Part shown: positions 1 through 24,000 of the stretch, in pieces | Position numbering within the stretch: the first letter of the stretch is position 1 | Layout: every line of letters begins with the position of its first letter | Origin: an uncultured Halobacteria archaeon | Lineage (GTDB): Archaea > Halobacteriota > Syntropharchaeia > JACQPP01 | Assembly: GCA_964486625.1 (NCBI GenBank) | Contig: CAZANW010000016.1 | Span: 8,398 to 32,397, forward strand | Length of the DNA: 24,000 bases | Direction of reading: 5' to 3' | The notes under the pieces: model-generated | Database searches by the model: none | Told to the model about the DNA's origin: nothing | Seen by the model: only the letters and a program-made list of their open reading frames with translations | Made by a program: the position numbers and the translations under genes

Positions 1-552
1 GACTCGTTCCAGCGGGCCGGCCGGAACCAGACCGCCGGGCTGGTTTCCTGCTCGGTGAACGGCTCCACCGAGGACCCGGACCTCGCCCGGCGCATCGAGG
101 CGACGGGATACCGCGTCCTGGAGGCGAAGCGGGTGGCGCTCGACTGCATCCCGTTTCCCGGCTTCGCCGCCACGCCCGGCACGAGCCGGGTCGTGAACAT
201 CAACTCCACCTGGAAGGTCTACACGGCGCTGTCCCTCCTCAAGGGCGCCGCGCCCCTCGGGCTGCCGCAGGGCCATCTGGGACTCGCAGTCTTCAACGTG
301 ACCAACCGGTCGTTCGATCTGGGCGCCAAATTCGACGAAGAGGCGAAGTTCAACCTGACCGACCTCGGCGTCTTCGTGGATGGAAAAGGCGTGGAGGGGG
401 GCGGGCAATTCAAGGGCGGAAACATCTCCTCCGGCGGGACCGTCCGGGTCGACACCTCGCCGGCGGAGATTCGTCCGGGCACCCAACTCCGGCTCCTGCA
501 CCGGCCTTCGAACAAAACCGCGGAGTTCGTCGTCAACCCGCGCCCGCCGTAG
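1..552 (+). CDS. 3' part of a secreted/surface protein (5' end lies outside the window), rich in N-glycosylation sequons
   Basis: Frame 1 is open from base 1 to TAG at 550-552; track ORF 55..552 is only the part after the first Met. No family recognised. 8 of 10 Asn lie in N-X-S/T sequons (NQT, NGS, NST, NVT, NRS, NLT, NIS, NKT). Composition is diverse, unlike the antisense artefact ORFs. Confidence 0.55.
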   Translation, partial: DSFQRAGRNQTAGLVSCSVNGSTEDPDLARRIEATGYRVLEAKRVALDCIPFPGFAATPGTSRVVNINSTWKVYTALSLLKGAAPLGLPQGHLGLAVFNVTNRSFDLGAKFDEEAKFNLTDLGVFVDGKGVEGGGQFKGGNISSGGTVRVDTSPAEIRPGTQLRLLHRPSNKTAEFVVNPRPP

Positions 553-593
553 GCCGTCCGCGCCGCCGCGAAGCCCCCCGCCCCGGGCCCCGC

Positions 594-2477
594 TCAGAAG
601 TCCCAGTTCGCCGGCTGCCCGTAGTTCTTGGTCCACCAAAGCGGGAACCCGAGCCTGACCCACCGCAGCGCCTCCTTGTATCCGGAGTCCACCGGCGTCC
701 CCGAAATCACCGGGTAGAAAACGAGGAACAGGACCGCCGCCGCCGTGATGAGCGCCGCGGCGAGCCAGAGCCCCCGCTTCGGGTCCTTTTCCCACGCCCG
801 CTCCACACCCCACGCGCACCCGAGGGCGAGCAGGGCGACGTTCGGGAAGTAGTGGTAGATGAAGAGGACTCGCGGGATGGGCGCGAGGGCGGCCCACTGG
901 ACGAGCCAGGCGACGCCGATGAAGAGCGCCGCCCGTTCCCTGCGCGCCCGGGAGAGGGCGAGGACCACGAACGCCAGCCCCGCCCACCACACCACCGGGT
1001 TCCCCATCGAGACGATGGTCGAGACCTTGTCGCCGAAGGTCTCGCCATACATCCAGAGCGGGTGGAGGATAAGGGGCCACGACCACCACGGGGAGCCGTA
1101 GGGGTGGGGGGCTTCCAGGGTGGAGTGGTATCCCCAGATGGAGCGCGGCCCGCAGCACTGCTCCGAGAGGACGTCGCCGAGCCCGAGGCCCGAGGCGTAG
1201 TAGGGGGCGTAGGTCGCCAGGTAAATCGCCCCGGCCGCAGCGAGGCCGGCGAGGAACGGGCGGACCGAGGCGCGGAAGAGGTCGCGCTCGCGCCGCACCC
1301 GCACGAGGGCCAGGAGGAGGAGAGCCGCCAGCGAGTTCACGGCGACGACCTTGACGGAGAGGGCGAGGCCGAAAAAGAGCAGCGCAAGGAACAATGGATT
1401 TTTGAGGATTCCGACAGCTCGCGCGCGCTCGGCGGCACACGCATCCGCAGGAGGCGTGTGTTTGCGACAAAGTCGCAAGGCCCCGGCCTCGCTCGCTCGG
1501 GCCAGCGCCGCTCCTCGCGCCTCGCTTCGCTCGGCGCTCGTCGCAATCATGGCGCTGGGGGCCGCCTCGCTTGTGCGCTCGCTGCCCTTCAATGAGTTGC
1601 CTCTTCCGGGGAGAATCTCTGAGGGCGTCATCCACCACTTGGCGAAGAAGGCCCACATCCCCGTCAGGAACAGGAACAGGAAAATCTCTCCCGTCGAAAT
1701 CCGCGCCTGGGTGAAGTGCATGAAGTCGAACGTGACGAGCGCCGCGGCCACGATGCCCGCGCGCCGGTTCCCGAGCAGGTTGCGCCCCAGCAGGAACGCC
1801 GCCGGGATGGCCGCCGCGCCCGCCAGGACCCCGAGGAGCCGCCAGCCGAAGGGGCCGTTCCCCGCCACGAGAATCGAGAGGGCAATCAGGTCCTTCCCGA
1901 GAGGCGGGTGGGTCCACTCGAAGAAGGGCGGGGCCCGCCGGAGATACTCGTCGGCGGTCCGCATGAAGTAAATCTCGTCGAAGTAGGCGCCCGCGAAGTA
2001 GGTGGGGGCGCCGGAGACGAGGGCCGCCTCGTCCGCGAGTTTTTCGGCGCCCGGCGGCCCGCTCACGCCGGAGACCCGCACCGCGTCGAGCCCCCGGACG
2101 GGGACCACCTCGGCGACCGTCGCCCGGGAGTCGCTGAAGTTGAGCCGGAGGTAGCGGGTGTCGCACTGGGTCGTGGAGGGGACCCACTGCTTGTAGTCGC
2201 CCTGCGCCGAAGCGGTGGACTTGTAGGACCATTCGCCCGGCTGGCCGCAGGACACCTCGGCCTTCAGCGGCTCGGGGTCCCACACCGCGAAGAAGACGCG
2301 GTCCACCCGCTGGACGCTCCCGAGGTCGAGGACCGCCTCTCCGTCCCCCCTCCAGCCGCTCGACGGGAAGGCGCCGGCCCCGAGGTTCCAGAGGCCGACG
2401 ATGAGAAAGAGGGCGGTGAGGCCCGAAACAATCGCCAGCGGCGCGCGCGGATGGACCAGCCACTTCTTTGGTTCCAT
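594..2477 (-). CDS. GT39 / PMT-family dolichyl-phosphate-mannose-protein mannosyltransferase-like GT-C membrane glycosyltransferase, carrying an in-frame repeat-element insertion
   Basis: 627-aa polytopic membrane protein. Loop-1 acidic motif YFDEIYFMRTADEYL (PMT DE motif) and C-terminal HPYGSPWWSWPL motif typical of the PMT/PMT_4TMC region. Starts 3 nt after the stop of the upstream gene (operon). Confidence 0.85.
   Translation of the reverse strand: MEPKKWLVHPRAPLAIVSGLTALFLIVGLWNLGAGAFPSSGWRGDGEAVLDLGSVQRVDRVFFAVWDPEPLKAEVSCGQPGEWSYKSTASAQGDYKQWVPSTTQCDTRYLRLNFSDSRATVAEVVPVRGLDAVRVSGVSGPPGAEKLADEAALVSGAPTYFAGAYFDEIYFMRTADEYLRRAPPFFEWTHPPLGKDLIALSILVAGNGPFGWRLLGVLAGAAAIPAAFLLGRNLLGNRRAGIVAAALVTFDFMHFTQARISTGEIFLFLFLTGMWAFFAKWWMTPSEILPGRGNSLKGSERTSEAAPSAMIATSAERSEARGAALARASEAGALRLCRKHTPPADACAAERARAVGILKNPLFLALLFFGLALSVKVVAVNSLAALLLLALVRVRRERDLFRASVRPFLAGLAAAGAIYLATYAPYYASGLGLGDVLSEQCCGPRSIWGYHSTLEAPHPYGSPWWSWPLILHPLWMYGETFGDKVSTIVSMGNPVVWWAGLAFVVLALSRARRERAALFIGVAWLVQWAALAPIPRVLFIYHYFPNVALLALGCAWGVERAWEKDPKRGLWLAAALITAAAVLFLVFYPVISGTPVDSGYKEALRWVRLGFPLWWTKNYGQPANWDF
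1404..1619. repeat. GC-rich palindromic (MITE/RPE-like) element, copy A, inside the GT39 ORF
   Basis: A 1406-1486 matches the reverse complement of 15341-15420 (about 90% by hand alignment). A 1501-1557 matches 15284-15339 in direct orientation (about 50 of 57). Ends are gaggattc ... gagaatctc. Outer boundaries are approximate. Confidence 0.7.
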
Positions 2478-2480
2478 CGC

Positions 2481-3728
2481 TCACCCCGGCGCCGGGGCCT
2501 CCCGGGGCGCGGGCCCCTCCCCTTTCCAGAACCGCCAGAGGGCCCACGCGAAGAGCCCGGTGTTCAGGGCCACGAAGGGCGGGATGGTCCAATCCGAGAT
2601 GACCGAGGTGCCGCCGTTCAGCGCGCGGAGGGCGTAGGCGAGGTTGAAAAGGTAAGAGCCGGTCAGGGCCACGTAGAGGAAGCGGTCCCGGGGCCACATG
2701 AGGACAAGGAGGGCGAGGGCCGGGAACAGATAGCGCTCGTGGATTCGGGTGGAGACCATGAAGAAGGCGAAGACCGTGAGGAAGGCCACCTGCAGCATGA
2801 GCCGGTCCCGGTCCGCGGCCCGCGCATATCGCTTGTGCATGAGCCACACCAGGAGCCCCGCGATGGCGAGGAAGGCGGCCCACCCCCACGCCTGCGGGGA
2901 GGCTCCGAGAACGGGAACCTGCGCCTCCTTGACCCGCATGCCCGCCAGGGCCCAGAGGTTGTAGGCGTTGAGGCTCGTCTCGTTGTAGACGTTGTAGCCG
3001 CCGACGTAGCGCTCGGCGATGAATCCGACCGGGTTCGAGGCCCCGCGGAAAGGCGCAATGACCGCGAGAACCACGGCCCCGGCGACGAGTCCCGACGTCA
3101 CCGCCCGCTTGAGTCCCCCCTCCCGCAGGACGGCGTAGGCAATCACCGGCGCCACCAGGACCCCCTGCGGCTTGGCGAGGACCGCGAGGGCCAGGAGGAC
3201 CCCCGAGACCTCGAAGCGCTTCCTCAGCGCGGCCATCAGCGACGCGACCATGAAAACCGTGTAGAGGGTGTCCCACTGGCCCCACACGGCCAGGTTGAAG
3301 AGGGCCGCGGGGTTGAAGGCGTAGGCCGCGGCGCCGGCGAGGGCGACCTTCGGCCCCTTCGACCGCAGCCCGTGGTAGAGGAGGACGACCACCCCCAGGT
3401 CCACGAGGTTCTGGGGCAGCTTCAGAAAGAGCGTTTGGGCGGCGTCGAACGGGGCGGCGAAGGGCCCGAGCCCCGCGGCCGCCTCGGCGCGCCCGAGGAG
3501 GGAGAAGACGAGGATGTTGAAGGGCGGGTAGTCGCTCCAGACCGAGTCGTAGAATCCCGGGAGGTCGGCGGCGGCCGCGGCGTGCCAGGCGGCGAAGGAG
3601 TTCAGGTCGGTGGCGTAGCCGGGGATGGGGAAGAGCGCGACGCGGAGGGCGAGGGAGGCGGCGAGGAGCAATGCGAGGAGCAGGGCCTCGCGGCGGCTCC
3701 AAGGCGGCGGGGGTGATTGAGAACTCAT
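2481..3728 (-). CDS. GT-C superfamily membrane glycosyltransferase (PMT_2 / DUF2029-like)
   Basis: 415-aa protein with many predicted TM helices and a Pro/aromatic-rich first loop (YDSVWSDYPPFN). ATGA start/stop overlap with the upstream gene at 3725-3728, followed directly by the GT39 gene. Family call is from overall architecture only. Confidence 0.6.
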   Translation of the reverse strand: MSSQSPPPPWSRREALLLALLLAASLALRVALFPIPGYATDLNSFAAWHAAAAADLPGFYDSVWSDYPPFNILVFSLLGRAEAAAGLGPFAAPFDAAQTLFLKLPQNLVDLGVVVLLYHGLRSKGPKVALAGAAAYAFNPAALFNLAVWGQWDTLYTVFMVASLMAALRKRFEVSGVLLALAVLAKPQGVLVAPVIAYAVLREGGLKRAVTSGLVAGAVVLAVIAPFRGASNPVGFIAERYVGGYNVYNETSLNAYNLWALAGMRVKEAQVPVLGASPQAWGWAAFLAIAGLLVWLMHKRYARAADRDRLMLQVAFLTVFAFFMVSTRIHERYLFPALALLVLMWPRDRFLYVALTGSYLFNLAYALRALNGGTSVISDWTIPPFVALNTGLFAWALWRFWKGEGPAPREAPAPG

Positions 3729-4378
3729 CGTTCTACGACCACCTTCCCGACGAGCCCCATGAGGGCGTTCCAGTCGTCGAGGCCGATGCCGTCCTTCGCC
3801 GCCTCGTAGAGGGTCCGGAACTCGGCGGGGAGGGCGTAGACATTCGGGAAGCCCCCCTCCCCCTTCGAGAGGGTCACGACGCCGCCCCGCTGCTCGACGG
3901 TGTAGGTGGCGACGGACTCCCCGGCCTCCCAGAGGACGAGGGTGGCCCGGACGGGGAAGCGCTCCACCGGGAGCCCGGGGGCGAGCGGGACCCGCAGGGC
4001 GAGGACCTTGGGCTCCATCTCGTCCCGGAAGCGGAGCGCCTCCGCCAACCGCACCGCGAACACGCCGTCAATCCACGCCCGCACCTCCCGGGCGGGCCCG
4101 TCGTAGCCCTTCGACTCCCCCAGAAGGAGCGCGTCCCGGGCGCGGCCCAGGATGAAACTGGAGGTGGAGTTGTCGAGGAGGGGCCGGAGCCCTTCGAGGG
4201 CCTGGCCGAAGCGCGCCCCGTCGGGGGCGGTCCGGAGCCTCTCGATGCGGCAGTTGACGTTTGCGTCGAAGCCGAAGGTTCCCGCGTCGCAGGTGAGCCA
4301 TGGGACGAGGAGGAGGGCGGCCAAGGCGATGCCTGCGGCCGAGAGGCCGGCCGCGATGGCGAGGCGGGGGAGAGCCAT
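3725..4378 (-). CDS. hypothetical membrane-anchored/secreted protein, first gene of the glycosylation operon
   Basis: I prefer the internal Met (MALPRLAIAAGLSAAGIALAALLLVPW, signal/anchor-like) at 4378 over the track start at 4501. It sits 27 nt from a TATA-like box, and the 5' extension is Arg/Ser/Gly junk overlapping the divergent TPR gene. Confidence 0.5.
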   Translation of the reverse strand: MALPRLAIAAGLSAAGIALAALLLVPWLTCDAGTFGFDANVNCRIERLRTAPDGARFGQALEGLRPLLDNSTSSFILGRARDALLLGESKGYDGPAREVRAWIDGVFAVRLAEALRFRDEMEPKVLALRVPLAPGLPVERFPVRATLVLWEAGESVATYTVEQRGGVVTLSKGEGGFPNVYALPAEFRTLYEAAKDGIGLDDWNALMGLVGKVVVER

Positions 4379-4401
4379 GGGGAGCGAAAGGGCTTGGGAA
4401 T

Positions 4402-4409
4402 GAAATATC
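4402..4409. promoter_or_regulatory. shared bidirectional TATA-like box (gaaatatc)
   Basis: This is the only AT-rich patch in the 55-bp divergent spacer. It is centred about 28 nt from both the ATG at 4434 (+) and the ATG at 4378 (-). Confidence 0.5.
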
Positions 4410-4433
4410 TCCCGTGAGGCCCCAACGCGGGAG

Positions 4434-5066
4434 ATGGAGCGGAAAGCGGGCCCGGCGGGCGGCGCCGAGGAACGGCCCCCGGACCCCGACGAGCACCTCA
4501 AGGAACTGGAGAGGCGCCTGAAGGCGCGGCCGGGGGACGCCCAGGCGTGGTATCACGTGGGCTTCGCCCTCCTGGGCCGGAGGCGCTACGAGCAGGCCCT
4601 CCGGGCGCTGGAGCGGGCCGTGGAGCTCGACCCCGGGGACGCGTCGGCCCACCACAACCGCGCCATCGCCCTCCGCCACCTCGGGCGCCGGGAGGAGGCG
4701 GTGGCGGCCTTCCGGCGGGTCCTGGTCCTCTCCCCCAAGGACAACGTGGCCATGACCCTCCTGGGCCAGGTCCTCGTGGAGATGAAGCAGCCGGAGGAGG
4801 CCCTCGGCCTCTTCCGGCGGGCGGCGGCGCTGAGCCCCACCTACTACGACGCCCACATCGGGGAGGCGGAGGTCCTCCTCGGCCTCGGCCAGCCCGAGGA
4901 GGCGCTGGGGGCCGCCCGGCGGGCCGCCGAGAGGTTCCCGAAGCGGGCCCGGGGGTGGCTCCTCCAGGGGCGCGCGTTCCGGGCCATGGGACGCGAAGAG
5001 GAGGCGGAGCGATGCATGAAAAAAGCCATGGGAGAAGGTCCGACCAAACCGGGGGACGAAGAGTAA
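4434..5066 (+). CDS. tetratricopeptide (TPR) repeat protein
   Basis: Successive 34-aa units with the W/Y..G.A....Y.EA...F..AL.L.P pattern, for example AWYHVGFALLGRRRYEQALRALERAVELDP and AHHNRAIALRHLGRREEAVAAFRRVLVLSP. Confidence 0.8.
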   Translation: MERKAGPAGGAEERPPDPDEHLKELERRLKARPGDAQAWYHVGFALLGRRRYEQALRALERAVELDPGDASAHHNRAIALRHLGRREEAVAAFRRVLVLSPKDNVAMTLLGQVLVEMKQPEEALGLFRRAAALSPTYYDAHIGEAEVLLGLGQPEEALGAARRAAERFPKRARGWLLQGRAFRAMGREEEAERCMKKAMGEGPTKPGDEE

Positions 5067-5107
5067 AATGCGGGAGATAAACTCTCTACGCCATCTCAAT
5101 CTTAAAC

Positions 5108-5134
5108 GCCCGAATTTTCCTCGAAAATTCGGGC
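5108..5134. other. perfect 11-bp stem hairpin (gcccgaatttt cctcg aaaattcgggc)
   Basis: Read directly from the sequence, 42 nt downstream of the TPR stop. There is no trailing T-run, so a terminator function is uncertain. Confidence 0.4.
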
Positions 5135-5171
5135 AGGCGGAGGAGTGCAGGAGGAGGGCGATGGAAGGGGA

Positions 5172-5309
5172 TGAAAAATCCTAAGCACTAAATTCTAAAT
5201 CCTAAACAAATTCAAATGCTTAAAATCCAAAATTCAAAACGGAAGTTTTGGATTTTGTGCTTTGAATTTCGGATTTGTTTAGGATTTAGGATTTTGAACT
5301 TGGAATTTT
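5172..5309. repeat. AT-rich long imperfect palindrome (arms about 65 nt, loop ggaa at 5241-5244) built from aaatcctaa / ttaggattt units
   Basis: The left arm (5173-5240) is largely complementary to the right arm (5245-5309). GC is far below the surrounding sequence. It fills the gap between convergent genes and abuts the stop codon at 5308-5310. T-runs are present on both strands. Confidence 0.7.
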
Positions 5310-5946
5310 ACCCCGCCACCGGCCACACCCGGGGCGTGTAGGTCGCGCAGGGGGTCTCGTTCAGGGGGCCGAACTGGAGGCACCAGGTGTAGGTGGAGGG
5401 GGCCTCGGCGGTCCCCTTGGGCTCGAAGTAGCCCAGGCGGGTGTCCTCCTTGCCGTTCACGAAGAGGCGGAACCCGTGGGTCGCGTTGGCGATGAGGTCG
5501 AGCCCCTCCGCGGCCCACCGGAAGCGCCAGTTGCCGCTGGCCGCGTCGCGCTCGAAGAGGACGCCCAGGCTCTCGAAGAAGGAGCCAATCGTGACCCCGG
5601 TGGCGTGCTTGTGGAGGTCGGTGTCGCCCGACTCCATGTGGACGTTGGGAGAACGGACCTGGTACTTGGCCTTCCCGAAATACCTCTGGGTCACATCCTG
5701 GCCGTCCACCAGGAAGGCCCAGGTGGAGTGGGTGTGCTCCGAGTTCAGGGGGCCCACCAGGCTGGCGTAGGATTTGCCGGTGGTGTTGTTGCTCCCGGGC
5801 CCGACGGTGACCGTGCCGGGCCGGCTCTGGATGACGAGGGCGCCGGCGAGGACGAGGACCGCGACCAGCAGGATGGGGGCCAGGGAAGAGGACTTCCGGG
5901 CCCCCTCGGCCCCGCGCTTGCCTTTCACCTTCTCGCCTTTGGCCAT
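5308..5946 (-). CDS. hypothetical N-terminally anchored extracytoplasmic protein (His-rich motifs, 4 N-glycosylation sequons)
   Basis: Start chosen at MAKGEKVKGKRG...LAPILLVAVLVLAGALVI (TM anchor), 27 nt from a GTTTTTAC TATA-like box. Contains HTHSTW and DLHKHATG motifs plus NNT, NTT, NAT and NET sequons. No family name recognised with confidence. Confidence 0.6.
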   Translation of the reverse strand: MAKGEKVKGKRGAEGARKSSSLAPILLVAVLVLAGALVIQSRPGTVTVGPGSNNTTGKSYASLVGPLNSEHTHSTWAFLVDGQDVTQRYFGKAKYQVRSPNVHMESGDTDLHKHATGVTIGSFFESLGVLFERDAASGNWRFRWAAEGLDLIANATHGFRLFVNGKEDTRLGYFEPKGTAEAPSTYTWCLQFGPLNETPCATYTPRVWPVAG

Positions 5947-5969
5947 CCCAACCCGAAAACGGTGGTCGT

Positions 5970-5977
5970 GTAAAAAC
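5970..5977 (-). promoter_or_regulatory. TATA-like box (GTTTTTAC on the minus strand) for the 5308..5946 gene
   Basis: AT-rich octamer immediately after the dapB stop, centred about 27 nt upstream of the ATG at 5946. Confidence 0.4.
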
Positions 5978-5978
5978 T

Positions 5979-6695
5979 TTACAGGCCGAGGACTTCCTGC
6001 ATCGTGTGAATCCCGGGCCGGGCGCGGACCACCCACCGGGCGGCCCTCAGGGCCCCGGCGGCGAACGCGGCCCGGGAGTGGGCGCGGTGGGTCAGTTCCA
6101 GCCGCTCCCCGGGGCCCGCGAGGACGAGGGTGTGGTCCCCGACCACGTCGCCCGCGCGGAGCGAGTGGACGGTCGTTCCCCGCCCCCGCGCGGCCGCGAT
6201 GCGGGCCATCTCCTTCGCGGTCCCGCTGGGGGCGTCCCTCTTGGTCCGGTGGTGGGCCTCGACAATTTCGACGTCGTACTCCCGCAGGAGGTCGAGGGCG
6301 GCCTCTTCGAGTCTCCAGAGGACATTCACCCCGACGGAGAAGTTGCTCGACACCACGGCGGGGACCCGGCGGCCGACGGTGCGCCGCAGGGCCGCGGCCT
6401 GGGCCGGGGTGAAGCCGGTGGTCCCGACGACGAGGGCGGTCCCTGTCGCCGCCGCCATCCGGGCGCTCGCCAGGGCTCCCCCGGGAGCGGTGAAGTCAAT
6501 CAGGACCCCCGCCCGGCTGGCGCGGAGTGCGGCGTCCGACGGCTCCTCGACCCGGACCGGGCCCGCCGGGACCCCGGCGTCCCGGATGTCGAAGGCCGCT
6601 GCCAGAACCAAATCGCGCTGCTGGAGAATGGATTCGACGAGGGCCGACCCCATGCGGCCCCGGGCGCCGGCGACGGCGATGCGGAGGGCACTCAT
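5979..6695 (-). CDS. dapB: 4-hydroxy-tetrahydrodipicolinate reductase
   Basis: N-terminal Rossmann motif IAVAGARGRMG and the diagnostic EAHHRTKRDAPSGTA motif. ATGA overlap with dapA at 6692-6695. Confidence 0.95.
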   Translation of the reverse strand: MSALRIAVAGARGRMGSALVESILQQRDLVLAAAFDIRDAGVPAGPVRVEEPSDAALRASRAGVLIDFTAPGGALASARMAAATGTALVVGTTGFTPAQAAALRRTVGRRVPAVVSSNFSVGVNVLWRLEEAALDLLREYDVEIVEAHHRTKRDAPSGTAKEMARIAAARGRGTTVHSLRAGDVVGDHTLVLAGPGERLELTHRAHSRAAFAAGALRAARWVVRARPGIHTMQEVLGL

Positions 6696-7588
6696 CGCGT
6701 TTTCAGGAGGCGCATTTTCCGCAGGACCCCCTTCAGCCTCGCCTCGTTCTCGGGCCCCAGGGGCGCCAGGGGCAGGCGGGGCTTGCCGGCGGCGAGCCCC
6801 ATCAGTTCGGCGGCGCGCTTCGCCGGGACGGGGTTGGTCTCCAGGAAGAGCGCCTCGATGAGGGGCGCGAGTTCGTAGTGGAGGCTCCGGGCCCGGGCGA
6901 AGTCGCCCCGGAGGGCCGCGGCCACCATGTCGGCCACTTTCCGCGGGACGAGGTTCGCGGCCACCGAGATGACCCCATGTCCCCCGAGGGCGAGGATGGG
7001 GAGGGCCAGCGCGTCGTCGCCCGCCAGCACGAGGAAATCGGGGCCCGCGAGTTCAATCACCTTCGACACCTGGGCCAGGCTCCCGGAGGCCTCCTTGACC
7101 CCTGCGATGAGCCCGCGGCGGGCCATCTCCGCGACGAGGGGCGGCTCGATGTTCTGGGCCGTCCGGCCCGGGATGTTGTAGAGGAGGAGCGGGATGTCTG
7201 CGGCCCGGTGGACCTCCTCGAAGTGGGCGATGAGTCCCTGCCGGTTGGGCTTGTTGTAGTAGGGGGTGATGAGGAGGGCGGCCTCGGCCCCCGCGTCGGC
7301 GGCGTGGCGGGTGAGTTCCACGGCCTCCTCGGTGGAGTTGGAGCCGGTCCCGGCCACGACGGGGGCCCGCGAGTGCTCGATGGCGAGTTCGACGACCCGC
7401 TTGTGCTCGGCGTGGCTCAAGGTGGCCGACTCGCCGGTGGTGCCGCAGGGGCAAACGGCGGCGGAGCCCCCGCGGACCGTGAACTCGATGTTGCGGCGGA
7501 GCCCCTCCTCGTCGAGGGTTCCGTCCCTCCGGAAGGGGGTCAGGAGGGCGGGGATGGCGCCTTTCAGGCGGTTAAGCGGCATCGCCAT
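6692..7588 (-). CDS. dapA: 4-hydroxy-tetrahydrodipicolinate synthase
   Basis: GAIPALLTPF...DG.LD, GTTGESATLS.EHK and the overall DapA/NAL-family pattern. Translationally coupled to dapB. Confidence 0.95.
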   Translation of the reverse strand: MAMPLNRLKGAIPALLTPFRRDGTLDEEGLRRNIEFTVRGGSAAVCPCGTTGESATLSHAEHKRVVELAIEHSRAPVVAGTGSNSTEEAVELTRHAADAGAEAALLITPYYNKPNRQGLIAHFEEVHRAADIPLLLYNIPGRTAQNIEPPLVAEMARRGLIAGVKEASGSLAQVSKVIELAGPDFLVLAGDDALALPILALGGHGVISVAANLVPRKVADMVAAALRGDFARARSLHYELAPLIEALFLETNPVPAKRAAELMGLAAGKPRLPLAPLGPENEARLKGVLRKMRLLKTR

Positions 7589-7623
7589 GAATCGAGGTCT
7601 GGAGCCTTAAACCCGCGGGCGGT

Positions 7624-7830
7624 TCAGACGGCGACGGCCCTGCGGGCCTGCTGCTTGTGGAGAATGGTGACGTAGCCCGCGACCCGGTTCCGGACGTTCT
7701 TGCTGGTGACCGTGGTGAGGAGGGAGACCTGCTTCTTGTTCGCCTCCAAGTCGTCCGTGAAGCGGTCGGGGAACTCCTTCAGGAGGGCCCGGGCGATGGA
7801 CTTGATGGCGACGGGTTTCACGGAGCCCAT
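7624..7830 (-). CDS. rps17e: 30S ribosomal protein S17e
   Basis: The last 68 codons of the 580-aa track ORF read MGSVKPVAIKSIARALLKEFPDRFTDDLEANKKQV...VRNRVAGYVT, the S17e pattern. The rest of that ORF is Arg/Gly/Pro junk antisense to the aldolase/SDR gene. Confidence 0.9.
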   Translation of the reverse strand: MGSVKPVAIKSIARALLKEFPDRFTDDLEANKKQVSLLTTVTSKNVRNRVAGYVTILHKQQARRAVAV

Positions 7831-7856
7831 GGGGGGAGTGGGGAACGGTGTCCCCC

Positions 7857-7862
7857 TATTAA
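7857..7862 (-). promoter_or_regulatory. TATA box (TTAATA on the minus strand) for rps17e
   Basis: aaggTTAATAgggg is centred about 29 nt upstream of the ATG at 7830. Confidence 0.5.
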
Positions 7863-7871
7863 CCTTCCCAA

Positions 7872-9872
7872 CTATCTGAGAAAGGCCTCTTTCACCCCGC
7901 CGTCCACCGAGATGGCGCACCCGGTGGTCTTCGCGCTCCGGTCCGATGCGAGCCAGAAGACCGCCTCGGCCACGTCCCCGGGGGTCACCTCGACCCCGAG
8001 GAGGCTTCGCCGGCGGTAGAACTCCCCCAGCCGCCCCGCGGGGACTCCGTGGGCGCGGGCCCGCTCCTCCCGGACCCCCCGGCTCCAGAGGCGCGAGCCC
8101 CGGAACACCGCGTCGGGGTGGACCAGGTTCACCCGGATGCCCAGCGGGGCCGCCTCGATGGCGAGGACCCGGGCCAGTTGCGCTTCGGCCGCCTTGGAGG
8201 CGCTGTAGGCGCCGAACTCCCTCCCCGGGGCCGGGACGTTCTTGGAGGCGACGAAGACTATCGAGCCGCCGAGGCCCTGGCGCTTCATGATGGAGAGCCC
8301 CTCCCGGGCCGCGAGGAAGGCGCCGGTGGCGTTGACGGCGAAGGACCTCTCCCACGAATCGAGGGTCGCGGACTCGACGGGTGAGGGGAGGGCGACGCCC
8401 GCGTTGGGGACCAGGATGTCGAGTCCGCCGAAGGCTTCCACGCAGGCCTCGAAGCCGCGCCGGACCGACTCCTCCGAGGCCACGTCCATCTCCACAGCGA
8501 CGGCCCGGTCGGGGGTCCGGGCGCAGATTTCGGCAGCGGCGGCCTTTGCCCCCTGTCGGTCCACATCCGCCACCGCCACATGGGCCCCCTCGGCGGCCAG
8601 CCGCCCGGCCACGGCCCGGCCGATGCCGCTGGCGCCTCCGGTCACCAGGGCGATGCGGCCCCCCAGTTCGCCCGCGGGCTCCGCCAGGCGCAGTTTGCGG
8701 AGTTCGAGGGGCCAGTAGTCCACGTCGAACAGGTCGGCCTCGCCCAGCGGGACGTAGCCCCCGAGGACGGAGGCCCCCTCCATGACCGAGATGGCGTGGC
8801 GGAAAATCTCCGCGGCGAGTCTCGCGGCGGCGCGGTCCCTCCCGCGGGCCACCAGCCCCGCGCCGGGAACAAGGACGAGCTGCGGCGCGGAATCGTGCAT
8901 CCCCACATCCCGGGCCTCGGCGCTGCGCCTGGAGTGGCGTCGGTAATATGCCGCGTAGTCGCGCTCGTAGGCCAACACCGCATCGCGGAACCCCTCCGGA
9001 GCGGATGCGACCCAGAGCGGGCGGGGCTTCGTGCGCATCACATGGTCGGGGGTCACGGGGCCCCGCAGGGCCATCCCCCGCGCATCGGGGCGCGAGAGGA
9101 ACGCCAGGACATCGGGCGAGGAGTCGAGGTGAAGGACGCCGCGCGCGCGGGAGCCCTCTTGCGACGCGGTCGCAAGGAGGGCGCCGCGCAGTTCGGGCCC
9201 GATGGAGGAGAGCCTCCTCCGCGGCTGCGCGGGGGGCGGCGGAGCTTTCCGCTGCCGCTTCCGCACGTAGGCGAGCGCCCGGTCCACCGCGCGACGGGTC
9301 TCGGCGAGGGCATCGCGCCCCGTCTCCCCCCGCGTGACCAGCCCGTGCCTCTCCAGGACGACCCACCGCGCCCGGCGGGCCGCGGACGCGGCCTCTTTCG
9401 ACAGCAGGAAGCCCGGCCTCCGGTAGGGCACGAGGGCGGCGTCTTCCCCCAGGGCGGCGGCCACGTGCTTCCGGGGCTCCGGGGTGTTGGTGAGCATCAG
9501 GACGGCGTCGGCGTGGGTGTGGAGCACGAACCGCCCCGGGAGGAAGGCGTGGAGGAGGGTCTCGATGGAGGGGCGCGGCCCGGGCTCCACGCGGAGCCGC
9601 TCCAGGACCTCCGCAATCTCCTCGTCCTCCATCGCGCCGCGGGACCGGAGGGCCTGCGCCTCCTTCAGCCGGATTCCCGCGAACTCTTCGGCCCGGATGG
9701 TCCGGAGGTCGGAGCCGCTGCCCTTGACCCGGAGCACCTCCACTAACCGGCCCAGCGGGTCCCTCTCGGCCACCTTGGCGGAGGTGTTGCCCCCGCCCCG
9801 GGTCACGAGGGAGGTGTCGCGGCCGATTCGGCGGCTGACGGAGACCAGTTCATCCAGCCCGCCCCTCGTCAT
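7872..9872 (-). CDS. bifunctional class II aldolase (adducin-head domain) / short-chain dehydrogenase, RhaEW/YuxG-like (rhamnulose-1-phosphate aldolase / lactaldehyde dehydrogenase family)
   Basis: The N-terminal half has GGGNTSAKV and HTHADAV motifs of the class II aldolase domain. The C-terminal half is an SDR, with LVTGGASGIGRA, NAG and YSASKAA motifs. Length is 666 aa, typical of the fusion family. Confidence 0.85.
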   Translation of the reverse strand: MTRGGLDELVSVSRRIGRDTSLVTRGGGNTSAKVAERDPLGRLVEVLRVKGSGSDLRTIRAEEFAGIRLKEAQALRSRGAMEDEEIAEVLERLRVEPGPRPSIETLLHAFLPGRFVLHTHADAVLMLTNTPEPRKHVAAALGEDAALVPYRRPGFLLSKEAASAARRARWVVLERHGLVTRGETGRDALAETRRAVDRALAYVRKRQRKAPPPPAQPRRRLSSIGPELRGALLATASQEGSRARGVLHLDSSPDVLAFLSRPDARGMALRGPVTPDHVMRTKPRPLWVASAPEGFRDAVLAYERDYAAYYRRHSRRSAEARDVGMHDSAPQLVLVPGAGLVARGRDRAAARLAAEIFRHAISVMEGASVLGGYVPLGEADLFDVDYWPLELRKLRLAEPAGELGGRIALVTGGASGIGRAVAGRLAAEGAHVAVADVDRQGAKAAAAEICARTPDRAVAVEMDVASEESVRRGFEACVEAFGGLDILVPNAGVALPSPVESATLDSWERSFAVNATGAFLAAREGLSIMKRQGLGGSIVFVASKNVPAPGREFGAYSASKAAEAQLARVLAIEAAPLGIRVNLVHPDAVFRGSRLWSRGVREERARAHGVPAGRLGEFYRRRSLLGVEVTPGDVAEAVFWLASDRSAKTTGCAISVDGGVKEAFLR

Positions 9873-9882
9873 GTTCCGGGGA

Positions 9883-10014
9883 TTACACCGTTTCGCCCTG
9901 CAACTTCCGGTACAATTTCTCCAGGCACTCCACGCAGAGGTAGCCCCCGGTCACCTCCTGGGTGGGGCCGAACTTGAACTGCCGCTTGCAGTCCGTGCAG
10001 ACCAGGACGGTCAT
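9883..10014 (-). CDS. small zinc-ribbon protein (CxxC...CxxC), 43 aa
   Basis: MTVLVCTDCKRQFKFGPTQEVTGGYLCVECLEKLYRKLQGETV has two CxxC pairs. The ATG is 24-27 nt from a TTTTTTAC box and the stop is 10 nt before the aldolase/SDR start. The rest of the 394-aa track ORF is antisense junk. Confidence 0.45.
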   Translation of the reverse strand: MTVLVCTDCKRQFKFGPTQEVTGGYLCVECLEKLYRKLQGETV

Positions 10015-10033
10015 CGTTGGACTCTCCGTCCCC

Positions 10034-10041
10034 GGTAAAAA
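10034..10041 (-). promoter_or_regulatory. TATA-like box (TTTTTTAC on the minus strand) for the zinc-ribbon/aldolase-SDR unit
   Basis: AT-rich octamer about 24-27 nt upstream of the ATG at 10014. Confidence 0.45.
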
Positions 10042-10055
10042 AGAATGCGCCAGTG

Positions 10056-10062
10056 TTATATA
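10056..10062 (+). promoter_or_regulatory. TATA box (ttatata) for the small Cys-rich protein gene
   Basis: Centred 27 nt upstream of the ATG at 10086. Confidence 0.5.
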
Positions 10063-10085
10063 CGCCCGGCTCTTCCCGTTCCTCC

Positions 10086-10298
10086 ATGCCCATCGCCGGG
10101 TATGCGGATTACAAACCTCGGGAATACTGCAACGACGTGAAGTGCCCCGTCCAGATGGATTTGAACCAGCACGAGAAAGGCTCCCCGGAATACGAGAAGA
10201 TAAGGCAAATTTGCAGAACCGCCTGCCGGCACACCACCTGGGAGTTCCACCAGTGGTTGATTCAGAAGGGGTATCTGGTCGTCCGGCCCGAGAAATAG
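10086..10298 (+). CDS. small conserved-looking Cys-rich protein (70 aa, 4 Cys, Trp/His-rich C-terminus)
   Basis: MPIAGYADYKPREYCNDVKCPVQ...ICRTACRHTTWEFHQWL has a diverse, non-junk composition. Start chosen at the Met 27 nt downstream of a TATA box rather than the track start at 10017. Local GC is clearly lower than the window average. Confidence 0.5.
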   Translation: MPIAGYADYKPREYCNDVKCPVQMDLNQHEKGSPEYEKIRQICRTACRHTTWEFHQWLIQKGYLVVRPEK

Positions 10299-10306
10299 GA
10301 AGAAGG

Positions 10307-10313
10307 TTTAAAT
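10307..10313 (+). promoter_or_regulatory. TATA box (tttaaat) for the LsrF/DhnA-like aldolase gene
   Basis: Centred 26 nt upstream of the ATG at 10336. Confidence 0.5.
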
Positions 10314-10335
10314 CGACCCGGAAAGTCTCGCGGGG

Positions 10336-11133
10336 ATGGACTGGGGAATGAAGAACCGCTTGGCGCAGGTCATCAAGCCGGACGGCCGCTGCCTGTTCCT
10401 GGCGATTGACCATGGCTACTTCCAGGGCCCGACCACGAAACTGGAGAAGCCGGGCGAGACCGTCAAGCCCCTGCTCCCCCACTGCGACGCCCTCTTCGTG
10501 ACGAGGGGGGTGCTGCGCTCCTCCATCCCCCCCGGGGGGAGTGTGCCCTTCATCCTCCGGGTGTCGGGCGGCACCAGCATGGTCGGGGAGGACCTGGCCG
10601 ACGAGGGAATCACCACCTCCATGCGGGAGGCGGTCCGCCTGAACGCGGCCGCGGTGGGCCTCTCCATCTTCGTGGGCACCCGGTACGAGAAGCAGACCCT
10701 TCTGAACCTCTCGAATCTCGTGGACGAAGGCGAGGAGTGCGGGATGCCGGTGATGGCGGTCACCGCCGTGGGCAAGGAACTGGAGAAGCGGGACGCCCGC
10801 TACCTCGCCCTCGCCTGCAGGATTGCCGCCGAGCTCGGCGCGCGCGTGGTCAAGACCTACTGGTGCGAAAACTTCGAGAAGGTGGTCAACGGCTGCCCGG
10901 TCCCGGTGGTGATGGCCGGCGGGCCCAAGACGGACTCCGAGAAGGAGGTGTTCGAGTTCGTCCACGACGGCATCCGGAAGGGCGCCATCGGCGTGAACCT
11001 GGGGCGGAACATCTGGCAGAACCCCCACCCGGTGGCGATGATTCGGGCCCTGCGCGCCATCATCCACGAGGACGCGACCACGGCCGAGGCGTCCGCGCTG
11101 TTCGAGAGCGTCAAGAGCGGCAAAAAAGAGTGA
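10336..11133 (+). CDS. class I aldolase of the DhnA/LsrF (DeoC/LacD) family
   Basis: Strong resemblance to my recollection of E. coli LsrF across the length: DWGM..RL, LAIDHGYFQGPTT.LE, RG.LRS..PP, AVRLN..AV, GMPVMAVT.VGK, RIAAELGA..VKTY, GCPVPVVMAGG.K, GRNIWQ..HPVAM. Confidence 0.85.
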   Translation: MDWGMKNRLAQVIKPDGRCLFLAIDHGYFQGPTTKLEKPGETVKPLLPHCDALFVTRGVLRSSIPPGGSVPFILRVSGGTSMVGEDLADEGITTSMREAVRLNAAAVGLSIFVGTRYEKQTLLNLSNLVDEGEECGMPVMAVTAVGKELEKRDARYLALACRIAAELGARVVKTYWCENFEKVVNGCPVPVVMAGGPKTDSEKEVFEFVHDGIRKGAIGVNLGRNIWQNPHPVAMIRALRAIIHEDATTAEASALFESVKSGKKE

Positions 11134-12054
11134 TTACGTGAATACCTCGCAGCCGTCCTCCGTCACGATGACCGAGTGCTCGAACTGCGCGACCGGCGCC
11201 CCCGACACTTCCACCAGGACCGGATATTCGTAGAGGACCCCCGCGCCCTTCAGTTGCCGGAGCCCGAGTTCCACCTGCGGCGACTTCAGCCACCGCTTGG
11301 CCACGGGGAGCCCGCGGAACCTCCGCAGTTCCGCCTGGACCGCCCTCCCCTGGGGGAGCCGGACGGGCTTCTCCCCCGTGAGCATCACAATCTCCACCGC
11401 GGGGCCGTCTTTGACCCGTCCCGCGCCGGTGGTGGCGAAGGGCTCGATGGCGACGGTCTGCCCCGCCCGCAGCCGGGGGCCGCCCGGCGTCACCCGGTTG
11501 GGGATGGAGGGGGGCGCGTGCTGGGTGTAGCGCTCGAGGCCGTGGCCCGTGAGGTTCCCCACCGGCTTCACGCCGTCGAATTCGGAGATGGCCGCCTCGA
11601 TGGCCGCGCCAATCTCGGCGGTCGAGACCCCCGCGCGCATGGCGGCGATGGCGGCCTCCAGCCCCTTCCGGGCCGCCTCGACGATGGGGCCGTGCCTCCC
11701 CGACAGGTCCACAGTCACCGCCGTGTCGGCGATGAAGCCGTCCACCTGGGCGCCGACGTCGAGTTTCACCAGGTCCTCGCCGAAGACCAGCGGGTCCCCC
11801 GCCTTCGGGGTGTAGTGGGCCGCCTCGTGGTTCCGGGAGATGTTGCAGGGGAACGCGGGCTCGGCCCCCGCCTCCCGGATGCGGCCCTCGACGAACTCCG
11901 CAATCTCGACGAGCCGGACCCCCGGTTTGATTTTCGCGGCCGCCTCGTCCCGGATTTGGCGGAGAATCTTGCCCGCCCTGCGGTGCTTCTCCAGGCGCTC
12001 CTCCGGCGGGACCTCCTCCGGGGGACGCCGGAGCACTTCGAACTTAGTGACCAT
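11134..12054 (-). CDS. map: methionine aminopeptidase, type 2 (archaeal)
   Basis: FPCNISRNHEAAHYTP and other M24A metal-ligand motifs; about 306 aa from the internal Met (MVTKFEVL). The track N-terminal extension (MQNAKFKSQNLAFFILHFSFCI) is translation of the AT-rich palindrome. Confidence 0.9.
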   Translation of the reverse strand: MVTKFEVLRRPPEEVPPEERLEKHRRAGKILRQIRDEAAAKIKPGVRLVEIAEFVEGRIREAGAEPAFPCNISRNHEAAHYTPKAGDPLVFGEDLVKLDVGAQVDGFIADTAVTVDLSGRHGPIVEAARKGLEAAIAAMRAGVSTAEIGAAIEAAISEFDGVKPVGNLTGHGLERYTQHAPPSIPNRVTPGGPRLRAGQTVAIEPFATTGAGRVKDGPAVEIVMLTGEKPVRLPQGRAVQAELRRFRGLPVAKRWLKSPQVELGLRQLKGAGVLYEYPVLVEVSGAPVAQFEHSVIVTEDGCEVFT

Positions 12055-12060
12055 GTCCGG

Positions 12061-12130
12061 AATGCAAAATGAAAAATGCAAAATGAAAAATGCAAGATTT
12101 TGACTTTTGAACTTTGCATTTTGCACTTTG
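12061..12130. repeat. AT-rich imperfect palindrome of the tgcaaaat/attttgca family (with a 14-nt tandem unit aatgcaaaatgaaa)
   Basis: Lies between the pepQ-like stop (12145) and the map start (12054). The minus strand reads ...tgcatttttcattttgcatttttcattttgcatt. The 15-mer tgcatttttcatttt (complement of 12066-12080 and 12080-12094) recurs at 20009-20023. Confidence 0.7.
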
Positions 12131-12144
12131 GCTTGCCGGCGCCA

Positions 12145-13242
12145 TCATACTTGCCACCTCTTGTCGAACCGGGTCAGGTTCGCGCACCGCCCGCCCCGCT
12201 TCACCAGGGCCATGTCCTCCAGCCGCACCCCCCCCACCCGCGGGTCGTAGAGCCCCGGCTCGACAGTCACCACCTGGCCCGCCCGGAGGCGGGAGTCGTT
12301 GTCGGCGAGCCGCGGGGGCTCGTGAATCTCGAGCCCGACGCCGTGGCCCGTCGAGTGGATGTAGAGTTTCTCGACCCCTGCCTCCTTGAACACCTCCACC
12401 GCCGCCCGGTGGGGGGAGCGGCAGGGAGCCCCGGCGCGGACCTCGGCCAAAGCGGCCTTCTGGGCCCGGAGGACCAGGTCGTGCATTTCCCGCAGCCGCG
12501 GGGATGGACGACCGGGGATGAAGGTGCGGGTCATGTCGGCGAAGTAGCGGGTGGAGAGCGAGCGCGGGAAGAAGTCGCACACTACGGGGTCTCCGGGGCG
12601 GATGGAGCCGCTCCCGGCCCAGTGGGGGTCGGCGCTCCCGCGCCCCGGGGCGACAATCAGGTGGCCGGGCTCGCAGCCCCGCCGGAGGAGCAGGGTGTCC
12701 ACGGCGGTCCGGATTTTGTCGGCGGTGGTGCGCTTCCGCAGCATCCGCCGCGCCAGTGCCATCCCCTCCTCGGTGGCGCGTTGGACGCGCTTCATGGCCG
12801 CTACCTCGGCCGGGCTCTTGAGGGTCCGGTCCTGCCGGAGAGCATCGAGGGGCTCCAGGGCGAAACCGCGGCGGCGGAGGTCGAGGGCGAGGCCGAGGGG
12901 GAAGTTGGGCGGAACCCCAACCCGCCGGAGCCCCTTGCGGCGGAGGACCTTGGCGATGAATGCCGCCGTCGCGTCTTCGGGATTCCTGCGGGCGAGCGAT
13001 GCCCAGTCGAAGTCGTCCATGCACCGGACCTCGGAGACCCGCGCCTCCTTCCGGGCGCGGCCGAACTCGAGCCGGGAGACGACGACCGAGGAGCGCCCCC
13101 GCTTCCAGAGGTAGAGGAACGGGTCGGGTGCGAGGAACCCCGTGGCGTAGTGCATGCCGGCGTCGGCCTCGCTGGCGGAGTAGATGAGATAGCCGCCGAG
13201 GCGGCGGGAGCGGAGCTCGCGGGCGAGGGCGGGAAACATCAC
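12145..13242 (-). CDS. pepQ: Xaa-Pro dipeptidase / M24B family metallopeptidase
   Basis: HSTGHGVGLEIHEPP and VTVEPGLY motifs of M24B prolidases/aminopeptidase P, with an N-terminal creatinase-like domain. 365 aa. Confidence 0.9.
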   Translation of the reverse strand: MMFPALARELRSRRLGGYLIYSASEADAGMHYATGFLAPDPFLYLWKRGRSSVVVSRLEFGRARKEARVSEVRCMDDFDWASLARRNPEDATAAFIAKVLRRKGLRRVGVPPNFPLGLALDLRRRGFALEPLDALRQDRTLKSPAEVAAMKRVQRATEEGMALARRMLRKRTTADKIRTAVDTLLLRRGCEPGHLIVAPGRGSADPHWAGSGSIRPGDPVVCDFFPRSLSTRYFADMTRTFIPGRPSPRLREMHDLVLRAQKAALAEVRAGAPCRSPHRAAVEVFKEAGVEKLYIHSTGHGVGLEIHEPPRLADNDSRLRAGQVVTVEPGLYDPRVGGVRLEDMALVKRGGRCANLTRFDKRWQV

Positions 13243-13271
13243 CCCCCTTCCTCCGGGACGGGGTCAAAGCG

Positions 13272-13982
13272 TTATCGGAGTGCGACCAAAGCCGCCACCA
13301 GGAGGTTGCCGAGGAGCAGGGCCGCCCCGAACCCCGCCGCCAGGGGGACCATGAACGGCAATTTGGGAGTGACCCAAACCCGGGCGTCGGGCGGCAGGCG
13401 GGCGCGGAGAAGGTCCATCCGTTCCGGCGTCAGTTCCCGCCCGCCGAACCGGGGCCCGAGGGCCCCCGTCGGGTCGCCGAGGAGTTTCATCCGAACCGGG
13501 TCGAGGCGTTGGAGCGGGACGCGAGTGCCGAGCCACATGTAGCGCCCGCGCTCCCCCCGCAGGATGTTGCGCAGCAGGAGGGCCGGGGGCGCCGCGAGCC
13601 CCGCCAGCAGCGCATTGGAGAGGACGGCGAAGGTGAAGACGCTGAGGGGCGGCAGAAGGGGCACCCCTCCGAGCGGAAAGGGGGCCCAGGCCGGCCAGCG
13701 GGGGATGAGGACGGAGAGGGCGATGAGCGCCTTGGCGTCCGCGCCCCCGAACCCCCGGGAGTAGTAGGCGAGGAGCGCGAGGGGCACCATGAAGCCCGCC
13801 GAGACGAGAGCGTCCAGGAGGAAGGGCGCGCCCCCCGCCAGCCCCTCGGGGATGTCGAGGGCGAGCCCCGCCCCGATGGGAACGAGCCAGGTCCGGTTCG
13901 GGACCCGGCGGGACCGGAGGTCGGAGCCGGCGGCGTAGAGGAGGACCGCGGCGCCGAGGAAGACCCGGAGGAGGTCGAGCAT
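13272..13982 (-). CDS. A24-family aspartic peptidase (archaeal prepilin/preflagellin peptidase, FlaK/PibD-like)
   Basis: Polytopic membrane protein with both catalytic-Asp contexts, AAGSDLRSRRVPN and GFGGADAKAL. Confidence 0.8.
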   Translation of the reverse strand: MLDLLRVFLGAAVLLYAAGSDLRSRRVPNRTWLVPIGAGLALDIPEGLAGGAPFLLDALVSAGFMVPLALLAYYSRGFGGADAKALIALSVLIPRWPAWAPFPLGGVPLLPPLSVFTFAVLSNALLAGLAAPPALLLRNILRGERGRYMWLGTRVPLQRLDPVRMKLLGDPTGALGPRFGGRELTPERMDLLRARLPPDARVWVTPKLPFMVPLAAGFGAALLLGNLLVAALVALR

Positions 13983-14031
13983 CCTCCAACACCGCGAGAG
14001 GTTTCAAAGTGTTTCCCCAATCTGGAGCGGG

Positions 14032-14038
14032 TTTAATA
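14032..14038 (+). promoter_or_regulatory. TATA box (tttaata) for the moeB-dsrE unit
   Basis: Centred 29 nt upstream of the ATG at 14064. Confidence 0.5.
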
Positions 14039-14063
14039 GGCCGCATGCGGGAAAAGGGCCCCC

Positions 14064-14885
14064 ATGGCCTACCCGTTCACCGACGAGCAGATTGTCCGCT
14101 ACTCCCGCCAGATGGTCATGCCCGAGGTCGGCGGCAAGGGGCAGGAGCGGCTCCTCAAGGGAAGGGTCCTCTGCGTCGGCGCCGGGGGCCTCGGGAGCCC
14201 CGTCATCCAGTTCCTCGCGGCCGCGGGGGTCGGGACCCTCGGCATCATGGACTACGACAAGGTGGACCTCTCGAACCTCCAGCGGCAGACGATTCACGCG
14301 GGCAACGTGGGCAAGTCGAAGGCCCGGTCGGCCGCCGAGTTCGTCGCCCGGCTGAACCCCGACGTGAAGACCGCGGTCTACGAGGAGGCCCTCTCGGCGG
14401 AGAACGCGCGGAAAATCTTCCGCAACTACGATTTCATCGTGGACGGCTCCGACAACTTCGCGACCCGCTACTTGGTGAACGACGCCGCCCTCCTGGAGCG
14501 CAAGCCCTTCTCCCACGGGGCAATCCTCCGGTTCGAGGGGCAGGTGACGAGCGTGGTCCCGGGCAGGGGGCCCTGCTACCGGTGCATCTTCCCCGAGGCC
14601 CCGCCCGCCGGGACCGTGCCCACCTGCCAGGAGGCGGGGGTCCTCGGGGCCATCCCCGGCATCGTGGCCTCCATCCAGGCGGGCGAGGCGATGCGCTTCC
14701 TGCTGGGGAAGGGCGACCTCCTCGTGGGCCGGCTGCTGCTGGTGGACGCCCTCCGGATGACGTTCACCGAGTTGAAAATCCGCCGGAACCCCGCCTGCCC
14801 CGCCTGCGGCGACGCGCCGCTCCTGAGGGAGCTGAAGGCGGAGAACTACCAGAACACCTGCTCCCTGGCGGCCTCGCACGGATGA
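14064..14885 (+). CDS. moeB: E1-like adenylyltransferase of the MoeB/ThiF/UbaA family
   Basis: RYSRQ...G..GQ..L....VL.VGAGGLGSP, D.D.V..SNLQRQ, and two Cys pairs (CYRC ... CPAC) of the zinc site. 273 aa. Confidence 0.9.
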   Translation: MAYPFTDEQIVRYSRQMVMPEVGGKGQERLLKGRVLCVGAGGLGSPVIQFLAAAGVGTLGIMDYDKVDLSNLQRQTIHAGNVGKSKARSAAEFVARLNPDVKTAVYEEALSAENARKIFRNYDFIVDGSDNFATRYLVNDAALLERKPFSHGAILRFEGQVTSVVPGRGPCYRCIFPEAPPAGTVPTCQEAGVLGAIPGIVASIQAGEAMRFLLGKGDLLVGRLLLVDALRMTFTELKIRRNPACPACGDAPLLRELKAENYQNTCSLAASHG

Positions 14886-15178
14886 GGCTCGGCATCCTCC
14901 TCACCCGCTCGCCCATGGACGAAGGGGCCAGGACAGCCCGGGTGCTGGCCGCGGAGGCCGCTGCGAAGGGGCACACGGTCGAGATTTTCCTGATGGAGGA
15001 GGGGCTCTACAACCTCCTCGACCCGAAGTTCCTGGAACTGCGCGGAAAGGTCTCCATCCAGGCGTGCAGCGTGAACCGGGAGGCCCTGGGCATCCCGAAG
15101 GTCGAAGGCGTGAGATTCTCCAGCCAGTATGACCACGCCCTCTTGGTGAACGGCTGCGACCACTTCCTCCACTTCTGA
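14882..15178 (+). CDS. dsrE: DsrE/TusD-like sulfur-relay protein (short form, 98 aa)
   Basis: The ATG overlaps the moeB stop (ATGA at 14882-14885). Matches TusD landmarks: FLMEEGLYN, the active-site-like Cys context IQACSVNREALGI, and the C-terminal CDHFLHF. Confidence 0.75.
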   Translation: MRLGILLTRSPMDEGARTARVLAAEAAAKGHTVEIFLMEEGLYNLLDPKFLELRGKVSIQACSVNREALGIPKVEGVRFSSQYDHALLVNGCDHFLHF

Positions 15179-15219
15179 CCATGGCGAGAAATAATTTATC
15201 GAAACATCTCGGAAAGGTA

Positions 15220-15428
15220 GTTCGAGGATTCTCGACGGGCCGCGCGCTCGGCGCCGGTGCTCGGGCTCGCTTCGCTCGCCCTCGCCAGCGCCGCTCCTCG
15301 CGCGTAGCTTCGCTCCGCGCTCGTCGCATATTGGCGCTGACCGGCGCCTTGCGGCTTCGCCGCAAACACACACCTCCTGCGGATGCGTGTGCCGCCGAGC
15401 GTGCGCGAGCTGTCGAATCCCCCGAACG
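15220..15428. repeat. GC-rich palindromic (MITE/RPE-like) element, copy B, in the dsrE-dsrF spacer
   Basis: Terminal inverted repeats gttcgaggattctcgac ... gtcgaatcccccgaac. Internal blocks match copy A (see 1404..1619). Track ORFs 15181..15480(+) and part of 15196..15834(-) are translations of this element. Confidence 0.75.
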
Positions 15429-15483
15429 GCGATTGGCTGGCCGGAGGAATATCGAACAACGGTTGCAGAAAGGGCGTTAGTTC

Positions 15484-15843
15484 ATGAAACCCAAGACCAG
15501 GACACGGAACGTCGTCTTCTTGGTCCGGCAGCCGCCCGTCGCCTCCGGCTGGACCTCCGAGGCCCTGCGGGTCGCCGTGGGGATGACCCTCGCCGACGGC
15601 AACCGCGTTACGGTGGTCCTCCTCGGGGACGGGGTCCTCGCCCTCGCTTCCCCGAAGCCCGAGGCCGTCGAATCCCTTGGACTCCGGGAGCACGTCGAGA
15701 CCCTCCGGGAACTCGGCGTCCGGCTGGTGGCGGAGAGGGAGGCGTGCGCGCGGCACGGGGTCGTCGCGCCGGGGGCGGAGACCGCCGACCGGGATGCAAT
15801 CGCGTTCCTGCTTGCTGACGCGGAGGTGCTCCAATCGTGGTGA
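15484..15843 (+). CDS. dsrF: DsrF/TusC-like sulfur-relay protein
   Basis: VVLLGDGVLAL, the EREACARHGV (C...RG) context and C-terminal AEVLQSW parallel TusC landmarks. Confidence 0.7.
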   Translation: MKPKTRTRNVVFLVRQPPVASGWTSEALRVAVGMTLADGNRVTVVLLGDGVLALASPKPEAVESLGLREHVETLRELGVRLVAEREACARHGVVAPGAETADRDAIAFLLADAEVLQSW

Positions 15844-16094
15844 AGGTCCTTCACGTCATTTCCGCCCCTGACGACCTCCCCTTCGCCACCGCGCTCCGGC
15901 AAAAGGCGCAACATGAGGTCTCCTTCCTGCTCCTGCAGGAGGGGGTGCGCGCCACCCCGCCCGCGGGCTTCCCCCTCTACGCCGCCCGCGACGACTGCGA
16001 GGCGCGGGGGGTCCGGCCCCCGGGGGCGAAGCTGCTCTCGTGGGGGGAGATTGTGGACCTGCTGGCGGGGCACGGCCGGGTGCTGAAATGGTGA
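15837..16094 (+). CDS. dsrH: DsrH/TusB-like sulfur-relay protein
   Basis: GTG start overlapping the dsrF stop. LLLQEGV, DDCEARGV and the terminal ...VLKW parallel TusB landmarks. 85 aa. Confidence 0.65.
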   Translation: MVKVLHVISAPDDLPFATALRQKAQHEVSFLLLQEGVRATPPAGFPLYAARDDCEARGVRPPGAKLLSWGEIVDLLAGHGRVLKW

Positions 16095-16110
16095 GGCCTG
16101 GCTAAAACCG

Positions 16111-16116
16111 TATAAA
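16111..16116 (+). promoter_or_regulatory. TATA box (tataaa) for asd-cofD
   Basis: ccgTATAAAgggg is centred about 27 nt upstream of the ATG at 16141. Confidence 0.55.
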
Positions 16117-16140
16117 GGGGCGCCCCCCCTACCCGTCCCC

Positions 16141-17178
16141 ATGGTGCGAAAGACGAAGGTCCACGTCCTTGGAGCCACCGGCCTCGTCGGCCAGCGCTTC
16201 CTCCAGTCCCTCTGGCGCCACCCCTGGTTCGAGGTGACGGGGGTCGCCGCGAGCGAGCGCTCCGCCGGCAAGACCTACCTCCGGGCCGCCAAGTGGGTGA
16301 TTGACTGGGAGATGCCCGCGGAGTTCGGCAACCTCGAGGTCCAGCCGGTGGACCGCACCGACGTGGACGCCGACGTCGTCTTCTCCGCCCTCCCCGCCGA
16401 CGTCGCCCGGGAGGTCGAGCCGAAGTTCGCGGCGGCGGGCCGCGCGGTCTGCAGCAACGCATCCGCGTTCCGCATGGAGCCCGATGTGCCCCTCCTCATC
16501 CCGGAAATCAACCCCGACCACCTGGGGCTCCTTTCCACCCAGCGCAAAAAGAGGAAGTGGAAGGGCGCGCTGGTCACGAACCCCAACTGCACCACGGTCT
16601 TCCTCGCCATGGCCCTCGCGCCCCTCCGCCCCTTCGGAATCCAGGAGGTCCACGCCGCCTCGATGCAGGCGGTGAGCGGTGCGGGCTACGACGGCGTCCC
16701 GAGCATGGCCATCACGGACAACGTGGTTCCCCACATCGGGGGCGAGGAGGCGAAGGTGGAGAGCGAGCCGCGCAAGATTCTCGGCGCCCTCAAAGGGGGC
16801 CGCATCGAGGACGCGCCCTTCGAGGTGGCGGCGTCGTGCCACCGGGTCCCGGTCCTCGACGGCCACACCGAGGCGGTATTCGTCCGCTTCTCGAAGACGC
16901 CGAAACTGGAGGAGGTCGTCGAGGCGTGGCGGGAGATGAAGTCCGTCGGCACTCCCACGGCGCCCGAGCGCCCGCTCATCGTCCGGGAGGAGGAGAACCG
17001 GCCCCAACCCCGCCTCGACCGGGATGCCGGAAAAGGCATGGTCACCACCCTCGGCCGCGCGGCCCTCAAGGGGAAGTGGCTCCGGTTCATCTGCCTCGGC
17101 CACAACACGATTCGCGGGGCCGCCGGGGCGAGCGTGCTGAACGCGGAACTGATGGTGAAAGACGGCTGGCTGAAATAG
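16141..17178 (+). CDS. asd: aspartate-semialdehyde dehydrogenase (archaeal type)
   Basis: VLGATGLVGQRF NAD(P)-binding start, the active-site context NPNCTTV, and HRVPV..GH near the C-terminus. Confidence 0.95.
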   Translation: MVRKTKVHVLGATGLVGQRFLQSLWRHPWFEVTGVAASERSAGKTYLRAAKWVIDWEMPAEFGNLEVQPVDRTDVDADVVFSALPADVAREVEPKFAAAGRAVCSNASAFRMEPDVPLLIPEINPDHLGLLSTQRKKRKWKGALVTNPNCTTVFLAMALAPLRPFGIQEVHAASMQAVSGAGYDGVPSMAITDNVVPHIGGEEAKVESEPRKILGALKGGRIEDAPFEVAASCHRVPVLDGHTEAVFVRFSKTPKLEEVVEAWREMKSVGTPTAPERPLIVREEENRPQPRLDRDAGKGMVTTLGRAALKGKWLRFICLGHNTIRGAAGASVLNAELMVKDGWLK

Positions 17179-17188
17179 GCGACGCGAA

Positions 17189-18088
17189 ATGAAGGTGCTA
17201 GTCCTGTCCGGCGGCACCGGGACCCCGAAACTCCTGCTGGGCCTCCGGCGGCTCGTCCCGGAGCGCGACATCACGGTCGTCGCCAACACCGGCGAGGACC
17301 TCTGGATTTCCGGAAACCTGGTCTGCCCCGACATCGACTCCGTGCTCTACACGCTCTCGGGGCGCATCGACCCCCGGCGGATGTGGGGCGTGCGGGGCGA
17401 CACCTTCGCCACCCACCGCCAACTGGCGGAACTGGGCTGGCGCGAGCCCCTCGCCCTGGGGGACCTCGACCGGGCGGCCCACATCGCCCGGAGCGAGATG
17501 GTGCGCGCGGGGCGGACCCTGACGGAGGCCACGGCGGCCCTGGCGCGGAGGATGGGCGTGCGGGCGACGGTCCTCCCTGCCAGCGACGGCCCGGTGGCGA
17601 CGCTCATCCGGACGCCGGAGGGCGAGATGCATTTCCAGGAGTTCTGGGTGGTCCGGCGCGGGCGGCCGCGGGTCCTCGGGGTGCGCTACGCGCTGGGCCG
17701 CGGTTCGGGCCCGGCCCCGGAGGTCCTGCGGGCCCTCCGCTCCCACGACGCCCTGCTCATCGGCCCGAGCAACCCGGCGACCTCCGTCGGCCCCATCCTC
17801 GCGGTCCTCGGGCGCCACGTGCGCGGCAAGCGGGTGGTCGCGGTCTCGCCCATCGTCGGCCGCCGGGCCTTCTCGGGGCCCGCGGGGAAACTCCTCCGGG
17901 GAGTCGGCTACCCGGTCTCCCCGCGAGGCGTCCTCGAGTTCTACTCCGACCGCCTCGGGTCGCCGCCGGAGCTCCTCGTGGAGCCGCGGGACGCGGATCC
18001 AGCCGCGGGACTCCACCCCGCACCCCTGCACATGAAGCGCCCGGGCGACGCGGCCCGGCTGGCACGGCGGGTCTTGGCGTTCCTGTGA
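17189..18088 (+). CDS. cofD: 2-phospho-L-lactate transferase (F420 biosynthesis)
   Basis: LSGGTGTPKLL.GL, VVANTGEDLWISGNLVCPDIDSVLYTLSG and GPSNP motifs of CofD. Starts 10 nt after asd. Confidence 0.9.
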   Translation: MKVLVLSGGTGTPKLLLGLRRLVPERDITVVANTGEDLWISGNLVCPDIDSVLYTLSGRIDPRRMWGVRGDTFATHRQLAELGWREPLALGDLDRAAHIARSEMVRAGRTLTEATAALARRMGVRATVLPASDGPVATLIRTPEGEMHFQEFWVVRRGRPRVLGVRYALGRGSGPAPEVLRALRSHDALLIGPSNPATSVGPILAVLGRHVRGKRVVAVSPIVGRRAFSGPAGKLLRGVGYPVSPRGVLEFYSDRLGSPPELLVEPRDADPAAGLHPAPLHMKRPGDAARLARRVLAFL

Positions 18089-18850
18089 GCCTCCCCGGGC
18101 AACCGGCCCGGGGGAACCGGGCGGGCGTGGCCCCGCCAGACCAGCGTCCCTTGTCAGACCCCCGATGGGTCCAAGGGTCCGGACTTACCGGGACGACCGC
18201 TCGGGAGGGGCGGGCCCGGAACCCGCGCCTCACTCCTTCTATGTCCCCGCCGCCGATAGGGCTTCCGGACGGAAAAGACGTAGGCGACCGTAGTCGTTGC
18301 CGACGATACAGGAGGGCGTTCGAAGGGTCCGCGAAAAGGGATATGGCCGGGCCGGAACTCCAGCGTTCATCGCTTGCTTTGCGATCGGCGCGTCCGTAGG
18401 AAGCGCCGAGGCGCAACGAAGCTGCGCCGCTCCGGCCGGTAACCCTCGGCCCGGCTCTGCATCCCCGCGGGGCATACACGGGAATCATCGCAGGAATGTC
18501 CGGCTGCTCCCGGGTACCGTTGCGGGGACTGTGGCCCTCCCGTTGCCCCGGCCGTCACGGAAGGCTTCGCCATCTTGGGCCGGTCCTCGTGGAGGGCTCC
18601 CCAAATTGAGTCGGGCCAAGGCAAAAACCCCTCGTTGCCGACGAAACGAGAGGGTTTCCGAGAGGACCGGCGCGGGCCTCAACCTTTGACTGCCACGCGT
18701 GCCGAAGGCACGCGGGATCGAGGCCCGCGACGACGAGACGAGAGAGTTCCGAGTGGACCGGCAACAAAGGCCGGTCCTCGTGGAGGGCCCAATCCCCATG
18801 CACCCCCCTGGATAAAAACCCGCAGGGCAAACGCGAGTCATCGCGACATC
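18089..18850. ncRNA. ORF-free, highly structured, internally repetitive region: candidate unclassified structured RNA(s); strand undetermined
   Basis: No believable ORF in any frame. Strong helices: 18092-18099/18105-18112, 18627-18653, 18670-18679/18719-18728 enclosing 18695-18702/18706-18713, and 18754-18761/18770-18777. Direct repeats: an exact 20-mer at 18577-18596 and 18768-18787, and a roughly 32-nt near-repeat at 18639-18670 and 18731-18761. Confidence 0.35.
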
Positions 18851-18851
18851 C

Positions 18852-18859
18852 TTTATATT
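18852..18859 (+). promoter_or_regulatory. TATA box (tttatatt) for the GTPase gene
   Basis: Centred about 30 nt upstream of the ATG at 18886. Confidence 0.55.
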
Positions 18860-18885
18860 CCCCCCTCCTACGGCTCCCCCAAGAA

Positions 18886-19944
18886 ATGAGCAACGTCAAC
18901 ATCGCCGTGGTCGGCGCCTTCCGCTCCGGCAAGTCGGCCCTGGTCGAGAAGCTCCAGCAGCGGAAGGGCATGGCCTCCGATATCGCCCTCTACTCCTACA
19001 AGAGCGGGACCGTCAACGTCACCCTCGTCGACGTCCCCGGGGACGCGGACAAGATGGGGCCCCTGATGAACGCGCTCCACATGGCGGACGCGGTCCTGCT
19101 CTGCGTCTCGGCCGAGCGCGGCATCGAGGTCCAGACCGGCGAGGCGCTCATCGCGGCAGCCGCCGCCGGGGTGAGCCGCGCGGCCGTCGCCATCACCAAG
19201 TCCGACTCCTCCACCTTCGACGACCTGGAGAAACTGAAGGCCCGGACCGCGGCGCTCCTCAAAGGCGGCCCCTTCGCCGGCGCGCCGGTCTTCGAGACCT
19301 CCACGGTCGCCGGCGTCGGAATCGCCGACGTGGCGGCCCACCTCGTCTCCCTCGACATCCCGAGGTCGAAGGAGGGGACGTTCAAGATGGGGGCCGACCA
19401 CTCCATCGAGCCCAAGGCGGGCTTCACGGTGGTCACCGGGACTGTGAGGCGCGGCGCTCTCCACCCGCGGGACGTGGTGACGCTCCTCCCGTGGGAGAAG
19501 GAGCTCGTGGTCCAGTCCATCCAGGTCCACAACGAGGACATGCCGGAGGTCATCGCGGGGGACCGCATCGCCATCGGCTTCAAGGGAATCCACTACCACG
19601 ACATCTCCCGGGGCGACACGGTGTGCGGCGCCGACAGCCCGGTCCGGAAGGCGAAGGCGTTCAAGGTCGCGATGAAAGTGGACCCGTTCTACAAGGAGCC
19701 CGTCTCGGTTGAGCAGCGTCTCCACCTCGCGGCGGGGCTCCAGTTCCACCCCGTCGCGGTGAAGAAAATCCTGAAGAACGGGGCCGAGGCCCCCGAGGCC
19801 AAGGCCGGGGAGGCGTGCGTCCTCGAAGTCGAGGTGGAGCGGGTCTCGATGGCGCTGGAGCCGGGGGAGTCGTGCATCGTGACGAGGCCGGAGTTGCCGG
19901 GGAGGATGAGCCGCATCTGCGGGGCGGGGAAGGTGGAGTTTTAA
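18886..19944 (+). CDS. EF-Tu/SelB-like translational-type GTPase paralogue (G domain plus beta-barrel domain 2), 352 aa
   Basis: G1 GAFRSGKS, G3 DVPG and G4 TKSD motifs, followed by a domain-2-like segment (GTVRRGALHPRDVVTLLP). It lacks the canonical GHVDHGKT and RGITI motifs of bona fide elongation factors. Confidence 0.75.
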   Translation: MSNVNIAVVGAFRSGKSALVEKLQQRKGMASDIALYSYKSGTVNVTLVDVPGDADKMGPLMNALHMADAVLLCVSAERGIEVQTGEALIAAAAAGVSRAAVAITKSDSSTFDDLEKLKARTAALLKGGPFAGAPVFETSTVAGVGIADVAAHLVSLDIPRSKEGTFKMGADHSIEPKAGFTVVTGTVRRGALHPRDVVTLLPWEKELVVQSIQVHNEDMPEVIAGDRIAIGFKGIHYHDISRGDTVCGADSPVRKAKAFKVAMKVDPFYKEPVSVEQRLHLAAGLQFHPVAVKKILKNGAEAPEAKAGEACVLEVEVERVSMALEPGESCIVTRPELPGRMSRICGAGKVEF

Positions 19945-19967
19945 AGCGCTCCGACTTGGTACCGGAA

Positions 19968-20046
19968 CAATGCAAATTGAAAATTGCAAAGTGCAACGTG
20001 CAAAATTTTGCATTTTTCATTTTTCAATCTGCGATTTTCAATCGTA
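19968..20046. repeat. AT-rich imperfect palindrome of the tgcaaaat/attttgca family
   Basis: caatgcaaattgaaaattgcaaagtgcaacgtgcaaaa|ttttgcatttttcatttttcaatctgcgattttcaatcg fills the gap between the GTPase stop (19944) and the next ATG (20050). Shares the 15-mer tgcatttttcatttt with the 12.1-kb element. Confidence 0.7.
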
Positions 20047-20049
20047 AGT

Positions 20050-20655
20050 ATGAACCCCCGCCGCTTCCTCAAAGCATTCTTCTGGTTCCGCAAGAACCGC
20101 ACCGCCGCCCTCCTGATTCTCCTCACCAACCTCGGCGGCGTCGCCTTCGGCTTCTACTACTACGCGGGCCAGTTCGCCGACACCCCGCCCTCCCTCTGGC
20201 TCTGGGTCCCCGACAGCCCCTTCGCCGTGGCGCTCATGGCCGCGGTGCTGTGGTTGGACCGGAAGGGGAAGAAGAGCCCGTTGCTTGAGACCCTCGCATT
20301 CATCGGCCTCGTCAAGGTCGGCCTCTGGACCGCCTTCGTCCTGAAGTTTTACGCCGCGGAGTTCTACGCCCCCGGCCGGGCCGCGCTGAGCGAGGCCCTC
20401 TACTGGCTCCACCTCGGGATGGTGGCCGAGGCGTTCCTCCTCCGCCCGTCGGCCCGCGCCCTCCCGTGGGCCCTCGGGTGGTATCTCCTCGACTGGGCCC
20501 TCGACTACGGGCTCGGAATCTACCCGCGCATCCCGGCGCGGGACACCGGTTTCGTGCGGGACGTGACCCTCGCCCTCGCCCTCGGAAGCGCGGCCGCGGC
20601 CCTCGGCTGGGGGAGGATTATGAAGCCGCTCAGAGGGGAATCGAAATCAATCTGA
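20050..20655 (+). CDS. DUF1405 (YpjA-like) family integral membrane protein
   Basis: Start at MNPRRFLKAFFWF; the track extension translates the palindrome. Has four or more TM helices and the NLGG..FGFYYY..Q.......LWLWVPDSP pattern I associate with DUF1405. Confidence 0.6.
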   Translation: MNPRRFLKAFFWFRKNRTAALLILLTNLGGVAFGFYYYAGQFADTPPSLWLWVPDSPFAVALMAAVLWLDRKGKKSPLLETLAFIGLVKVGLWTAFVLKFYAAEFYAPGRAALSEALYWLHLGMVAEAFLLRPSARALPWALGWYLLDWALDYGLGIYPRIPARDTGFVRDVTLALALGSAAAALGWGRIMKPLRGESKSI

Positions 20656-20660
20656 GAAAG

Positions 20661-20667
20661 ACTATAT
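20661..20667 (+). promoter_or_regulatory. TATA-like box (actatat)
   Basis: Centred 26 nt upstream of the ATG at 20690, matching the spacing seen at other genes here. Confidence 0.4.
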
Positions 20668-20689
20668 GGGTCCGGGTGGCGGAGTCCCA

Positions 20690-21211
20690 ATGGCGACTCT
20701 CCGGCCCCCCGTTCTTGTTTCTTCCGGTCCTCGCCCCCATCCTCCCGAGATGGAACTGGGGCAGGCCAGGAGCCTCGCATCCTCCCGGCACCACTCGCGC
20801 TCGTTCCGCGTCGGCGAGCCCGCCCAGAAATCATACGACCACTATACGATGCTCCGGACCGCCCGCCCAGGGCCGCTGCTCGACCGCCTCTACGTCCGCA
20901 TCGGGGCCCCCGTCGGAATCGTGGCGCCGCCGGAGGCCGGAAGGTTTCCCGACTTCGCCCGGCTCCCCCTCGGCGCCCTCGGCGAGGCGGTCCGGGAGGC
21001 CGCGAAGTCCACCGCGGGCGTGGACGCCCTCGACCAGTTCGTCCGCTCGGCGGGGCGCCCGGGCGACCCCCTCGCCCTCGTCCGGCGGGCGGTGGCCCTC
21101 CGGGCCCTCGGAAAACTCACGCGCGAGGAGGCCATCCAGGCCTACGCGGTCTATTTGAGGGAGAGGCGGAGCCGGCCGGAACTGGAAAAAGTGGTGGAGT
21201 GGCTGCTCTGA
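20690..21211 (+). CDS. hypothetical protein (start uncertain: 20690 favoured by TATA spacing, 20849 also possible)
   Basis: The C-terminal ~120 aa (MLRTARPGPLLDRLYVRIG...EKVVEWLL) look like a real helical protein. The N-terminal ~50 aa are Pro/Ser/Arg-rich with atypical T-ending codons. No family recognised. Confidence 0.45.
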   Translation: MATLRPPVLVSSGPRPHPPEMELGQARSLASSRHHSRSFRVGEPAQKSYDHYTMLRTARPGPLLDRLYVRIGAPVGIVAPPEAGRFPDFARLPLGALGEAVREAAKSTAGVDALDQFVRSAGRPGDPLALVRRAVALRALGKLTREEAIQAYAVYLRERRSRPELEKVVEWLL

Positions 21212-21272
21212 TTGCGGTCGATTCGCAAACCCCATCGTCCCGTCGGCAACGGGGTGAAATGCTCCGGCCGGG

Positions 21273-21806
21273 TCAACCGGGCGGGAAGCGCCCCCGGTCC
21301 GACCAGACGCGCGCGTCCGGGACCGGGCGGCTCCCCCGGAACACCCGCGCGTCCCGCAGCACGCGGCGCACGTAGGGGTCGAGCCCGGGCTCGGCGCGCC
21401 CGACCCACCGGGTGGCGGACATCGTGGAGTCGGGCCGGACCCGGACCTCCCCCCGGGGGCGGACCAGAATGGCGGCGAGGAGGTTGTGGTATCCGTCGGC
21501 CAGGTGCGGCGCGGGGCCCGTGGGGAACCAGACCTCGTAGAATCCGATGGTCCGGACCGCATCGACGCCGAGGCCGGCCTCCGTCCGGGCGATGCGCTTG
21601 GCCGCTTCGCCGAGACGCTCGTTCTTGAGAAGCCGGCCCCCCAGGAACCACCACAACCCCTTGGAGGGCGGCTCCTCCCGCCGCACCAGCAGGACCCGCC
21701 CCCGGTGGCGGACCACGACATCCACGCAGCAGAGGGGGAAGTTCCGGACGAATGCCCGGTGAAGCGGGGCGGGGACACGTCCCCGGAGGGTCGGACGCGG
21801 CTTCAC
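21273..21806 (-). CDS. Nudix hydrolase of the GDP-mannose mannosyl hydrolase (NudD/WcaH)-like type
   Basis: The modified Nudix box GGRLLKNERLGEAAKRIARTEAGL parallels E. coli GDPMH GGRVQKDETLEAAFERLTMAELGL. PLCCVDVVV and FYEVW also align. GTG start overlaps the upstream stop (GTGA at 21803-21806). The upstream part of the 421-aa track ORF is antisense junk. Confidence 0.8.
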   Translation of the reverse strand: MKPRPTLRGRVPAPLHRAFVRNFPLCCVDVVVRHRGRVLLVRREEPPSKGLWWFLGGRLLKNERLGEAAKRIARTEAGLGVDAVRTIGFYEVWFPTGPAPHLADGYHNLLAAILVRPRGEVRVRPDSTMSATRWVGRAEPGLDPYVRRVLRDARVFRGSRPVPDARVWSDRGRFPPG

Positions 21807-22735
21807 CACGGCCTTACACCCGCGGCGGCCGCACCGGCGAGGAACCCCGCGATGGCGCCGCTGTTCAGAAACGGCAGCCCCGCGTGGGGCTTGCCGCGGC
21901 CCACGTAGCGGCTGAGGAGGGCGAATCCGGCGAGGGTCCCGAGGACGGCGCCGAGAGCCGGGATGGTGGCGAACCCTCCGAGGGCGGGCAGCGCGGCAAA
22001 GGACGGGTTCACGTTGGGCATGTTCGCTGTGACGGCGAGGATGCCGGGGATGATGGCGTCCCCGAGGCCCATGTAGAACGCCTCCTCGCCGCCGATGATC
22101 TTGGTCTGCCTCCGGAAGGAGAAGCCTCGCCTCCGGGGCAGGACGAAGAGGATGGGCACCTTGAGATCGAGAATGCCCTCGGCCAGGGAGACCATGTGGC
22201 CGGTCCGGTAGACCGCGATGAAATCGTAAACGGCGAGGGCCGCCAGGAGGCCGAGGACGAGGGGGACCACCAGGCTGATGCCGAAGAGCCAGGCCGCGAA
22301 GGCCGCCACCGGGAGCATGACCCCGTCCACGACATACCACTCGGGGTGGTAGGCGAGGAGCAGGGTGAGGACCGCCGCGGCGGCGAGGCCCGGGACCTCC
22401 CCGAGGACCAGGCGCAGGCCGGTCCACAGGATGAGGCCGATGGTCCCGAGGAGGACCGCCCGGAAGGATACCTTCCACTCGAGCCGGATGAGGACGAGGA
22501 AGAGGAGGGTGAAGCCGAGCAGGATGGCGACAATCCATCCGATGTTCGACACGTCGGAGGCGTTCGGGAAGGCCTGGAGGGGCTGGAGGACCTCCGGGGG
22601 CGCCTGGCGGACCGGGAGGGTCATGGCGAGGGCCCCGAAGAGGGTGGCGGCGAGGATGCCGCCCATCGCAATCAAGGGGGTTCGGGTGGGTTCCGGGCGA
22701 CTCTCGGCGGCCGGGGTCACGGGTTCTGCGCTCAC
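21803..22735 (-). CDS. presenilin / signal-peptide-peptidase homologue (A22 intramembrane aspartyl protease, archaeal PSH / DUF1119 type)
   Basis: Polytopic membrane protein with the two catalytic contexts AVYDFIAVY (YD) and [11 protein letters not shown] (GLGD), plus a downstream AGLPFLN (PAL-like) motif. GTG start overlaps the ADH synthase stop. Confidence 0.85.
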
Positions 22736-23535
22736 TTTTTCTTGATCTCTTTGAGCGCCTCTTTAACCGTCGCGTTCCCGTGGACCACTCGCGCGATGGC
22801 CCGCGTCATCCCGGTCGGGTCGGCGTGCTGGAAGACGTTGCGGCCGATGGAGGCCCCCTTCGCCCCCGCCTCCATGGCGTCCCGCACCATCTCCAGGACC
22901 CCGGTGTCGGAGTCGGCCTTCGGGCCTCCGGCAATCACGATGGGGACCGGGCACCCCTTCACCGCTTCCGCGAAGGTGTCGGGGTCGCCGGTGTAGGGGG
23001 TCTTGATGATGTCGGCGCCCAACTCCGCGCCGAGGCGGGCCACGTGCTTCACGTGGGCGGGGTCGTGCTCGGACTTGATTTTCCTGCCCCGGGGGTACAT
23101 CATCGCCACCAGCGGCATCCCCCACTCCATGCACTCGCGGGAGACCTCCCCGAGTTCGCGGAGCATCCGGGGCTCCTCCGCGGCCCCCACGTTGACGTGG
23201 ACCGAGATGGCGTCGGCCCCCATCTTCACGACCTCCTGGACGGTGGCGACCTGGACCTTGTTCAGGGGGTCGGGGGCGAGGGTCGTGGAGGCGGTGATGT
23301 GGATGATGAGGCCCACGTCCCGGCCGTAGCCCCGGTGGCCCGCCCGCGCGATGCCCTTGTGGACCAGGACCGCGTCGGCGCCCCCGTCCGCCACGGCGTC
23401 CACCATGCGGGGCATGGACTCCAGGCCCCGGATGGGGCCCATGGAGGTCCCGTGGTCCATGGGGACGATGACCGTGTTCCCGTCCTTGCGGTTGATGATG
23501 CGCTCCATGCGGATGCGCTTCCCCAGTTCGGTCAT
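22732..23535 (-). CDS. aroA': 2-amino-3,7-dideoxy-D-threo-hept-6-ulosonate (ADH) synthase, archaeal alternative DHQ pathway
   Basis: Near-colinear with my recollection of M. jannaschii MJ0400: R.ERI.NR...[90 protein letters not shown]. Confidence 0.9.
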
Positions 23536-23562
23536 GGCAAGTCCGGTTTCCGGAGCGGGCCC

Positions 23563-23570
23563 ATAATATA
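23563..23570 (-). promoter_or_regulatory. TATA box (TATATTAT on the minus strand) for the aroA'-PSH-Nudix operon
   Basis: Lies directly after the MaoC-like stop (23572-23574), centred about 31 nt upstream of the ATG at 23535. Confidence 0.5.
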
Positions 23571-23571
23571 G

Positions 23572-24000
23572 TTATCCCGGGCCTGCTCCTTCATACATCA
23601 GGACCAGTTCCCCCTCCCACGCTTTCCGCTTCAGCGCCACGTTCTCGCACTCCACCCTCCAGCGCACGATGCGCCGCCCGTCCTTCAAGGTCTTGACCTC
23701 CGCGGCCTCCGCCGTCGCCCGGATTCCCTGCCCCGGGTGGACCGGCTGGACGAACTTGGAGTGAATCTCCAGGAGCGCGATGGTCCGCTCGAAGAGCCCG
23801 GTGTTGTAGAGGAGGCCGAAGAGCAGAGAGACCAGCATGAAGCCGGGCGCCACCCGGCCCTGGAGCCCCTTCGCCTTGGCGGCCTCGTCGCTGAGGAAGA
23901 TGGGGTTCACGGCCCATGTCCAGGAGGCGAACTGGTCGATGTCGGTCCCGCTGACGATGCGCTCGCGGGAGATGACCCTGATGCCGGGCTTCAGGTCCAT
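23572..24000 (-). CDS. MaoC-like hot-dog fold protein (the start codon coincides with the window edge, so it may extend further)
   Basis: 142 aa, single hot-dog size. An N-terminal ...FASWTWAVNPIFLSDEAAKAKG segment sits at the usual position of the MaoC hydratase motif, and the C-terminal beta-sheet pattern (RIVRWRVECEN) fits the fold. Confidence 0.7.
   Translation of the reverse strand: MDLKPGIRVISRERIVSGTDIDQFASWTWAVNPIFLSDEAAKAKGLQGRVAPGFMLVSLLFGLLYNTGLFERTIALLEIHSKFVQPVHPGQGIRATAEAAEVKTLKDGRRIVRWRVECENVALKRKAWEGELVLMYEGAGPG

Follow-up and report, generated by a model that had tools for sequence, protein, structure and literature searches.

The stretch of DNA analysed here, a window of 24,000 nucleotides, originated from an uncultured, thermophilic hot-spring archaeon with a GC-rich genome, whose relatives among the matches are archaeal MAGs. 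It carries a gene for a PMT/GT39-type GT-C glycosyltransferase, hereafter called GT39, and, elsewhere, two neighbouring genes of the DsrE family; each of these sites harbors a copy of the same palindromic element (Table 1). GT39 has the features of its family, namely the PMT and PMT_4TMC domains, a loop-1 Asp-Glu motif (D167 and E168, both invariant) and a GT-C fold. The Pfam match to PMT/PMT_2 covers residues 190-282 and that to PMT_4TMC residues 446-607; a CBM32-like domain occupies residues 46-139 at the N-terminus. The profile of GT39 matches PMT structures, and the best Foldseek matches of its AlphaFold2 model (pLDDT 87, pTM 0.87) were Pmt4 and Pmt1-Pmt2. The first-pass annotation of this DNA had reported that the GT39 frame stays open across a palindromic repeat segment lying between two transmembrane helices, with PMT sequence on both sides. 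This was borne out: the reading frame runs without interruption for 627 codons, and the two Pfam regions flank the segment, one on either side.

Table 1 Features of the window discussed in the text, with positions counted from its first nucleotide.
Feature	Position	Strand	Basis or remark
Host gene GT39, PMT/GT39-type GT-C glycosyltransferase, 627 aa	594..2477	-	ORF, Pfam, AlphaFold2, Foldseek
Maximal altered tract in GT39, codons 286-361; contains copy A	1395..1622	-	Codon composition, orthologue alignments
Copy A arm and hairpin module: inverted-repeat arm GAGGATTCCGACAGCTCGCGCGCGCTCGGCGG, then two hairpins	1404..1486	+	Match to copy B
Copy A hairpins, CACACGC..GCGTGTG and TTGCGAC-AAA-GTCGCAA	within 1404..1486	+	
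Copy A core module	1486..1570	+	Same strand as copy B core, flipped relative to arm
Degenerate second arm (~1571-1585) and segment of uncertain origin (1586-1622)	1571..1622	.	Local alignment, RNA fold
Upstream DsrE-like gene, 98 aa	14882..15178	+	Pfam DsrE; contributes the stop codon of the split TGAccATG junction
Copy B, the longer copy, 299 nt (303 nt net)	15184..15482	+	Absent from related loci; fold
Copy B left arm, preceded by the outer left part	15220-15258		
Copy B core	15259-15340		
Copy B hairpins (two)	15341-15392		
Copy B right arm, followed by the outer right part	15393-15427		
dsrE-family gene	15484..15843	+	Pfam DsrE; orthologues P0122-P0127

Neither the three closest orthologues (P0002, P0003 and P0004; identity about 80%), where synteny is conserved, nor 79 more distant homologues contain the GT39 segment, here called copy A. 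Between the conserved columns F277 and L362 this protein has 84 residues, whereas 83 homologues have 31 at most (median 19), which makes the loop a length outlier; the orthologue comparison is the one that the first-pass annotation had proposed. Relative to the orthologues the gene has gained a net 183 nt, or 61 aa, rather than the 72 residues first estimated. A native, lineage-specific loop was considered and rejected, because the orthologue and homologue alignments lack the segment; the earlier concern that distant relatives might carry it as a conserved native loop likewise does not apply. No loop of the family varies more in length than the one at the insertion site (14-31 residues in the homologues), and the native loop aligns with the K/R-rich loop KFYKLRHEPFSRKWW of C. 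thermophilum Pmt4. The tract also stands apart in its codon composition. GC by codon position is flat over GT39 codons 287-358 (0.69/0.68/0.71), whereas it is strongly skewed in the gene outside the insert (0.65/0.51/0.93), which points to a foreign, non-coding origin of the insert. In the run 286-368, 29 of the 83 codons end in A or T, compared with 33 of 545 elsewhere in GT39. The orthologous loops are poorly conserved. The loop of the L005 orthologue also uses A/T-ending codons, so codon composition cannot fix the boundaries of copy A. The added residues are rich in Ala, Arg, Ser and Glu, and the predicted insert peptides include AAPSAMIATSAER and HTPPADACAAER. An open frame across such an insert is unremarkable, since about 49% of all 225-nt frames in the window (70% GC) are free of stop codons; with a net length of 183 nt and no in-frame stop in the GC-rich insert, the gene still encodes one continuous protein.

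Copy B lies between the two DsrE-family genes. In four related genomes the TGAccATG stop/start junction is intact; the corresponding independent loci (L015/L016, L017, L018 and L020) lack copy B, and there the genes on either side overlap or have 2 nt between them. What had been taken for a native dsrE-dsrF spacer is itself an insertion of 303 nt. The downstream dsrE gene now starts at a second ATG, in frame with the original ATG at 15181 and separated from it by a TAG stop at 15478-15480. Copy B is flanked at most by a possibly duplicated CATG (15180-15183 and 15483-15486). Between its arms and the insertion boundaries lie 35-53 nt, and its extreme ends are not clearly inverted repeats; similar hairpin-forming direct repeats were recognised by eye near both ends (15196-15223 and 15451-15483). 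Short inverted repeats, GGCGCCGGT / ACCGGCGCC, flank the core. The predicted fold is one long stem with internal hairpins (minus strand z = -3.55). A separate, AT-rich family of palindromic elements was also observed in the window, where it too has invaded tight gene junctions; a diverged target duplication of ~8 bp borders one of its copies.

The two GC-rich copies match in two blocks. Positions 1406-1486 align with 15420-15341 on the opposite strand (91% over 81 nt, E 2e-26), and positions 1486-1570 align with 15269-15352 on the same strand (82% over 85 nt, E 9e-18); by these alignments the match lies far beyond chance expectation for a 24-kb window. Core identity is 82-88%, and the opposite orientation of the core fails to align (score 15 vs 104). 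The first-pass annotation had called the GT39 segment a copy of the element in the dsrE spacer. The homology holds, but at the level of sequence comparison copy A is a mosaic, with an inverted arm and a direct core, and not a straight copy. The copies have diverged by 9-18%; in the hairpins, one base pair has changed in a compensatory way and another from G-C to G-U. The inverted arms of copy B are long and imperfect, and those of copy A also pair. Candidate ends of the element are GTTCGRGGATTC...CGCTCGGCG or the outer ends of copy B. Fragments of the copy B ends recur beside unrelated genes in two related genomes, L001 (84% identity, 43 nt) and L005 (71% identity, 82 nt).

Copy A is between about 183 and 228 nt in size. 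The portion of the GT39 tract that is demonstrably element-derived by alignment is 1406-1570 only; the outer right part seen in copy B is missing. All local alignments of the segment 1580-1622, whether with the left end of copy B or with the orthologous loops, were non-significant (p = 0.19-0.88), and 1586-1622 may have come from an element end that decayed or from a native loop that diverged. In the predicted RNA fold, the segment 1571-1622 pairs with the arm at 1404-1436. About 13-15 native loop codons (~39 nt) have been replaced or are unrecognisable in the altered tract, and no target-site duplication was seen at copy A, where the poorly alignable 1580-1622 blurs the junctions.

These features bear on how copy A arrived. 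It may be a deletion-coupled, templated patch formed with no transposition. Part of an element elsewhere would then have been copied in to mend a break in the GT39 loop; a template switch within the palindrome would have flipped the core, and some 39 nt of native sequence would have gone missing. The partial extent of copy A, its degenerate second arm, the inverted core with short inverted repeats on its flanks, the replaced native codons and the unseen target duplication are all consistent with such a repair event, and comparisons of archaeal genomes recognise deletion-coupled insertions as a category (PMC3119063). However, the native loop may merely have diverged, as the poorly conserved orthologous loops and the A/T-ending codons of the L005 loop suggest, and copy B resembles a discrete insertion at a precise junction. 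Two copies alone do not separate the two mechanisms, and we regard templated repair as an unlikely alternative to transposition.

An assembly artefact, in which a repeat-induced misjoin of the MAG put element sequence into GT39, is very improbable. The insert-bearing gene is known from a single MAG assembly, the protein has no contig-index record and its cluster has one member; repeats are known to break assemblies, and the L005 contig ends 33 nt past its element-like match. Against this, the insert has one and the same gene on either side, with order, orientation and frame all correct, and a misjoin requires shared k-mers at each of the two junctions, where no such matches were found. The divergence of the copies, together with the core inversion, indicates that copy A is not the sequence of copy B threaded into the gene.

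Pairing of the element arms draws its ends together, which would suit an archaeal bulge-helix-bulge intron that is spliced from the mRNA to leave a protein with no insert. A few archaeal mRNAs are indeed spliced by the tRNA splicing endonuclease. Relaxed bulge-helix-bulge motifs joining the boundaries numbered five in copy A and two in copy B, below the background for random regions of the window (mean 8.7), and canonical candidates numbered zero, so the intron was rejected as hardly credible. Rfam returned no family for either copy at the gathering threshold or at E values up to 10.

GT39 itself shows no sign of decay in its sequence. Values of dN/dS are 0.20-0.25 on both flanks of the insert, compared with 0.22 between insert-free orthologues, and all 35 of the 35 invariant residues are retained. 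Neither a frameshift nor a stop occurs in the 285 codons upstream or the 265 codons downstream of the insert. Nothing, then, indicates the disrupted pseudogene that the first-pass annotation had named as a possible objection. As for its suggestion that structure prediction be used to judge tolerance of the loop, the AlphaFold2 model retains the GT-C fold with the insert in place and matches solved PMT structures. The insert is modelled as a separate excursion of lower confidence (pLDDT 45-80) in which two helices are predicted. The insert is, on this model, compatible with the fold of the host protein.

It is nonetheless conceivable that GT39 is already non-functional and that its frame is intact merely through a recent insertion and the rarity of stops at 70% GC. 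The proportion of stop-free frames in the window and the lack of host codon bias in the insert, which suggests a recent event, favor this view, and pairwise dN/dS averages over the whole divergence, so a recent loss of constraint would be invisible to it. The undisturbed flanking codons and the full set of invariant residues argue against it, as do the position of the insert in the most length-variable loop of the family and the probable placement of that loop on the non-catalytic face. In addition, copies that differ by 9-18% imply that the insertion is not brand new. A non-functional enzyme therefore seems distinctly doubtful.

The reading that we consider probable is that a MITE-like, non-autonomous palindromic element inserted in frame in the GT39 loop and has been tolerated there. 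The genome would carry a family of non-coding, GC-rich, strongly self-complementary repeats, about 300 bp in the longer copy, in which long imperfect inverted arms enclose two conserved hairpins and a core. Copy B landed on the TGAccATG stop/start junction of the two DsrE-family genes. Copy A is a shorter, partly degenerate copy, with one outer end missing and the core flipped relative to copy B; it landed in the codons for a K/R-rich loop, short and variable, that connects two transmembrane helices. This loop is probably cytoplasmic, on the face opposite the catalytic side, and the enzyme presumably still works, with the insert probably carried along as a tolerated passenger and not as an adaptation. 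The element may have been moved by a transposase supplied in trans, and its core may have been flipped by recombination or template switching between the flanking short inverted repeats. Counting against the MITE-like reading, the apparent replacement of about 39 nt of native sequence fits poorly with simple cut-and-paste, no more than two copies are visible, neither shows a clear target-site duplication, and the window has no transposase gene.

Further copies were sought widely, and those visible are the two in 24 kb plus the end fragments in two related genomes. In exact-pattern scans, the hairpin pattern had no match in species-representative genomes, JGI metagenome contigs or IMG/VR contigs. 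The outer-end pattern returned only the known L001 contig and eight chance bacterial matches in the genome collection and none in IMG/VR, while the arm pattern gave more than 120 metagenome matches, all of them 22-32-nt chance matches in GC-rich DNA, and none in IMG/VR; the core pattern had no match in IMG/VR, and BLAST of the element against phage and plasmid records found none. At the protein level, six-frame translations of both copies (concatenated) matched only the query's own protein among 5.8 billion proteins, and the 76-aa insert peptide gave one low-identity, low-complexity match among 1.84 billion cluster representatives. No transposase gene or domain was found among the genes of the window.

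Compared with known systems, the element is MITE-like in its general form. Both copies are small (within ~50-800 bp) and have no transposase coding capacity, and both are polymorphic for presence at orthologous sites, copy A being missing in three orthologues and copy B in four orthologous loci. Like MITEs, including the archaeal families of Sulfolobus, Halobacterium and Haloquadratum (PMC10969869, PMC3119063, PMC11602168), the element is non-coding, with long inverted repeats and strong secondary structure, and it lies mostly at gene junctions. It differs in having no clear target duplication or known partner transposase, and in the subterminal position of the copy B arms, which leaves 35-53 nt of non-palindromic sequence outside them. 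PATEs, the IS200-IS605-derived elements of haloarchaea, share near-terminal hairpins, heterogeneous ends of 20-50 bp and no evident target duplication, and the hairpin-like direct repeats near both ends of copy B, as judged by eye, recall them; PATEs, however, lack the long inverted repeats of the present element (PMC3119063), for which there is no TnpA/TnpB gene to compare and no established target tetranucleotide. The Correia elements of Neisseria and the BOX and ERIC elements resemble it in being modular or mosaic, with variants distinguished by their internal segments and by how their arms are combined, and in lying occasionally within genes, where they give fusion peptides, but these are bacterial families of unrelated sequence. 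We know of no inversion of the core relative to one arm in the Correia, BOX or ERIC families.

The precedent invoked in the first-pass annotation was the Rickettsia palindromic element (RPE), a short palindromic repeat found in frame in unrelated housekeeping genes, to which it adds a peptide while frame and fold remain intact. The likeness of outcome is real, since the GT39 frame is retained across an in-frame insertion, but the element is not a member of the RPE families: there is no sequence relationship, and neither the insert peptide nor the six-frame translations matched another credible protein. The host is an archaeon and not Rickettsia, a single in-frame case is seen here as opposed to dozens for RPE, and the present element is longer, GC-rich and variable in its internal layout, with the core flipped and no sign of adaptation to translation. 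That the family is nevertheless an archaeal counterpart of RPE, a structured repeat shaped to survive within coding sequence, is improbable. It draws weak support from the reading of the shared module in the same orientation and frame in both host genes: from the old dsrE ATG, copy B reads LRL(C/R)RKHTPPADACAAERARAV as copy A does, and then a stop, an agreement with a chance probability of 1/6 (n = 2). Weak support also comes from the arm-plus-hairpin module, where third codon positions account for five of the six substitutions that separate the copies (p ~0.02-0.05 at face value, with two of the five forming the compensatory hairpin pair). If many copies did lie in ORFs in the same frame, this would be the first RPE-like system in archaea.

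The first-pass annotation knew of no archaeal equivalent, and our literature search likewise found no paper describing an in-frame palindromic or MITE insertion in archaea; this is tempered by a 2024 census in which about 11% of archaeal MITEs lay outside intergenic regions (PMC11602168). A 2024 review described in-frame MITE fusions as "not unusual" in bacteria (PMC10969869). In-frame repeat insertion is well known in bacteria, and the present case is a clean but incremental archaeal example. It indicates that in-frame intragenic palindromic insertion, known chiefly from Rickettsia and a few further bacteria, extends to a thermophilic archaeon of high GC content, where a segment of 61 residues was added to a conserved membrane enzyme and the ORF was not broken. 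Within this one window, two different palindromic element families have split tightly coupled gene junctions, and the genome looks heavily colonised. Because about half of the frames are stop-free, in-frame insertions should survive more often in GC-rich than in AT-rich genomes, and element insertions in GC-rich genomes could be an under-appreciated source of new protein loops. Outlier loop lengths in MAG proteins can, in turn, be element insertions and not lineage-specific domains.

The window holds two copies of the repeat element, copy A within the GT39 glycosyltransferase gene and copy B (15184-15482) between two DsrE-family genes. The GT39 ORF (594-2477, minus strand) encodes 627 amino acids without interruption in a window of 69.6% GC, and Pfam placed PMT/PMT_2 at residues 190-282 and PMT_4TMC at residues 446-607, with the insert segment between them. 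A protein search with GT39 returned the query (P0001), three close relatives of about 80% identity (P0002, from MAGs labelled 'Halobacteria archaeon', P0003, and P0004), and remoter matches labelled Euryarchaeota, Methanocellales, and Bathyarchaeota. The close relatives were taken as orthologues rather than paralogues because gene order near them is conserved (DHDPS, DapB, three small genes, a second GT-C gene, and GT39). An AlphaFold2 model built from an 83-sequence alignment (mean pLDDT 87, pTM 0.87) had Pmt4 and Pmt1-Pmt2 as its best PDB matches. Residues 46-139 matched CBM32 carbohydrate-binding modules (target-length-normalised Foldseek TM-score of about 0.5), forming an extracellular beta-sandwich that separates TM1 from the Asp-Glu loop in this archaeal PMT-type enzyme. 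The P0004 protein (locus L019, from ERR14373513) carries its own 16-residue insertion, SRHVAEQGAGGMRSSPG, in another short turn (columns 317-332 of alignment A1), and BLAST found no similarity between it and copies A or B.

In a repeat search, positions 1406-1486 matched 15420-15341 in inverted orientation (91% over 81 nt, E 2e-26) and positions 1486-1570 matched 15269-15352 directly (82% over 85 nt, E 9e-18). The GT39 segment is real, lies near where the first-pass annotation had placed it, and has a repeat match far above chance. At this site P0002, P0003, and P0004 all have a loop of the form P-R-E-(K/R)-L-x-x-K-x-x-x-(I/V)-W-K-(H/D)-P-L-F, and the alignment of the proteins showed the long segment to be absent from each. 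Between conserved columns F277 and L362, the spacing in the 83-sequence alignment has a median of 19 residues (range 14-31) versus 84 in the window's GT39, so the segment is not a native loop conserved among relatives. The claim of an in-frame insertion was borne out. GC by codon position was 0.65/0.51/0.93 upstream, 0.65/0.50/0.92 downstream, and 0.69/0.68/0.71 in the segment; this flat profile shows that the segment has no coding history in this genome.

The insert had been estimated at about 216 bp and 72 residues, and this size was not upheld: the GT39 protein exceeds P0002 by 61 amino acids, a net gain of 183 nt. Codons ending in A or T are concentrated at codons 286-368 (29 of 83, versus 33 of 545 elsewhere), and this cluster bounds the altered tract listed in the table. 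Demonstrable homology to copy B is limited to 1406-1570. The stretch at 1580-1622 gave no significant alignment to the left end of copy B (p = 0.19), to a related fragment in contig L001 of a related genome (p = 0.24), or to the native loops of the orthologues (p = 0.46-0.88). Codon composition is no guide to the origin of this stretch, because the loop of the orthologue in L005, another related contig, likewise uses A/T-ending codons. Two readings of the boundary remain, by which copy A would be either a 183-nt element within a diverged native loop or an element of about 222 nt in place of about 39 nt of native sequence.

In four related loci (L015/L016, from the same species as L001; L017, GCA_964536735.1, with a DsrE of 86% identity; L018; and L020), the genes for ThiF, a DsrE-like protein (98 aa), and DsrE (119-131 aa) are tightly packed, with a TGAccATG stop/start or an overlap. 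In the window these two DsrE-family genes are 305 nt apart. TGAccATG is kept in its original form at 15176-15183 with the element directly after it, and the present dsrE start is another ATG, at 15484, which lies exactly 303 nt downstream of the original one and in the same frame. Both copy B junctions have CATG, which may represent a target duplication of 4 bp. The first-pass annotation had described the GT39 segment as a copy of an element in the dsrE-dsrF spacer. The repeat homology stands, but the compact junction in the four related loci indicates that the spacer is itself an insertion rather than native, with copy B the longer copy, and the orientation of the core relative to the arm differs between the two. 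Copy B splits a translationally coupled TGAccATG junction (15176-15486): the old ATG (15181) opens a 99-codon ORF through the element, and its TAG stop (15478-15480) ends 3 nt before the new start, which could preserve termination-reinitiation coupling. An AT-rich box in copy B, AAATAATTTAT (15190-15200), resembles an archaeal TATA box.

Features of the two element copies and of other repeats in the window
Feature	Position	Remarks
Altered tract of GT39	~1395-1622	76 codons replacing ~15 native; A/T-ending codon cluster
Copy B outer left part	15184-15219	plus-strand reading
Copy B left arm	15220-15258	plus-strand reading
Copy B core	15259-15340	plus-strand reading
Copy B two hairpins	15341-15392	plus-strand reading
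Copy B right arm	15393-15427	plus-strand reading
Copy B outer right part	15428-15482	plus-strand reading
AT-rich palindromic copy	12055-12138 (region 12047-12145)	94-nt net insertion between two M24 peptidase genes
Related AT-rich copy	19960-20045	81% over 54 nt; between aSelB-like and DUF1405 genes
AT-rich hairpin, 135 nt	5175-5309	

The arms of copy B fold as one long stem around several hairpins, with z = -3.55 against shuffles on the minus strand and z = -1.64 on the plus strand. Neither copy matched any Rfam family, even at E up to 10. On the plus strand, copy A reads as copy B reverse-complemented, apart from three differences: its core lies on the other strand relative to the arm (the control orientation scored 15 versus 104), it lacks the outer right part, and its second arm is degenerate. 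The core of copy B lies between perfect 9-bp inverted repeats, GGCGCCGGT and ACCGGCGCC, and we infer that the core was inverted through them by recombination or template switching. A live alternative to transposition is that copy A is a repair patch copied from a template, with accompanying deletion and template switching. Between the copies, the hairpins differ by one compensatory change (A-U to G-C) and one change from G-C to G-U.

The arm-plus-hairpin module (1404-1486 and 15341-15427) lies in one orientation and one reading frame in both host genes, reading ALRLCRKHTPPADACAAERARAVGI in copy A and ALRLRRKHTPPADACAAERARAVES in copy B. By hand count, third codon positions hold five of the six module substitutions between the copies (binomial p ~0.02, or ~0.045 with the compensatory pair counted once). 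The module's GC3 is only ~0.57, and it is therefore not long-standing coding sequence. With two copies, the shared frame and third-position bias are a lead rather than a finding.

The host gene shows no sign of decay. Against each of the three orthologues dN/dS was 0.20-0.25 for residues 1-285 and 0.22-0.24 for residues 363-627, compared with 0.22 between two insert-free orthologues, and all 35 columns invariant in the 83 homologues are kept; nothing here points to a disrupted pseudogene. As had been proposed, the insert lies between two transmembrane segments, and these flanking helices remain confident in the AlphaFold2 model. Within the insert (residues 291-360), mean pLDDT per 10-residue block was 56, 45, 55, 69, 58, 71, and 80, and two helices were predicted (315-333 and 344-358). 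In a profile alignment the loop is paired with the K/R-rich loop KFYKLRHEPFSRKWW of C. thermophilum Pmt4. Based upon the positive-inside rule and the helix count after the extracellular Asp-Glu loop, we infer a cytoplasmic position for the loop, on the non-catalytic face. Of all 225-nt frames in the window, 49% are stop-free, and of the six frames three stay open through copy A and five through copy B; with stop codons this rare and a net length that is a multiple of three, an ORF left intact is the likely result and not a sign of design.

Parts of the element recur in related genomes. An outer-end part of copy B is found at L001 14862-14903, just after thy1 (84% over 43 nt), and the right arm plus outer part at L005 6388-6468 (71% over 82 nt), where the element end follows a DUF7118 gene that adjoins the GT39 orthologue. 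Since these outer ends recur beside unrelated genes, the outer parts belong to the element family, which reaches beyond the window's organism. The L005 contig ends 33 nt past the match, a break that would be expected of an element repeated in that genome, and at L005 6388-6501 the sequence inward of the arm is unlike copies A and B.

This 70% GC window also has AT-rich palindromic elements of a second family, unrelated to the first. The M24 peptidase genes separated by one copy overlap in L015, L018, and L020; that copy is flanked by GTGACCAT and GCGCCAT, which resemble a diverged duplication, about 8 bp long, of the orthologous target sequence GGTCACCAT. An 800-nt tract without a convincing ORF (18088-18886) contains four copies of a motif whose two forms, GCCGGTCCTCGTGGA / TCCGAGWGGACCGGC, are complementary to each other. 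Also within it are a direct repeat of 38 nt (18294, 18632) and a 20-nt sequence that recurs exactly (18578, 18769). The tract had no Rfam match at the gathering threshold and is missing after cofD in L015 and L020.

The element fits a MITE-like, non-autonomous class, as it is small and non-coding, has long inverted arms, is present or absent at orthologous sites, and has relatives in related genomes. No clear target duplication was found for it, and no cognate transposase, with none in the window. Further copies were found neither in scans of public collections, which lack the window's own genome, nor among the metagenome matches listed. No other protein with the segment was found in either peptide search, one covering representatives of 50%-identity clusters, which can hide insert-bearing members, and the other, word-indexed, scoring the 8000 candidates sharing most words with the low-complexity query. 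A bulge-helix-bulge intron was tested and rejected. Rickettsia palindromic elements (RPEs), which had been named as the precedent, have the same outcome of in-frame insertion with the ORF kept; the window's element shares no sequence with RPE families, its relatives being in archaeal MAGs, and it is not a member of them. Other intragenic bacterial MITEs, such as ERIC, BOX, QMITE1, and the Anabaena MITEs, also have this outcome, and according to a 2024 review it is 'not unusual' for MITEs to create in-frame fusions (PMC10969869). The view that no archaeal equivalent had been described stood in part: archaeal MITEs are well known (PMC10969869, PMC3119063), but no report of an in-frame, ORF-preserving archaeal case was found, which is absence of evidence within the literature searched only. 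In a survey of 8220 archaeal genomes, 88.9% of archaeal MITEs were intergenic and about 11% lay elsewhere (PMC11602168). The first-pass interpretation was essentially right, once the size, the way in which copies A and B are related, and the nature of the second site are corrected. This is a new element family with a behaviour already known from bacteria, and the finding would be of greater interest if a whole-genome census showed recurrent in-frame copies.

Follow-up and report, generated by a model that had tools for sequence, protein, structure and literature searches.

Copies of a mosaic repeat, probably a non-autonomous foldback element, in a glycosyltransferase gene and a DsrE-flanked spacer of an archaeal genome

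The window analyzed here, a stretch of 24,000 nucleotides from a 2.0-Mb archaeal MAG (69% GC; assembly G000, 148 contigs, 87% complete), carries two copies of a hairpin-rich repeat. Copy A lies in frame within an open reading frame for a PMT/GT39-type glycosyltransferase (594..2477, minus strand; Pfam PMT, PMT_2 and PMT_4TMC), and copy B occupies a 317-nt intergenic spacer (15188..15504) between two DsrE-family genes (Pfam DsrE). A sequence-only reading of the window had described two shared modules, the first inverted between the copies and the second in direct orientation. This description was borne out at all its coordinates, with 1392-1486 matching the reverse complement of 15341-15435 (95 nt, 84%) and 1486-1545 repeated directly at 15269-15328 (60 nt, 88%). 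When blastn was run against the whole 2.0-Mb assembly, identities were 91.4% over 81 nt for module 1 (E 5e-26) and 86.1% over 72 nt for module 2 (E 2e-17), so that the module matches between copies A and B are far above chance.

Copy A reads on the plus strand as a terminal repeat (T), a nested element (H) and an arm, with only one T recognizable. The a-type T (gaggattccgacagctcgcgcgcgctcggcgg; 1404..1435) was placed by alignment with approximately 40 T ends and is followed by the 45-nt H (1436..1480; 79.7 bits with model R1, and covariation), in which hairpin 1 reads cacacgc-a-tcc-gca-gga-g-gcgtgtg and hairpin 2 reads ttgcgac-aaa-gtcgcaa, then gg; the pairing segments cacacgc and gcgtgtg noted previously at 1436-1442 and 1454-1460 are indeed present. 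The remaining arm, whose L hairpin is shortened, spans 1481..1566 as judged from alignment with 16 other arms and from pair counts, and the arm alignment places within it a closing helix (ccagcgcc 1502-1509 / ggcgctgg 1551-1558), the M hairpin (gcgcc 1517-1521, loop tcgcttcgctc 1522-1532, ggcgc 1533-1537) and the 3' strand of the helix s1 (ggggccgcc, 1558-1566). Its nearest counterparts are the a-type arms C7_42k, C36, C41a and C5a (82-83%). A truncated centre module, C1 (tcgcttgtgcgc...; 1567..1600, plus strand), matches the first ~21 nt of the post-arm module found on contigs C2, C5, C7, C26 and C36; its boundary with the native coding sequence is approximate, and a right terminal repeat is not recognizable. 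The ortholog of this glycosyltransferase in a same-genus genome (G001) is 80% identical and is without residues ~290-354, the site measuring 231 nt here and 48 nt there (net +183 nt). Copy A amounts to 61 extra stop-free codons in the PMT gene.

Copy B is a two-ended foldback, with a T and an arm on the left and a T and an H on the right. The b-type left T (gttcgaggattctcgacgggccgcgcgctc; 15220..15249, plus strand) is a canonical T end that pairs with the right T. This segment repeats the first ~30 nt of module 1 (gttcGAGGATTCTCGACGGGCCGCGCGCTC), a feature absent from the sequence-only reading, and this repetition at the left end indicates terminal inverted repeats and end-to-end folding. The arm (15250..15348, plus strand; pair counts) comprises, by the arm alignment, the s1 helix (ggcgccggt 15250-15258 / accggcgcc 15340-15348) with the L hairpin inside it, a closing helix (cagcgcc 15286-15292 / ggcgctg 15333-15339) and the M hairpin (gcgcg 15300-15304, loop tagcttcgctc, cgcgc 15316-15320). 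Its closest relatives are the arms on C30 and C69, with 97% identity over 120 nt to C30:234-353 and 94% to the C69 arm; in the arm alignment C30, C69 and C5b are nearest (84-90%), and identity to the arm of copy A is 77%. The H of copy B (15347..15391, minus strand; 77.7 bits with model R1) overlaps the last two bases of s1' with its terminal GG, and the a-type right T (15392..15427, minus strand), placed by T-end alignment and folding, is inverted relative to the left T. The ends 15220-15249 and 15392-15427 pair over ~28 bp, and folding end to end gives an MFE of -117 kcal/mol (minus strand, z -4). At the orthologous position the same-genus genome has a spacer of 26 nt (G001:C4:130493-130518).

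Both copies belong to a mosaic repeat family of ~40 loci and ~23 arms in this assembly, whose non-coding, multi-copy elements measure 200-420 bp. The elements are built from T, an arm (the s1 helix around hairpin L plus a second closed hairpin, M) and several centre modules, with the two-hairpin H forming an extra block nested between T and arm in six copies. The ~40 T ends in the assembly align and have in common the core CGCGC(G/A)CGCTCGGCG, preceded by GGGG..TC.CGAC. In the arm, a fixed unit, T is followed by the closing helix s1 and then by the hairpins L and M, and this T-to-M order is contiguous in the sister genome G001 too. Full-length copies have a T at both ends, and in examples such as C5:41519-41812 M is present in both arms in inverted orientation. 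Module maps show palindromic units mixed with other motifs in alternating orientation, and the six T+H copies have six different downstream module sets. The earlier suggestion of a recombining segment thus stands in an evolutionary sense only. The architecture of the family, its covariation and its presence or absence at orthologous sites were observed directly, and we regard copies A and B as probably members of a hairpin-dense mosaic family that is genus-specific and non-autonomous, a foldback element resembling both MITEs and BIMEs.

The module architecture accounts for the opposite relative orientation of modules in copies A and B, making an inversion event unnecessary. Full-length elements carry an arm at each end, inverted relative to one another; copy A retains an H-bearing T and an arm on one side and has lost its right end, whereas in copy B the arm belongs to the left T and the H to the right, inverted T. 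Because the arms of the two copies are joined to T and H differently, M only looks inverted relative to H. Copy B would most simply derive from a longer element through recombination or the loss of an internal part, although the H-bearing, two-armed parent assumed here is not present in the assembly.

The sequence-only reading had instead raised the possibility of an invertible segment. In such a scenario the L-M block of copy B (15259-15339) would flip, by site-specific or homologous recombination, between the nonamers ggcgccggt and accggcgcc, with copies A and B as its two states. These 9-nt inverted repeats do bracket the block, the octamers reported within them (ggcgccgg 15250-15257; ccggcgcc 15341-15348) can be read in the sequence, and an inversion would yield the internal order seen in flipped copy B. 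However, the same inverted nonamers surround L-M in every arm, where they covary as a helix, and the octamers are part of this s1 closing helix. When copies were tabulated across the whole assembly, M pointed the same way with respect to its adjacent T in every one of the ~23 arms, as did H in all six copies, and the T-s1-M'-L' order expected from s1-mediated inversion was found in no arm. Furthermore, T-s1-L-M in copy B is a canonical arm, as its 97% identity to the C30 arm attests, the arms of A and B fall into different sub-lineages at only 77% identity, and 9 bp is short for homologous inversion. Compared with site-specific invertible switches, both a recombinase neighbor and switch-specific repeats are missing here, the neighbors being DsrE-family genes and the repeats the generic s1 helix. 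Taken together, these results make an invertible segment very improbable, and a phase-variation switch between the dsrE-like genes or in the glycosyltransferase gene is probably a false lead. A single ancient inversion between s1 repeats would give an identical internal order and is disfavored only by parsimony.

Copy B could also be a chimera produced by mis-joining or collapse in a short-read MAG. The family does break the assembly, with several contigs ending inside repeat copies (C92, C81, C30, C69, C28 and C108), and it fragments MAG assemblies. Yet copy B has on either side sequence collinear with genes that are adjacent in the sister genome, its internal junction has just ~2 nt in common, which is too little for graph collapse, and copy A sits within an intact open reading frame. 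An assembly artefact is therefore extremely improbable.

Comparison of A and B had suggested that secondary structure is maintained, and this proved to extend well beyond the two copies. In hairpin 1, ggaggCgtgtg of copy A is ggaggTgtgtg in copy B, giving a G.T pair in the sense of the plus strand of copy A, and in hairpin 2 gcgac-aaa-gtcgc (1464-1476) is replaced by gcggc-gaa-gccgc (complement of 15351-15363), an A:T to G:C double change; the H of copy B carries both the G.T change and the compensated pair. A third copy, at C2:21089-21146 and absent from the earlier reading, retains the single-step intermediate gcgAc-gaa-gcCgc in the second hairpin. Across the family compensatory changes are pervasive among arms and H units, the A/B pair being one case of covariation seen in 15 arms and 57 H units. 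In the 15 arms, 90.9% of cells were paired vs. 28-48% in slid controls, double changes occurred in 13 of 35 pairs (5 of 9 in the s1 helix and 4 of 7 in the M stem), and in none of 500 arm shuffles did the paired percentage or the covariation score come up to the observed value. For the H units 97.5% of cells were paired (n = 57, three genomes; 95-97.5% across the H counts) and 16 of the 17 pairs covaried; for arms and H together, 91-97% of helix cells were paired as compared with 28-60% in slid controls. The arms contained 430 Watson-Crick pairs, 2 G.T and 1 A.C among 442 cells, and H contained 866 Watson-Crick, 26 G.T and 9 A.C pairs, in an alignment that is model-fitted and favors G-U pairs. 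The excess of G.T over A.C in H represents some strand bias, which would fit RNA too.

Loops were conserved as well as stems. Hairpin-2 loops of H were GAA in 34, GCA in 9 and GGA in 4 of the 57 units, with a C-G closing pair in 53 of 53, and arm loops contain, on one of the strands, GCGAAGC with GA/GA flanks. The GNA-bearing strands of H and of the arm are opposite strands in copy A. As DNA, mini-hairpins of the d(GCGAAGC) and GNA kinds have exceptional stability; their RNA forms are much less stable (PMC13037366).

Apparent compensation might also arise without selection on structure, by intrastrand template switching or repair between palindrome halves that restores perfect pairing in one step; the repeats would then be purely selfish or neutral DNA. 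Template switching is documented to make and preserve perfect hairpins and to mimic compensatory changes (PMC8794818). This process predicts near-exclusive Watson-Crick pairing, as found, but the structure-specific conservation of loops (G-N-A with free N, invariant C-G closing and GA/GA flanks) indicates that template switching alone is insufficient. Additionally, the mismatched A.C intermediate of the C2 copy persists beside the compensated copy B, and H is kept at orthologous sites in two genomes. We consider an explanation without selection on structure improbable.

Selection on structured RNA, with H and the arm cloverleaf acting as a cis-acting mRNA stabilizer or terminator, a protein-binding motif or a small RNA, is likewise unlikely. 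Such a role would be consistent with the strong covariation, the conserved loops, the surplus of G.T over A.C on the sense strand of H (26 vs. 9) and the conservation of H across an order. Against it, the arms are nearly free of G.U (2 in 442 cells), 3-nt GNA triloops closed by C-G are the signature of DNA mini-hairpins and far less stable as RNA, the GNA strands of H and arm are opposed in copy A, and the model-fitted H alignment is itself biased to G-U pairs. No Rfam family matched the window at gathering score, and a search of 1380-1630 at E<=10 returned only an 11.6-bit chance match (E 8.7). Orientation to neighboring genes is mixed, with units inside open reading frames and both upstream and downstream of genes, and H as a terminator or 5'-UTR element was rejected for want of a consistent orientation relative to genes.

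The maintained pairing, the near-exclusive Watson-Crick composition, the C-GNA-G triloops and the GCGAAGC arm loops together suggest that it is as single-stranded DNA hairpins that the units may matter, while they spread or are maintained, and not as a switch. If this holds true, the elements would point to a hairpin-recognizing enzyme and would offer a natural test set for stable mini-hairpins in a GC-rich genome.

The two hairpins of module 1 constitute a distinct element, H, 45 nt in length and with C-GNA-G triloops at the hairpin tips, which is new here. All three genomes of the order (G000, G001 and G002; completeness 73-90%) contain H, with 29, 19 and 60 matches, and 28 further genomes from the class gave none. 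Arms without H read ...ctcggcgg|ccccggcc..., a junction which identifies H as a precise 45-nt insertion, nested in the T-arm repeat in six copies. One intergenic H of G000 is absent in G001. Two H sites give a hint of GG^CC as the target. The modal length of H equals 15 codons, the unit is GC-rich and stop-free, and a galactokinase with H in frame has 15 extra residues relative to its G002 ortholog; this is the only in-gene case that we claim, the longest-ORF test of other G002 copies having given spurious frames. We tentatively propose that H is a previously undescribed archaeal mobile unit, a hairpin pair of ~45 nt with DNA-type C-GNA-G triloops and covarying stems, restricted to one small euryarchaeal order, which might spread as single-stranded DNA via a non-Y1/RAYT enzyme and settle in genes and repeats as 15 stop-free codons. 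A literature search for the H sequence returned unrelated primer matches only. A viral origin was considered and rejected: the hairpin-2 pattern in one AT-rich viral contig, without the first hairpin, was a chance match, and the 17-nt T core gave one uninformative match each in 99 GC-rich viral contigs. In the window a third, diverged H-like unit was detected at 18378..18435 (plus strand; model R1, 45.1 bits, E 4.5e-10), reading tcggcgc-gtcc-gta-ggaa-gcgccga and gcgcaac-gaa-gctgcgc. One look-up of an H empty site in G001 (C33) met another repeat family of ~150 nt.

Copies A and B are both missing at the orthologous sites of G001, an insertion polymorphism, although the junctions of these empty sites are too diverged to define a target-site duplication. 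We infer a DNA-level mechanism and a putative mobilizing enzyme. No Y1/RAYT transposase (Y1 HUH, PF01797) was found in G000, G001 or G002 (73-90% complete), while control genomes matched, and the 87% complete assembly showed no transposase bracketed by a T pair. A link to TnpB/IS605 was set aside, as the one TnpB-like gene, on the 1.9-kb contig C142, has flanks unlike the repeat modules. The continuity with TnpA/TnpB element ends that an IS200/IS605-derived PATE or omega-RNA relic would show was not found, and no module matched on C142. A search for IS ends with GGGG..CTCGAC gave 213 matches, mostly coding, and was too unspecific.

Among known systems, REP/BIME elements are similar in being short, imperfect, GC-rich palindromes that lie scattered, mostly in intergenic DNA, in forming mosaics with other motifs in alternating orientations, and in conserving the hairpin rather than the stem sequence, plausibly acting as single-stranded DNA. 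Those elements are proteobacterial and mobilized by RAYT (Y1/HUH), whereas here the host is archaeal and its order's three genomes have no such gene. REPs are imperfect palindromes of 20-40 bp that carry a terminal GTAG or CGTC tag on one side (PMC3733652), and no conserved tag of this kind occurs at the stem feet of H or arm hairpins; the units here include a 45-mer of two hairpins and, with terminal inverted repeats, a cloverleaf arm of ~110 nt, and a number of copies are located within genes. Prokaryotic MITEs and foldback elements (Neisseria Correia, Sulfolobus SM1-SM4, haloarchaeal MITEs/PATEs; PMC10969869) share a size of 200-400 bp, terminal inverted repeats, lack of coding capacity, many copies, orthologous presence/absence and an end-to-end fold. 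In contrast to them, neither a target-site duplication nor a same-ended parent IS was found here, the elements are strongly modular, their arms, centre modules and smaller nested unit being shuffled between copies, and covariation inside the element goes beyond simple inverted-repeat conservation.

Rickettsia palindromic elements (RPEs) are comparable as in-frame palindromes that leave genes unbroken, as do copy A in the PMT gene and H in galactokinase. Host and sequence are unrelated, however, the likeness being functional with no homology claimed; most copies here are intergenic, and H is 45 nt vs. ~100-150 nt for RPEs. The GC clusters of yeast mitochondria (PMC4478555) may be analogous as small, mobile, GC-rich, mutually nesting hairpins that invade genes and intergenic DNA, but they sit in an AT-rich organellar background and appear to have no sequence relationship to the present units. 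The apical motif is that of the GCGNAGC / C-GNA-G DNA mini-hairpins at single-strand initiation sites (phage G4 origin, ssiA, phage N4 promoters; PMC13037366), and it recurs here as GCGAAGC, complementary to the L and M loops, as CCGAAGG in H hairpin 1 and as ACGAAGT in H hairpin 2. Those are single functional sites for a primase or polymerase, while these are dispersed repeats; the likeness is one of motif.

These results place REP/BIME-like hairpin modules, held by covariation and bearing DNA-type GNA triloops, in a barely sampled archaeal lineage, in whose three genomes the transposase family that mobilizes their bacterial counterparts was not found. The modules nest in one another and in protein-coding genes that remain unbroken. 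The insertions add 15-61 spurious-looking residues to annotated proteins. Judged by its isolate name, the nearest sequenced relative may come from a hot spring sample.

The two similar stretches claimed by the sequence-only reading are real. A repeat search of the window resulted in an inverted pair, 1392-1486 with 15341-15435 (95 nt, 84%), and a direct pair, 1486-1545 with 15269-15328 (60 nt, 88%), and blastn against the whole assembly (2,011,971 bp, 148 contigs, 68.8% GC; the window corresponds to C16:8398-32397) gave E values of 5e-26 and 2e-17 for these similarities. Reading the sequence confirmed each reported coordinate, for the octamers and both stems as well as for the A:T to G:C double change and the G.T change. 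The outer ~30 nt of module 1, the repeat block that holds both hairpins, recur at the left end of copy B (15220-15249), which had been overlooked; as a result, copy B is bounded by terminal inverted repeats and has an end-to-end fold.

Copies A and B have many relatives in the assembly, where blastn and iterated nhmmer and regex scans identified ~40 loci composed of a small repertoire of modules: a terminal repeat, T (core CGCGC(G/A)CGCTCGGCG, with GGGG..TC.CGAC before the core), an arm, the centre modules C1, C2 and C3, and a two-hairpin block, H, which is present in six copies. Full-length elements span 280-420 bp with T at each end (for example contig positions C41:3099-3362, C5:41519-41812 and C2:21077-21491), and several of them carry the M hairpin twice, one per arm, in inverted orientation. 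Copy A is laid out as T(a)-H-arm-C1(part) with the right end absent, and copy B has T(b)-arm at the left and inverted H-T(a) at the right.

In a 15-arm alignment the order was fixed as T, the 5' strand of the closing helix s1, hairpin L, cagcgcc, hairpin M, ggcgctg and the 3' strand of s1. With the structure drawn by hand, 90.9% of arm cells were paired, versus 28-48% with partners slid, and both-sided changes were present in 13 of 35 pairs. The s1 helix (94.8% paired, 5 of 9 pairs covarying) occurs, for example, as ggcgccggt/accggcgcc, ggcgcccgt/acgggcgcc, ggcggcccc/ggggccgcc and gacggccag/ctggccgtc, and the M stem (99% paired, 4 of 7 pairs covarying) as gcgcc/ggcgc, gcgcg/cgcgc, ggacc/ggtcc, gcgtc/gacgc and gcttc/gaagc.

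The octamers said to bracket module 2 in copy B are the s1 helix of the arm, with ggcgccggt as the 5' strand and accggcgcc as the 3' strand. In all ~23 arms M is oriented the same way relative to the adjoining T, and so is H relative to its T in 6 of 6 H-bearing copies; what distinguishes copies A and B is the T next to each block, and copy B, when flipped, reads T(a)-H-[M' L']-T(b)'. The order T-s1-cagcgcc-M', expected from inversion between the s1 repeats, was not found in any arm of the assembly. Because the orientations are constant, the copy B arm is canonical and arms of the inverted order are absent, we read the opposite relative orientation of the modules as a consequence of a mosaic foldback architecture with no evidence of a flip, and the suggestion of an invertible segment is unsupported. 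Copy B would instead be the remnant of a two-armed element after loss of its own a-side arm and centre, as suggested by the identity of its left 120 nt to the arms on contigs C30 (97%) and C69 (94%), by the divergence of the arms of A and B (only 77% alike, from different sub-lineages) and by the arm (T to M) also being contiguous in the same-genus sister genome G001. Only GG of H is shared with GG of s1 at the copy B junction.

G001 served as the outgroup for both copies. Copy A lies inside a PMT/GT39-type glycosyltransferase reading frame (594-2477, minus strand; Pfam PMT, PMT_2, PMT_4TMC), whose G001 ortholog (contig JAWCQZ010000009.1, "MAG: Halobacteria archaeon isolate JZ-2_201907_bins_36") is 80% identical and is without residues ~290-354. 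At the DNA level the site measures 231 nt versus 48 nt in G001, a net increase by 183 nt (61 codons), and the insert (about 1404-1600) keeps the reading frame with no stop. These 61 codons fall between two predicted membrane segments of the enzyme. Two DsrE-family genes are separated by the 317-nt spacer that holds copy B; in G001 this spacer is 26 nt. Since the T core is present about 40 times in the source genome (G000), 4 times in G001 and 0 times in G002 (another genus of the family), the mosaic element expanded recently in the G000 lineage.

No Y1/RAYT transposase was found in G000, G001 or G002, no T pair enclosing a transposase was seen in the assembly, and no viral relative was found. 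In its behavior the mosaic element resembles a BIME or MITE, and inside genes an RPE. Membership tests place it outside the REP-RAYT system, and of the MITE hallmarks a parent IS was not found and no target-site duplication was defined. A TnpB/Cas12f-like (PF07282) reading frame makes up nearly all of the short G000 contig C142 (L011; 1-1856) and is the only match to PF07282 in the assembly; a link to the hairpin repeats was rejected because its flanks do not resemble them.

The most interesting outcome, slightly beyond the scope of the original observation, is H, a 45-nt GNA-capped hairpin-pair element that is specific to one small archaeal order and nests in repeats and genes. The hairpin pair is also found outside the mosaic repeat, where first stems are entirely different and the apex and second hairpin are conserved. 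A 12-sequence alignment showed 95% pairing with 9 of 17 pairs covarying, and 57 units from the three genomes, aligned by and hence biased towards the structure of the covariance model R1, showed 97.5% pairing with 16 of 17 covarying, versus 45-60% pairing in slid controls. R1 matched 29 times in G000, 19 in G001 and 60 in G002, the only three genomes that the order contains, and 28 further genomes from the class had none. The hairpin-2 loops (n=57) include GAA (34), GCA (9), GGA (4) and AAA (3) with an invariant C-G closing pair, and hairpin 1 has an A/G.G mismatch beneath a TCC-GNA-GGA apex. Template switching could yield compensated stems in the absence of selection (PMC8794818), but it leaves the structure-specific loop conservation unexplained. 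The constraint on secondary structure that was originally proposed is supported and greatly extended by the 15 arms and 57 H units.

By sequence comparison, H is a discrete insertion, because an H-bearing arm equals an H-less arm plus exactly 45 nt (the modal length, in 23/57 units), because an H unit adds 15 residues (ALASEGGEGFRRSQK in G000) to the galactokinases of G000 (C54:8153-9253; L059/L102) and G001 (C1:200714-201814), and because the intergenic H at C38:17969-18025 has no counterpart in the orthologous spacer of G001. The GDYVKGV motif and the GSGLSSS phosphate loop lie on either side of the galactokinase insert, and the G002 ortholog (C53:12064-13110) is exactly 15 residues shorter there. 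One H sequence is common to the six T+H copies, which points to a single entry into a T arm followed by joint spread. H units with the stem tcggcgc/gcgccga (G000 C79:7113-7170 and C119:2295-2353; G001 C2:20243-20301) sit in another shared module (…gcgcgcccgtgggcc…ggtaggggccccaccgagg…), an indication that more than one repeat family harbors H. Additionally, three or more 45-46-nt H-like units (gcccctggagggggcggccttttgcgacgcagtcgcaaggaggac) stand in tandem at G000 C50:7688-7935, in an array broken by an N run in the assembly.

The compensatory change between copies A and B in the second hairpin is genuine, with an intermediate, gcgAc-gaa-gcCgc, present in the C2 copy. Read in this sense, the intermediate gives A.C (G.T on the opposite strand) and the copy B change in hairpin 1 gives G.T; the two cases therefore point to no consistent strand. 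Arm pairs comprise 430 Watson-Crick, 2 G.T and 1 A.C, and H pairs 866, 26 and 9, respectively. The L and M loops have the sequence GA-GCG(A/C)AGC-GA when the strand complementary to T is read, a GCGNAGC mini-hairpin with the middle base free and potential tandem G.A pairs at its flanks. The DNA hairpin d(GCGAAGC) has a Tm of 76.5 C versus 39 C for the related RNA hairpin r(GCGAAAGC), and the ssiA priming site contains CCGAAGG (PMC13037366). An RNA role is less likely: the modest excess of G.T over A.C in H fits it, but the almost purely Watson-Crick pairs, the mixed orientation of units relative to genes and the lack of an Rfam match in the window argue against it. Together with the loops and the DNA melting data, these observations lead us to favor hairpins that act as single-stranded DNA.

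Other repeats were also observed. The window contains a ~600-nt non-coding stretch (18240-18870; no match in Rfam) with a diverged H unit (18378-18435) and internal repeats, tcgttgccgacga...gaccg at 18294 and 18632 and ggccggtcctcgtggagggc at 18569 and 18769. A ~150-nt repeat at G000 C33:2028-2177 (L105:179-328), distinct from the T/arm family and from H, has >40 matches in G001 at 80-93% identity. Furthermore, AT-rich, long imperfect palindromes of short A/T-rich units at 5172-5309, 12060-12135 and 19968-20043 of the window (repeats I2, I3, I11 and I23) form a second, unrelated, intergenic repeat family.

Follow-up and report, generated by a model that had tools for sequence, protein, structure and literature searches.

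A probable three-hairpin box H/ACA guide sRNA gene and its putative partial duplicate between cofD and a GTPase gene of an uncultured archaeon

The window, a stretch of 24,000 nt from an uncultured archaeon, contains a gap of ~0.8 kb between cofD, whose stop codon occupies positions 18086-18088, and a gene for an aSelB/EF-Tu-like GTPase, whose ATG begins at 18886. A sequence-only reading of the window had drawn attention to this gap as a candidate undescribed structured RNA without a credible ORF. The extent of the gap was borne out. Its lack of coding content was borne out in part: mechanical ORFs of 78-138 aa overlap the gap, and none of them has a Pfam match. No tRNA or tmRNA genes were found in the window. 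The interval is not a single 0.8-kb RNA; it consists of three parts, each of which reads best on the minus strand.

We compared the predicted folding of the gap with that of dinucleotide shuffles. Taken whole, the gap folded better than its shuffles on either strand, the z-score being -3.84 for the minus strand as against -2.15 for the plus strand (20 shuffles each). Positions 18336-18598 yielded z = -3.18 on the minus strand and -1.26 on the plus strand, and positions 18620-18790 yielded -4.31 on the minus strand. The left third (18089-18335; z = -0.18) did not rise above its shuffles, so that the proposed excess of folding energy held for the gap as a whole and failed here. Since the left third folds like its shuffles and has no counterpart in relatives, and since the signal of the whole gap lies on the minus strand, only ~18334-18790 is special, on that strand. 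Positions 18089-18293 are a spacer with no detectable feature and no assigned strand, and are missing in the relatives L001-L003, in which a HemK2/MTQ2-type methyltransferase gene abuts the RNA where the window has this spacer. The ~250 nt beside cofD is probably spacer left behind by a synteny break. A methyltransferase pseudogene in 18089-18340 was rejected, as tblastn found no remnant. At the other end of the gap, a TATA box, TTTATATT (18852-18859, plus strand), is conserved in L001; it belongs to the GTPase gene and lies outside the RNA.

The conserved part of the gap is a segment of ~265 nt on the minus strand (18334-18598), hereafter unit 2, which starts just upstream of GCCCUCC and ends at a T-run. 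Unit 2 has a counterpart at the homologous locus of L001, L002, L003, L045 and L046 and, in part, of L010, and is the only part of the gap present in all six relatives with usable sequence; the left ~250 nt and, mostly, the segment upstream of unit 2 were not kept. The RNA occurs on seven contigs from six lineages, with differing neighbours, and is inverted in L010. Among close relatives it is 87-91% identical, as compared with 64% at the 4-fold sites of the neighbouring gene. No GTPase-adjacent copy was found in the more distant GTPase homologues L004-L008, and the methyltransferase loci of L044, L048 and L049 have no room for one. A contig search with the GTPase gene recovered one relative only, and a metagenome search with a 19-mer from the second hairpin of unit 2 returned four chance matches, all inside coding DNA.

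According to RNAalifold and minimum free energy predictions, made on the alignment and on single sequences, unit 2 folds into three hairpins with internal loops. H/ACA guide RNAs are small RNAs that direct the formation of pseudouridine in rRNA. We compared the predicted hairpins with published descriptions of H/ACA architecture (PMC7075261, PMC4652768). All three have a lower stem, a large internal loop and an upper stem. They are followed at the ANA position by ACA, GCA and AUA boxes, respectively, which lie 15, 14 and 15 nt below the upper stem and thus within the 14-16 nt 3' of the upper-stem base expected of an ACA/ANA box. Reading of the aligned sequences also predicted in each hairpin a GA-type K-turn with a 3-nt bulge, in line with the expectation that the distal G.A pair stands ~9-10 positions above the pocket; the GA stem spans 9 positions in hairpins 1 and 3 and ~12 in hairpin 2. 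At 7-8 bp, the lower stems of hairpins 1 and 2 fall short of the 9 that is the norm in Pyrococcus. Across the homologues, the guide strands do not vary while the stems change.

Hairpin 1 (18530-18597, minus strand) was read from the sequence together with the CM R1 alignment. Its predicted lower stem, P1, pairs 18591-18597 with 18534-18540 and its upper stem, P2, pairs 18578-18583 with 18548-18553; between them lie the candidate guides, ACGAGGA on the 5' side (18584-18590) and GGCAACG on the 3' side (18541-18547). The predicted K-turn combines A.A/A.G pairs, a CGU bulge (18557-18559) and GA (18555-18556), giving a GA stem of 6 bp, one mismatch and two purine pairs, and is topped by an apical stem with GAA (18560-18574). 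At this K-turn, L002, L003, L045 and L046 have G.A/A.G pairs, and the window and L001 have A.A/A.G. The ACA box (18530-18532) is 15 nt from P2 and is present in 6/6 genomes; its distance is +15 in the four high-GC genomes, as against ~13-16 nt in L045 and L046.

The same architecture as that of hairpin 2 (18458-18529, minus strand) was independently predicted for the L045 and L046 orthologues. P1 (18522-18529/18461-18468) and P2 (18507-18516/18475-18484) enclose an invariant 5' guide, AACGG(U) (18516-18521), and a 3' guide, UGCCCC (18469-18474). Its K-turn is atypical: the GAUGA motif is present (18485-18489), below an apical stem at 18490-18504, but the GA stem is ~12 long, with C.A at the second pair. 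The box at +14 is ACA in L001, L003, L010, L045 and L046, and GCA in L002 and in the window (18458-18460).

Hairpin 3 (18342-18455, minus strand) is predicted from the sequence and from covariation in its P1 (18447-18455/18346-18354). Above the invariant 5' guide AGGGUUA (18440-18446) and the 3' guide AGUUC (18355-18359), P2 (18435-18439/18360-18364) leads to a predicted K-turn in which GGA (18431-18433) stands opposite GAA (18366-18368), forming three G.A-type pairs, with a GAU bulge (18369-18371); the GA stem thus comprises 5 bp, one further position and three G.A-type pairs. The AUA box (18342-18344) is 15 nt from P2. AUA occurs at +15 throughout the high-GC clade, AAA replaces it in L046, and L045 has a displaced UCAAA. 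The apical loop carries a 44-nt insertion with two extra small hairpins (18385-18428, minus strand) that is specific to the window and missing in L001, L002 and L003. This insertion and an insert in hairpin 1 of L002 have a module of ~30 nt in common.

Unit 2 is assigned to the minus strand: it folds better there, and only on that strand do the loops read UUCG and the K-turns GAUGA. Upstream of the RNA, a T5 run, GGGGTTTTTGCC (18623-18627, minus strand), is a candidate TATA-like promoter; the same run could also be the oligo-T stop of the upstream unit. The window, L001, L002 and L003 all keep the element TTTTTGCC 24-25 nt upstream of GCCCUCC, and at its position L045 and L046 have real TATA boxes, TATAAATA and TTTAAAATA. 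The T5 run is therefore likely to be the promoter element of the H/ACA gene, judging by position and conservation. Downstream, every homologue has a T-run after the 3' box; that of the window (18334-18337, minus strand), after AUA, is likely an archaeal oligo-T terminator of the sRNA. A C/D-box sRNA was rejected, as inspection by eye found no RUGAUGA/CUGA pair at the proper spacing. None of the cbf5, nop10, gar1 and L7Ae genes was found in the annotated parts of the 24-kb window.

We then evaluated covariation in the predicted stems. The four close sequences alone were uninformative, with two covarying pairs, a result matched by 178/500 shuffles. Once the two distant homologues, L045 and L046, had been added, the stems of hairpins 1 and 3 were supported. 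In P1 of hairpin 3 (7 sequences), four pairs had changed on both sides, with a score of 0.314 as against 0.147 for shuffles (0/500). The CM alignment of hairpins 1 and 3 (11 sequences), which pools two paralogous hairpins and is itself fitted to the structure, gave 9 pairs and 28 cells, with a score of 0.415 as against 0.145 (0/500); slid controls scored at most 0.151. The stems of hairpin 1 covary in L045 and L046, and the hairpin 2 orthologues fold alike with unrelated stem sequences. In the structural model, 96.9% of cells are paired. For hairpin 2, CM R2 is too specific and misses the L045 and L046 orthologues. The gap thus holds a conserved, structured non-coding RNA gene, and the sequence-only reading was right to flag it. 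We conclude that the locus very probably comprises a minus-strand gene of ~265 nt for a box H/ACA sRNA with three guide hairpins (18598->18334), an upstream unit that partially duplicates it, and a spacer on the cofD side. Such a gene would be an rRNA-modification guide missed by automatic annotation in an uncultured, very GC-rich archaeal lineage.

At its gathering thresholds, Rfam matched nothing in the whole window, as the sequence-only reading would have it. That reading had also failed to place RNase P, SRP or tRNA motifs, and we too found no match to RNase P or SRP, nor to any riboswitch family, even at E <= 10. Weak matches to Acido-Lenti-1, SorX and Atu_C7 were rejected as short GC hairpins at chance level. 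The best-scoring family at the homologous site and strand in four genomes was RF00064 (HgcG/Pab40), at 18.9 bits in the window (E 0.008), 30.6 bits in L001 (E 4e-5, full model), 28.4 bits in L003 and 16.8 bits in L002 (partial). All of these scores lie far below the gathering score of 77 bits, and we therefore file the sRNA as a divergent relative of RF00064 rather than as a member by the Rfam criterion. The seven collected sequences are a possible seed for a better covariance model.

Pab40/HgcG (RF00064), which corresponds to Pf7 of Pyrococcus furiosus and Afu-4 of Archaeoglobus fulgidus, is a three-motif archaeal H/ACA sRNA. Like the sRNA described here, it has three consecutive H/ACA hairpins in one RNA of ~230-270 nt, every hairpin having an ANA box and either a K-turn or a K-loop. 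Motifs 1 and 3 occur in the same order as in the RF00064 consensus and have similar guide cores, CGAGGA and GC(G/A)AC in motif 1 and GGUUA and GUU(A/C) in motif 3. In both RNAs, the lower stem of motif 2 is the shorter one, at 8 bp. By contrast, the stems are unrelated in sequence, the GC content here being ~68%. Hairpin 1 has a K-turn with an apical GAA hairpin where Pab40 has a K-loop, and a lower stem of 7 bp with a 7-nt 3' guide where Pab40 has 9 and 5-6. The pocket of hairpin 2 is unlike that of Pab40 motif 2, with no obvious correspondence, and its box is GCA in the window. The apical insertions and the upstream partial duplicate are specific to the present lineage and do not occur in Pab40. 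The conserved core is related to Pab40/HgcG/Pf7/Afu-4 and belongs to a known class; what had been flagged as a novel RNA is a conserved structured RNA gene, as proposed, but neither one RNA of 0.8 kb nor of an undescribed kind, and is largely explained by that class. The three-motif type would thereby extend beyond the Thermococcales and Archaeoglobales.

[quoted passage not shown] We compared its architecture with that of the present RNA. Both are H/ACA guides of more than one hairpin from the broader group related to haloarchaea, with an internal, H-box-like ANA between hairpins and with non-guide sequence in the neighbourhood. The 3' hairpin of sR-h45 guides the helix-69 loop, as we propose for hairpin 3. 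By contrast, sR-h45 has two hairpins and a long internal linker as opposed to three hairpins here, and hairpin 1 has no counterpart in it.

We scanned the predicted pockets against the rRNA of E. coli, which is not that of the host lineage. For the hairpin 3 pocket, the top 23S site was U1915 in helix 69, tied with U767 in a stricter scan, in which the two sites scored 7.0 each with the window's pocket and 8.0 each with those of L045 and L046. With the RF00064 motif-3 consensus pocket, U1915 was the sole top E. coli 23S site. The hairpin 3 match to E. coli is not distinctive, as 66/300 shuffled pockets scored as well somewhere in 23S. The hairpin 1 pocket had no site in E. coli, which has C at the inferred position, and the hairpin 2 pocket had no convincing site in E. 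coli rRNA. A comparison of the pockets with a partial and approximate 23S sequence of H. marismortui, on which we do not rely, gave no convincing match, and a pattern scan of IMG/VR for archaeal 23S rRNA returned eukaryote-like LSU fragments only. In Pab40, motif 1 targets U2588 of P. abyssi 23S rRNA and motif 3 targets U2016 in helix 69. By analogy, the most likely target of hairpin 3 is the helix-69 loop of 23S rRNA, at the equivalent of E. coli U1915. Hairpin 1 most likely targets the peptidyl-transferase-centre site modified by Pab40 motif 1 (P. abyssi U2588), an assignment made solely because of its similarity to that motif. Two conserved 23S pseudouridines are thus predicted, one in the helix-69 loop and one in the peptidyl-transferase centre.

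If the sRNA works as its family does, transcription would start from the T-rich, TATA-like element ~25 nt upstream and end at the oligo-T run. L7Ae would bind the K-turn of each hairpin, and Cbf5-Nop10-Gar1 the lower stem and ANA box. Each internal loop would then pair with rRNA on either side of the target uridine, which Cbf5 would convert to pseudouridine.

The features that had made the gap conspicuous are real, with the coordinates first given for them being ~1 nt low. An exact 20-mer, X, occurs at 18578-18597 (X1) and 18769-18788 (X2), each 1 nt above the earlier position, as compared with 0.02 matches expected by chance. The repeat Y (18639-18671 and 18731-18762) is 88% identical between its copies, and X and Y are complementary over 15 nt at 80-87%. 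The long helix is confirmed as 10-13 bp at 18668-18680/18720-18732, enclosing a hairpin at 18696-18714, and the 8-bp stem after cofD lies at 18093-18100/18106-18113. The X/Y architecture, however, lies mostly outside the conserved sRNA gene, and in L001 Y has drifted, with the effect that X:Y pairing is weakened there rather than compensated. We attribute the striking repeats to a lineage-specific partial duplicate that adjoins the sRNA gene.

This upstream segment, unit 1, spans ~170 nt of the minus strand (18622-18790; fold z as given above) and occurs in the window and L001 only, that is, in two of six genomes readable on that side; it is missing from L002, L003, L045 and L046, and the L010 sequence ends there. 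In order, it comprises X2, S2/Y2, a central hairpin capped by UUCG, Y1, CGUCGGCAAC, a 3' hairpin and a T-run. X2 repeats the first 20 nt of the sRNA without a change. As X1 forms the 5' half of hairpin 1, X2 contains the P1a strand, 5' guide and P2a strand of that hairpin. A TATA-like TTTTTAT (18812-18818, minus strand), whose function is inferred, lies 23 nt upstream of X2, and L001 has CCTTTTTGCCC at equal distance. Y2 (18731-18762, minus strand) is complementary to X at its 5' end. Y1 (18639-18671, minus strand) is followed by CGUCGGCAACGAGGGG, which resembles the 3' guide and lower stem of hairpin 1. A degenerate third copy, Y3 (18294-18331, minus strand), consists of Y plus GGCAACGA, is 76% identical to 18632-18669 and lies just downstream of the sRNA. 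The central hairpin (18668-18732, minus strand) has a lower stem of 9-13 bp, an asymmetric 5/15-nt internal loop, an 8-bp upper stem and a UUCG tetraloop, and is kept in L001, where a U-A pair has become C-G and a G and a C have been inserted as a pair. The GAA loop noted earlier is this UUCG tetraloop read on the other strand. A dispersed repeat or MITE was rejected, because the 24 kb contain no further occurrence of X, Y or the central hairpin. A match of 11 nt between S2 and E. coli 16S rRNA (CCUUUGUUGCC) was set aside as being, by our own estimate, at chance expectation.

From these sequence resemblances, we read unit 1 as a partial duplicate of hairpin 1. It would duplicate the promoter position and the first 20 nt (X) of the sRNA, with fragments of hairpin 1, some antisense-like (Y/S2) and some sense-like (GGCAAC), placed around an inserted UUCG hairpin. 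Unit 1 has no K-turn or ACA box and is therefore probably not a working guide; CM R1 gave no match to it. The central hairpin was likewise rejected as a fourth H/ACA motif, having neither K-turn nor ANA. Orphan H/ACA-like motifs without a lower stem or ACA have been described (Pyrobaculum sR203-210 and the P. abyssi PabX candidates; PMC4652768), and unit 1 resembles them in that it keeps guide-like strands, X2 and GGCAAC, but has neither an ACA nor a proper lower stem. Those motifs, however, have a K-turn or K-loop GA stem beside the guide strands. No GA-type K-turn was found beside X2 or GGCAAC, and the GA in the internal loop of the central hairpin is not conserved in L001. Lacking a GA stem, unit 1 falls outside the definition of an H/ACA-like motif.

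A decaying duplicate leaves one observation unexplained, namely the perfect conservation of X2. Unit 1 could instead be an independent, functional sRNA of ~170 nt (18790->18622) with its own T-rich element. Its X2, S2 and CGUCGGCAAC segments would form alternative folds, X2:Y2 versus S2:GGCAAC, or they would base-pair in trans with hairpin 1, making unit 1 an anti-guide or pseudo-substrate. We consider this unlikely, though several observations speak for it. Between the window and L001, X2 is identical at 20/20 positions and CGUCGGCAAC at 10/10, where neutral-like sites are 64% identical (0.64^20 is ~1e-4). The T-run stands at equal distance upstream of X2 in both genomes, the segment folds better than its shuffles (z = -4.31), and the central hairpin is kept by compensatory change. 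As read from the sequence, S2 shows complementarity to each of the two guide strands of hairpin 1. On the other hand, only two genomes carry unit 1, four others that were checked lack it, and outside X2 its identity is 68%, the level of synonymous sites. In L001, a G to C change in Y2 removes an X:Y pair and is not compensated, Y1 and the 3' hairpin are different, and GAGGGG is deleted. Resemblance to a target is trivial for anything antisense to a guide, and gene conversion from a constrained X1 could also keep X2 identical. A more specific version, in which unit 1 evolved from a duplicated guide hairpin, retaining its promoter position and 5' guide half (X2), into a functional sRNA that regulates one rRNA pseudouridylation, is less likely still. 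Since S2/Y is antisense to both hairpin 1 guide strands, unit 1 could occupy or titrate the hairpin 1 pocket as a cis-encoded pseudo-substrate or anti-guide; alternatively, X2:Y2 versus S2:GGCAAC could act as a switch. We know of no such regulator of an archaeal H/ACA guide.

That the whole gap is one large undescribed structured RNA, as first proposed, is very improbable and is already contradicted by the comparative data. It would account for the whole gap surpassing its shuffles on both strands and for the lack of an Rfam match at gathering thresholds. The relatives, however, retain just the 265-nt core; the stretch of 250 nt on the left is missing elsewhere and shuffle-like in its fold; unit 1 is missing from four of six checkable genomes; internal T-runs and elements at the TATA position divide the region into units; and the core matches a known family.

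Least probable of all is a plus-strand cis-regulatory region, be it a 3' UTR of cofD that bears terminator hairpins or a 5' leader or riboswitch belonging to the GTPase gene: a hairpin does follow the cofD stop directly (18093-18113), and the whole gap folds on the plus strand somewhat beyond its shuffles (z = -2.15), but the core reaches only -1.26 on that strand, a conserved TATA box that belongs to the GTPase gene itself lies 27-34 nt ahead of the ATG and implies a very short leader or none, the RNA is inverted relative to that gene in L010 and has a different neighbour gene in L045 and L046, and cofD adjoins it in no relative.

The reading of unit 1 as a partial duplicate, with its invariant 20-mer, and the apical insertion module shared between hairpins 3 and 1 of different genomes provide leads on the evolution of guide RNA genes. 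The metagenome-assembled genomes of this lineage are labelled "Halobacteria archaeon" or "Euryarchaeota archaeon" at NCBI.

The gap between cofD (17189-18088; Pfam CofD) and a gene for an aSelB/EF-Tu-like GTPase (18886-19944) spans 797 bp of DNA from a very GC-rich (~70%) archaeon. A TTTATATT box precedes the ATG of the GTPase gene by 27-34 nt, and this gene is followed by a DUF1405 gene. Among public genomes, the nearest relative is a metagenome-binned NCBI MAG named 'Halobacteria archaeon'. The sequence-only reading described the gap as an ORF-free, repetitive region and a candidate undescribed structured RNA. The gap is not literally ORF-free, as it is overlapped by eight mechanical ORFs, but none of the eight has a Pfam match. 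The exact 20-mer X is present twice (18578-18597 and 18769-18788), and the Y repeat pair (18639-18671 and 18731-18762) is 88% identical, with a degenerate third copy at 18294-18331. The helices in that reading also exist, although its coordinates were all ~1 nt low. In comparisons with dinucleotide shuffles, the whole gap outperformed the controls (z = −3.84 on the minus strand and −2.15 on the plus strand). This excess was confined to 18336-18598 (−3.18 minus, −1.26 plus) and 18620-18790 (−4.31, minus), whereas the 250 nt next to cofD (18089-18335) were random-like (z = −0.18).

In keeping with the proposal that the RNA was undescribed, there was no Rfam match at gathering thresholds. In E-value mode, the top match in the window was HgcG/Pab40 (RF00064), a three-motif archaeal H/ACA sRNA, at 18612-18337 on the minus strand (18.9 bits, E 0.008). 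Homologous loci were found via the neighbouring GTPase and then via a methyltransferase of HemK2/MTQ2 type whose gene borders the RNA in relatives. These loci are L001 (an NCBI MAG), L002, L003 and L010 (Logan assemblies), and the much more divergent, lower-GC L045 (NCBI GCA_016207465, 'Euryarchaeota archaeon') and L046/L047 (ENA/JGI). RF00064 was again the top match, on the same strand, in L001 (30.6 bits, E 4e-5, full-length) and L003 (28.4 bits), with a partial match in L002. A three-hairpin unit of ~220-265 nt, which in the window runs from 18598 to 18334 on the minus strand, is common to all of these loci. On that strand, X reads GCCCUCC-ACGAGGA-CCGGCC, and the three blocks fit the 5' strand of an H/ACA lower stem, the 5' guide and the 5' strand of the upper stem, in that order. 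The earlier observation was largely correct and its interpretation right in part only: the region contains an unannotated yet identifiable guide sRNA of the box H/ACA class, related to Pab40/Pf7/Afu-4 but divergent, and the repeat pattern is created by a partial duplicate beside it.

The neighbours of the sRNA differ between genomes. The sRNA and the GTPase gene are divergent in the window and L001-L003; in L010 (1-176), the sRNA has the opposite orientation, such that both are on the same strand and the sRNA 3' end is ~50-60 nt from the ATG. The varying neighbours and this inversion indicate that the sRNA acts as a gene in its own right rather than as a leader or trailer. Scanning metagenomes with a conserved 19-mer yielded chance matches only, indicating that the lineage is rare in collections. 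No H/ACA RNP protein genes were seen in the gene context of window positions 594-17334, which includes PMT-type and GT87 glycosyltransferases (594-3728, minus), dapB and dapA (5979-7588, minus), an aldolase-SDR fusion (7872-9872, minus), an M24 peptidase (11134-12126, minus) and aspartate-semialdehyde dehydrogenase (16141-17178, plus).

In the four high-GC genomes, hairpin 1 is preceded at a distance of 24-25 nt by a conserved TTTTTGCC, and at the position of this element L045 and L046 have textbook TATA boxes, TATAAATA and TTTAAAATA, respectively. All sRNA copies carry a T-run at their 3' end. From these sequence features, we infer that the T-rich TTTTTGCC is a promoter element of the sRNA and that the 3' T-run is its terminator. 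In the window, the T-run at 18334-18337 (minus) closes the sRNA just ahead of the degenerate Y copy.

Hairpin 1 (all hairpins on the minus strand) comprises a lower stem (18597-18591/18534-18540), guide strands ACGAGGA and GGCAACG, and an upper stem of CCGGCC/GGCCGG, then one mismatch and two purine-purine pairs. The latter face ..GUGA.. with a 3-nt bulge and are canonical G.A/A.G in L002, L003, L045 and L046, and A.A/A.G in the window and L001. The hairpin is capped by an apical stem, GGC-GAA-GCC, and has its ACA box 15 nt down from the upper stem. Hairpin 2 has an 8-bp lower stem, an invariant 5' guide AACGG(U), a GAUGA K-turn motif and a box (18458-18460) 14 nt below the upper stem. This box is ACA in L001, L003, L010, L045 and L046 and GCA in the window and L002. 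As a hairpin can depend for its activity on the internal ANA downstream of it (PMC7075261), hairpin 2 may be impaired in the latter two. Hairpin 3 has a 9-bp lower stem, invariant guides AGGGUUA (5') and AGUUC (3'), an upper stem of 5 bp, a mismatch and three G.A-type pairs with a GAU bulge, and an AUA box 15 nt below the upper stem, next to the T-run. According to published H/ACA rules, the ANA box is 14-16 nt from the upper stem and the distal G.A is 9-10 positions above the pocket (PMC7075261, PMC4652768); the distances here match. Published fold types are '10/5/9', '10/6/9' and '10/6/8'. Deviations from the rules are the 7-bp lower stem and 7-nt 3' guide of hairpin 1 and the longer GA stem of hairpin 2.

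Beyond the K-turn, apical loops are enlarged by lineage-specific inserts, each comprising one or two additional GC-rich hairpins, often with a UUCG cap (window 18385-18428, minus; L002 ~2608-2655, minus; L010 ~40-90, plus). A ~30-nt module, CYCGGCGCYUCCUWCGGACGCGCCGAU, is common to the hairpin 3 insert of the window and the hairpin 1 insert of L002, and its occurrence in different hairpins suggests a small module moving or recombining between them.

The sRNA is 87-91% identical among the four close genomes (the window and L001-L003). Nucleotide identity of the adjacent GTPase gene is 83-87% in the same set, and four-fold degenerate sites are 64% identical between the window and L001. Covariation in the four close sequences only was uninformative, the two compensatory pairs being equalled in 178/500 shuffles. 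With divergent homologues included (7 sequences), 4 of the 10 pairs in the hairpin 3 lower stem changed on both sides with 91% of cells paired, yielding a covariation score of 0.314 versus 0.147 ± 0.031 in shuffles (0/500) and at most 0.067 in slid controls. A covariance model of hairpin 1 detected hairpin 1 of L045 and L046 (E ~1e-6 to 1e-5) and cross-matched most hairpin 3 copies, all except that of the window, where a 44-nt insert blocks the match. In an 11-hairpin structural alignment, which was fitted to the model and mixes paralogues, 9/18 pairs changed on both sides (28 cells) and the score was 0.415 versus 0.145 (0/500). In hairpin 2, the stem sequences of L045 and L046 are unrelated, but each of the two, folded singly, adopts the same stem-pocket-stem-apical-stem shape, then ACA. 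Elsewhere in the window, hairpin 1 and 2 models gave weak matches at 7460-7522 (minus) and 7960-8023 (plus) (E ~0.2-1), inside coding regions; these are most likely chance GC-rich hairpins.

Both X2 (18769-18788) and Y2, the central hairpin and Y1 are located in a second unit, unit 1 (18790 to 18622, minus), which is present only in the window and L001. In L002, L003, L045 and L046, which are without it, the sRNA promoter directly adjoins the promoter region of the neighbouring gene. A T-run lies 23-26 nt upstream of X2 in both genomes. Unit 1 starts with X2, an exact copy of the first 20 nt of the sRNA, followed by S2/Y2 (UUGUUGCCGGUCCACUCG), which is antisense-like to both hairpin 1 guide strands; a stable UUCG-capped hairpin, the 'GAA loop' previously seen on the opposite strand; Y1; and CGUCGGCAAC(GAGGGG), a segment similar to the 3' guide and lower stem of hairpin 1. 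It ends in a T5 run (18623-18627, minus) with an apparent double role, as oligo-T stop for unit 1 and, for the H/ACA gene, as TATA-position element. X2 (20/20) and CGUCGGCAAC (10/10) are identical in the window and L001, and the central hairpin stays paired despite a U-A to C-G change and the insertion of a paired G/C. A functional 'anti-guide' sRNA would accommodate these segments and the antisense-like S2/Y2; we consider it unlikely, with the remainder of unit 1 at 68% identity, the synonymous-site level, an uncompensated change within the X:Y helix in L001 Y2, and differences in Y1 and the 3' hairpin. Unit 1 is probably not a working guide, as it has neither K-turn nor ANA box and is unmatched by the hairpin 1 model. 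In our reading, hairpin 1 was partly duplicated and rearranged in this lineage to give unit 1, which is mostly drifting; selection, or gene conversion from X1, the 5' half of hairpin 1, may maintain X2.

Target assignments are tentative, as the guide pockets were scored on E. coli 23S rRNA. Hairpin 2 had no convincing site. The best site for the hairpin 3 pocket was U1915, in the helix-69 loop. In a stricter scan, U1915 tied with U767 for the pockets of the window, L045 and L046; for Pab40 motif 3, the Rfam consensus pocket ranked U1915 alone at the top. The score alone is undistinctive, being equalled somewhere in E. coli 23S by 66 of 300 shuffled pockets. In vitro, Pab40 motif 3 modifies helix-69 U2016, and motif 1 modifies U2588 (Muller et al., PMC2377435). 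Hairpin 1 and the motif 1 consensus have CGAGGA and GC(G/A)AC in common, from which we infer that hairpin 1 would target the motif 1 site; the G/A difference would give G.U versus A-U with the target U.

Synteny breaks exactly at the sRNA 3' end (window 18089-18340 versus L001 2764-3500). Beyond the break, relatives carry the HemK2/MTQ2-family methyltransferase gene, starting ~20 nt after the sRNA; in the window, its place is taken by ~250 nt of sequence and by cofD, on the opposite strand. There is no methyltransferase remnant in 18089-18335 and no methyltransferase anywhere in the 24-kb window. The 18089-18335 segment has neither conservation versus relatives nor excess structure, its only feature being the degenerate third Y/GGCAACGA copy. 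Past the sRNA 3' end in L045 (1067-1230) and L046 (900-1110; plus strand of both loci), repeated 'CTTTTCTTTCTTTT' tracts, such as GCAGCAGCCGCCGACCCCTGTGGGTCGGCGGCTGC in L045, flank GC-rich hairpins.
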